Assembly (NCBI GenBank): GCA_045606425.1
Contig: JAZURV010000011.1
Coordinates: forward strand, 3,496-67,495
Direction of reading: 5' to 3'
Origin: Candidatus Enterousia sp.
Lineage (GTDB): Bacteria > Pseudomonadota > Alphaproteobacteria > Rs-D84
Length of the DNA: 64,000 nt
Of the stretch, positions 1 to 64,000 are shown piece after piece (positions within the stretch are counted from its first letter, which is position 1; each line of letters starts with the position of its first letter). Position numbers and translations under genes: made by a program. The notes below the pieces were generated by a model that worked only from the letters and a program-made list of their open reading frames with translations, searched no databases and was not told the origin of the DNA.

Positions 1-9563: not shown

Positions 9564-10292
9564 ATGGCGAACAAACTGGTTGAAGAACATACGATAAAAT
9601 CGTATCAGTGCGACAGATATGGTCTGATGCGCCCGATTATGTTGATGAATGAATTACAGGGTCTGGCGGGCAAGCATGCCGATTTGTTGGGGGCAGGGCG
9701 TGAATTTTGTTTCGCGCGCGGAATCGCATGGGTTGTCACACACATGTTTGTTGATGTCATAGATATGCCGCGTGCCAAAGAAAAATTGACATACACAACA
9801 TGGCCGACTGTGCCGGGTGCTTTGCGGTCTGAACGTGATTTTGAGATTCGTGATGAAAGCGGGAAACTGCGTGTTCGTGCGATATCTCAGTGGGTTTTGA
9901 TAAATCTGGAAACGCGTCGCCCGGTTCGCATCAGTGAATATATTCCTGATTGGGGTGGCATAGATGAACGCGTGTGGGAACGCAATTTTGATAAATGTCC
10001 TGACTTTGTTCCGACTAAATCGCATGTCATGGCATGCCGTTTTGATGATATCGATGTGAATCAGCATATAAACAACGCGGTTTATACAGTGTGGGCAACC
10101 GAAAGTGTTGGTTTTGAATATCGTAACGCGCATAAATTGCGTGGCATAGATGTATATTTCGAACACGAAATAAACCCGAATACACCCACCGTGCGGATAG
10201 AGGTTGCGTTTGACGGCAACACCACGCGTCATAAAATTATGACCGACGAAATCGAACATGCCAAGGTTGTTTGTTATTGGGATAACAGATAA
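9564..10292 (+). CDS. acyl-ACP thioesterase family protein
   Basis: Double hot-dog layout with typical blocks (GIAWVVTHMFVDV..., RFDDIDVNQHINNAVY). Confidence 0.7.
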   Translation: MANKLVEEHTIKSYQCDRYGLMRPIMLMNELQGLAGKHADLLGAGREFCFARGIAWVVTHMFVDVIDMPRAKEKLTYTTWPTVPGALRSERDFEIRDESGKLRVRAISQWVLINLETRRPVRISEYIPDWGGIDERVWERNFDKCPDFVPTKSHVMACRFDDIDVNQHINNAVYTVWATESVGFEYRNAHKLRGIDVYFEHEINPNTPTVRIEVAFDGNTTRHKIMTDEIEHAKVVCYWDNR

Positions 10293-10320
10293 ACACCGCC
10301 CAATCGGGCGGTGTTTTTTA
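10291..10320. terminator. bidirectional rho-independent terminator between convergent genes
   Basis: Perfect 8-bp stem ACACCGCC-caatcg-GGCGGTGT flanked by A and T runs. Confidence 0.75.
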
Positions 10321-10974
10321 ATTTCCACTTGGTGTGTTGAATGTCCAACCGACAAATATTTTCCCATTTATATGTTGTGCTTTCCGTGGGGTACGAATAT
10401 CACCACCATATGTGACCGAACCTGCATTATTTGCCGTGATGTCGGCAGTGTTCGCACTGTCCCATGTTATATTTATAACATTTCCAACACAGACATTGTT
10501 GGAAAGATGATATCCGTTTTCACATCCGTCAAATCCCTGTGTCGTTGTTTCGTTAAATGTAAATGTTCCACCAGGACAAACGCCATGCGATATACATGCA
10601 ACACATTCATCGACATTTGCCGGCAAATAATACCCCGATGAACACGTGTGTGAATTTGGCACATATTTTGCGTGTAATTTTGTTGGAAAATTGGTCGCAC
10701 AAATATTATTCATTGTTGTTTGTGGCACCAGATTAAAATTCAGACCCTGGAAAATGTCTGGATTAAAATTAAATGTTCCACCGAGACATGTAAAACCATT
10801 TGGACATGCAACGCACCCCAAAGTATTCGCCGGCAGATATTGTCCCACAGAACAAGTGTAAGAATTTGGTATGTACGCAGCATAATATTTATTTACCCCC
10901 GTATCACAAACATATTCTGCAAATACAGATTGTGTTATCAGCAATACCAACAAAAACGCAGAAATTTTTTTCAT
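10318..10974 (-). CDS. secreted Cys-rich repeat protein (YYLPAN...C..CP.G..C.GG.F.FN repeats) with C-terminal Listeria/Bacteroides-type (Flg_new) repeat
   Basis: Signal peptide, then two Cys-rich repeats. The C-terminal ITWDSANTADITANNAGSVTYGGDIRTPRKAQHINGKIFVGWTF is near-identical to the C-terminus of ORF 58686-59369. Start overlaps the upstream stop (TAATG). Confidence 0.7.
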   Translation of the reverse strand: MKKISAFLLVLLITQSVFAEYVCDTGVNKYYAAYIPNSYTCSVGQYLPANTLGCVACPNGFTCLGGTFNFNPDIFQGLNFNLVPQTTMNNICATNFPTKLHAKYVPNSHTCSSGYYLPANVDECVACISHGVCPGGTFTFNETTTQGFDGCENGYHLSNNVCVGNVINITWDSANTADITANNAGSVTYGGDIRTPRKAQHINGKIFVGWTFNTPSGN

Positions 10975-11768
10975 TATAAACCACCGACCTCTGGTCCCGC
11001 GATAAATTCGCCCGCACCCGCATTGGTAAAGAATTGTCCTGACACAGTATCGTACATACCCAAAACATTGTCACTGATGCGCTTTGCAGGGATAAGATTC
11101 ATCAACAAAGTTGTGCCGTCCGTGTCGTACATTTGCCAACTGTATAATTTTACATAATCCATTCCTGTTGCCGTCCCATCAGAGTTTGCGGCGAACAGGT
11201 ACATATTATTTGCGGTTTCAAACACATCGGATGTTTGTTGGTGAGAACCAGGTTCGTTGGTATATGTTGTGCCGTTAATATCTATATGAGACGTTGGGTT
11301 CCAGTCAATATCATAGATAGTATTCGCAGTAGCGTTAAATTTTTTTATTGTTCCATAATCTGTATCTGTGCCACTACGAGAATACCATGCTTTGTTGGTG
11401 CCATCGGTATACGGTATCCCAAGGTATTTGCCTTGCATCCAGTCACTGTATTCTTTTGACGACATAAGTGTGTATGGGCCAAACCGTGTCCACGCCACCT
11501 TCGTTTTATATGTGTAATCAGAACGAACCTTACGCCCAAGGTCAATATACTGTGTACCTGTGCTTTCAATATATTCCAGTTCTGTATACAACGCCCACCC
11601 TGCAAAACTGTATCCGTATTTTGCTGGGGCGACCGGGGGTGTGATATTATCACCGGCATCACATGTTGTTGTTTGATACAGCGAACCATCAACATACCAT
11701 TCAACACTGTGTGCAAATGCAGTTATGCAAACGAACACCAATCCAAATATAACAAAAAATTTTTTCAT
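10974..11768 (-). CDS. secreted protein: N-terminal Flg_new-type repeat plus divergent beta-rich C-terminal domain
   Basis: Start placed at MKKFFVIFG (GAGGGG RBS). The N-terminal ~60 aa are homologous to ORF 59372-60046 (VEWYVDGSLYQTTTCDAGDN...KYGYSFAGW). The C-terminus is unrelated to that paralogue. Confidence 0.7.
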   Translation of the reverse strand: MKKFFVIFGLVFVCITAFAHSVEWYVDGSLYQTTTCDAGDNITPPVAPAKYGYSFAGWALYTELEYIESTGTQYIDLGRKVRSDYTYKTKVAWTRFGPYTLMSSKEYSDWMQGKYLGIPYTDGTNKAWYSRSGTDTDYGTIKKFNATANTIYDIDWNPTSHIDINGTTYTNEPGSHQQTSDVFETANNMYLFAANSDGTATGMDYVKLYSWQMYDTDGTTLLMNLIPAKRISDNVLGMYDTVSGQFFTNAGAGEFIAGPEVGGL

Positions 11769-11978
11769 AAATCCCCTCGTTTTCACAAATCAAAAAACCA
11801 CCGGAAAAATTCAGGCGGTTGGAGGTTCAAGACTATATTACGAGAAATAGTGGGCTTATTTATATATATCGCCCCCTCCAACCAAGTTTAGTTGGAGGTT
11901 TTTTCTGTCCCCACGGACACCCGTAATTAGAGGTCTTGACACCCCGTCGACAGAATCCCCATCGACAAACCAATTATA
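11769..11978 (-). promoter_or_regulatory. promoter plus about 200-nt structured 5' leader with attenuator-like alternative pairings (leader L1)
   Basis: Minus strand: extended -10 TGATATAAT (11973-11978). Segments are 1 CCUCCAAC, 2 GGUUGGAGGG, 3 CCUCCAACCGCC, 4 GGUGGU plus a U run just before the RBS. Segment 2 can pair with 1 or with 3, and 3-4 forms the terminator. Confidence 0.45.
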
Positions 11979-12007
11979 TCAAAAAAATTTGCCCAGATAA
12001 ATAAAAA

Positions 12008-12028
12008 AATCGCCAATCGGCGATTTTA
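12008..12028 (-). terminator. rho-independent terminator of rpmH
   Basis: Minus strand: ATCGCCgattGGCGAT hairpin followed by a T7 run. Confidence 0.7.
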
Positions 12029-12052
12029 ATTTCTGATATTTTACCGTCAACC

Positions 12053-12205
12053 TTAATTCACTGCAGATACTGCCAAACGTTTGCGTCCACATGCGCGACG
12101 ACGATTCAAAACATCGCGTCCAGATTTAGTTGCCATTTTTTCACGGAACCCATGTGTTTTCACACGACGTGTTTTTGACGGTTGATATGTTCTTTTTGTT
12201 GCCAT
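12053..12205 (-). CDS. rpmH: 50S ribosomal protein L34
   Basis: Not in the ORF track because it is under 60 aa. My translation is [50 protein letters not shown], a classic L34 sequence. AAGGA RBS. Confidence 0.9.
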
Positions 12206-12525
12206 TGTTAAATCCTTTTGACTTTCGTTCTATTTAACCACATGTTTTTTGAAAACGCAACTATTTTATTTACTTTTTACCAAACCCAGTTTTTTCAGGC
12301 CTTCGATAAACAAAAAGTACACAAAAATCGCTGCAAACAGATTCCAAAAAGGCAAAAATACATTCGATGCTTTCATTTTATACTACCTTTGTTTTGTTGT
12401 GATATTATAGCACACAAACCGGTTTTGTCAAACGATAATCAAAGATGATTTTTTCTGCTTTAATCCTTGACCCAACGGCTAAAATTTTGCTATGTTTTTA
12501 TCAGTTAAAAACAAGGGAAAAAGTA

Positions 12526-15279
12526 ATGTCTGATATTATCGAAACAAATGAAGTCAATGAAATAAAGGTTCCAACTTCGCCGATTGAACATGAAATGCGA
12601 ACATCGTTTTTGGATTATGCGATGTCTGTTATTGTGGACCGTGCGTTGCCAGATGTGCGTGACGGCTGTAAACCGGTGCATCGTCGTATTTTGTATGTTA
12701 TGAACGAAGTGGCGCCTGCGACTAAGGCAACTGTGAAATCTGCGCGTATCGTTGGTGATGTGATGGGACGTTATCACCCACATGGGGATTCGTCTATTTA
12801 CGAAGCGATGGCGCGTATGGCACAAGACTTCTCTATGGGTGAAATGCTGGTCCAGGGTCAGGGTAACTTTGGTTCGCGTGACGGTGATAAACCTGCGGCT
12901 ATGCGTTATACAGAGGCACGCCTGTCCAAACTGGGTGCGTCATTGATGGAAGATTTGGACAAAGACACGGTTGATTGGCAACCAAACTTTGACGGTACTT
13001 TACAGGAACCAATTGTTTTGCCAACAAAGTTCCCTAATTTCTTGGTAAATGGTGGTTCGGGTATTGCGGTCGGTATGGCAACAAATGTGCCAACTTATAA
13101 CCTGGGTGAAGTTTGTAATGGTATTTTGGCTGTTCTTGATAACAAAGACATTACCGATGATGAATTGTTTGGAATTATTCCAGGGCCTGATTTTCCAACA
13201 GGTGGAATTATTATGGGGCACGCCGGTGCTTATAAAGCGCACACAACCGGACGCGGTTCGATAATTGTTCGTTCGAAAACTCATTTTGAAACAGTACATG
13301 ACCATACTGCGATTATTGTTGATGAATTACCATATCAAGTAAATAAATCGCAACTGATTATAAAAATTGCAGAATTGGTCAAAGATAAAAAAATCGAAGG
13401 AATCACAGATATTCGCGATGAATCGTCAAAGGAAGGATTGCGCGTAGTTATCGAATTAAAACGCGACACAATGCCAGAGGTTGTTTTGAATCATTTGTTC
13501 CAAGATACAGAAATGCAATCAAATTTCCCTGTGAATATGATGGCACTGAATCGCGGTCGTCCAATGTTATTCACTGTGCGCACAGTATTGGACGCGTTTA
13601 TTGAATTCCGTGAAGAAGTTATTCGTCGCAGAACGATATTCGATTTGAACAAGGCGCGCAATCGTGCACACACTTTGTTGGGATTGTCTGTGGCGTGCGG
13701 TAATTTGGACGAAGTTATCAAACTGATTAAAGAATCTGCAAACCCAGATGAAGCACGCACTGCGTTATTATCGCGTGGTTGGCCGGCATCTGATATTGAA
13801 TCTTATATCAACCTGATTGACGACCCGAACACAGAATACAAAGACGGTCTGTTCTATATGTCCGAAGACCAAGCAAAGGCAATTCTGGAATTGCAATTGC
13901 ATCGTTTGACAGGTCTGGAACGCGACAAGATTCACAATGATTTGACTGAATTGGGTGCAACTATTAAAGATTTGTTGGCAATATTGGGCAGTCACGAACG
14001 CATTATCCAAATTATTCGTGATGAAACAGCGGCGGTTCGCGATAATTGGTCACAACCACGCAGAACTGAAATATCTGATGCAGAAATCGACATAGATATC
14101 GAAGATTTGATTGCGCGTGAAGACATGGTTGTAACTGTTTCTAATACCGGATATATCAAACGCGTAAGCCTGGATACATATCGCGCACAAAAACGCGGGG
14201 GCAAGGGCCGTAATGCAATGACAACAAAAGATGATGATTATGTTGTAAATGTGTTTGTTGCAAATACTCATACGCCTTTGTTGTTCTTCTCTTCTAAGGG
14301 ATTGTGCTATAAATTAAAAACTTATAAATTACCGGAAGCATCTGCCGCAGGCAAGGGTCGTCCATTGGTCAATTTATTGCCATTGACGGACGGCGAAACA
14401 ATAACTGCGATTTTGCCAGTGCCAGAAGATGAAGTTAAACGCGTTGCAGAATCTGGAGTTGAACATTTCCTAATGTTTGCAACTGCATCTGGTACAGTGC
14501 GCAGAAATCGTATGTCTGATTTTGATTCTATCCGCGCAAATGGAAAGATTGCAATGAAACTGGACGAAGGCGATTCTTTGATTTCTGTATTGCCGTGTAA
14601 TGAAAACCAAGATGTATTCCTTTCTACATATCGCGGTCGTTGCATAAGATTTGCTGTCCCAGAAATTCGTATATTCGCAGGACGCAATTCAACCGGGGTT
14701 CGCGGTTTATCGCTGCAAAAAGATGATTATATTATCGGTATGGCAATGTTGAATCATGGTGAATCTGATTCTGTGGTTCGTGCCGCGTATGTAAAGCAAA
14801 GCCGCGCATTGCGCCGTGCACAGACCGGTATCGAAGAAGAAGCGGATGCCGAAGAAGAAAACACAACATTGGTTTTAAGCGATGAACAAATGGCAAAGAT
14901 GGCGTTGAGTGAAGAATTCATTTTAACAGTTTCTGAAAACGGATTTGGAAAACGCACATCGTCTTATGAATATCGTTTGACACATCGTGGCGGTAATGGA
15001 TTTACCAACATTAAATTGGGTGGTAAAAACACAGCCGTTGCAGGTTCGTTCCCTGTGAAAGAAGACCAAGATATTATGATGGTTACAAACGGTGGTAAAA
15101 TTATCAGAACACCAGTGCGTGATGTTCGTATTGCGGGTCGTTCAACCGCAGGTGTGACATTGTTCAGAACAGCCGAAGGTGAAAAGGTTGTGTCTGCAAT
15201 TGCAATCGACCACGAAGAAGAATCAAACGAAGAAGAAATTGTGTCTGAATCTGAAACAATAACCGAAACAGCAGAATAA
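12526..15279 (+). CDS. gyrA: DNA gyrase subunit A
   Basis: Start at the ATG at 12526 (AAGGGAAA RBS). Has [26 protein letters not shown] and the active-site region AAMRYTE, plus C-terminal beta-pinwheel repeats. Confidence 0.95.
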
Positions 15280-15659
15280 TGGAAACCACGAACGAATATT
15301 TTGTTCCGATAAACGAAGTTGCCAAAGAATTGGATGTACCGGCGCATACTTTGCGTTATTGGGAAAAACAATTTCCGGGCGCAATTCGTCCTGTGACGGG
15401 TGCCGGTAATCGCCGGTATTATCGACGCGAAACGGTTGAAAAAATACGTTCGATAAAATCATTATTGTATGATAAGGGTATGACAATTGTCGGGGTTAAA
15501 AAAATTCTGCACAACGGAACATTTGATGCGGAAACAAATTTTAACGAAAAGACCGGCAAATCCCGGGCAGAAAAATCTGAAATAACGGCACAAATTGCCG
15601 GTGAAGAAATAGATTTTGCGCTGGATTTGTTGAATCAGGCAAAAATGTTGTTGGAATAA
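15279..15659 (+). CDS. MerR-family transcriptional regulator (small alphaproteobacterial type)
   Basis: N-terminal HTH block (INEVAKELDVPAHTLRYWEKQFP...RRYY). Start overlaps the gyrA stop. Confidence 0.8.
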   Translation: METTNEYFVPINEVAKELDVPAHTLRYWEKQFPGAIRPVTGAGNRRYYRRETVEKIRSIKSLLYDKGMTIVGVKKILHNGTFDAETNFNEKTGKSRAEKSEITAQIAGEEIDFALDLLNQAKMLLE

Positions 15660-15674
15660 TTGTAAAATTTTTCA

Positions 15675-15705
15675 AAAAGGCCGGTAAATACCGGCAATTT
15701 TTTTA
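15675..15705 (+). terminator. rho-independent terminator
   Basis: GCCGGT-aaat-ACCGGC hairpin followed by a T7 run. Confidence 0.7.
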
Positions 15706-15882
15706 TTAAAAAACACTTGACACCGATTCGCTGAATTTACTAAGATTAAAGCAAAGGAAGGATTCTGTTTGGTAAAAAAACCACGGAACCCCCCGGATTT
15801 TTGGGAAAAATCAACGAATGCTGTTTAATGGCGTCATTTGCTGATTTTTTTGAATAACAAAGAAACGAAGGAAGGAGAAAAT

Positions 15883-17739
15883 ATGAACAATAAACTTTGG
15901 TTGACGTCCATGGTTGCAATTGGACTGACTTTGCCTGCATCGGCGGCCACATTCCCAACAAATGGTTATATGAAACCAACTAATGGCCAGGCAACAACAT
16001 ATACTGGTGCGGCAATATCGACGAATATGGGTGTGACTAGCGGTACCGCAAACGCTGATGCGTATTATAATATTTTAGCAGGTTATTATTTGCCGGCGAA
16101 TTCATACGAAGCCGCCCAATGTACGGCGGGTAATTACTGTTCTGGTATTGAAAACATCAAAAGTACCTCTTCTGCCCAGGGGATTACGGGCGCTTGTCCT
16201 TCGGGATTCCCAAATTCTGATGTTGGGACATATACTGTACAACAATGTTATCGTAATTGTATCTTGACAGATATCAGTAATACGGAAGGAATTGCTTCAA
16301 ATGCAACGGTGTCTGGGCGCGTAATAAACAATGGTGGAGTTGCTTATTGTGAACCATCCGCCTGTGCGGCAGGTTATACAAAATTGCCGGATTATAAAAC
16401 GACCATTACATCAACAACCAGTAACTACTGGTCTTCGTATAATGGAACAATTACAGGAACCCCTACTGATAACGGCTCTTCTATTCCGTATGGGGTAAAT
16501 TCGTATTGGGCGGCAGATTTTGGTAACATGGGTATGGTTTGGGGGGCTGCCTTGGTTTCGAACAATACTGCAAAATATATCAATTGGACATCAGAGGCTC
16601 CGACATCGGCGAATCTGGGGACTGCATGTTATTGTAGTTTGCGTGGATACAATGGGGTAAGTTTGAACTCTGCATGGGTAAGGGTTGATAACGAATACAT
16701 CACAACCAGTACGGTAGATGGTGGTGCCTGTAATTACTTGTGTGCACAGATGGTTGCCGATCAAGGAGTCGGATTAACAACCTTCCGTGAAGATTTGTTT
16801 TCTATGGGGTCCAGTTCAGAGATTTGCGATCCAAATGTTTACGGTGTTATATATAGTTGTGGTACTGGCACAGGAACCAATCCACCCCAGGGCGCCCCAG
16901 TATATAACAGAACATATACTGTATCTTTGAATACGTATGACAATGGCGGCGGAACAACTACGTATTGTACCAAGGAAGGTTATACATTTAATAACTGGAA
17001 AGACGGCGCAGGCACAACCAGAACTGCTGGCGCGGATATCACATGGACTTATACATCGGCGCAAACATTTACAGCACAATGGTCTGCAAACACCATTACT
17101 TTGAATTGGGATGAAAACAACGGTAGCGCTGTTTCGAATGGGACATGTACGTATGATAGTACGTTGACATTACCCGTGGCATCAACACGTGAAGGTTATA
17201 CGTTTGCGGGATGGAAATTGTATGGTACTAACGGTGCCGTCAAAACCGCAGGTTCGACAGTGGCAAACGGTTGTACAAAAGCCAACACTGGTGTTGCGTC
17301 CGGTACATCAACGGGCATCAAAGCGCAATGGACTGCGAACACAATTACTTTGAATTGGGATGAAAACGGTGGTGACGCTATTTCAAATGGAACATGTACA
17401 TATGATGGTACACTGACATTACCTGCGGCACCTACGCGCGCTGGTTATGATTTTGGCGGTTGGAAACTGAAAAGTGGTACCATCAAAGACGCCAGTTCAA
17501 CTGTGTCTAGCGGCTGTACAAAAGCCAACACGGGTGTTGCGTCTGGTACATCAACACAGATTGTTGCACAGTGGACAGCTAAAACAATTACCATCAAATG
17601 GTATGGTGTATCTGATACAGGAAACACCAATGGTGTATTTGAAACAACCGTCACATACGGTGGTGATATAACAACACCTACTACACCAAAGATGTCCGCA
17701 TCTGGTCAGACATTCCGTGGATGGGTATTCAGAAAATAA
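15883..17739 (+). CDS. large secreted surface protein: Cys-rich N-terminal region plus four Flg_new-type repeats
   Basis: Start at the ATG at 15883 (GAAGGAG RBS) with signal peptide ...LPASAATF. Has a YYLPANSYEAAQCTAGNYCSG motif and tandem repeats ending in G(Y)(T/D)F.GW. Confidence 0.75.
   Translation: MNNKLWLTSMVAIGLTLPASAATFPTNGYMKPTNGQATTYTGAAISTNMGVTSGTANADAYYNILAGYYLPANSYEAAQCTAGNYCSGIENIKSTSSAQGITGACPSGFPNSDVGTYTVQQCYRNCILTDISNTEGIASNATVSGRVINNGGVAYCEPSACAAGYTKLPDYKTTITSTTSNYWSSYNGTITGTPTDNGSSIPYGVNSYWAADFGNMGMVWGAALVSNNTAKYINWTSEAPTSANLGTACYCSLRGYNGVSLNSAWVRVDNEYITTSTVDGGACNYLCAQMVADQGVGLTTFREDLFSMGSSSEICDPNVYGVIYSCGTGTGTNPPQGAPVYNRTYTVSLNTYDNGGGTTTYCTKEGYTFNNWKDGAGTTRTAGADITWTYTSAQTFTAQWSANTITLNWDENNGSAVSNGTCTYDSTLTLPVASTREGYTFAGWKLYGTNGAVKTAGSTVANGCTKANTGVASGTSTGIKAQWTANTITLNWDENGGDAISNGTCTYDGTLTLPAAPTRAGYDFGGWKLKSGTIKDASSTVSSGCTKANTGVASGTSTQIVAQWTAKTITIKWYGVSDTGNTNGVFETTVTYGGDITTPTTPKMSASGQTFRGWVFRK
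17083..17574 (+). repeat. tandem in-frame DNA repeat (249 nt and 243 nt units) encoding two Flg_new-type repeats
   Basis: The units begin tctgcaaacaccattactttgaattgggatgaaaac and actgcgaacacaattactttgaattgggatgaaaac. The protein units (SANTITLNWDEN... and TANTITLNWDEN...) are highly similar. Confidence 0.85.
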
Positions 17740-17758
17740 ACCATTCTGGAATGACACA

Positions 17759-17790
17759 AAAAAAGTCGTGGGAAACCACGACTTTTTTAT
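17759..17790 (+). terminator. rho-independent terminator
   Basis: AAGTCGTGG-gaaa-CCACGACTT hairpin followed by a T6 run. Confidence 0.8.
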
Positions 17791-17915
17791 TTGCATAATG
17801 TTTCACGGTAAAACCAATATTATTCTTGATGGACGCGTGTTGACAAAAAATCTTGCTTGACAATTGGTCGTTTGGGGTGTAATGTGTATCTTCATTGAAA
17901 AAAGGTGAAAATATT

Positions 17916-19325
17916 ATGTCACATGACAATAATTTTGATTTCGAATATGCGGGCTTTTGGGTAAGCGCGTCTTCGCTGGAAAGTTGCGCCAATGATGCAA
18001 TCCATTGCAAACAAAAACTGGGCTTGCAGAATTATTCAACCTATATGGCTGACAGTATTATTTCATGTATCGCGTCTCAATCTTTTAATTTTGATAAAGG
18101 CAACAAACGCGTATTTAAGGCGTTGTACAGAATGTTGCGTGACTATGCCAATGATAATGGTGTTTATTCAGATGAAACACGCGCTGCGATGCGTGCTTTG
18201 TGTGTGTACTGTGGTTTTGCGCCAGATTCAATTGTGTTGACTAACCAGACGGTGCGTTCGACACGTTTCAAACAAAAAATAGGTAAATGGTTTGGATTAA
18301 AAGAACCCCACGATGTTCAAGAAGATAAAATCGACCAAATGTTCGACGCAGCCGCGCAACAAAATAATCAACAAGATGTTTTAGCAGCAGAAGCCGAAAA
18401 GCGTCGTGCAGAAGAAGCGGAACGCAAACGTATCGAAGAAGAAAAGCGTCGTGCAGAAGAAGCGGAACACAAACGTGTCGAAGAAGAAAAGCGTAAACGC
18501 ATTATCGCTGAACAAGAACAAATCAAAAAGGCACAAGAAAGTGTGAAAGAAAATCTGGTTGCGCCAGAAAAACCTAAAAAAACTAAGTGGACCAGATTTG
18601 CCAAAATTGGTGCAACTATCACAGGATTTGTCGCCCTGGGTGCGTTGATGTTATTTAATGCACATGATTCTGCGCAAACAGACAATTCTGTTCAATCTAA
18701 TGACAAAGCGCCAACTTTCAAAACTGTGAATACGGCACAATCTGCACATTATAATAATGTTATAACATACAATATGGCGGACAGTTTGCAGAAACAAAAA
18801 TCAAATCTGGATTCTGTCCTGCAATATCGAAAAACAGCAAATGCGCAGACGCTGCAAAATGCTGGAGCAACAAAACAAACTGTTGCGTCTTCGGAATCTC
18901 AAGCAAAAGCTGAGGCGGTGACCCGGGCCAGTCGCAGTGCGCTGAATGTTTTGATTGGTACAAAGCGGGCGCAGAAACTTTGTGACAATATCCAATCTAA
19001 AGTTGATGCAGGAATATTCAAATTGCCAGATGGAATATCTGTCGAACGCGTCGCACATGCGATGCAGATGAGTCGCATTTACGAAGGTCACAGTGTCATT
19101 TTAGATGCACTGAATTCTGATAAGCCTTTAACAGTCGAAGAACAACGGGCGTTTGATGAACATATCGCCAGTATCGGAGATTTGGGTGTTAAATTGCAAA
19201 AGCGTATGGCAACGAAACATAAATTAAGCAAACACAGTCGTTATGACAATGCGCAAAAAGTACTAAAAATAGCCCACATAAAAAATCTGAAACAGTTAAA
19301 ACAGATAACAAATCGTGCGCGTTAA
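17916..19325 (+). CDS. hypothetical membrane-anchored protein with charged coiled-coil (AEEAE(R/H)KR) repeats
   Basis: ATG at 17916 preceded by AAAGGTGAAA. Has one central TM segment (IGATITGFVALGALMLF) and a Lys/Glu/Arg-rich repeat. No recognisable family. Confidence 0.6.
   Translation: MSHDNNFDFEYAGFWVSASSLESCANDAIHCKQKLGLQNYSTYMADSIISCIASQSFNFDKGNKRVFKALYRMLRDYANDNGVYSDETRAAMRALCVYCGFAPDSIVLTNQTVRSTRFKQKIGKWFGLKEPHDVQEDKIDQMFDAAAQQNNQQDVLAAEAEKRRAEEAERKRIEEEKRRAEEAEHKRVEEEKRKRIIAEQEQIKKAQESVKENLVAPEKPKKTKWTRFAKIGATITGFVALGALMLFNAHDSAQTDNSVQSNDKAPTFKTVNTAQSAHYNNVITYNMADSLQKQKSNLDSVLQYRKTANAQTLQNAGATKQTVASSESQAKAEAVTRASRSALNVLIGTKRAQKLCDNIQSKVDAGIFKLPDGISVERVAHAMQMSRIYEGHSVILDALNSDKPLTVEEQRAFDEHIASIGDLGVKLQKRMATKHKLSKHSRYDNAQKVLKIAHIKNLKQLKQITNRAR
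18396..18494 (+). repeat. 45-bp tandem repeat (2.2 copies) inside the CDS
   Basis: Unit gaaaagcgtcgtgcagaagaagcggaac(g/a)caaacgt(a/g)tcgaagaa is repeated at 18396 and 18441, with a partial third copy. Confidence 0.85.
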
Positions 19326-19384
19326 AACACGGATTGCTTTATCTGGTGTTCGATTGCACCAATGCGTTGAAAATATTGTTTGAT

Positions 19385-20464
19385 TTATCTGAAAAGCGTC
19401 ACTGTGTTTTCGCGCAGTTTTTGCAGTACATAATTATCGCCGGCGCAAAGAAAACATTTTTCATCACATTTTGTGTACGGGCATTCTGCGCAACGCGTTG
19501 GGGGAAAATATTCTGCGTATTCTGAATCTGGCACTTTGTTGCATTCTTTTGAAAATATATGTAACCAATGGTTGTATATCGTTGCGTATTCTGGGTGTTT
19601 CGCCAATTCTGACAACAATACAGAAAACCTTTGCACATTTGCCAGACTGTATCTTTTGTTCGATATTTCATAATTCGTTGCATTTGATAAACTGTTTTCG
19701 TGCCGATGGTATAAATAATCAGCATTTGGAACTGACACGATTCTTTCTGCATATAAACACGCCAGCATACAAAATAAAATATCTTCGTCCAATTGCATGC
19801 CAGGTATAAATCGCAGGTTGTTTTTATCTAAAAATGATTTTGAATAAATCGCAAAGTTCGCGCTTTCGCGAACATCTGCCTGGTTTAATATAACCGATTT
19901 ATCTGCCGGTGTCGCATTAAACACATGTTCTGATGTGTAAATGTGTCGTTTTATATATTTTTCAATATTATTCACTGTGATTTTTCCACCCAGTGCAATA
20001 TCTGCATTTTGACGCTTGGCACAGGTCAGCAAATTTACAAAAAATTTATCATCAAAAAAGTGTTCTTTTATCGGTTGCGTAAGCGATGATTTGCAAATGC
20101 TTAAATTGCCGATTTGACTGTTGTGTACAATTTTGTCGAAATATGGTAAATACGCACTGTATTTTGCGCCAATCGTATCGTCTGCGTCTATGAATGTCAC
20201 ATATTTGCCGCACGCAATATCTGTCCCACGATTGCGGGCCGCGGATACGCCGGCATTTTTCTGGTTGACCAATGTGATGTTTGGGTGTTTTGTTGCGTAT
20301 TCACCAACAATTTGGGCTGTGTTGTCTGTTGACCCGTCGTTTATAACGATAATTTGGAATTTGTCTGCGTCGCGTTGTTTTAAAACACTGTCGATACAGG
20401 CGTCGATACAGTTTGCACCATTAAATACCGGTATAATAATACTTAAATCACAATTATTATTCAT
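19385..20464 (-). CDS. family 2 glycosyltransferase
   Basis: LSIIIPVFNGANCI...VINDGSTDNT...FIDADD motifs. Confidence 0.85.
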   Translation of the reverse strand: MNNNCDLSIIIPVFNGANCIDACIDSVLKQRDADKFQIIVINDGSTDNTAQIVGEYATKHPNITLVNQKNAGVSAARNRGTDIACGKYVTFIDADDTIGAKYSAYLPYFDKIVHNSQIGNLSICKSSLTQPIKEHFFDDKFFVNLLTCAKRQNADIALGGKITVNNIEKYIKRHIYTSEHVFNATPADKSVILNQADVRESANFAIYSKSFLDKNNLRFIPGMQLDEDILFCMLACLYAERIVSVPNADYLYHRHENSLSNATNYEISNKRYSLANVQRFSVLLSELAKHPEYATIYNHWLHIFSKECNKVPDSEYAEYFPPTRCAECPYTKCDEKCFLCAGDNYVLQKLRENTVTLFR

Positions 20465-20518
20465 ACTATATATAATATGACGATATTGTGATTTGTCAAG
20501 AGTTTCTGCTTACGATAA

Positions 20519-21412
20519 TTATTCTTTTATAATTTTTAATACTGGGATTTTTCCAAACACATAGACTTTGTAATATCTAGAATCTTTGGATAAAACGCGT
20601 ATCAGGCGCAACCCGAACAGCCGCAGTTCGTATATGGTGCGATAATTGTCGCGTGCCAAAACCATGCCGTGGCGTTGCATGTGTGCCCGAATTTTATCCA
20701 ATAATATGTCATCGTCCATGTGTGGTGCCAGAAATCCGAAATTGCATATCAGTGGCGCGGCAGTCTTTTTGATAAATGGCACACCCATAATCAAACTGTG
20801 CCGCGGGTTAGAATATAAATCGTTGTTATTGGCGTCCAATACGACCTGCATTTTGAATCCGTGTCGCATAATCATGGCGGTCAGTCCAACTTCGTATTTC
20901 AAAACCAGGTGCATTTTATTTGGAATGTGTTTTATGCCGCGCATAAATTTATCGAAAAATTCTGAACCGAAAATTGCACGATTAAAACCGACAAACCAAC
21001 TTTGCACATGTAAAGGTGTATATGTGTCGCGATTGGCAGCCATACCAATTAAATCAGCGCCTGAATTTTCCAGCCTTGCAACGACGGGTTGCAAATCATT
21101 TAATGGCCCATACACAGAATCGTTTACCAAATAAACCCAATCGTATTTTGTCATATCCAAATGTTCCTTTGCCCATAAATACGCGCGCTTGTACGAACCG
21201 AAATCATATTCGTGATGACGCGTTGCGCCGGCATAAAGAACATTTTTAATTTGTGAAATTTTCTGCAATTCATTCGCCGGTAAATCGTTATCTGCGAAAA
21301 ATACGATGTCGCCAATTTTTGATAACGCATTCAGATAATAAATAACAGTATCATCAACAATATTGTCTTTGTCATAACCTGCAAACAAGAATAAACGTTT
21401 GTTTTTTTTCAT
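20519..21412 (-). CDS. rhamnan-synthesis protein F (RgpF)-like glycosyltransferase
   Basis: Pattern FAGYDKDNIVDDTVIYYL...YDFGSYK...LVNDSVYGP resembles the RgpF family. Adjacent to a GT2 gene. Confidence 0.55.
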   Translation of the reverse strand: MKKNKRLFLFAGYDKDNIVDDTVIYYLNALSKIGDIVFFADNDLPANELQKISQIKNVLYAGATRHHEYDFGSYKRAYLWAKEHLDMTKYDWVYLVNDSVYGPLNDLQPVVARLENSGADLIGMAANRDTYTPLHVQSWFVGFNRAIFGSEFFDKFMRGIKHIPNKMHLVLKYEVGLTAMIMRHGFKMQVVLDANNNDLYSNPRHSLIMGVPFIKKTAAPLICNFGFLAPHMDDDILLDKIRAHMQRHGMVLARDNYRTIYELRLFGLRLIRVLSKDSRYYKVYVFGKIPVLKIIKE

Positions 21413-21491
21413 GGTGAGTGTCCTTGGTTTGGGAATGTATACCGTTAGCCTAGCCTAAAAATATACCAAAGACAAGTTATATTTAATTTTC

Positions 21492-21566
21492 TGGCAGCCC
21501 CAACGGGAATCGAACCCGTGTTGCCGGAATGAGAATCCGATGTCCTGACCGCTAGACGATGGGGCC
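21492..21566 (-). tRNA. tRNA-Glu (anticodon CUC)
   Basis: Hand-folded cloverleaf: acceptor GGCCCCA/TGGGGCT, D-arm GTCT-AGCGGTCA-GGAC, anticodon arm TCGGA-TTCTCAT-TCCGG, T-arm ACGGG-TTCGATT-CCCGT, encoded CCA. Confidence 0.85.
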
Positions 21567-21674
21567 ACGCACGGATTCATTTTACATGTATTAAAAAATT
21601 TTTCAATCATTTTTCCCCTTGTCAGATTTCTTGGCGCTGTGTAAAATATAGATGTCTGCAAAAAAGGATACATC

Positions 21675-22226
21675 ATGAATATATACGATATAAATGTTAT
21701 AGGCGCAGATGGTAATTCTGTTTCGTTGAATAAATACAAAGGCAAAGTTCTGTTGATTGTGAATACTGCAACAGAATGTGGATTTACCCCACAATACGAA
21801 CCGTTGATGAATATGTATAACAAATACAAGAATCATGGTTTTGAAATACTTGATTTTCCGTGCAACCAATTTGGGCACCAGGCCCCAGGCACTGCGGACG
21901 AAATATCAACGTTCTGTACCATGCATTTTGGTGTGACTTTCCCCCAATTTGCCAAGACTGATGTCAATGGCGAAAATGCATCGGAATTATTCAAATATTT
22001 AAAATCTGTCGCACCATTTAACGGTTTTGATATGTCGCAACCAATGTCCAAAGAAATAGATGAAATGATGCGAAAGTTTGATAAAGATTATGATAAAAAC
22101 CCAGATATAAAATGGAATTTTACAAAATTTTTGGTTGATAAAAATGGTGATATTGTTGCGCGTTTTGAACCAACCGATGATATGAACAAGATTGATATGG
22201 AAATATCAAAATTGTTGAATGAATAA
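21675..22226 (+). CDS. gpx: glutathione peroxidase (Cys type)
   Basis: LIVNTATECGFTPQY and FPCNQFGHQAPG motifs. Confidence 0.9.
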   Translation: MNIYDINVIGADGNSVSLNKYKGKVLLIVNTATECGFTPQYEPLMNMYNKYKNHGFEILDFPCNQFGHQAPGTADEISTFCTMHFGVTFPQFAKTDVNGENASELFKYLKSVAPFNGFDMSQPMSKEIDEMMRKFDKDYDKNPDIKWNFTKFLVDKNGDIVARFEPTDDMNKIDMEISKLLNE

Positions 22227-22234
22227 ACATTAAA

Positions 22235-22262
22235 AAACCGGCAAAATGCCGGTTGAATTTTT
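22235..22262 (+). repeat. 28-bp exact direct repeat, copy 1 (also the gpx terminator hairpin)
   Basis: aaaccggcaaaatgccggttgaattttt is identical to 25912-25939. It contains an AACCGGC-aaaa-GCCGGTT hairpin plus a T run. Confidence 0.9.
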
Positions 22263-22607
22263 AACAGTTCTATATATTAAGGGGGCGGATTTTTTACCCG
22301 TCGCCGAAACAAAAAAACAAGCGCAAAAGGCGAAAAAAGCGCTAAAAACAGCGGTTTTTAAGCAAAAAACACCATTTTTTACAAAAAAAGTTCGTCGGTG
22401 GGGGGGTGTTAAACCAGTATAAACTATTTAAATCATATAGTTTATTCGTTTTTTACGCTGAAATGGTAAAACTTATACACGCCAAAGTAGGAACATATCA
22501 TAAAACAAACACACGCAAGCCAAATTTGACTTCAGAACAACCTAAATCATTTTTTCTAAGTGAAGTGTATACAAAAAAAATTGGTTTATATGGCGAATAA
22601 AAACAGT

Positions 22608-22877
22608 TTGTAAAAAATGTCTGTTTGTGATATAATACCTTTGAATCCAAGGGATTGGGTTCGGGGGCATGCTAAAGCCCACTGCATTCGGTGCGAAAGC
22701 ATCGTAATCTGATGTTATCGGTGTTTTTTGCACCGTTGTCATCCCTGACGTATGGTCGGGGGTTCGTTGGTTATAAAACAGGGATAACCCGAAAACCACG
22801 AAATCAGTAATGCAGTGATTTAGCAACTTCCCGACCGCTCTTTCTTGGGCGGTTTAATTTTTATTTAGGAGAGACAA
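22608..22877 (+). promoter_or_regulatory. promoter plus about 235-nt structured 5' leader with antiterminator/terminator (leader L2; homologue of 60047-60285)
   Basis: Promoter TTGTAA-17-TGaTATAAT. Stems: P1 GAAUCCAA-GGGA-UUGGGUUC (22643-22662), P2 GGGC/GCCC, P3 AUU-CGGUGC-GAAA-GCAUCG-u-AAU, P4 CGGUG/CACCG. GGUCGGG (22754-22760) is complementary to CCCGACC (22830-22836), which overlaps terminator ACCGC/GCGGU plus a U-rich tail (to 22863). Confidence 0.55.
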
Positions 22878-23828
22878 GTGAGAAAAATATTGTGCTTTTT
22901 ATGTTGTTTTGTATCGGTGGCATCTTATGGTGCAACAGACGATTTAATTGTTGAGGCACAAGATACTTTTAACGCCACCCAATTGGTTTGTTCTGGGATA
23001 TCGGATGAAATATCCCAAGTGTCTAATGTGTCAAAAATAAATACCGCAGTTACTGCTGTTGGAACAGTTGCTGCCACAGGTGCATTGTATGCTGGTATAC
23101 AAAAATCACAAGAAGAAAAAGAAATAGACGAATTAGTTGACCAAATATGTGCGGCAGGTGGTTGTACGCCAGAAGGCGTGGAATCGATGTCCGATGAAGA
23201 TTTTTTTAATAATGTTATGCAACCCATGGCGCAAATTGCTGAATTAAAAGAACACTTAAAGAAATCAAAAAATTTAGGTAATTGGCGTACAGGTTTAATG
23301 GCTGGAACGATTGGTACCAATGTGGCATCGGCAATTTTATCTGGTGTTAACAGAGACCAATCTGATTTAGTTCAGCATATTCAGGCATGTAATGAAGCAA
23401 TGAAAGCCGTTAATTCTATGTCTGACAAATTAAGACGACAGGGTATAAGCCCGTTGGAATATCCAGTTGTAAACAGATTGGACGGCATTAAAACATGGTG
23501 CAACAGCATAAATGTTTCAGATGTAGAAAAAATAGAAAAACGAATGACTGGCGTTATGGGGACTTCTATTGCTGGTGCAGTTATCGGTGTTGCAGGAACG
23601 GCAACCAGTGCGGCTGCAAATTCTGATAAATACATGGATGAACAAAACCGCATGAAATTGACCGAACAAGAAAGGAAAAAGAAAGATAATTTGAATACAA
23701 CTGCAAATATAATGGCTGGTGCAAATATCGTAACTGGTGTTGTCGAAACAGGGTTAAACATATCACTGATAAATTTGACTAAAAAATTGATAAAACAAGC
23801 CGAGCTATGTGAGGAGGTTTTTAAATGA
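22878..23828 (+). CDS. secreted hypothetical protein with Gly/Ala/Thr-rich zipper segments (paralogue of 2775-3680)
   Basis: GTG start after an AGGAGAG RBS; signal peptide. Motif blocks are shared with ORF 2775-3680. ATGA overlap with the next gene. Confidence 0.65.
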   Translation: MRKILCFLCCFVSVASYGATDDLIVEAQDTFNATQLVCSGISDEISQVSNVSKINTAVTAVGTVAATGALYAGIQKSQEEKEIDELVDQICAAGGCTPEGVESMSDEDFFNNVMQPMAQIAELKEHLKKSKNLGNWRTGLMAGTIGTNVASAILSGVNRDQSDLVQHIQACNEAMKAVNSMSDKLRRQGISPLEYPVVNRLDGIKTWCNSINVSDVEKIEKRMTGVMGTSIAGAVIGVAGTATSAAANSDKYMDEQNRMKLTEQERKKKDNLNTTANIMAGANIVTGVVETGLNISLINLTKKLIKQAELCEEVFK

Positions 23829-24763
23829 AAAAATACATAATAATGTCTTTGTTAATTTTTGTTCCGGCAATTGCTGTAGCAGGCGACCATTGTACAAATC
23901 CTGGTGAATATACAATAGATAAACGTTGCTATGTTACTGATGAACAAAAGTCGCAAAAGCCGTACAATGCCGTGGTAAAAGTTGAGAATCCTAACAAATA
24001 TAAGTACAACTGCACAGGGGTAATCATAAAAGGTGAAGACAATACGCCTTATTTGGTAACGGCAAAACATTGTGCTCGCCCAGCTGACACCTCAAAAGAA
24101 TTTTTTCAGCCAGAGAAAGTTGTTATATTATTGCAAGACGGTTCCCTTTATCTTACGGCAGAACCTTATTCTTTTGGACGCACCAGTGCAGAAAACTATA
24201 ACAAGAGAGACGATTGGGTAGTTTTTAAATTTAAAGACGAGGATAAAGAAAAATTAAAAAACCTTGCACTTGAACCAAAAGGAATAGAAAAGGTAACTCC
24301 AGACACATATAATCTTAATGCGCGGTTCGTGGGATATAGTGCTTTAAAAATCATGAGTGATGAAGAGATAAAACGCTTAAAAAAAGAATATGCAGAATAT
24401 ATGTTTAAGAGACATAATGAGCGTGTAAAAGAAGATGAATGGGGTGGCATAGAAGTCGTTACGTATATATTAGACGGAAATTGGCCAGAACTTACAAGGG
24501 ATGACGACTATAAGTTGAAAGTGTCTGATTGTATATATAAAGCTGGACGTTATGGTAGTGGTTGTCAAGGATGGGTGGGTAGTTATGGTGGACCTATTCT
24601 TGATGCAGACGGTAATGTGCTGGGAATTGTGACGCGCACTGACAAATATCGTATCGGTGGTTTTAAGCATGCAGAAGTAGGCAATAATGTAAATGTTGGT
24701 TTTGAGGAAGGTACCATTAGAATAAATAAGACAGGTTTACCGTCAACAGATGAAACGAAATAA
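23825..24763 (+). CDS. secreted trypsin-fold protein, possibly catalytically inactive (Ser position reads Tyr)
   Basis: GAGGAGG RBS and signal peptide. His motif LVTAKHC and Asp motif DDWVVFKF are present. The GDSGGP position reads GSYGGP (Tyr codon 24584-24586). Confidence 0.65.
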   Translation: MKKYIIMSLLIFVPAIAVAGDHCTNPGEYTIDKRCYVTDEQKSQKPYNAVVKVENPNKYKYNCTGVIIKGEDNTPYLVTAKHCARPADTSKEFFQPEKVVILLQDGSLYLTAEPYSFGRTSAENYNKRDDWVVFKFKDEDKEKLKNLALEPKGIEKVTPDTYNLNARFVGYSALKIMSDEEIKRLKKEYAEYMFKRHNERVKEDEWGGIEVVTYILDGNWPELTRDDDYKLKVSDCIYKAGRYGSGCQGWVGSYGGPILDADGNVLGIVTRTDKYRIGGFKHAEVGNNVNVGFEEGTIRINKTGLPSTDETK

Positions 24764-24788
24764 GGAGATAGTTTTATGAAGAAAAACA

Positions 24789-24836
24789 GTTTGTAAAATC
24801 TACTTGTTGTCGAACGATGTTTCAAATCAAACGGGC
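24789..24836 (+). repeat. 48-bp exact direct repeat, copy A
   Basis: gtttgtaaaatctacttgttgtcgaacgatgtttcaaatcaaacgggc is identical to 25846-25893. An overlapping 17-nt string, aaaaacagtttgtaaaa (24782-24798: 7 nt upstream plus the first 10 nt of this repeat), also occurs at 22599-22615. Confidence 0.9.
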
Positions 24837-24845
24837 GCGACAAAG

Positions 24846-24886
24846 CCAATATTCAAACGCACCACAAGGGTGCGTTTGAATATTGG
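24846..24886. repeat. 18-bp perfect inverted repeat (long hairpin) between convergent genes
   Basis: ccaatattcaaacgcacc - acaag - ggtgcgtttgaatattgg. There is no clear T run, so it may be a bidirectional terminator or a recombination/REP-like element. Confidence 0.8.
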
Positions 24887-24915
24887 TTGTGGTCAGTGGG
24901 CGGAACGCGAGTTGA

Positions 24916-25593
24916 TTATTCATATGTTTTTAATAAATCGTACCATATTTGTGGTGCACCAACTTCATCAAAATATGCTTTAATGAAATTGACAATTACT
25001 TTGTGTTTTTGTTCTGCATATTTACGACCTGGCACAGTTAAACACATATCACGCAAGTGCAACATTTTATTAAAGAAATGGGTGATACTTGGGTCGACTT
25101 CGCTATTTCTGTAAGTATCTGCATCTAATTTTTTTGGTAAACATTCAGGGTCAAAAAAAGGTTTCCCACTGCCTGTGCGATATTCAATAGCACGAACCAT
25201 TCCTATGGCCCCCGATGCATCGCACATATCGGCATCAGATACAATTTCGCCCTCTGTACCGTATGCTTGAATGCCCTTTAAGCGTTTGCTGTATCCAATC
25301 GTTTTTACGATATTTATAACATTTTCACAAAAACTGGTATCAAAGCCCGAACCGGATAATATACGTCTTGTATTTGTCATTAAACGTTCTGATTCTTCGC
25401 CGAATAATTTGTAATCATCGCAATCATGTAACAGAGCTGCCGCCGCAACTAAATCGCGATTAGCAGATGGAATATCATCACAAAACTTCATAGCAGTATT
25501 ATAAACACGAAATATATGTTTATCATCGTGCCCATTAGAATTATTTTTAAGTAATTCAAAAACAGATTTTTTTATATATTCAATACCGGTCAT
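24916..25593 (-). CDS. HD-domain phosphohydrolase
   Basis: The H...HD...D signature is present (GHDDKHIFRV..., AALLHDCDD). Start placed at the ATG at 25593, because the longer track ORF begins with TTG. Confidence 0.75.
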   Translation of the reverse strand: MTGIEYIKKSVFELLKNNSNGHDDKHIFRVYNTAMKFCDDIPSANRDLVAAAALLHDCDDYKLFGEESERLMTNTRRILSGSGFDTSFCENVINIVKTIGYSKRLKGIQAYGTEGEIVSDADMCDASGAIGMVRAIEYRTGSGKPFFDPECLPKKLDADTYRNSEVDPSITHFFNKMLHLRDMCLTVPGRKYAEQKHKVIVNFIKAYFDEVGAPQIWYDLLKTYE

Positions 25594-25845
25594 ATGCAAA
25601 CCCTTTTTATCATATTCTTTATCAAAAATATTAGATTTTTGCAATATGTTTGTAATTGGTTTAAAAGTGTCAGCAAAGATATGTTTTTTCTAAAAATTAC
25701 TTTCGAACTTGCCAAAGTCTTATATTTTTGCTCTCTGGAATGCGCACGAGACCTTGATAAACAATAATACAAATGTCGCGCACGGATTCCCTCGCTCGTG
25801 CTAAAGCACGGCTGCGGGTCAACCGTAACGATTTTACTGCACGTC

Positions 25846-25893
25846 GTTTGTAAAATCTACTTGTTGTCGAACGATGTTTCAAATCAAACGGGC
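25846..25893 (+). repeat. 48-bp exact direct repeat, copy B
   Basis: Identical to 24789-24836, 1057 bp away. Confidence 0.9.
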
Positions 25894-25911
25894 AATCCAA
25901 AAGCAAAAATT

Positions 25912-25939
25912 AAACCGGCAAAATGCCGGTTGAATTTTT
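25912..25939 (+). repeat. 28-bp exact direct repeat, copy 2 (terminator hairpin directly 3' of tRNA-Gln)
   Basis: Identical to 22235-22262, 3677 bp away. Confidence 0.9.
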
Positions 25940-26012
25940 GGTTGGAGCGCACGGATTCGAACCATGATAAAGAGAACCAAAATCTCTTGTCCTACCATTA
26001 GACGACGCTCCA
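25939..26012 (-). tRNA. tRNA-Gln (anticodon UUG)
   Basis: Hand-folded: acceptor TGGAGCG/CGCTCCA, anticodon arm AGAGA-TTTTGGT-TCTCT, T-arm CATGG-TTCGAAT-CCGTG, discriminator A, encoded CCA. Confidence 0.9.
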
Positions 26013-26070
26013 AGGACTGTGGTTATTATATATGTCTTTTGTTTTTTTTCAATAAAAAAATAAAATTGTA

Positions 26071-26529
26071 TTATTTTTGCAATTCTTTTCTGATTTCCAT
26101 CAAAATTTTACCAATACGATTTGTGCCACTGCCTTCGCCAAAGCCGCATTTATAACATACTGCACAAGATTTTATCAGTGTCGCATTGCCAGTGCTTTTT
26201 AACAATTCGGCGGCATAGGGATTCTGTGCAAATTTTGCACGTAATCCATTTTCCATGATATCAAATTTGTTCTTATCAAAATCAGGTCTGCGGTTTATTT
26301 TGTATTCTGCTGTTTTTGTTAACAATCGTGCGTCGTCTGGATTAGACAGCCCCAAAATCACATTAAAACGGGGGTCTTGTGCGAAAAACTTCATTGCTTG
26401 GTAATAATGTTCAACCGAAGGAAAAACATAATCTTTGCCATCAACAGACATTTTTATTGGAAATTTGGCCAACGGACTTAAAAACCAATATTTTCCATCG
26501 GGTGTACAAAATCTAATTTCTTGTGGCAT
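26071..26529 (-). CDS. NADAR (YbiA/DUF1768) family protein
   Basis: Start at the ATG at 26529 (MPQEIRF...). Typical blocks are FLSPLAKFP, FPSVEHYYQAMKF and TNRIGKILMEIR. Confidence 0.75.
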   Translation of the reverse strand: MPQEIRFCTPDGKYWFLSPLAKFPIKMSVDGKDYVFPSVEHYYQAMKFFAQDPRFNVILGLSNPDDARLLTKTAEYKINRRPDFDKNKFDIMENGLRAKFAQNPYAAELLKSTGNATLIKSCAVCYKCGFGEGSGTNRIGKILMEIRKELQK

Positions 26530-26619
26530 ATTTGACCTTTTTATTCTGTTTGATGATAGTGCAGGGTATCGGTTTTTGCAAGTTTTTTTAAAATTATTAA
26601 ATTTTTTAATATTTTGCAC

Positions 26620-26647
26620 TTGACTTTATTCACAATACACATATAAT
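26620..26647 (+). promoter_or_regulatory. sigma70-like promoter of the marR-efflux operon
   Basis: TTGACT, a 16-nt spacer, then TATAAT, about 50 nt upstream of the marR ATG. Confidence 0.5.
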
Positions 26648-26699
26648 CGTTAAAGTTTTTAATAATCTAGGATTTTTATCCATTAAAAAAGGCTTTATC

Positions 26700-27149
26700 A
26701 TGACACATAACGAAGTGACACAACTGATGGCGGAAAATATGCGAATTATAAGTCGCCTTTCCAGTCGTTTGCAGCCGATATTCGAAGAAACATCACGCGC
26801 ATCGCGTCAGCAGACTTCTGTTTTAGTGCGCCTTTACCTGGCGGGGCGTATCAAGTTGAAAGATTTTGCCGCCCGCGAAGCAATTTCAACTGCGAATTTG
26901 TGCAGTGTTTTTCGAAAATTAGAATCTGAAAAATTGGTTGTTCGTTCGGTTGATGAAAACGACCATCGTGATACCTGGTACGAAGTGACGAAATCAGGAA
27001 AAATTATGGCTGAAAAAATGTTGGATAAATTTTTGACGGCACTGGAATCTTTGTGCAAGGTTTTGCCAGAATCAGAAGAAGATAAATTGGCAGAAACAGT
27101 GAAAACTGTGAATGTCATATTGAAAAAAGTGGAGGCATTAAATGCGTAA
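26700..27149 (+). CDS. MarR-family transcriptional regulator
   Basis: 149 aa with a winged-helix block (...ISTANLCSVFRKLESEKLVVRSVDENDHRDTWYEVT). Overlaps the next gene by 8 nt. Confidence 0.8.
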   Translation: MTHNEVTQLMAENMRIISRLSSRLQPIFEETSRASRQQTSVLVRLYLAGRIKLKDFAAREAISTANLCSVFRKLESEKLVVRSVDENDHRDTWYEVTKSGKIMAEKMLDKFLTALESLCKVLPESEEDKLAETVKTVNVILKKVEALNA

Positions 27150-39902: not shown

Positions 39903-40714
39903 TGAAACTGATTTTGATGGGGACTAACGATTTTGTTGTTCCGGTCTTTGACGATTTGGCAAACAAACACGATATTATCGCGGTTTTTACGCGCGCACCA
40001 AAACCAATGGGACGGAAACACATACTGACCCCGTCGCCAGTAAATACCTGGGCAGATTCGCGTGGTCTGCCTGTTTATACATCCATCAAAGAATTTGATT
40101 CAATCACCGAAAAACCAGACGCGATAATCGTATTTTCCTATGGCGTGATTTTGCGTGATAATGTATTGAATGCTGCGCCGTGTATAAATGTGCACCCCAG
40201 TTCCCTGCCAAAATATCGTGGACCGTCGCCAATTAAAACTGCAATCTTGAATGGCGATAAAGATATGGATGTTTGTTTGATGAAAATGGTTGCTGAATTG
40301 GACGCCGGTGATATTTTAATGCGCGAAAATATCGAAATAGGCGAAAACGATACCAATGCAGATGTGGAAAAAAAAGTATCAAATGTCGCAATAAAAATGT
40401 TGGATAAATATTTACAAAATCCAGATAACTATGCCGCAATCCCACAAACTGGCGAAGTGGTTTTTACCCGCAAATTTACTGGCGATGACGAAATCATAGA
40501 TTGGAAAAAATCGCCACAACAAATTCATAATCAAATTCGTGCGCTGGGGTGTGGACGAACAAAAATCAATGGTATAGATGTAAAGATTTTAAAAACAGAA
40601 ATAAAAAAGGGCGAATTGAAAATTCTGGAAATTCAACCATCTGGCAAAAAACCGATGAATTGGAAAAGTTTTCTAAACGGTCTGCATGGCGCAGATATAA
40701 AATATGGGGAATAA
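39902..40714 (+). CDS. fmt: methionyl-tRNA formyltransferase (short, 270 aa)
   Basis: Immediately after def. NVHPSSLPKYRGPSPI motif. Confidence 0.85.
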   Translation: MKLILMGTNDFVVPVFDDLANKHDIIAVFTRAPKPMGRKHILTPSPVNTWADSRGLPVYTSIKEFDSITEKPDAIIVFSYGVILRDNVLNAAPCINVHPSSLPKYRGPSPIKTAILNGDKDMDVCLMKMVAELDAGDILMRENIEIGENDTNADVEKKVSNVAIKMLDKYLQNPDNYAAIPQTGEVVFTRKFTGDDEIIDWKKSPQQIHNQIRALGCGRTKINGIDVKILKTEIKKGELKILEIQPSGKKPMNWKSFLNGLHGADIKYGE

Positions 40715-40716
40715 AG

Positions 40717-40992
40717 ATGTTGTCGTTGCCAATCAAAAAATACACAGAATCTGCACGCAAAGATAATTTTGTCAGTGATTATGATAATCACGCACAATGG
40801 TGTGAAAATTGTGTTTATTTTGGGTCTTTTCCTGGTTGTTTATATTGGTTGTGCGCACGGCATTATTTCGAAATAACCAAGGTTGGTTATTGTGGTCATT
40901 GTGATGAATTTTCAGATACTAAAAAAATAAACCCTATAAAACAGTGGTTGTTGAAAAGGAATGGTTTCCAATTCAAAAACAAAGTAAGATAA
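40717..40992 (+). CDS. small Cys-rich protein (91 aa), HiPIP-like Cys spacing
   Basis: Start at the ATG at 40717, just after the fmt stop. WCENCVYF...GC...ITKVGYCGHCDEF. Confidence 0.45.
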   Translation: MLSLPIKKYTESARKDNFVSDYDNHAQWCENCVYFGSFPGCLYWLCARHYFEITKVGYCGHCDEFSDTKKINPIKQWLLKRNGFQFKNKVR

Positions 40993-41007
40993 TATAACGG
41001 AAACAGA

Positions 41008-41208
41008 ATGTCAGAAAATAAAAAAATTTGTTTTTATTGCAAAAATTTCTTTTGTACGGAATATCATCATCCGCGACACAGGTTAGTGTGTTCTGGTATT
41101 TTGCCACAATGGGATTGGCTTTATTTTTTGATGCGGGAAGTAAAAGCAACAGATACTTGTAAAAAGTTTATGATAAACAAAATTTTTGAAAATCAAAAAA
41201 AGAGATAA
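41008..41208 (+). CDS. small Cys-rich protein (66 aa)
   Basis: ICFYCKNFFC...VKATDTCKKF, similar in layout to the preceding ORF. Confidence 0.4.
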   Translation: MSENKKICFYCKNFFCTEYHHPRHRLVCSGILPQWDWLYFLMREVKATDTCKKFMINKIFENQKKR

Positions 41209-41212
41209 AAAT

Positions 41213-41428
41213 ATGTCAGAAAACGTCGGTAAAAAATTTTGTAATTTTCATGCAGCACACGTTGTTATTTCGGAATACAACAATAATGGTGAATGCGCGT
41301 GTTTGAAATGTCCTGGTATGGCGTGTCAATCATGTTGGAAACGTAAAGAATTGTTGGAAGAATCAGAACGCAAAAACCAATTAAGATTGGAACGTTGCAT
41401 AAGTTGTTTGAACCAAAAACAAAAATAA
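41213..41428 (+). CDS. small Cys-rich protein (71 aa)
   Basis: Start at the ATG at 41213 (MSENVGKKFCNF...). Multiple CxxC pairs (CACLKC, CQSC, CISC). Confidence 0.4.
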   Translation: MSENVGKKFCNFHAAHVVISEYNNNGECACLKCPGMACQSCWKRKELLEESERKNQLRLERCISCLNQKQK

Positions 41429-41429
41429 A

Positions 41430-42179
41430 ATGACACGATATAAAGTAAATCTTGAATATGACGGAACAGATTTAATCGGTTGGCAAGAAAATACCCAGGG
41501 GCCATCTGTGCAATCCTTATTACAAGACGCAATATTAAAATTTTGCGGTGAAAATGTTGTGGTGTATTCTGCCGGGCGCACTGATGCAGGCGTTCATGCG
41601 ATAAATATGGTTGCACATTTTGATTTAGAAAAAGAACAAGAGCCAGAAACGGTTATGCGGGCGATGAATTTTTATCTGGTCAATTCACCCGTGTCTGTTT
41701 TGAATTGCGAACGCGTCAGTGATGATTTTCACGCGCGATTTTCTTGCGTTCGTCGGCATTATAAATATGTTGTCTTGAATCGCAGCGCGCCGGTTGTTTT
41801 ACAAAAAAATCGTGTTTGGTGGGTGCCACAAAAACTGGATATTGAAAAAATGAAAGTGGCGGCACAAAAACTGATTGGACAACATGATTTCACTTCGTTC
41901 CGCGCCGCCCAGTGCCAGGCAAAATCCCCGATTAAAACACTGGATTCTGTGACGATAACACAAAATGGCGATGAAATAGTTTTTGAATTTTCTGCGCGTT
42001 CTTTCCTGCATCACCAGGTGCGAAACATGGTTGGCACTTTGGTTGAAATCGGCATGGGCAAAGATTTAGATATAGATGAAATTTTCAGGGCGAAAAATCG
42101 CAGTGCTGCCGGTATAAATGCGCCTGCATCAGGATTGTATTTTATTGGTGCTGATTATGCCACGGGCGACGATTTGTAA
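41430..42179 (+). CDS. truA: tRNA pseudouridine(38-40) synthase TruA
   Basis: YKVNLEYDGTDLIGWQ and SAGRTDAGVHA motifs. Confidence 0.9.
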   Translation: MTRYKVNLEYDGTDLIGWQENTQGPSVQSLLQDAILKFCGENVVVYSAGRTDAGVHAINMVAHFDLEKEQEPETVMRAMNFYLVNSPVSVLNCERVSDDFHARFSCVRRHYKYVVLNRSAPVVLQKNRVWWVPQKLDIEKMKVAAQKLIGQHDFTSFRAAQCQAKSPIKTLDSVTITQNGDEIVFEFSARSFLHHQVRNMVGTLVEIGMGKDLDIDEIFRAKNRSAAGINAPASGLYFIGADYATGDDL

Positions 42180-44103
42180 TTTTTACAACATGTCCGTTCG
42201 GATATATCAACAACCCGTCGGTTAAAATTTTCCCATAACAACTTTCGGATTTGATATCAAAAACCGAAACGATAAAATCTGTGTTTTTGTCGCGACAAAC
42301 CTTTTCCATATTGTCCAGAACCGCAGTGAAATTTTGCATGTATGCCAAATTCCATTTCGGCGTTTTATAAACACAAAATCCGTGGTCGCATTTATATCGT
42401 GTGTTTTTATCTGGTTTTATTTCGTTATTAAATTCGTACCATGAATTAAACGCAAAATAGTGTTTTGATGCGCGTGATTTATTAAACTGTAATTTGCCGT
42501 CAACATTAAACGCGACCAATTCATGGTCGCCCGTGGCGTAAAACAAAGGTCGTGGTTGACATGCGTATATGGTGATTCCAACGGAAACAAAAACAGCACA
42601 CAAAACATAATTTACATTTTTCATAAAGAAATTTTTAGAATCTGGTTTTTCAATAATCATTAAAAATAAAAATCCGAAAACAACCAAAATTAAAACAGTG
42701 TTTGAAATATGCGGCATACTTAAATTCGCAAACGGTAAATTTGATATGTTTGTCGCGATGTTTAATGTGAAATTATAAATAGTGTCTGTGATATTTAATA
42801 AATAATGATAACCAAACAATGCGCAAATTGTGCCAACCATAACCAACGGCATAATTGCAATTGAAAATATCGGCAGCAATAAAATATTTCCAATCAAACC
42901 ATAAATCGGAACATGCCCAAAATGCGCGATGATAAATGGCAGTGTCCATATTGTCGCAATTATTGCGGTTTGTATGGATAAATAAACATAATGAATCGCG
43001 CGTTTAAAGAAACTGCGTTTTATATAATTGTTTTTGTTATCAAAAAACCAAATCAGTCCGAATATTGCTGCAAATGATAATTGGAAACCCGCATTCATAA
43101 TTGAAAAAGGATTTATTAAAAATATCACCAGAAACGCCAATGCTGCGTTGCGCAACGATAAAACACAGCGTCCAAAAAGTGTCGCGACAAAAACCAGGGT
43201 TGCCATTAAAAATGCACGCGTTGTTGCGACACTGACGCCGGATAAAAACAGGTAAAATACTAATCCGGACCAGGCACAAATTATCGCTGGATATTTTGCT
43301 GGGATTCGTTTCGATAACGGTGCAATCAAACGAAATAATAAATAAAACAGTGCAAATAACCACCCACCAATCAGTGTCATGTGAAAACCACTGATTGACC
43401 AGACATGTCCGATTCCCACAGATTTCCAAATGTCGCTGTCGTTTTCTGGCAAAACCTTTTTATATCCCAACACCAACGCGTCTGTTAAAACAGAATCTGA
43501 TTTGTTGTGGATAAATGTACGCAAATCCCCAGATGATTTTTGTTTTTTAATTTCATAGTTTTGGAAAAAACCTGTGGCAGAAATTTTATTAAAATATGCC
43601 CAACGCGCAAAATCAAAAGACGCCGGCGTATATTTCGCAGATGGGTGAAACAGCATCGCGTCCCCTGTAATGGTATCGCCAATGTCTGGTATGATATCGC
43701 CATCTTTGATTGAAACACGAATATTCAAATTTTTATCGGGCAAATCAGAATCGATTTGTTTCGCCGGCACAGACAACAATACGCGCGTTGAATCTGGTGT
43801 GAAATCTATGTCGCGCACAGTTGCACTGATTGGAACAAACCCGAACGAATCTTTAATTTGTGGCGTATCGATAAAGTGTGTAAATGACATCGCATAAAAG
43901 AACCCAAACGCAAATAAAGCAATCGCACGAATAAAAACATTTTTGTATCTGTAAATAATTCCACACAACAGTCCTGCAATAATAATTGGAAAACGAAAAT
44001 TTGGTTCTGCACCAACCGAAAAATAAAGCGCCGCCCCAAACGCCATAATAAATGGCACCCATAAAAACAAGTTTTTATACTGATTGTCCAGGAATTCTTT
44101 CAT
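42142..44103 (-). CDS. comEC: ComEC/Rec2-family DNA internalisation channel (no metallo-beta-lactamase domain seen)
   Basis: Start at the ATG at 44103. Polytopic, with the competence-domain block GHVWSISGFHMTLIGGWLF. The 3' end overlaps truA convergently by 38 nt. Confidence 0.8.
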   Translation of the reverse strand: MKEFLDNQYKNLFLWVPFIMAFGAALYFSVGAEPNFRFPIIIAGLLCGIIYRYKNVFIRAIALFAFGFFYAMSFTHFIDTPQIKDSFGFVPISATVRDIDFTPDSTRVLLSVPAKQIDSDLPDKNLNIRVSIKDGDIIPDIGDTITGDAMLFHPSAKYTPASFDFARWAYFNKISATGFFQNYEIKKQKSSGDLRTFIHNKSDSVLTDALVLGYKKVLPENDSDIWKSVGIGHVWSISGFHMTLIGGWLFALFYLLFRLIAPLSKRIPAKYPAIICAWSGLVFYLFLSGVSVATTRAFLMATLVFVATLFGRCVLSLRNAALAFLVIFLINPFSIMNAGFQLSFAAIFGLIWFFDNKNNYIKRSFFKRAIHYVYLSIQTAIIATIWTLPFIIAHFGHVPIYGLIGNILLLPIFSIAIMPLVMVGTICALFGYHYLLNITDTIYNFTLNIATNISNLPFANLSMPHISNTVLILVVFGFLFLMIIEKPDSKNFFMKNVNYVLCAVFVSVGITIYACQPRPLFYATGDHELVAFNVDGKLQFNKSRASKHYFAFNSWYEFNNEIKPDKNTRYKCDHGFCVYKTPKWNLAYMQNFTAVLDNMEKVCRDKNTDFIVSVFDIKSESCYGKILTDGLLIYPNGHVVKITNRRPWHNQHQ

Positions 44104-44147
44104 ATTTTGATTATAGGATTTATTTTGCGCGCCGTGCAACCTATAAT

Positions 44148-44462
44148 TTATTTACCAAAAATAAAATCAGGGTTTGTGGATATCGTGATAATGGTGTCTA
44201 TATCGTCGTTTGGGGCAGAATGCTGTTTTATTGTTTTGCCACATTTTTCACATTTGTGTGTGATTATATATCCGTCCCGGTCTGGTGCAACAGAAATGGG
44301 GCGCATCATGCCACCGCAATCAGACATTCTGTCGCCCGGGTTATTGTCAACATGTCGCGACCAAAGACATTTTGGACAATGGTTAGTATATCCGTTGCCT
44401 AAAACATCTGCGCCACAATGGGCGCAGGTAAAATTTTCAACGCGTTTTGTGAAATTTTTCAT
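44148..44462 (-). CDS. RNHCP-domain protein
   Basis: FTCAHCGADVLGNGYTNHCPKCLWSRHVD...CGGMM pattern. Confidence 0.7.
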   Translation of the reverse strand: MKNFTKRVENFTCAHCGADVLGNGYTNHCPKCLWSRHVDNNPGDRMSDCGGMMRPISVAPDRDGYIITHKCEKCGKTIKQHSAPNDDIDTIITISTNPDFIFGK

Positions 44463-44711
44463 TTACAGCCCCAACGCATCGCGATACATTTTGGTCAATT
44501 CGTCTGCTTCGTCCAGTTCATCTGGGTCCAGTTTGCGCAATCTTATCATCTGGCGAATATATTTAGGGTCGTATCCCGCAGATTTTGCTTCGCTGTAAAC
44601 CTCTTTGATGTCGGCGGCGATTGCAGCGGTATCTTCATTTAATTTTTCAATTCTTTCGATAATACTTATCAACTGGGCGTTATCTATTGCACCGTGATTT
44701 GCGTTTTTCAT
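44463..44711 (-). CDS. DUF2312/GapR-like protein (82 aa)
   Basis: QLISIIERIEKLNEDTAAIAADIKEVYSEAKSAGYDPKYIRQMIRLRK is typical of the alphaproteobacterial UPF0335/GapR family. Confidence 0.8.
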   Translation of the reverse strand: MKNANHGAIDNAQLISIIERIEKLNEDTAAIAADIKEVYSEAKSAGYDPKYIRQMIRLRKLDPDELDEADELTKMYRDALGL

Positions 44712-44809
44712 GACCTTCCTCTTGTTTTTTTATGTGTTTCGTTATAAACTATATGATATATGAACAATTGTAAAAATCAAATTATTTTTACACAGGAAAG
44801 AGAGAACAC

Positions 44810-46180
44810 ATGTCCAGATTTACCAAAATTACTGCGTCCATAGGTCCAAATTGTGAATCCCGTGAAATTTTAACACAAATGATATCTGCGGGTGTAAATG
44901 TGTGCAGATTGAATTTCAGCCACGATACAGGAAATGTCCAGGGTGCAAAAATAGATTTAATTCGCGATGTTGCACATAAATTGGGCAAACCTGTGGCGAT
45001 TATGGTTGATATTCAGGGGCCAAAACACAGAATAGGTGCCTTTGAAACCGAAAACCATTATCCATTAAAAGTGGGGCAAAAATTTATTTTAGATTCAGAC
45101 CCAACGCCTGGGGACGGAACGCGCGTGCATTTGCCAGATACTGATGTTATGAAATCACTGAATATCGGGGACAGAATTTTGCTGAACGATGGCAAGATAG
45201 AATTAAAGGTCGATGCAGTATTTGATGATAAAATTGAAACAACGGTTGTTCGTGGTGATGAAATTTGGTCGCGCCGTGGTTTTAATTTGCCAGATACAGA
45301 TGTTGATACTGAAATTTTAACTGCGAAAGACAGGGCGGATTTGGAATATGCCATCACTAAAAATCCAGAATATATCGCGGTTTCTTTTGTGCAACGCGCC
45401 GAAGATATCGCCTTTGTTCGTGATTTTATTTCACAGCGCACATCGCAACCAATAAAAATTATCGCAAAGATAGAGCGTCCAAACGCGGTAAAGCGGATAA
45501 GTGATATTGCCACCGCGGCAGATGGAATTATGATTGCGCGTGGTGATTTGGCTATCGAGGTTCCTTTTGAAACGGTGCCCGCGATATCTCGCCACATTAT
45601 TCGTGAATGTCGTAAATTAAATCGCCCGGTTATTATGGCGACACAGATGTTATCCAGTATGGTGCACAGCGAATTTCCAACACGCGCAGAAATTTCAGAT
45701 GTTGCAACGGCGGCTTATTTGCGTGCAGATTCAACAATGACATCCGAAGAAACAACCATCGGTGACAATCCAGTCAATGTAATAGAAACCATGGATAAAA
45801 TTTTGTCTTATTCAGATATGGATACGGTTGCAAATCCATACGATTGGTCGCGCCTGGATAATACGCCAGAAAACGATTGGTCGCGTTCTGTATCGTCAAT
45901 GGCACATTTGAACCGGGCGGTTGCCATAGTTGTGTTTGCGCGTGATACAGAATCTGTGACGCAGATAGCCTGTCGCCGTCCCGATATTCCAATTATTGCA
46001 GTTTGTGGTCAAGAATATGTCGCAAATCAGTTAAATCTTTTGCGTGGGGTATTTCCGTTATTTGATGAATACCTGTTCGGGCAAAGGTTGGCATTTGAAT
46101 CTGTGCGCAAATTTGGTATTGGATACGGCAAACTGGTTATTGTAGACGAAGATAAAGTCAGTTTAAGAACAATTGATTAA
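44810..46180 (+). CDS. pyk: pyruvate kinase
   Basis: KITASIGPN...GVNVCRLNFSHD and MIARGDLAIEVP blocks. Confidence 0.9.
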   Translation: MSRFTKITASIGPNCESREILTQMISAGVNVCRLNFSHDTGNVQGAKIDLIRDVAHKLGKPVAIMVDIQGPKHRIGAFETENHYPLKVGQKFILDSDPTPGDGTRVHLPDTDVMKSLNIGDRILLNDGKIELKVDAVFDDKIETTVVRGDEIWSRRGFNLPDTDVDTEILTAKDRADLEYAITKNPEYIAVSFVQRAEDIAFVRDFISQRTSQPIKIIAKIERPNAVKRISDIATAADGIMIARGDLAIEVPFETVPAISRHIIRECRKLNRPVIMATQMLSSMVHSEFPTRAEISDVATAAYLRADSTMTSEETTIGDNPVNVIETMDKILSYSDMDTVANPYDWSRLDNTPENDWSRSVSSMAHLNRAVAIVVFARDTESVTQIACRRPDIPIIAVCGQEYVANQLNLLRGVFPLFDEYLFGQRLAFESVRKFGIGYGKLVIVDEDKVSLRTID

Positions 46181-46193
46181 AAAACAGATATTT

Positions 46194-46457
46194 TTAACGT
46201 TGTTTTTGTATAAAATCGGAACGCGGTGTTTTAATGGTCTTGATTGTTTGATATCCGCTGAATATTGTAGCAAGTGCTGGTATAAAAACAAGAAACGCAT
46301 TTCGCATATCAGGATCCTCAACAAGATTGCATGTGTTTGCCCCTGTGGCAAAAGCTGTTGCCATTGTTGTCACTATCCACACAGTACATGCGCAAGGTTT
46401 TCTGAGTTTTTCGTCAATCTGTGTTAGTTTTTTTTCATCGAAAATTTTTGTGTACAT
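46194..46457 (-). CDS. hypothetical small membrane protein (87 aa)
   Basis: Start placed at the ATG at 46457 with a strong AGAGGTGG RBS. Two hydrophobic segments. Confidence 0.45.
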   Translation of the reverse strand: MYTKIFDEKKLTQIDEKLRKPCACTVWIVTTMATAFATGANTCNLVEDPDMRNAFLVFIPALATIFSGYQTIKTIKTPRSDFIQKQR

Positions 46458-46560
46458 TTTGCCACCTCTTTGGCATTGTAAAATATACAATGTATTTGTC
46501 AAGATATGTTTATTTTTCATGTTGACCCAACCATAATAAATTTACTATGATTTAGTTGCT

Positions 46561-47709
46561 ATGAAGAGAGTTTTATCATTATTTTTGTCGCTGTGTTTTA
46601 CGGTTGATGCTGCCAACGCTGCCGCGCCACAGTATCGGGCTGTGTTGGTCGCAGATATAGATTCTGGACGTGTTTTATACCAAGAAAACGCCAGCGAATT
46701 AAATTATCCTGCATCACTGACGAAGATAATGACATTGTATTTGACTTTTGATGCGCTGGAACACAAAAGATTGCATTTGGACGATTATTTAATTGTTTCA
46801 AATTATGCAGCGAATGCTGACCCGGTAAAATTGGGCTTGCGCGCAGGCAGCAAGATTACCGTTGAAAATGCGATAAAGGCTGTGGCGGTTCATTCTGCGA
46901 ACGATGTTGCGCGCGTTCTGGCGGAAAATTTGCAGGGCGGTAAAGAGGGAAACTTTGCAAATCTGATGACGCGTGTTGCGAATGAAATAGGTTTAAAAAA
47001 TACGAATTTTGAAAATTCTTCTGGATTGCCAAATGATGACCACATGTCAACTGCGCGCGATATTGCATTGTTGTCCATGGCGGTTTATAAACATTTTCCA
47101 CAGTATTGGAAATACTTTGGAATTAAATCTTGGACATACGACGGTAAAACATATACAAACGGGAATCGTTTGTTGGGGTCTTATCCAGGCTGTGACGGTA
47201 TGAAAACTGGGTTCACGAATAAGTCTAAATATTCGCTGGTTGCAACGGCGGCGCGTAACGGACACCATTTGATAGCGGTTGTTTTGGGCGCAGAAAACAA
47301 AGATGTGCGTGCCAGTGTTGCAACAAAAATGTTAAACCTGGGATTTTCACGCGTTGGTGTTGATAACGCAAATTATGTTGTTGCACAACATCAGGTTCAG
47401 GCACACACGGTTGCGCCAACAAACGCGAACCCGATTGCAAAATACGCAACAGATAAACACAGCGAACCAACATATACGCCACAAATTGCTATGGGGGGTG
47501 TCGGGGTTCAATGTGGTGCGTTTTCCAGTTTCCAATCTGCCCAGAATCAGGCGGCGCGTGTGTTAAATGCGACTGGATTGCGCGCAGATGTGCAACAAAA
47601 TGACGCAGGATTATATCGGGTTCGCATAAACGGACTAAACGAAAGTTCGGCGCAAAACGCTAAAAACACTGCTGCTGCAAACGGTATAGATTGTTATGTG
47701 TTTCATTAA
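46561..47709 (+). CDS. D-alanyl-D-alanine carboxypeptidase (PBP5/6, S11) with C-terminal SPOR domain
   Basis: SLTKIMT (SxxK), SAN and KTGFT motifs. The C-terminal GVQCGAFSSFQSAQ...LYRVRINGL...GIDCYVF is SPOR-like. Confidence 0.85.
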   Translation: MKRVLSLFLSLCFTVDAANAAAPQYRAVLVADIDSGRVLYQENASELNYPASLTKIMTLYLTFDALEHKRLHLDDYLIVSNYAANADPVKLGLRAGSKITVENAIKAVAVHSANDVARVLAENLQGGKEGNFANLMTRVANEIGLKNTNFENSSGLPNDDHMSTARDIALLSMAVYKHFPQYWKYFGIKSWTYDGKTYTNGNRLLGSYPGCDGMKTGFTNKSKYSLVATAARNGHHLIAVVLGAENKDVRASVATKMLNLGFSRVGVDNANYVVAQHQVQAHTVAPTNANPIAKYATDKHSEPTYTPQIAMGGVGVQCGAFSSFQSAQNQAARVLNATGLRADVQQNDAGLYRVRINGLNESSAQNAKNTAAANGIDCYVFH

Positions 47710-47719
47710 AGATTGAACG

Positions 47720-48310
47720 ATGAATATAAAGATAGAAAAACTGATTAAACAATTTGCAAAATTACCGCGCGTTGGAACGCGGGCTGCGACGCGTATAGTT
47801 ATCGGATTGTTGCAAGATAAAACGGGGCGCGCAGAATCTTTGGCAAACGCGTTGTTGGATGCGGCTAAATCGATTCATCCGTGTGGGGTTTGTGGTGTTT
47901 TAACAGATGGTGAAATTTGTGAATACTGTGCAGATACATCGCGCAAAAATGGTCAATTGTGTGTTGTTCGCGATTTGTCTGATGTTTTGGTGTTGGAAAA
48001 ATCAGGCGTCTTTCACGGGCGTTATCATGTGTTGGGGGCGATGTTATCTGGCATAAATGGTATCACACCAGACGATTTGAATATTGCGAATTTGCAATCG
48101 CGTATATCGAACGAAGATGTCGCCGAAATCATATTTGCATTACCCAACACAGTCGAAGGAAAAACAACACAGCAATATATTATTTCTGCGGTTGGTGATT
48201 CTGATGTTTCATTTTCTGAATTGGCGTCGGGTGTGCCATTGGGTGGCGATTTAGATTATATTGACGATGGTACATTGACATTGGCATTTGGGGGGCGTAA
48301 AAAATTATGA
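47720..48310 (+). CDS. recR: recombination protein RecR
   Basis: HhH N-terminus, C4 zinc finger CGVCGVLTDGEICEYC, and a Toprim region. Confidence 0.9.
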   Translation: MNIKIEKLIKQFAKLPRVGTRAATRIVIGLLQDKTGRAESLANALLDAAKSIHPCGVCGVLTDGEICEYCADTSRKNGQLCVVRDLSDVLVLEKSGVFHGRYHVLGAMLSGINGITPDDLNIANLQSRISNEDVAEIIFALPNTVEGKTTQQYIISAVGDSDVSFSELASGVPLGGDLDYIDDGTLTLAFGGRKKL

Positions 48311-49140
48311 CGGATAAAGTTTTACTTTTACCCCCAGTGTCAGAAATGATGCGTGAATGTGGACTGGAACCAAAGAAACAGTTTGGGCAGAACTTTTTAT
48401 TTGATTTGAATTTGACATCGCGTATCGCGCGCAACATCCCAGATATTGAAAATACAACTGTGGTCGAAGTGGGGCCGGGACCGGGTGGTTTGACGCGTGC
48501 GATTTTAATGGCTGGGGCAAAAAAATTGGTCGCAATTGAAAAAGACAAAACCACAGAACCAATTTTGTCAAAGATTGTTGACGCGGCAGATGGTCGATTA
48601 AAGGTGATTTTTGGTGATGCTTTAAAAACAGATTTGTCAAATATAGACCAAGATGGTTTTGCGGTTTGTTCAAATCTGCCATATAATGTTGGCACCGAAT
48701 TATTGATTGGTTGGCTGCATAAAATGGCGAACGGTGAAAAAATCAAATCATTGACACTGATGTTTCAACGCGAAGTTGCAGAGCGCATAGTTGCAAATGT
48801 TGGTGATGAACAATATGGGCGATTGGGGGTTTTGTGCAATTTGATTGCGGACACAAAAATATTGTTTGATGTTCCGAACACTGCATTTGTTCCACGGCCA
48901 AAGGTTCAATCTGCAGTTGTGCAAATTATACCAAATGCCAACAAGATAAAAGAAATTGGTGATATAACCAAACTGGAAAAACTGACCGCAAAATTATTTG
49001 GAATGCGCAGAAAAATGATACGCGGAATAATAAAAACAGATTGGGGTCAATACGGTTTAACCGGTACAGAACGCGCCGAAGAAATCGCGCCAACAATTTT
49101 TTTAAAAATAGCAAGAAATATAGATGTAAATTTGCTATAA
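48307..49140 (+). CDS. rsmA: 16S rRNA (adenine1518/1519-N6)-dimethyltransferase RsmA/KsgA
   Basis: KKQFGQNFLFD and VVEVGPGPGGLT motifs. Confidence 0.9.
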   Translation: MTDKVLLLPPVSEMMRECGLEPKKQFGQNFLFDLNLTSRIARNIPDIENTTVVEVGPGPGGLTRAILMAGAKKLVAIEKDKTTEPILSKIVDAADGRLKVIFGDALKTDLSNIDQDGFAVCSNLPYNVGTELLIGWLHKMANGEKIKSLTLMFQREVAERIVANVGDEQYGRLGVLCNLIADTKILFDVPNTAFVPRPKVQSAVVQIIPNANKIKEIGDITKLEKLTAKLFGMRRKMIRGIIKTDWGQYGLTGTERAEEIAPTIFLKIARNIDVNLL

Positions 49141-49162
49141 TACAAACAAACAGGAGAGAGAA

Positions 49163-50866
49163 ATGTCAACAGCAACACTTTTATTTTTTGTAATTGCTTT
49201 TATCGCAGTGTTTTTTATGCGGCTTTTCAGAATGGGGACTTTGCTGGCTTTTTTGCTGACAGGTATTTTGGCGGGCGAACATGTTTTTGGTTTGTTTGAA
49301 TTATCTGGAACATGGAATTTCTTGGGCGAATTGGGCATAATGTTTTTATGGTTTAATATTGGTTTACAAATAAATATGCGCCGCCTGTGGCAGTTGCGTC
49401 GTACAATTTTCGGTTTGGGTGCGTCCCAGGTTTTAATGGTTGCTGTAATGTTATTCCCGATTTTGGTTGGGTTGACCACATGGTCAATACTGGCGACGAT
49501 AATGATATCTTTGATTTTGGCGATGTCCAGCACATCCGAAGATTTGCAAATTCTAATAGACAGAAATCAGTTGCAGACAAATATGGGGCGTCAGACTTTT
49601 TCAATTTTATTGTTCCAGGATTTGTTGTCGATTCCGTTGTTGGCGATGTTGCCAGTTATGACGGGCAAATCCATAAATCTGGGTGCATCTGCGATTGATA
49701 TTTTGGTAATGTCTGTTGGTTTGATACTGGGCGTTGTGATTGTATCAAAGTTTATTATAAATCCGTTGATGCGTATGGTTTCGCGCATTCGGTCAGGCGA
49801 AGCGTTTGTTTTGGCGATAATGGTGAATATAGCGGTGTGGGCTGTTGTATTGAATTTAATGGGATTGCCGCCGGCGTTGGGTGCGTTTTTGGCGGGTATG
49901 TTGATGTCTGAAACTGTTTTCCGTCATCAGGTCAATGCTGCAATCGAACCGTATGCGACTTTGTTTTTGGCGTTCTTTTTCATTGTGTTAGGTATGGGGA
50001 TAAATGTGCCGTTCTTGTTGAATAACTGGGCTGTGGTACTGGCAGGGGTAGCGGGTTTGATTTTTGTAAAATTTGTTGCACTGTACATGGTTGCACGCGT
50101 TCGTAATGTTCCTGGGCACGAGGCATCTTTAATGTCCCTTATTCTGGCCCAGGGTGGGGAATTTGGTTTGTTGATTTTGCAGACGATGAAAACAAACGGT
50201 ATTTCTGCAATTCCTGCAGACCATCAGGAAATTTTAACTGCAATCATAATTGTTTCTATTATGATGACGCCAATATTATTATTGGTATTTGACCGTGTAT
50301 TAAAATCAGGACACATCTTTGATGGTTCCAGAAATAAAAAATTGTCAGAAAGAACAACAGAAGAAATCCCCAGTGTTGTAATTTGTGGCTTTGGCCGTAT
50401 GGGACAAATTATTGCCCAGATGTTAGAAACTGAAAACATTTCGTATGTTGCAATTGACGGCAATGTTGACGAAGTGGTCCTTGCCCGCGAAGATGGATAT
50501 AATGTGATTTATGGCGATTCTAAGAAAAAGGCGATTTTACAGGCTGCCGGTTTGCGGGTCAACAAGACCAAGGCTGTTGTTATTGCGCTGGATGATGAGG
50601 TTGCCGCGCGTGACATTGTCGAAACAATTCATGGAATATCTAAACGTATCAAAATCTTTGCGCGTGCGCGTAATCTTAAATCTTCACGGGAATTGTTGCG
50701 TTTGGGCGTAAAATCTGCAACACCTGAAATCATAGAATCTTCGTTTATCTTGGGCGCAGATATTATGGCGAACATGGGGTATTCTGCGGCAAAGATAAAT
50801 GCGTTGGTTGATTATCTGCGTGAAAATGACTATGAAAATGTGAAGAAACCAATAAATACAAAATAA
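49163..50866 (+). CDS. CPA2-family cation/proton antiporter with TrkA-N (KefB/KefC-like)
   Basis: Polytopic N-terminal domain plus a Rossmann motif VICGFGRMGQ. Confidence 0.85.
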   Translation: MSTATLLFFVIAFIAVFFMRLFRMGTLLAFLLTGILAGEHVFGLFELSGTWNFLGELGIMFLWFNIGLQINMRRLWQLRRTIFGLGASQVLMVAVMLFPILVGLTTWSILATIMISLILAMSSTSEDLQILIDRNQLQTNMGRQTFSILLFQDLLSIPLLAMLPVMTGKSINLGASAIDILVMSVGLILGVVIVSKFIINPLMRMVSRIRSGEAFVLAIMVNIAVWAVVLNLMGLPPALGAFLAGMLMSETVFRHQVNAAIEPYATLFLAFFFIVLGMGINVPFLLNNWAVVLAGVAGLIFVKFVALYMVARVRNVPGHEASLMSLILAQGGEFGLLILQTMKTNGISAIPADHQEILTAIIIVSIMMTPILLLVFDRVLKSGHIFDGSRNKKLSERTTEEIPSVVICGFGRMGQIIAQMLETENISYVAIDGNVDEVVLAREDGYNVIYGDSKKKAILQAAGLRVNKTKAVVIALDDEVAARDIVETIHGISKRIKIFARARNLKSSRELLRLGVKSATPEIIESSFILGADIMANMGYSAAKINALVDYLRENDYENVKKPINTK

Positions 50867-50923
50867 TCATTTATATTTGATTTTATAATATCTAATTGCT
50901 ATATTTTTGAAAACGGAGAAAAC

Positions 50924-51478
50924 ATGAAAAAGTTTTTAAAATATATAGCAATTATTTTTATTGTTTTTATTGCTGATTTTTATTCTAAACACTATATCCT
51001 GCATTTGCTGGCAGACAAATATGGTGATATAATCTATAACCCAAATGCGATTTGTGCGAAATGCCACATAAATGGTGTTATCATTTCTTGGCGCGATTTG
51101 ATTGGTGGCGATTATGGTTTGTCTAATTTATTCAACATACATTTTGTTTGGAATCGCGGCGTTTCTTTTTCTGCCTTTAATTTCATGATGCCGATTATTT
51201 TAAGTGTTATAACAGCACTGATTATTTTATGGCTGATTTATTATATGGTGAAACGTGCGTGTGATTATGAATATTTGCCATTGGCATTTATTATTGGTGG
51301 TGCGATTGGAAATTTTGTTGATCGTGTCCGCTTTGGTGCGGTCACAGATTTTATACAATGGCACATCGGTGGATTGTGGACATTCCCGGCAATATTTAAT
51401 GTTGGTGATGTATTTATAACATTTGGTGTAATTTTGTATTTAATAAACCTGTTTTTGAACAGAAAGAAATGTAAGTAA
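50924..51478 (+). CDS. lspA: lipoprotein signal peptidase II
   Basis: WNRGVSFS, GGAIGNFVDR and FNVGD motifs. Confidence 0.85.
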   Translation: MKKFLKYIAIIFIVFIADFYSKHYILHLLADKYGDIIYNPNAICAKCHINGVIISWRDLIGGDYGLSNLFNIHFVWNRGVSFSAFNFMMPIILSVITALIILWLIYYMVKRACDYEYLPLAFIIGGAIGNFVDRVRFGAVTDFIQWHIGGLWTFPAIFNVGDVFITFGVILYLINLFLNRKKCK

Positions 51479-51489
51479 AAGGAAACATT

Positions 51490-53037
51490 ATGGTACAGTA
51501 TATGGATAATCAGTCTGGGTTTAATCAGTGGAACCAAATGAACACAAAAAAGCCGTCGCGTTTTTCGGGTTTTTTGTGGTGGCTGTTATTGTTTGTTTTT
51601 GCATGGTGGATAATGGGGGTGTGGTTTAAACCACAAAATGCTGAAATCAAAGAAGTTGCCCCAATCACAATCGAACAATCAAATGCAAAAACACGCAATA
51701 TCGCAAGCGAAGATGTTTCTTTTGATGTCCAGGGATTGCGTATTTCCAATGTATCGTTGAATAAGCATAAAAAAGATTCAAAATCAGATGAACATGTTTC
51801 GTTGTTAAACGCTGAAAATAACTTTGTCGAAATTGGTTATGTTTCGTCTGATGTCGTTGTTCCAAACATAAACACGCATTGGGAAATGAAATCTGGGGAA
51901 ATGCATTGGGATAACCCAAACGTACATTTTATGCGCAAGATATCTGTTGATGGTTATGTTATAAATGTGACGGATACGGTAAAAAATAAAACGAACCATG
52001 AAATCAGTATCGCACCATACACACAAATTACGCAAAGCGCTAACGATAACACTTCAGGTGTGGTTGAAACAGGTGGTGTTGTTTATGCGAATTCTAAACT
52101 GGATTATGTAAACTGGAATAAATTAAATAAAAAATCGTTTGCATATTCGTCTGTGAATGCGTCATTTGGTTTTGCAGACCAGTATTGGGAAACAATCGCG
52201 TCTATGGATACCACAGACCAAACAATTACATTGAAAAAAAGTGGAGATTTGTATTTCGCACAAACAAACGTGTTGCCAATCAAAATTGCACCGAAATCAG
52301 AACAAACAATACAAACCTATGTTTTTTCTGGCCCGCGTCAAAGCGATGTTTTGAATAACGCTGCGCAACACATTCCTGGTATTGCAAAGACTATGGATTA
52401 TGGTTGGTTCTGGTTTTTCGCCCAACCAATGTTGTGGACAATAAATTGGTTGTACGCGTTGGTTGGTAATTATGGTGTTGCGATTATTTTGATGACATTG
52501 TTGTTGCGAATTCTGATATGGCCATTGACACGCAAATCCTATGTTTCAACAATGGCGATGCAGAAAATGCAACCTGAATTGCAACGCGTCCAGAAATTGT
52601 ACGCAAATGATAAAGTGCGTCTGCAAATGGAAATGATGAAAATTTATCAGACGCATAAAACATCGCCTATGTCGGGGTGTTTACCAATGCTGATTCAGAT
52701 TCCAATCTTTTTCGCACTGTACAAGGCACTATTGATATCTGTTCCAATGCGTTCTGCGCGGTTTTTATGGATATCGGATTTGGCAGCGATGGACCCGTAT
52801 TTTATATTACCAATACTGATGGGATTGACAATGTGGTTGCAGCAATATTTGCAAACGCCAAAACAAAGCGGTGTACAAAATGATATTGCTGCATCGACCC
52901 AGCGCGCGATGAAATGGATGCCTGTGTTATTCACAGTATTGTTTGCATGGATGCCTGCGGGATTGGTGCTGTATTGGACAGTGTCTAATTTGTTTGGTAT
53001 TTTACAAATGTACATAATTAAAAAGACATCGAAATAA
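51490..53037 (+). CDS. yidC: membrane protein insertase YidC
   Basis: N-terminal TM segment, a large periplasmic domain, and the C-terminal 60KD_IMP block (PMLIQIPIFFALY...). Confidence 0.9.
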   Translation: MVQYMDNQSGFNQWNQMNTKKPSRFSGFLWWLLLFVFAWWIMGVWFKPQNAEIKEVAPITIEQSNAKTRNIASEDVSFDVQGLRISNVSLNKHKKDSKSDEHVSLLNAENNFVEIGYVSSDVVVPNINTHWEMKSGEMHWDNPNVHFMRKISVDGYVINVTDTVKNKTNHEISIAPYTQITQSANDNTSGVVETGGVVYANSKLDYVNWNKLNKKSFAYSSVNASFGFADQYWETIASMDTTDQTITLKKSGDLYFAQTNVLPIKIAPKSEQTIQTYVFSGPRQSDVLNNAAQHIPGIAKTMDYGWFWFFAQPMLWTINWLYALVGNYGVAIILMTLLLRILIWPLTRKSYVSTMAMQKMQPELQRVQKLYANDKVRLQMEMMKIYQTHKTSPMSGCLPMLIQIPIFFALYKALLISVPMRSARFLWISDLAAMDPYFILPILMGLTMWLQQYLQTPKQSGVQNDIAASTQRAMKWMPVLFTVLFAWMPAGLVLYWTVSNLFGILQMYIIKKTSK

Positions 53038-53063
53038 AAAATGCCCAAACGGGCATTTTTTTA
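53034..53063. terminator. bidirectional rho-independent terminator
   Basis: ATGCCC-aaac-GGGCAT hairpin flanked by A5 and T7 runs, between convergent genes. Confidence 0.75.
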
Positions 53064-53399
53064 TTTTTTATTCAGATACTTCAATAATCCCATTGGGGTT
53101 TGTATCTGAATGTTTTTAATACCACAGGCGCGCTTTGTAAATTGCACACAGGTTAAACAAAAACGATTCAATTGTATATGGTCATCGTTTGAATATTTTA
53201 TGATTTGCCAGCCATGTTTTTTCAGTATTTTTAAATCAGTCCTTTTTATAAATATTTTTACGATTTTATTTATGCGTACAAACTGATAAATAATCACTGT
53301 GTCGCCGTCAACAATAATTGGTGCACAGTGTTTTATTTCCCGACAGAATAACCGTGCATGAATTTTGTGTGAATAATTTGAAAACCCGATATATAACAT
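53061..53399 (-). CDS. hypothetical protein (112 aa)
   Basis: Clean ORF with no recognisable motif. Confidence 0.4.
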   Translation of the reverse strand: MLYIGFSNYSHKIHARLFCREIKHCAPIIVDGDTVIIYQFVRINKIVKIFIKRTDLKILKKHGWQIIKYSNDDHIQLNRFCLTCVQFTKRACGIKNIQIQTPMGLLKYLNKK

Positions 53400-53417
53400 A
53401 ATATTTACCTTTGTGTT

Positions 53418-53771
53418 TTAATCGACCAACCAACCGCGTTTTCTGGCATATTCACCCAAGATATCCATCGCAGATTTCCACAACGCTGCGGCACGATTTT
53501 CAGAATAAATATATTGGTGTGGGGCGCGTTTTTTATCGCCAAATTTTTTCATCACCGCCAATTGTTCTTCGCTCAGTTTTCCGCACAGATAAAGTTTTGT
53601 AATCAAACTTTCGACATCCAGTATTTCACAGGGTCTTTTTAATGACGATTTATTATATCGAAATCCGTTTTGTATAGATTTAGAATATAAAAACCAAAAC
53701 CATAATTGTTCTGCATTTTGGAATTTGTCTGTTGTGTTTAATTCATCGTTTTTCTGTGTGTTTTGTAACAT
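53418..53771 (-). CDS. hypothetical protein (117 aa)
   Basis: AAAGGAG RBS with repeat-rich control region upstream. No recognisable motif. Confidence 0.45.
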   Translation of the reverse strand: MLQNTQKNDELNTTDKFQNAEQLWFWFLYSKSIQNGFRYNKSSLKRPCEILDVESLITKLYLCGKLSEEQLAVMKKFGDKKRAPHQYIYSENRAAALWKSAMDILGEYARKRGWLVD

Positions 53772-53975
53772 TTTTTTCTCCTTTTGTTATATGTTGGTTA
53801 CATTTAAAAAAAGTGCATTATTTCCTAATGCACCTAAAAGTATAATAAAAATCGAATCGTGTGAAACTATACAACCGTAAATAGAAACACGAATCGAAAA
53901 ACCGATTCGAAACGGCTTTTTTGTTCTGCGATTTCGAATCGTTTGAAATAAAAAAACCCGCAAACGCGGATTCTT

Positions 53976-56366
53976 TTATTTCATGTTGAACGGTTCTATA
54001 CAGTCACCGTCCCCTGGTGGACAACATGCAAATGTGCCGTCGCCCATGTCGGTATATGTTTCGCCAGGGCAGCATCCATTGGTATCGGGGGTGATGCCGC
54101 CTTCACAGGTCAAAATTTCTTCTTCTGCTACAATTGGGTCGTTTGGTTTTGACCATGGATTTATTATATTTTCTTCTTCGTCATATTTTAATCCCAAGAC
54201 ATCTTGATTATATGCCTTGGTTTGTTCTGCATCACGATTATCAGCAGTGCCATAAGTTTGTTGGAATTTTTCCTGCTGATTTTGATTATATGCGTTTTGT
54301 TTTGCGGTGTTTATCGCCTGGTAATTTTGCGATTCACAATACATGTAAACTGTACGATAATCATAACCAGATTCTGCCCAGTTGCTTTTGATTGTCACTT
54401 TGCCATTTTTGTCTTCGCAATATTCTATCAAATTAAATGAACGAACCTGACCAATCCACGATGGGTCATTGGTGTTGATTTCTACTTTGTTTTTCAATTC
54501 TGCCCATTTACGACGCTGTTTGCTGCCATATGTTGTGAATGCACATTTTTTACCAGCGTTTTCATTTTCATCGCATGTGACAATCAAATCAACTGGTGAA
54601 AACACATTTATACGCGTGCCGGCGGCAATTGAAAATGGTGGTACAGTATTATCGATTGCATCAACAATCAGTTTCTGTGTGATTTTATTCCATGTATTTA
54701 TAATTTCTTGTTTTGCCATTTCAGATGAACGTATCGTACCCGATTGAACAACTGTATTGTTATCTAAATCGATTTGATTTATAACAGTATCTGCAATTGG
54801 GGCAATCATATTGACTGCTGCCGGAACCAAAGAAGTTAAAATTGGCATAACCATTTGTTCAACATAATCGGTGCTGCCGTGGCCTGGAACACCCATACGA
54901 CCCTGGGCATCGGCAGAATATGGGTCTTGATTTTCATCTTTAAAATTAAATTCAACACCATCTGGTCGAATAAATTGGTACCATTTAATATTCATACGAC
55001 CAAACGCCTGGTACGGTCCAGGCAGGTTGCCGTCCAGATATCCCATCAACAAAGTGCCAGTTGGTAATATTATTGTGCGTCCATCATCAGAATAAACATT
55101 TCGGTCAACCGTTGCGCGTACAGGAATGCTGTGATTTTTTGTTGGGTCACATCGACCACTAACAACTTTATTGCATCCATAAACACTGGGGTCTGCACGC
55201 ACTTCGGAAACAATTGTTGCCGGAATAGGTTTGAATTGACGCAATATAAATGTTCTGTCATACGGACGTGAAGAGGTTACGGATTCTGAATCAAATCCGG
55301 AACCTTTTAATGCGTCTTTGTCTATTTCTTTTCCTTCCCAATCACCAATAATTTTTCCCATTGTGCCAGTGCCGCCTATATCGCCCAACCATATTGCATT
55401 TTCGCCAAATGTACCCTTTTCATTTGGTGCAACAAAAGATTTTGGCGCGCCCAAATTTGGCAGGGTTAAATTACGCGAACGAACATTTCTGTAACCGATG
55501 TGGTCTGAATCTGTACCAATTTTTGACCCGTCGTCCAGTGATGTTATAACGCCTGTTGAAATATCGTATATTCCAGTTGGATTGGAACAATCCTTATCTG
55601 AAAATGGGTGGAAATAATTTGCACCGTGTTCTGGTTTAATCCAACCGATTTGACGCCCAGATGGGTCATAGCCCGGTATCGCAAATTCAGAACACTGTTC
55701 CGGTGGCAATGCAAACATATTGTCTGGTTCTTCGTCTTTGAATGGATTTTCAATCGCCACAGTTTTTATTTCTTCCACTGGTGTTTCATAAACTGGTTCT
55801 GGTTCCACCACTGCGACAGGTTCTGGTTGTGGTTCTGGTCGTGGTTCTGGTTTAGGTTCTGGACGCGGTTCCGGTTTTGGTTCAGGTTTTTTCCATGACG
55901 AATATTTGATATCAACCGTTTGGCTTTTTACAATTTCAGGTTGTGATTCAATATACCAATTCACAGTCAATGTTGCATTCGATTCAGGTTGTTCTGAACG
56001 CGGTTTGTATATAACCTTTATCATGCAATAATCAGACACTTTGTCATCGCAATTATTTGTTTCAGTGATGTCAGGGGTATTGATGTCTATGCTTTTTATC
56101 ATAACCGGTGCGTTGACAGTTAAACTGATGCTGTCGCTGATACTTTTTCCAACTTCGGTTTCTGTCAAATCTATGGTTTTTGGATTTGCGTCCATGAAAA
56201 TATTTTCGTTTATATTTTCGTTTGCGACATTGTCAGACGATTTATGACCCAACAACAGAACCAATAAAATGATAACAACAACAAACGCAGCCCCCAACAA
56301 TATCCATTGGATATGTTTAGGTGTGTTTTCTTTTATTTCTATAAATTGTTGTTTCAAACTTTTCAT
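53976..56366 (-). CDS. virB10: VirB10/TrbI-like type IV secretion protein with long insertions and a Cys-rich C-terminal extension
   Basis: N-terminal TM segment and Pro-rich (PEPKPEPRPEP) linker. TrbI-like core (...FGRMNIKWYQFIRPDGVEF...AAGTRINVFSPVDL). Follows virB8 and virB9. Confidence 0.7.
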   Translation of the reverse strand: MKSLKQQFIEIKENTPKHIQWILLGAAFVVVIILLVLLLGHKSSDNVANENINENIFMDANPKTIDLTETEVGKSISDSISLTVNAPVMIKSIDINTPDITETNNCDDKVSDYCMIKVIYKPRSEQPESNATLTVNWYIESQPEIVKSQTVDIKYSSWKKPEPKPEPRPEPKPEPRPEPQPEPVAVVEPEPVYETPVEEIKTVAIENPFKDEEPDNMFALPPEQCSEFAIPGYDPSGRQIGWIKPEHGANYFHPFSDKDCSNPTGIYDISTGVITSLDDGSKIGTDSDHIGYRNVRSRNLTLPNLGAPKSFVAPNEKGTFGENAIWLGDIGGTGTMGKIIGDWEGKEIDKDALKGSGFDSESVTSSRPYDRTFILRQFKPIPATIVSEVRADPSVYGCNKVVSGRCDPTKNHSIPVRATVDRNVYSDDGRTIILPTGTLLMGYLDGNLPGPYQAFGRMNIKWYQFIRPDGVEFNFKDENQDPYSADAQGRMGVPGHGSTDYVEQMVMPILTSLVPAAVNMIAPIADTVINQIDLDNNTVVQSGTIRSSEMAKQEIINTWNKITQKLIVDAIDNTVPPFSIAAGTRINVFSPVDLIVTCDENENAGKKCAFTTYGSKQRRKWAELKNKVEINTNDPSWIGQVRSFNLIEYCEDKNGKVTIKSNWAESGYDYRTVYMYCESQNYQAINTAKQNAYNQNQQEKFQQTYGTADNRDAEQTKAYNQDVLGLKYDEEENIINPWSKPNDPIVAEEEILTCEGGITPDTNGCCPGETYTDMGDGTFACCPPGDGDCIEPFNMK
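55794..55890 (-). repeat. imperfect short tandem repeats encoding the (PEPK/PEPR)n linker
   Basis: The plus strand shows reiterated ggttctgg(t/a)... units. Confidence 0.7.
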
Positions 56367-56375
56367 TTGTTCGCT

Positions 56376-57845
56376 TTATTGTATTCTGACCACATGGCAA
56401 CTGGCGCCGCTGAATTTCAACAATTGGTCGCACAGTCTTTGTGCAGTATCGATGTCGGTCAATGGCCCAATGCGTAAACGATACAGACGCGCAGTTGCGG
56501 AATCAGAACCCAAATCACCAACACCCTGTTCATCAACAGCAAAGAATACACTGTTTTTATATGGACTTAAAATTCCTTCGCCATCGTCGCCACTGAATTT
56601 TGCCAATAAACTGGTCCAGTAATCATTCAATGCCTTGACCGAAGTGTCAGATTTTAATTCAACTGCGACCCCAGTCTGATTGCTGGAAATCAGTGGAATA
56701 TTTGTTTGTGGCAAATATGCGCCAGCCGTTGTGCGTGCTGTTGGTATCATATTGACACCGTTGCCGCCGCCGTATACAGGATTTTGTTGGTCGTACACAT
56801 ACATTGGTGTTGCGCTGTAATCCATAATGCTTTGGTTTATGGCGTATTGTTCGTCGCCATACGCAATCGCATTCAAAGACTGGTTCGCGGCCAGTGATTG
56901 CGCAACATTTGCCTCTGCCAGTGCCATAACGGACGCGGTATCAGCAATCAGGAACGGTTTTGCGCGTTTTTTGATACAAACAATGCGTTGACCACTGCGC
57001 AGAACCATATCGCCAACAGCCTCTACAATCAACAAACGACCGTCTTCGCCATCTGTGCGGAATCCAACAGGGCTTTCGCCACCTTCGACCAAAAGTGATA
57101 CCACAGGGCGCTGGGTCATTGAAATAACTTTGTCACCAAAATCGATGTATGTAAATATGCGGTCACGCCATACGCGTTCGGGCGCAATAACATAATCGTC
57201 TGGGTTTGGAACAAAAATATCCAAATCAAAACGGAATTCAGACGGGTCAATTTTCATTGTTTTTATCCACCCGTAATCTTCGCCATCAACACCAACGGTA
57301 CTGGGTTGTTGTGCATTAGAATTCCCAAAGATAGAACCCATTGAACCACCTGCAACCGGTGCAGTATTTGTATTTGCAATTCTGGAATTTCCACCCAGTG
57401 AAACATCAACCTGGGAATATGTGATTTCGCTGGAATTCACAGGGTACGCACGCAGATAGAATATGTATGTGTTCCCAGATTGTCCGGTCACAATTAAATT
57501 CGTATCGTTACCGTTATTACCACTTGCGGGCGTTATGTACATTGTTTCGCTGCCCTTTAACGCTTTAACTTCGAATAATCCGTCGTTACCGGCAACTGCA
57601 TCGGCGATTTTTTCGCCATTTGGCAATGTCACCAATGTCGCCATGCCTGCGCGTGTTTTTATTGGTAACACAGTTCCAGTAGACCAGGTAAGGTTTGCAT
57701 ATCCTGGTTTTGTTGACCCCGTGGCCATGTTTGCGTTTGGATTATCCCACGCGGCCTGAAAAGTTGCTTCTGCATGTGCAGGAAACGCGCAACATAAAAC
57801 AGTCAATAAAGAAATACTAAATTTGCATGTTTTTACAAAATTCAT
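56376..57845 (-). CDS. virB9: VirB9/CagX/TrbG-like type IV secretion protein fused to a C-terminal SPOR-like domain
   Basis: Signal peptide. VirB9 N-domain pattern (TLVTLPNGEKIADAVAGNDGLFEV...NLIVTGQSGNTYIFYL) and C-domain (VGFRTDGEDGRLLIVEAVGDMVLRSGQRIVCI). The tail reads LYRLRIGPLTDIDTAQRLCDQLLKFSGASCHVV. Confidence 0.75.
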   Translation of the reverse strand: MNFVKTCKFSISLLTVLCCAFPAHAEATFQAAWDNPNANMATGSTKPGYANLTWSTGTVLPIKTRAGMATLVTLPNGEKIADAVAGNDGLFEVKALKGSETMYITPASGNNGNDTNLIVTGQSGNTYIFYLRAYPVNSSEITYSQVDVSLGGNSRIANTNTAPVAGGSMGSIFGNSNAQQPSTVGVDGEDYGWIKTMKIDPSEFRFDLDIFVPNPDDYVIAPERVWRDRIFTYIDFGDKVISMTQRPVVSLLVEGGESPVGFRTDGEDGRLLIVEAVGDMVLRSGQRIVCIKKRAKPFLIADTASVMALAEANVAQSLAANQSLNAIAYGDEQYAINQSIMDYSATPMYVYDQQNPVYGGGNGVNMIPTARTTAGAYLPQTNIPLISSNQTGVAVELKSDTSVKALNDYWTSLLAKFSGDDGEGILSPYKNSVFFAVDEQGVGDLGSDSATARLYRLRIGPLTDIDTAQRLCDQLLKFSGASCHVVRIQ

Positions 57846-57872
57846 GTCTTTTTCCTTACCTTTTCAAAATCT

Positions 57873-58577
57873 TTACCAAGATTTCACATCTGAATCAAGT
57901 GGGTCGCCATTTGCGAAACCTTTTCCGTCCAAAACATTGTATTGAACAACCTGAAGCCCCAACGGATTATCGCGCAGTTTTTCCAGGTTTTCTTCTGTTC
58001 CAGACATGTTTTCGTCCAGATTTGATTTTATCCTTATTTGTATCCTAAACTTTTTTGTTGTCACTTGTCCAGAGATATTTTTACAAACCCATGTAAAATT
58101 CACATTATATGTATCGTTGTTTAGCGGCAGTACAGGGTTGTCGTTATTCTGGCTGACGAAATTCACATCACACGAAATATTTGGAATCTGGTCACCGAAT
58201 GCGAATTCTTCATACAGGCGGGTTTTTGTAAAATCAGAAAAAACACTGGCATCAGACCAATTTTTAACAATCCGTGACCAATTTTTGCCAGTATATCCCG
58301 GGGCTGTTGATAATGTGTTTCGTGCGATTACATATTCGCGAACAAAACCATTTTTATAAAGGTTCATAATGTTTTGATTGCCACTGTCAGAATTCATTGG
58401 TGTGATAACCAAATTTGCAGAACGCGTTGGTGTGCGCAAAAAGAAAACCTCTGGCCGTTCCAACGGAATCATTTTTAACAAAGTGTACCCCATTGTTGCC
58501 AACACAACAATCCCCGTGGCCAGCACGAATACCAGTATTCTGGACATTAAAATGGGTGGTTCAATGACCTTTGCCAA
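57873..58577 (-). CDS. virB8: VirB8-like bitopic type IV secretion protein
   Basis: 234 aa with an N-terminal TM segment followed by an NTF2-size periplasmic domain. TTG start with an AGGAG RBS 6 nt upstream. Lies directly upstream of virB9. Confidence 0.55.
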   Translation of the reverse strand: MAKVIEPPILMSRILVFVLATGIVVLATMGYTLLKMIPLERPEVFFLRTPTRSANLVITPMNSDSGNQNIMNLYKNGFVREYVIARNTLSTAPGYTGKNWSRIVKNWSDASVFSDFTKTRLYEEFAFGDQIPNISCDVNFVSQNNDNPVLPLNNDTYNVNFTWVCKNISGQVTTKKFRIQIRIKSNLDENMSGTEENLEKLRDNPLGLQVVQYNVLDGKGFANGDPLDSDVKSW

Positions 58578-58685
58578 ATGCGACTCCTACACTTATGTAA
58601 GATGATTGTAGACAATTTTATTTATCCAGCGCAAGCAAAAAATAATGTTTTTTTATTTTGTCTTTTGTGTATGTGTGGGGGCTGG

Positions 58686-64000: not shown

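Follow-up and report, generated by a model that had tools for sequence, protein, structure and literature searches.

The window analysed here is a 64,000-nt stretch of a Candidatus Enterousia contig, chromosomal in gene content (gyrA, nusG and AcrB are present). On its plus strand, positions 22878-24763 hold an operon encoding a 316-aa signal-peptide protein and then a 312-aa secreted trypsin-like peptidase (translations; Pfam Trypsin_2 and Trypsin). The Shine-Dalgarno sequence AGGAGAG and the GTG start of the first gene are read from the sequence at 22867-22880. Upstream lies a promoter (22608-22636) with a -35 element TTGTAA, a 17-nt spacer and an extended -10 element TGaTATAAT, as the first-pass annotation of this DNA had proposed; the promoter scan finds 10 of 12 matches plus the upstream TG. 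The same annotation described the interval between promoter and start codon as poor in open reading frames, and no plus-strand frame of 50 aa or longer occurs from the promoter to the GTG at 22878. This promoter-proximal leader, L2 (22643-22866), ends in the intrinsic terminator GACCGCUC-UUUCUU-GGGCGGUU with the U-rich tail UAAUUUUUAUUU (22833-22866). The terminator scan detects the annotated hairpin at 22833-22854 together with its U-rich tail, and the stem covaries throughout the leader family described below.

L2 aligns with a second leader, L3, on the minus strand (60058-60285; leader proper 60064-60249), and the alignment spans promoter, leader and terminator, which bears out the homology first suspected between them. 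The promoter block can likewise be aligned with other family members. Two shared patterns noted at first pass occur exactly twice each in the window: TGAATCCAA(n)GGGA(n)TTGGGTTCGGG at 22642-22665 (+) and 60225-60250 (-), and CCCTGAC-n-GGTCGGGG at 22743-22761 (+) and 60139-60156 (-), against zero expected matches for either in shuffled sequence. On the minus strand, the parts of L3 are the promoter (60257-60285), hairpin P1 (60228-60249), region 1 (60150-60157), region 2 (60137-60146), P5 (60125-60136), region 3 (60090-60098) and the terminator with its U7 tract (60064-60093). The proposed L3 terminator, GACCACC/GGCGGUC followed by U7, is read directly in the sequence; the scan missed this hairpin because of its loop limit. 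L3 represents a short subtype in which two hairpins replace P3/P3a, and it scores 105.8 bits with model R1, 31.5 bits with R2 and 25.7 bits with RF02221.

A third, divergent copy, L1 (11783-11972 on the minus strand, or 11783-11981 with its -10 element at 11973-11981), was absent from the earlier account and brings the total to three leaders in 64 kb. It scores 30.8 bits with R1 (E ~1e-8) and comprises P1 (GUCGA/UCGAC, 11946-11966), region 1 (CCUCCAAC, 11891-11898), region 2 (GGUUGGAGGGG, 11873-11883), region 3 (CCUCCAACC, 11817-11825) and a terminator (11796-11820). The L3-controlled operon (53976-60046, minus strand) encodes, by Pfam, a secreted Listeria-Bacteroides repeat protein, a DUF7631-like protein, VirB8, VirB9/CagX and VirB10/TrbI. 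Pfam identifies the L1-controlled genes (10318-11768, minus strand) as Listeria-Bacteroides repeat and DUF7631-like proteins, paralogous to the first two of the L3 operon. L2 and L3 thus precede differing secreted-protein and secretion operons, in line with the original description.

L2 belongs to a multi-copy family of promoter-proximal leader RNAs, about 215-235 nt in length. Covariance-model searches of genomes and metagenomes, which the first-pass annotation had suggested, recovered many further homologues, and the family now exceeds 150 copies in genomes and metagenomes of Candidatus Enterousia-type gut Alphaproteobacteria. The GTDB species genomes contain 54 homologous copies, nearly all in Candidatus Enterousia or uncultured gut Alphaproteobacteria; about 20 of 75 matches in the genome scan were dropped as chance (Streptomyces, Acetobacteraceae coding regions and others; G+C >55%). 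At least 120 metagenomic stretches carry the leader; among the first 100 of these, the covariance model matched 97 times. A blastn search of L2 against plasmids and a pattern scan of viral contigs returned no match. The genes downstream of family leaders encode secreted proteins, VirB8-10, autotransporters, glycosyltransferases, ankyrin proteins, lipoproteins and restriction-modification methylases. No function or pathway common to them emerged from scans with Pfam and PADLOC. With 126 distinct proteins in 66 unrelated families, they offer no clue to a ligand, which is unusual for a metabolite riboswitch.

Folding energies of both L2 and L3 are far better than those of shuffled sequences (z = -6.0 and -4.0, respectively). 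The 5' end of L2 forms P1, GAAUCCAA-GGGA-UUGGGUUC, a hairpin capped by a GNRA-type loop (22643-22662). It is 99% paired family-wide, with compensatory variants in L1, L013, L065, L066 and L070, and its conserved U-G pair fits selection at the RNA level. The next segment (22663-22687) contains the 5' strands of a long-range stem, namely the P2a G-run (22664-22667), P2b UGCUAAA (22670-22676) and P2c CACUGCAU (22680-22687). The same stretch can fold into a local hairpin, P2x (GGGC/GCCC, 22665-22668 with 22677-22680), which is 92% paired across the family and shows double changes at two pairs. P2x is the helix originally annotated as P2; it is retained, but it competes with the long-range stem, which that annotation overlooked and which shows the strongest covariation in the family.

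The P3 region (22689-22735) has two alternative folds, each 97-99% paired. The nested form combines P3 (CGGUGCGA/UUGCACCG) with P3a (GCAUC/GAUGU), and the two-hairpin form consists of CGGUGC-GAAA-GCAUCG and CGGUG/CACCG, which the first-pass annotation had named P3 and P4. Those two hairpins are conserved with their compensatory changes, yet they represent only one of the two conserved alternatives. The nested form is favoured because it is lengthened by paired insertions in L017 and L067; in L3-type copies the two-hairpin form is the only possible fold. Region 1, UCCCUGAC (22742-22749), is the 5' arm of the hairpin that we call P4 in the family. Its partner is region 2, GGUCGGGGGU (22754-22763), which supplies either the 3' arm of P4 or the 5' strand of an antiterminator helix. 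This 1:2 pairing is 98-99.7% formed and tolerates compensatory variants such as CCCCAAC/GGUUGGGG, CCUUGAC/GGUCGAGG and CCUCCAAC/GGUUGGAGG.

P5, with internal loops UUAUAAAACA and GAAAA, and the small hairpin P5a, GGG-AUAA-CCC, follow at 22764-22801. They are formed in both states of the RNA, show double changes at every pair and constitute a motif shared with sRNA-Xcc1. The segment 22802-22825 is again ambivalent. It contains the 3' strands of P2c (AUGCAGUG, 22810-22817) and P2b (UUUAGCA, 22819-22825) as well as hairpin H, in which AAUCA (22802-22806) pairs with UGAUU (22816-22820). Region 3, ACUUCCCGACC (22826-22836), either pairs its CCC with the P2a G-run or engages region 2 over its entire length, and its GACC doubles as the base of the terminator stem.

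These elements assemble into two folds. The T-state is a four-way junction closed by the long-range stem P2a/b/c, in which the CCCUGAC/GUCGGGG hairpin and the terminator are formed. It is supported by 93.9% and 94.4% paired cells and by double changes in 43 and 50 of 61 pairs in two alignments, counts that are somewhat inflated by the fitting of alignments A5 and A6 to the model of this state. Slid-strand controls, with the partner shifted by 1-3 positions, give only 31-50% pairing. MAFFT/RNAalifold, run before any model was built, already showed compensatory changes in 22 of 50 pairs, and a mutual information scan recovers the T-state helices. P2c and P2b covary most strongly, and the initial claim of compensatory base changes extends to helices preserved through double changes family-wide. 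The mutual information scan for tertiary contacts or extra pseudoknots yielded nothing beyond helix extensions, a single P2x pair and the pairs of the 2:3 helix.

In the A-state, GGUCGGGGnn pairs with nnCCCCGACC over 10 bp, closing a three-way junction and sequestering the 5' arm of the terminator. The first-pass annotation had correctly given the underlying alternative pairing of GGUCGGGG with CCCCGACC, but it overlooked the three-way-junction form of the antiterminated state. The A-state is supported by a region 2:3 helix that is 96.9-99.5% paired with coordinated changes, and by covariation of the last two positions of region 2 with region 3 (AG:CU, UG:CA, AU:AU and GGGUAU:AUACCC). On MAFFT alignment A7, which was fitted to no structure, the full A-state is 94.4% paired and shows double changes in 14 of 24 pairs. 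Pairing in hairpin H reaches 85-88%, some pairs showing double changes, and the 3' halves of L2, L3 and L1 folded in isolation adopt the A-state including this hairpin. In L1, L013b and L065, regions 1, 2 and 3 have changed in concert. Covariation thus supports pairing of GGUCGGGG with the upstream CCCUGAC as well as with the downstream CCCCGACC, as required by the terminator/antiterminator competition proposed at the outset, and shows the two folds to be mutually exclusive.

The calculated energies are about -22 kcal/mol for P4 plus P2a, to which the terminator adds about -14 kcal/mol, and about -32 kcal/mol for P2x together with the 2:3 duplex, a value from which no penalty for loops or a pseudoknot has been deducted. 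Because P2b and P2c contribute a further ~15 bp, the T-state is predicted to be far more stable than the A-state. The default is therefore probably OFF, and a signal would act by favouring the A-state.

The placement of the leader relative to promoter, terminator and start codon is fixed in the family. A Shine-Dalgarno sequence and an ORF follow 110 of 122 leaders, and in 110 of 122 the nine nucleotides after the terminator stem include 5-8 U. The intrinsic terminator lies about 26 nt ahead of the start codon; this distance from stem end to start codon is the family median and leaves no room for a separate promoter. The family lacks a conserved leader peptide, as no column of its alignment retains a start codon. 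A 12-codon ORF of L2 (AUG at 22669) and an AUG in the loop of family P4 are both missing from L3 and many other copies.

Taken together, the leader is probably a cis-acting two-state transcription attenuator. In the T-state, P1 would be followed by the four-way junction with arms P3, P4 (CCCUGAC with GGUCGGGG) and P5, region 3 (CCCCGACC) would be divided between P2a and the terminator stem, and RNA polymerase would halt ~26 nt short of the start codon. In the A-state, regions 2 and 3 would pair over ~10 bp to close the three-way junction of P5 and hairpin H, which is homologous to sRNA-Xcc1. The P2a G-run would be set free to form P2x, and with the terminator 5' arm sequestered transcription would enter the gene. 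We infer that termination does occur at the leader and that a cellular signal shifts the balance; this signal could come from a protein that binds RNA or antiterminates, from a small ligand or from trans-acting terminated leader RNAs.

Riboswitches with terminator/antiterminator platforms are comparable in having a junction domain with covarying helices, conserved junction nucleotides, GNRA loops and exclusive terminator/antiterminator pairings. The c-di-GMP-I (GEMM-I) class, which occurs in many copies per genome ahead of diverse surface and virulence genes, is nearest in regulon style, as the leaders are likewise numerous per genome and precede heterogeneous genes. In contrast to riboswitches, the leader matches no Rfam 15 riboswitch in sequence or structure, and both of its states are elaborate conserved folds rather than an aptamer plus a simple alternative hairpin. 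It has the covarying structured domain and the exclusive terminator/antiterminator platform of a riboswitch but lacks a single-metabolite gene set, and a riboswitch may be one option among several. The trp, his and Phe leader attenuators share the four-region logic (1:2 hairpin, 2:3 antiterminator, 3:4 terminator); they differ in that the present family has neither a conserved peptide nor a conserved start codon and its genes are not biosynthetic. No Rfam model for T-box, ANTAR, PyrR or other tRNA- or protein-dependent attenuators matched, apart from a sole chance-level PyrR match on the opposite strand of L1.

IsrK of the Salmonella Gifsy-1 prophage is a promoter-proximal RNA with its own terminator, located in horizontally acquired DNA upstream of an antirepressor-type operon (PMC4825925). 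It has terminated and read-through isoforms with alternative structures, as predicted for the leader, but works via translation of a small upstream ORF, whereas the leader family has no conserved ORF. The only isrK matches in our search were chance-level ones on an unrelated terminator near L1.

The initial view that the leader belongs to no known RNA family holds only in part. At the gathering threshold, Rfam 15 identifies only tRNAs in the whole window, and at E<=10 the matches to L2, L3 and L1 are noise apart from sub-threshold hits to sRNA-Xcc1 (RF02221). The 3' domain of the A-state is nevertheless, as judged by covariance models, a remote homologue of sRNA-Xcc1, because matches run in both directions. 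RF02221 scores leaders at 25.7-36.7 bits (L3 25.7, L103 36.7, L122 33.3), compared with 69-73 bits for bona fide members; no leader reaches the gathering score of 53 bits, and L2 gives no match even at E<=10. Conversely, R2, built solely from the leader family, scores four bona fide sRNA-Xcc1 members at 31-49 bits (E 3e-9 to 2e-5). Both share the closing helix GGYCGGG../..CCCGRCC, an arm with AUAcAAuA, a 3-bp GNRA hairpin and GAA, a second hairpin and a tail beginning with ACC. The three-way junction of RF02221 is recovered in the leaders by the alignments, by covariation in A7 and by the isolated 3'-half folds. Both RNAs are also multi-copy and closely precede accessory genes that share their strand, which for sRNA-Xcc1 are symE, ORF6N, BRO and ant (bioRxiv 10.1101/2025.06.18.660453; 10.1101/2020.03.17.996009).

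There are clear differences. The Rfam model covers only 87 nt and is treated as a stand-alone sRNA. The leaders have P1, a conserved region 1 hairpin partner and a canonical U-tract terminator, and their promoter lies ~110 nt upstream of the Xcc1-like domain. They are chromosomal, occur in many copies in Enterousia-type genomes and precede surface, secretion and restriction-modification genes rather than antirepressors or toxins; none in the window has ant, BRO, ORF6N or symE downstream. The hosts of sRNA-Xcc1 are Xanthomonas integron cassettes, temperate phages and plasmids. We find an unmodelled 5' domain with P2b/P2c-like long-range pairing in six of six sRNA-Xcc1 loci examined, and comparisons of this domain with isrK and C4 gave no match. 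The hairpin equivalent to the terminator in sRNA-Xcc1 relatives is not followed by a U tract, which suggests that the ancestral output may not have been intrinsic termination. sRNA-Xcc1 has been observed as an RNA of ~88-100 nt by Northern blot and RACE (PMC2996969), is called a trans-acting sRNA in the title of Chen et al. 2011 as cited in PMC12189769, and occurs in Xylella in seven copies, all transcribed (PMC12189769).

Other explanations must be weighed against attenuation. Protein-mediated processive antitermination, in which a Q-like, N-like or NusG-paralogue factor reads P1, the junction or promoter-proximal DNA so that polymerase ignores the terminator, would make the leader a nut/put/qut or loading site and its pairings secondary. 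The sequence of P1 is almost invariant beyond what pairing demands, and the T4SS, glycosyltransferase, autotransporter and secreted-protein genes resemble the RfaH regulon of enterobacteria. Furthermore, an sRNA-Xcc1-related element in phage Aaphi23 lies directly between a Q-like antiterminator gene and ant/holin, the position of PR'-tR' in lambda. However, regions 1, 2 and 3 change in concert and the 2:3 helix extends over 10 bp, both signs of selection for competition with the terminator at the RNA level, which pure polymerase modification would not need; the sole NusG in the window is the housekeeping copy (secE-nusG-rplK) and no candidate factor emerged, leaving this model rather unlikely. 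We regard it as quite improbable that the true product is a trans-acting sRNA, either the terminated ~215-nt RNA or a processed ~90-nt 3' fragment like sRNA-Xcc1, that targets other mRNAs or the family's own read-through leaders, with downstream genes living on leaky read-through. Such a role is suggested by the detected sRNA-Xcc1 RNA (PMC2996969), the transcribed Xylella copies (PMC12189769) and IsrK, whose terminated leader acts in trans on its own read-through isoform (PMC4825925), and regions 1, 2 and 3 are near-identical among copies, permitting pairing between them. Yet P2b and P2c differ wholly in sequence between copies with pairing kept, as is typical of a structural RNA and not of a seed, and the fixed short gap to the Shine-Dalgarno sequence and start codon favours action in cis; trans activity would in any case be compatible with attenuation rather than exclusive of it.

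Control of translation or mRNA stability, with C-rich regions 1 and 3 masking an unusually G-rich ribosome-binding site and P1 protecting the mRNA from decay, is very unlikely even though 53 of 110 controlled genes have GGGG where the Shine-Dalgarno sequence is expected, versus ~4 of 44 other genes in the window. Regions 1 and 3 do resemble an anti-Shine-Dalgarno sequence, reading CCUCC in L1, where region 2 contains GGAGG, and the missing U tract after the 3:4 hairpin of sRNA-Xcc1 relatives points the same way. Against this, a canonical U tract follows the hairpin in ~90% of family copies, and the C-rich segments already have partners inside the leader in either modelled fold. At the extreme, the leader could lack any function as RNA and be a dispersed repeat of DNA, either MITE-like or a promoter cassette that recombination has spread, given its many copies per genome and the inclusion of the promoter in the conserved unit. 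Dozens of base pairs upheld by double substitutions, strand-specific G-U pairs, fixed orientation and spacing to the downstream gene, and the absence of terminal inverted repeats and target-site duplications speak against it; covariation and fixed orientation effectively refute the idea, to which we attach almost no weight.

The leader is a real, lineage-expanded variant of an under-described bistable leader, and we found no description of it in the literature on Enterousia, RF32, microbiome candidate structured RNAs and orphan riboswitches. Its presence ahead of T4SS, autotransporter, ankyrin, lipoprotein and methylase genes suggests RNA-based global control of accessory and host-interaction genes in these uncultured symbionts of the gut. 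Candidatus Enterousia and its relatives have genomes below ~1 Mb with few regulators (PMC12306168). We tentatively entertain the possibility that sRNA-Xcc1 and the Enterousia-type leader form one widespread, half-recognised class of bistable riboregulator. In the <1-Mb genomes of gut Alphaproteobacteria of the Rs-D84/Enterousia group the class would have multiplied, perhaps to dozens per genome, and may there govern genes for host interaction, secretion and defence as a master switch that answers to one global signal. The 87-nt 'sRNA' of Rfam would then be only the antiterminator or sensor half, and the signal would be an ion, a second messenger or terminated leader RNAs that act in trans as a pool. 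Through its link to the leader, sRNA-Xcc1, widely annotated as an sRNA in Stx phages, on plasmids and in integron cassettes, now resembles the 3' portion of a cis-acting two-state leader located ahead of genes for antirepressors and toxins. At the prophage copies in E. coli, PGAP has no RNA annotated. One sRNA-Xcc1 variant alone is present in 152 of 5426 complete E. coli genomes, and the phages of E. coli are a tractable place to look for the trigger.

The leader upstream of the GTG at 22878 is real, and the central idea of the first-pass annotation, a structured RNA with a terminator/antiterminator switch, is upheld. Its description of the L2 sequence (22643-22866, plus strand), with a promoter, an open region and blocks common with a second leader, L3 (60064-60249, minus strand), is borne out by promoter, ORF, pattern and alignment scans. 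L2 has a sigma-70-type promoter with an extended -10 element (22608-22636, plus strand), and no plus-strand ORF of at least 50 aa lies between this promoter and the GTG. L2 and L3 each carry one copy of the conserved blocks TGAATCCAA..GGGA..TTGGGTTCGGG and CCCTGAC-n-GGTCGGGG, and the 64-kb window has no further match to either; in shuffled sequence zero matches are expected. The alignment of L2 with L3 spans promoter to terminator, both fold far better than shuffles (z = -6.0 for L2 and -4.0 for L3), and each ends in a hairpin and U tract 11-17 nt 5' of a Shine-Dalgarno sequence and start codon. A 12-codon ORF within L2 (AUG CUA AAG ... UAA; 22669-22707, plus strand) is absent from L3 and most family members and is therefore probably not a leader peptide; no conserved leader peptide was found across the family copies. 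The small L2 operon is flanked by a glutathione peroxidase gene and an HD-domain gene, with tRNA genes about 1 kb to either side (21495-21566 and 25942-26012, both minus strand), a layout compatible with an inserted islet.

A pattern scan of one genome per GTDB species (GGGTTCGGG-n55-85-CCCTGAC-n3-7-GGTCGGG) returned 75 loci, about 20 of which, high in G+C and inside coding regions, were dropped as chance matches. The remainder are full-length homologues, 54 copies by nhmmer, nearly all from 'Candidatus Enterousia' or uncultured gut alphaproteobacterial MAGs (rumen, horse, goat, human); several single MAGs yield at least two copies even with the strict pattern. These bacteria belong to the uncultured order Rs-D84, with genomes of about 0.75-1.0 Mb (PMC12306168). 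R1, a covariance model spanning the entire leader (233 positions, 61 pairs), recovered every one of the full-length genome homologues. With only the P1 hairpin fixed, a metagenome scan gave at least 120 stretches, and R1 matched 97 of the first 100. Two copies (L043 and L067) lie in an assembly labelled Bacteroides fragilis and another (L035) in one labelled Oscillospiraceae, for which bin contamination is the likeliest explanation, rather than transfer. One metagenome contig (L137, 1387-1529) has a sub-threshold match on both strands to Wolbachia sRNA 46 (RF02625, 45 bits vs a gathering score of 65), which suggests a palindromic repeat like those of intracellular Alphaproteobacteria.

Within the window, R1 detects a divergent third copy (11783-11972, minus strand; 30.8 bits, E ~1e-8), presumably the leader earlier called L1. 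It has its own -10 element (11783-11981 with the leader), its own terminator and downstream genes for secreted proteins, among them a Listeria-Bacteroides-repeat protein; its P1 sequence, GUCGA/UCGAC, differs from that of the family. In the interval between L1 and gyrA, immediately 5' of the L1 promoter, a perfect 9-bp hairpin with flanking A and T runs on both strands (12006-12027) is a predicted bidirectional terminator.

The terminated fold (T-state) begins with a 5'-terminal hairpin, P1, capped by GGGA, GAGA or GAAA. A long-range stem, in which a G-run (P2a) and the variable P2b and P2c pair with segments about 130 nt downstream, closes a four-way junction. Its arms are P3 (with an inner hairpin, P3a), P4 (CCCUGAC/GUCGGGG) and P5, whose internal loops are conserved and which includes a 3-bp hairpin capped by a GNRA loop; the terminator hairpin comes immediately afterwards. 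In alignments fitted to the model, which biases the counts somewhat, 93.9% of cells hold standard pairs across 55 genome-derived copies, and both partners have changed in 43 of 61 pairs (slid controls, with the partner strand shifted 1-3 positions, are 35-50% paired), while an independently ascertained metagenome set gives 94.4% and 50 of 61 (controls 31-49%). A plain MAFFT/RNAalifold analysis predating any model has compensatory changes in 22 of 50 pairs, and the top-ranked pairs of a mutual-information scan belong to P2c, P2b, P5 and P5a. The long-range stem evident from these pairing counts and mutual information was omitted from the structure first proposed. The P2 of that structure (GGGC/GCCC) persists as a conserved local hairpin, P2x (92% paired, double changes in two pairs), but competes with P2a; its P3 and P4 hairpins are conserved, but represent only one of two alternatives for the P3 region, each of which is 97-99% paired. 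The nested form is lengthened by paired insertions in two copies (L017 and L067), and L3-type copies have the two-hairpin form only.

Region 2, the 3' arm of P4, consists of GGUCGGGG and two more bases and complements region 3, made of two bases and CCCCGACC; the final four bases of region 3 double as the terminator stem's base. Since region 2 hardly varies, its rare variants are the informative cases. Regions 1 (the 5' arm of P4), 2 and 3 are all altered together in L1 (CCUCCAAC / GGUUGGAGG / CCUCCAACC); they read CCUUGAC / GGUCGAGG / CCUCGACC in the copy L013b, and L065 and a metagenome subgroup carry the variant GGUCGGGUAU / AUACCCGACC. Two flanking positions of the 2:3 helix covary (AG:CU, UG:CA, AU:AU). 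The helix is paired in 99.5% of cells in the genome set and 96.9% in the metagenome set, the latter with 30 cells in five pairs changed on both sides and slid controls 34-58% paired. Because its pairs are kept or covary with both region 1 and region 3, region 2 has two evolutionarily maintained partners. The proposed competition between terminator and antiterminator is thereby substantiated, since the covarying 2:3 helix overlaps the terminator base; the 1:2 / 2:3 / 3:4 logic is that of classical attenuators. Folded alone, the 3' halves of L2, L3 and L1 each form a three-way junction in which the 2:3 helix and P5 are joined by a hairpin H, made from the conserved AAUCA and UGAUU. On a MAFFT alignment of 72 3' domains fitted to no structure, this antiterminated fold (A-state) is 94.4% paired, with double changes in 14 of 24 pairs. 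Rough consensus energies are about -22 kcal/mol for P4 and P2a and -14 kcal/mol for the terminator, and about -32 kcal/mol for the 2:3 duplex and P2x before any pseudoknot penalty. The full-length T-state is a clear energy minimum owing to P2b and P2c, from which the default state is predicted to be, probably, termination.

Geometry was examined on 122 distinct leaders. Five to eight U within nine bases 3' of the terminator stem are found in 110 of them, a Shine-Dalgarno sequence and ORF also follow in 110, and the start codon lies a median of 26 nt from the stem (quartiles 23-29), a distance too short for a separate promoter. The downstream genes encode 126 distinct proteins of 66 unrelated families, about half with a signal peptide or lipobox. 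Among them are proteins with Listeria-Bacteroides repeats, ankyrin proteins, autotransporters that carry Chlamydia PMP repeats, a trypsin-like protease and VirB8/9/10. Glycosyltransferases (GT8, RgpF) and a GNAT acyltransferase also occur, as do DNA methylases of types II and III, a ResIII helicase, a NERD nuclease and candidate defence proteins. L2 precedes genes for a predicted secreted 316-aa protein and a predicted secreted trypsin-like peptidase (plus strand), and L3 two secreted proteins and VirB8-10 (minus strand). VirB8, VirB9/CagX (which has a SPOR domain) and VirB10/TrbI make up a partial type IV secretion set within the L3 operon (53976-58577, minus strand), on the chromosome beside the nusG-rplK cluster and a tRNA gene (60437-60507). 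The two genes that immediately follow L1 (10318-11768, minus strand) are paralogues of those after L3 (58686-60046, minus strand): each pair encodes a Flg_new repeat protein and a protein resembling DUF7631, and it seems that leader and cargo were duplicated together.

Scanned over the whole window, Rfam 15 gives no family at its gathering score for the leaders, and nothing relevant on L2 even at E <=10. Sub-threshold matches to sRNA-Xcc1 (RF02221) nevertheless recur on the stretch from region 2 to region 3, at 25.7 bits in L3 and 36.7 and 33.3 bits in two metagenome copies, all below the gathering score of 53 that defines Rfam membership. The alignment goes beyond a G/C-rich stem: both have a closing helix, AUACAAuA with a 3-bp GNRA hairpin and GAA, a second hairpin and a tail ACC. 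Blastn with the RF02221 consensus identified loci in Neisseria, a Nitratidesulfovibrio plasmid, a Pseudomonas plasmid and Aeromonas (Rfam scores 69-73 bits), and a model built from 3' domains of the leader family only (R2) matches all four full length (31-49 bits, E 3e-9 to 2e-5). These matches in both directions identify the leader 3' domain, by sequence and predicted structure, as a remote sRNA-Xcc1 homologue; the earlier view that the leader belongs to no known RNA family thus holds at the Rfam threshold, but not for its 3' half. The sRNA-Xcc1 relatives have a terminator-equivalent hairpin without a U tract, whereas the Enterousia-type family has a canonical one. A weak R2 match at 43398-43483 (minus strand; 14.1 bits, E 0.74) is probably noise.

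Six bona fide sRNA-Xcc1 loci were compared, the four above and those of Stx phage P13374 and Aaphi23. All six have, within the 110-170 nt upstream, two blocks complementary in nested order to the Xcc1 second hairpin and linker, and these blocks differ wholly in sequence between loci: locus L197 pairs CUUGAACA..GCACAAAG with CUUUGUG..UGUUCAAG, and P13374 (L200) pairs GCUCAAAAC..GCAAGUAG with CUACUUGC..GUUUUGAGC. 
Per-locus shuffle statistics are only moderate (z -0.8 to -5.0); we read the blocks as equivalents of P2b and P2c because the same nested arrangement recurs with different sequences, and on this comparison sRNA-Xcc1 looks like half of a longer two-state leader. The RNA was originally described as ~88-100 nt (PMC2996969). 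Where records are annotated, a same-strand accessory gene (BRO family, hypothetical protein, anti-repressor or ORF6N, Ant) follows the element after 40-55 nt; in Aaphi23 the element lies between a Q-like antiterminator gene and ant. Published accounts place it before symE in integron cassettes of Xanthomonas (bioRxiv 10.1101/2025.06.18.660453) and, in APSE phages, before an ORF6N protein (bioRxiv 10.1101/2020.03.17.996009), and Xylella has seven copies (PMC12189769). Four of the six loci (L197, L199, L200, L201) have a common block, ~CCCG(U/A)CAG(A/C)C..G(C/U)(G/A)G-U7-(A/G)UG(U/C)CC, ~20-90 nt upstream of the element (e.g., 1405-1449 in L201 and 1727-1770 in L200), with a GCGG..CCGC hairpin 5' of it in L197, L200 and L201; it has no Rfam match and resembles an internal terminator hairpin.

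The two folds exclude each other and each has support, and the leader keeps a fixed geometry with respect to promoter, terminator and start codon. We consider it likely that the leader is a cis-acting two-state transcription attenuator: the T-state would form by default and cause termination, and some signal, whose direction we infer, would favour the Xcc1-like A-state during transcription. Protein-mediated processive antitermination is an unlikely alternative. Points in its favour are that P1 hardly varies in sequence, that the cargo is RfaH-like and that the element in Aaphi23 lies between the Q-like gene and ant, but it leaves the selected 2:3 pairing unexplained. A later paper reportedly calls sRNA-Xcc1 trans-acting. 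A trans-acting sRNA product, possibly directed at sister leaders, has a precedent in IsrK (PMC4825925) and is compatible with a cis attenuator, though we think it somewhat less probable still. Translational or stability control seems very improbable, and a DNA repeat without function scarcely credible.

The leader family is absent from Rfam, and literature searches turned up no account of it. It is nevertheless no categorical novelty, as the terminator/antiterminator principle is known and half of the leader is related to a known, poorly understood family. Its interest lies in the scale of its expansion in reduced genomes, the heterogeneous regulon and the suggested re-reading of sRNA-Xcc1.

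The ribosome-binding sites of the controlled genes are unusually G-rich (e.g., 60050-60056 and 11772-11778), with GGGG in the Shine-Dalgarno region of 53 of 110 controlled genes vs ~4 of 44 other genes in the window. These sequences complement the leader's C-rich regions 1 and 3, and an additional layer of translational control is possible.

Follow-up and report, generated by a model that had tools for sequence, protein, structure and literature searches.

Serine peptidases of the S1B type (V8/GluV8, the exfoliative toxins ETA and ETB, the Spl proteases) are secreted single-domain proteins with a double beta-barrel trypsin fold. The ClyA-family alpha-pore-forming toxins (ClyA, AhlB, MakA, XaxB/YaxB) are proteins of about 300 aa with long helices throughout and Gly/Ala-rich semi-hydrophobic segments, and VacA and the Caulobacter CdzC/D proteins are glycine-zipper membrane proteins. 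In polymorphic toxin and effector loci, such as T6SS Tlde1 with its adaptor genes, a gene that stays constant precedes exported enzymes that are interchangeable, and rapid diversification and tandem arrays are seen. Attenuation leaders (riboswitches, T-box elements, protein-dependent antitermination) place a promoter, a structured domain with mutually exclusive pairings and a terminator directly before the RBS, in many copies per genome, and tRNA-flanked genomic islets hold variable content between tRNA genes with short direct repeats at their junctions. The locus described here can be compared with all five of these systems, and departs from each.

Its host is Candidatus Enterousia, a gut and rumen alphaproteobacterium of the order Rs-D84 with a genome of less than 1 Mb, and 80 of 80 related loci likewise come from uncultured Alphaproteobacteria or Ca. 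Enterousia MAGs. Ca. Enterousia and its relatives have reduced genomes and a probable dependence on partners, and "hypothetical membrane proteins" of the Enterousia group have been named as possible mediators of interactions, with nothing further noted (PMC12306168).

Anatomy of the operon and its older paralogue

The region from 22307 to 24886 of the window (the whole stretch of 64,000 nt that was analysed) would constitute an intact two-gene operon, A2-B2, that is expressed conditionally. Its genes and probable end are:

22878..23828, plus strand: gene A2, GTG start, 316 aa, with AGGAG at 22867-22871
23825..24763, plus strand: gene B2, 312 aa
24846..24886, strand not assigned: long inverted repeat in the gap where B2 and the HD-domain gene converge, a 41-nt opposite-strand self-match (88 %), probably the operon end

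The ATG of B2 lies on the TGA of A2 in an ATGA overlap, read in AAATGAAA, by which the two genes would be coupled in translation. Reading of the sequences gives each protein a putative signal peptide, MRKILCFLCCFVSVASYG with cleavage before AT in A2 and MKKYIIMSLLIFVPAIAVA with cleavage before GD in B2, which suggests Sec export of both. The earlier note had regarded the pair as a second copy of a cassette at 2775-4546 (A1-B1), with signal peptides, an ATGA overlap and the same motif blocks. In its putative signal peptides and its overlap the pair does mirror the first cassette, the overlap provided that B1 starts at ATG 3677, and the A/B pairing stands. A recent duplication does not, given that A2 and A1 are 32 % identical over their full length (E 2e-40) and B2 and B1 are weakly similar (best HSP 28 % over 89 aa, E 5e-6; about 21 % in the family alignment), and A2-B2 is an old paralogue of the first cassette and no recent copy. 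The motif blocks agree in part: Pfam Trypsin_2 and Trypsin match both B proteins above the gathering score, which bears out the trypsin fold proposed for them, but the catalytic-serine block reads GDSGAP in B1 and GSYGGP in B2.

A constant first gene and its changing partners

The A family is lineage-restricted, all-helical and unannotated. A2 has 1407 relatives and A1 has 998, the family comprising 476 clusters at 50 % identity among the 1.84 billion representatives searched, and no credible match to A was found in Pfam, NCBIfam, PHROG or PDB sequences. Four cysteines are invariant (C38, C171, C208 and C311). A2 has four conserved Gly/Ala/Thr-rich amphipathic segments with KD hydropathy peaks of 1.2-1.4, below the usual transmembrane threshold, and matches to (G/A/S)xxx(G/A/S)xxx(G/A/S) begin at residues 65, 69 and 142; the Pfam glycine-zipper families do not match it. 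Its AF2 model is all-helical with a pLDDT of 67.6. From these features A2 may be pictured as a helical protein with disulfides, exported by Sec, in which four semi-hydrophobic segments resemble glycine zippers.

In size, helicity and its Gly/Ala-rich semi-hydrophobic segments A is like the ClyA-family toxins, and these predominate in the weak Foldseek list of the A2 model, in which nothing is significant against PDB or BFVD (best PDB E 0.017, TM 0.2-0.3). The best match of the ClyA/Hbl/Nhe/XaxAB type is AhlB, at E 0.045 and TM 0.20 for a query of this pLDDT, with none at E <= 1e-3, and the Pfam and PDB sequence searches gave no ClyA-type relationship, so that the resemblance of A to ClyA-family and tape-measure proteins is a lead only. 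Three further matches of A2, to P5CR_dimer (Pfam, 25.4 bits against a cut-off of 25), proC (NCBIfam, E 4e-4) and TALE-repeat proteins (PDB), all map to an insert of the A2 subfamily, ICAAGGCTPEGVESMSDEDFF, that is missing from A1; they were set aside as short helix-loop-helix look-alikes, because they are partial domains without Rossmann or TALE context. The coiled-coil-type Pfam matches of A1 (AAA_23 and others), all under the cut-off, were treated as noise.

A is a constant first gene, and the exported partner to which it is translationally coupled in nearly all cases varies. An adjacent or overlapping partner on the same strand was found for 68 of 83 A genes, about 15 of the 83 having no same-strand partner. 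Among the 68 coupled partners 27 are B-type and 14 belong to a family of ~1000 aa for which the PDB sequence search gave nothing, and the others form 13 more clusters, seven of them singletons; hydrophobic N-termini occur in all. By inspection the non-B partners have a common N-terminal Cys-containing region and differing C-terminal parts, which are endolysin-like, Tlde1/YkuD-like or unknown. One such domain has a PHROG endolysin match at 2e-12 (PHROGs hold nothing for A or B themselves), and the T6SS effector domain Tlde1 is the best Pfam label of two partner families. B genes also occur in tandem arrays, with many paralogues per genome, and B diverges fast, reaching no more than 47 % identity where A orthologues reach 87-97 %.

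This arrangement, together with the rapid diversification and the tandem arrays, recalls the polymorphic toxin loci. Unlike those, the surveyed loci show no T6SS, T7SS, CDI or other delivery apparatus, and the gene-order survey of the A loci gave no constant small downstream gene, no obvious immunity gene and no specialised secretion system. The signal peptides read from both proteins are ordinary Sec ones, and A is unrelated to known adaptors. In the proposal made here A, active at the membrane or envelope, would carry, anchor or translocate its partner, and the A-partner pairs may be tools that act on the envelope of the own or a neighbouring cell. Since the A model is moderate and lacks a significant fold match, the notion of a membrane-active carrier rests on composition and gene context, and the carrier and partner function is put forward tentatively, as possible though short of probable.

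Parts of the same evidence could describe housekeeping envelope proteins, with A as a periplasmic or outer-membrane scaffold, B as a periplasmic quality-control or processing protease and the other partners as the cell's own wall-remodelling enzymes. A1-B1 lies 5 nt 3' of murG, in the ftsW-murG cluster, which fits such a role as well as an offensive one; L,D-transpeptidase domains of the YkuD type and muralytic domains also serve normal wall metabolism, and the result of the gene-order survey for immunity genes and secretion systems points the same way. A housekeeping role nonetheless seems rather unlikely, since the number of paralogues, the fast divergence of B against the conservation of A, the tandem B arrays, the variable hot-spot location and the conditional leader described below are typical of accessory, interaction-type genes, and Tlde1, the top label of two partner families, is an effector domain. 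The envelope-active carrier with interchangeable partners is the reading retained here.

A trypsin fold without the nucleophile serine

B2 matches Pfam Trypsin_2 at 32.9 bits (cut-off 27.6) and Trypsin at 25.9 (cut-off 20.6), and sequence profiles match it to trypsins, HtrA and glutamyl endopeptidases. The AF2 model (pLDDT 84.3, pTM 0.85) has 395 Foldseek matches in PDB at E <= 1e-3, headed by exfoliative toxins, V8 and Spl proteases at E 1e-8, and its double beta-barrel superposes on exfoliative toxins, V8 and SplA with TM 0.43-0.55. Like these proteins B2 is single-domain, predicted to be secreted and in possession of the conserved His and Asp, namely His82 (in TAKHC) and Asp130 (in DDW), whose columns hold H in 151 of 152 sequences and D in 151 of 152. 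Six conserved Cys are present too. The B family differs from S1B in a helical insertion of ~60 residues (H179-197, H213-224), in a conserved Cys-rich N-terminal motif, DHCTNPxEYTIDKRCYVTDEQK, and in the obligatory coupling of B to an upstream A gene. B2 differs further at the nucleophile:

24584..24586, plus strand: TAT codon of Tyr254, where the catalytic Ser would stand; TCT or TCA in relatives

In the nucleophile column Tyr occurs in B2 alone (the window protein, present twice among the 152 sequences) and all others aligned there have Ser, and with GSYGGP the protein departs from the G-[DN]-S-G-G motif. The residue before it is also altered, a conserved Asn/Asp having become Ser by a change of AAT to AGT. 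The Ser-to-Tyr exchange amounts to one base in a metagenome-derived sequence, where an error or a minor variant is possible.

B2 thus has the trypsin fold of peptidase S1, S1B-like, and is predicted to be inactive. Because the nucleophile Ser is replaced by Tyr, it probably binds a substrate without cleaving it. For B2 to be an active protease, the Tyr codon would have to stem from a sequencing or assembly error or from a rare allele, or Ser253 would have to substitute as nucleophile. A single base, TCT to TAT, separates Tyr from Ser, the protein is otherwise intact with its six Cys, His and Asp, and it is known from one contig only, all of which would suit an active enzyme. Two adjacent substitutions are required, however, the preceding codon being changed as well, and B2 is the most divergent member of its family, at most 47 % identical to any relative, which fits a relaxed or altered constraint. 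As to Ser253, the residue before the nucleophile in the chymotrypsin fold faces away from the catalytic His, which counts against its serving as a substitute. Activity of B2 is for these reasons improbable, and binding without cleavage is preferred.

Repeats, tRNA genes and the history of the cassette

The cassette lies within an islet, as had been claimed, in a variable segment between tRNA-Glu and tRNA-Gln. The repeats and spacer around it are:

22307..22598, plus strand: non-coding spacer; in the closest relative, L201, it moves together with leader and A2
22599..22615, plus strand: left copy of a 17-nt repeat, AAAAACAGTTTGTAAAA, exact; it contains the promoter -35 hexamer, and its last 4 nt are within an indel missing in L201
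24782..24798, plus strand: right copy of the 17-nt repeat, exact
24789..24836, plus strand: copy 1 of a 48-nt perfect repeat, 100 % identical to copy 2 at 25846-25893, which adjoins tRNA-Gln

As in tRNA-flanked islets the content between the tRNA genes varies across genomes and short direct repeats stand at the junctions; unlike those islets, this segment lacks an integrase, none of its repeats is a tRNA 3' end and its GC content, 0.36-0.39, does not deviate from the 0.40 of the window. Both 17-nt copies were found where the earlier note had placed them, as was the overlap of the right copy with the start of the 48-nt repeat. At up to two mismatches the 17-mer occurs four times against 0.18 expected, with none of 100 shuffles as high. 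The right 17-mer is a hybrid, its left arm like the site at 22599 and its right arm like that at 25846, around a shared core, GTTTGTAAAA. The second copy of the 48-nt repeat and its surroundings are conserved by tRNA-Gln in other species, and the region also has a 28-nt terminator repeat.

The same note had suggested that the leader and both genes moved or were duplicated as a 2.2-kb module bounded by the 17-mers. Relocation is upheld by synteny: in the closest complete relatives (L001, L003, L008, L203 and L205) A2-B lies on the other side of tRNA-Glu and has no leader, and a relocation or rearrangement must therefore have occurred. The boundaries are not upheld. In L201, the nearest relative (93.8 % nt identity), the common block begins at ~22307, 290 nt left of the 17-mer, and is divergent upstream, and the loss of a 17-nt stretch, GTTTGTAAAAAATGTCT, leaves 13 of the 17 bases of the repeat, so that the 17-mers are not the ends of the moved unit; this comparison concerns the left junction, as the contig of L201 stops within A2.

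A discrete mobile or duplicated 2.2-kb module with ends in a target-site duplication or att-like repeat has in its favour the exact 17-mers that precisely flank the unit in two intergenic regions, the shift across tRNA-Glu relative to leaderless cassettes and the hybrid nature of the right 17-mer. It is made quite improbable by the L201 breakpoint, by the lack of any recombinase, transposase or integrase in 21.4-26.0 kb, by the divergence from the cassette at 2775-4546 in protein (32 % and 21 % identity) and by the fact that the search for further leader and cassette units, in the window and about 200 loci, gave no second copy. Neither gpx nor HD genes were found near A genes elsewhere, so no "empty site" could be identified. 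The other nested repeats (48 nt and 28 nt) point to patchwork recombination at short intergenic repeats in place of a defined mobile element. The idea of a mobile module with the 17-mers as its bounds thus has only partial support, and the evidence for a jump as a 2.2-kb block is weak. The history preferred here is that of an old paralogue pair which would have been repositioned in a recombination hot spot between tRNA-Glu and tRNA-Gln and placed behind a class-I leader.

A leader RNA with the features of an attenuator

The cassette has its own promoter and leader, in keeping with the earlier claim, the promoter being of the sigma-70 type and the leader structured and covarying:

22608..22636, plus strand: sigma-70-type promoter, TTGTAA, 17-nt spacer, TG-extended TATAAT, 10 of 12 matches
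22643..22864, plus strand: structured leader RNA of class I, covariance model score 217.9 bits, terminating in an intrinsic terminator
22743..22749, plus strand: switch element 1, CCCTGAC, 5' arm of an invariant hairpin, in 54 of 54 sequences
22755..22761, plus strand: switch element 2, GTCGGGG, which pairs with element 1 or element 3
22829..22835, plus strand: switch element 3, TCCCGAC, which repeats element 1 and overlaps the terminator 5' arm
22833..22864, plus strand: intrinsic terminator, GACCGCTC-loop-GGGCGGTT followed by TAATTTTTAT, with the hairpin at 22833-22854 and a T-rich tail

About 60 homologous leaders were found with a covariance model, a BLASTN search with the leader having given only four copies in the first 80 loci and the model having recovered the rest. 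In these the -10 box is conserved 6-8 nt upstream of the GAAUCC start, and there is no conservation 5' of the -35; the second 17-mer/48-mer has no acceptable -10 box for a plus-strand promoter. Rfam 15 gave three tRNAs only at the gathering score over the whole window and nothing relevant over the leader for 22200-23000 at E <= 10, and no literature on Rs-D84 together with riboswitches was found.

The predicted folding energy of the leader is -94.1 kcal/mol (z = -5.6). In an alignment of 54 sequences (A8) 92 % of cells are paired, there are 364 compensatory cells against 107 in shuffles, and 36 pairs have changed on both sides, a value that 0 of 500 shuffles attained. A local GGGG...CCC hairpin, from the first RNAalifold run on the 54 sequences, was dropped, as inspection and pair counts favoured the long-range helices. 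The terminator stem covaries within the family (GC in 37 and AU in 12 at one pair). Elements 1, 2 and 3 covary as a set in four classes (CCCUGAC/GUCGGGG/CCCCGAC; CCUCCAAC/GUUGGAGG/CCUCCAAC; CCUCCUG/CAGGAGG/CCUCCUG; UCCCGAU/GUCGGGA/UCCCGAC), and element 3 abuts the terminator in all four. Because the three elements covary as a set and abut an intrinsic terminator, the leader appears to be a transcription attenuator, and attenuation is the likely mode of control of A2-B2.

Transcription would start at the sigma-70 promoter and first make a structured leader of ~220 nt. In the most stable fold element 1 would pair with element 2, a long covarying helix would close the domain, the terminator would form and transcription would end before the genes, while pairing of element 2 with element 3, which overlaps the 5' arm of the terminator, would let RNA polymerase read into A2-B2. 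With the 2:3 pairing imposed the energy is -72.5 kcal/mol, whereas the MFE fold has -92.8; the antiterminator state is the less stable of the two by 20 kcal/mol, so that read-through would require a factor.

Such an order of promoter, structured domain and terminator directly before the RBS, with mutually exclusive pairings (1:2 or 2:3) and many copies per genome, is that of known attenuation leaders, the likeness being drawn from sequence comparison. Unlike them this leader has no Rfam 15 match and at least four classes of covarying switch elements, and its putative regulon is heterogeneous and mostly of exported proteins rather than of one pathway (exported proteins follow the leader in 46 of 65 cases, against a background of 38 %). 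The alternative, in which the leader would be a small RNA gene of its own, or a repeated element, without control over A2-B2, is very improbable: its own promoter and strong terminator would give a ~220-nt RNA as the default product, it stands before very different genes and it has at least three copies in 64 kb, but a same-strand gene with an SD begins 10-25 nt past the terminator in nearly all copies, A2 has no other evident promoter, each of the four classes has an element 3 that repeats element 1 and overlaps the terminator arm as in an antiterminator switch, and the lack of conservation upstream of the -35 shows that the leader is not a MITE-like insertion with ends.

Implications for Enterousia biology

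Taken together, the proposal of an operon of this anatomy, controlled by attenuation and encoding a carrier with its partner, seems on balance probable, and its descriptive parts are very likely to hold. A bolder reading makes A the membrane-inserting delivery or anchoring part of an unrecognised Sec-dependent two-gene effector system in Rs-D84, whose interchangeable partners (proteases, muralytic, Tlde1-like and ~1000-aa proteins) would attack the envelopes of cells, partners or prey, that the host depends on, with part of the arsenal, A2-B2 included, under a new multi-copy riboswitch-like attenuator sensing a global signal; this is offered as a conjecture and is unlikely to be right in full.

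To our knowledge Ca. Enterousia and its relatives are abundant in gut and rumen, have genomes of less than 1 Mb and lead a lifestyle that is not known. The locus offers two testable pieces of their biology, a protein family with variable enzyme partners and an RNA attenuator. The leader appears to be a previously undescribed and well-supported structured RNA that stands ahead of many genes for exported proteins and may control them, and its family, with about 60 members, strong covariation and class-wise switch elements, is ready for ligand screening and for deposition as a family. B2 without its serine would be a natural example of a pseudo-enzyme, predicted to have lost its activity, arising in a fast-evolving effector-like family.

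Leader RNA upstream of A2-B2

The second cassette of the window consists of A2, a predicted helical protein, and its trypsin-fold partner B2, and it lies behind a structured leader RNA (22643-22864). In window coordinates its parts are as follows.

22608-22636, +, TG-extended sigma-70 promoter upstream of A2
22833-22864, +, terminator hairpin GACCGCTC...GGGCGGTT with a T-rich tail, the RBS coming next
22878-23828, +, A2 ORF, GTG start, 316 aa, AGGAG 7 nt upstream
23825-24763, +, B2 ORF, 312 aa

The earlier note had given A2-B2 a promoter and leader of its own, and this stands: promoter and terminator are in place, a 250-nt leader stretch folds far better than its shuffles (z = -5.6), and the structure covaries across 54 copies. 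The leader had no Rfam match. In the search for further leader units, as proposed earlier, a covariance model trained on six copies located two other leaders in the window (60063-60257 and 11788-11974, each on the minus strand) and about 20 in related genomic loci, many of them immediately ahead of A genes (loci L013, L043, L052, L053 with two copies, L054, L056, L057 and L058). Scanning metagenomes with a sequence pattern brought in about 56 others; the pattern included the class-I elements, and so their invariance in the 54-sequence family alignment A8 is partly by construction, and the comparison of leader classes, which are defined by element sequence, rests on the copies found independently by covariance model.

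The structure was specified by hand and tested on a MAFFT alignment of the 54 copies. It comprises a 5' hairpin, a three-part long-range closing stem, a GNRA-capped hairpin, three more hairpins and the terminator, with 92 % of cells paired and 36 pairs changed on both sides. Compensatory cells number 364; shuffles give 107 +/- 9, with 0/500 reaching the observed count, and slid partners give 38-78. In every copy examined a -10 box lies 6-8 nt ahead of the GAAUCC start.

Within the leader, elements 1 (CCCUGAC) and 2 (GUCGGGG) pair as a hairpin that does not vary, and element 3 (CCCCGAC), a repeat of element 1, overlaps the terminator's 5' arm. In divergent leaders the three vary jointly (CCUCCAAC/GUUGGAGG/CCUCCAAC; CCUCCUG/CAGGAGG/CCUCCUG; UCCCGAU/GUCGGGA/UCCCGAC). 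Such joint change is hard to explain unless element 2 has a choice of partner, element 1 or element 3, which would make the leader a terminator/antiterminator switch. Pairing of element 2 with element 1 would give the terminator fold and the OFF state, and pairing with element 3 would make an antiterminator and allow read-through. The terminated fold is favoured by about 20 kcal/mol, so the default would be OFF, with some input needed for read-through. In its working the leader resembles a terminator/antiterminator riboswitch or a protein-dependent attenuator, but it falls outside any described family and is a new RNA family. Leader-RNA control of A2-B2 has good support from the anatomy and from the comparison of copies.

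Genes downstream of the leaders are mixed. Among them are A genes, a single B gene, members of a putatively secreted 'NWYVDG' family, lipoproteins, regulators of XRE type and a few genes for cytoplasmic proteins. By a crude heuristic, 46/65 have signal-peptide-like N-termini, against a background of 38 % (p 5e-7). The minus-strand leader at 60063-60257 is of class I and precedes the putatively exported gene pair 59372-60046 and 58686-59369; that at 11788-11974 is of class II (elements CCUCCAAC/GUUGGAGG/CCUCCAAC) and precedes the putatively exported pair 10974-11786 and 10318-10974. These are paralogous pairs, each a 'NWYVDG...TTC' protein followed by a Cys-rich protein, and so the window holds other units of a leader and two genes.

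The two cassettes of the window

A second cassette with the layout of the first (A1-B1, 2775-4546) is indeed present, as had been claimed. ATGA forms the overlap of the A2 stop and the B2 start, and the same overlap occurs in the first cassette provided that B1 starts at ATG 3677. Read by eye, both N-termini look like classical Sec signal peptides (MRKILCFLCCFVSVASYG ahead of AT in A2, MKKYIIMSLLIFVPAIAVA ahead of GD in B2). A2 aligns with A1 over its full length at 32 % identity (E 2e-40). B2 and B1 are scarcely alignable (E 5e-6; 21 % identity in the family alignment), and both pass Pfam trypsin models. With identities this low the cassettes are old paralogues and not the product of a recent duplication.

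A1 starts 5 nt past the murG stop (2769-2775), and by this gap the ftsW-murG cell-wall operon appears to include the leaderless A1-B1 pair.

Proteins A and B2

The A family is large in this lineage (1407 matches for A2 and 998 for A1; 476 clusters at 50 % identity among 1.84 billion representatives) and had no credible sequence match in Pfam, NCBIfam, PHROG or PDB, nor any annotation. In a 99-sequence alignment C38, C171, C208 and C311 are invariant and four Gly/Ala/Thr/Asn-rich segments are conserved. A moderate-quality AlphaFold model of A2 (pLDDT 67.6, pTM 0.46) has long helices only, and its confidence minimum falls exactly on these four segments, whose hydropathy of 1.2-1.4 is under the standard transmembrane-helix level. 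Foldseek with this model gave no significant structural match, and none in BFVD; the weak list is mostly ClyA-family alpha-pore-forming toxins at TM 0.2-0.3. Judged from these features A would be an exported helical protein, probably disulfide-bonded, with amphipathic segments that may be membrane-active. Residues 86-110 of A2 (about 23133-23207) are an insert ICAAGGCTPEGVESMSDEDFF specific to the A2 subfamily and missing from A1; this insert may form a small module of helix-loop-helix type that adds two cysteines. Borderline A2 matches to P5CR_dimer, proC and TALE repeats were drawn by this insert and rejected.

Proteins of the B family are putatively secreted and have the S1 protease fold; their profile matches include trypsins, HtrA, glutamyl endopeptidases and exfoliative toxins. 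Conservation is strong in an N-terminal motif that contains Cys, and the family also shares six cysteines and an inserted helical stretch. For B2 itself the predicted structure is confident (pLDDT 84.3, pTM 0.85), and closest to it are the staphylococcal exfoliative toxins, V8 and the Spl proteases (E 1e-8). Catalytic positions were compared over 152 sequences, counting those aligned at each position: His and Asp hardly vary, and Ser stands at the nucleophile position of all proteins aligned there but B2, which reads GSYGGP. The codons at this motif are AGT TAT in B2 and AAT TCT in relatives, and the Tyr codon may be a single-base error. B2 is also unusually divergent, its closest relative being 43-47 % identical when A2 has relatives at 97, 89 and 87 %; with the loss of Ser this makes B2 most likely a catalytically dead derivative. 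It shares the trypsin fold with the S1B-like proteases but has Tyr for their Ser; B is a new member of that group, here most likely inactivated.

A constant first gene with variable partners

Genes were called (greedy longest-ORF in the loci) in 80 genomic loci and the window and sorted by A and B profiles. The loci all come from uncultured Alphaproteobacteria, many named Candidatus Enterousia, in rumen and gut samples. A same-strand partner overlaps or abuts the A stop codon for 68/83 A genes that have downstream sequence. These partners are 27 B-type proteins, 14 of a mostly ~1000-aa family and a remainder in 13 clusters (7 singletons), and all have a hydrophobic signal-like N-terminus. Two distinct partner families have Tlde1/YkuD-like domains, one partner domain is endolysin or tape-measure-lysin-like (PHROG E 2e-12 and 9e-11; PDB endolysin match weak), and several non-B families by inspection share an N-terminal Cys-containing region. 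Tandem B arrays occur behind a single A gene; at L002:4951-7631 and L203:5080-7798 one A2 orthologue is followed by three B-type protease genes, mutually ~40 % identical. At L202:596-5600 an 87 % A2 orthologue has no B partner and adjoins opposite-strand phage-like genes (ERF, DUF3127, WYL_2), and at L062:1237-3845 a class-I leader and its small, putatively exported ORF come first, then a large serine recombinase of 501 aa, and last an A gene whose partner has 1105 aa.

The strongest functional clue is this pattern, a constant A followed by putatively exported enzymes that evolve fast and are interchangeable, and it suggests a role for A in carrying, anchoring or translocating its partner. The A1-B1 position 5 nt behind murG speaks for a function in the producer's own envelope; Tlde1-like and lysin-like partners, hot-spot location and diversification speak for one in interaction or attack. 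The arrangement would work like a polymorphic effector locus, but no defining apparatus and no immunity genes were seen in the loci surveyed.

Probable recombination in the islet

As the earlier note had it, an exact 17-mer, AAAAACAGTTTGTAAAA, stands either side of the unit, at 22599 and 24782. Although A/T-rich, the repeat is not chance, since exact 17-mer pairs are expected about 0.2 times in 64 kb of this composition and about 0.001 times in the 5-kb region here (an estimate). Two other repeats are nested in the islet.

24789-24836 and 25846-25893, exact 48-nt direct repeat bracketing an HD-domain gene (24916-25644, -)
22235-22262 (after gpx) and 25912-25939 (beside tRNA-Gln), identical 28-nt terminator hairpin AAACCGGCAAAATGCCGGTTGAATTTTT

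The right 17-mer is a hybrid: its left arm matches that of site 22599 and its right arm that of site 25846, on either side of a GTTTGTAAAA core. On the minus strand the 48-nt repeat reads as a promoter, TTGAAA-17-TAGATT, of which copy 1 would fire antisense into the B2 3' end; copy 2 with its surroundings is kept beside tRNA-Gln in distant species (L050, L044, L038, L064). Inside ORF 32182-32823 the 17-mer recurs twice with 2 mismatches each time, at 32648-32664 and 32702-32718, a spacing of 54 nt. Coding-region tandem repeats occur at 17073-17605 and 18390-18503 (~245-nt units, 75-79 % identity; 45-nt units coding EAEKRRAEEAERKR-like repeats).

Many Enterousia genomes keep the backbone gyrA - merR - [variable] - tRNA-Glu - [variable] - tRNA-Gln - three conserved genes. 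The A2-B genes stand before tRNA-Glu in L001, L003, L008, L203 and L205 (A2 orthologues 76-87 % identical), another A-type pair precedes them in L001, L002, L203 and L204, and no leader was found at any of these seven loci. The window order is tRNA-Glu - gpx - leader - A2 - B2 - HD gene - tRNA-Gln, and other species (L041, L050, L068) have different A cassettes between the two tRNA genes. Across the whole interval (12445-26012) cassette number and type differ among L001, L005, L041, L050, L064, L068 and L203. These differing orders and contents mark the region as a hot spot, in which the cassette was here repositioned and acquired a class-I leader; an A2-type gene at L013 has a class-II leader, and so an association independent of the window's.

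Movement of the unit thus holds as a repositioning within the tRNA-Glu/tRNA-Gln hot spot, but not as a module bounded by the 17-mers. The closest relative available (L201, a 1.45-kb contig, 93.8 % nucleotide identity, A protein 97 % identical) has the window's spacer, leader and A2, with homology from ~22307 and different sequence upstream, and lacks 17 nt (GTTTGTAAAAAATGTCT), so that of the 17-mer only AAAAACAGTTTGT is there. No recombinase lies within 21.4-26.0 kb. From these comparisons we conclude that the islet was probably reshuffled by recombination at short intergenic repeats, and that the 17-mers would be one scar or substrate of this rather than ends of a discrete mobile element.

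Significance

Enterousia, assigned to order Rs-D84, mostly has genomes <1 Mb, without TCA cycle or respiratory chain and with few transporters, and dependence on partner organisms has been suggested (a 2025 paper, PMC12306168). Second in value we place the rule of a constant A with a variable partner, and first the new RNA family with the class-wise co-variation of its switch.
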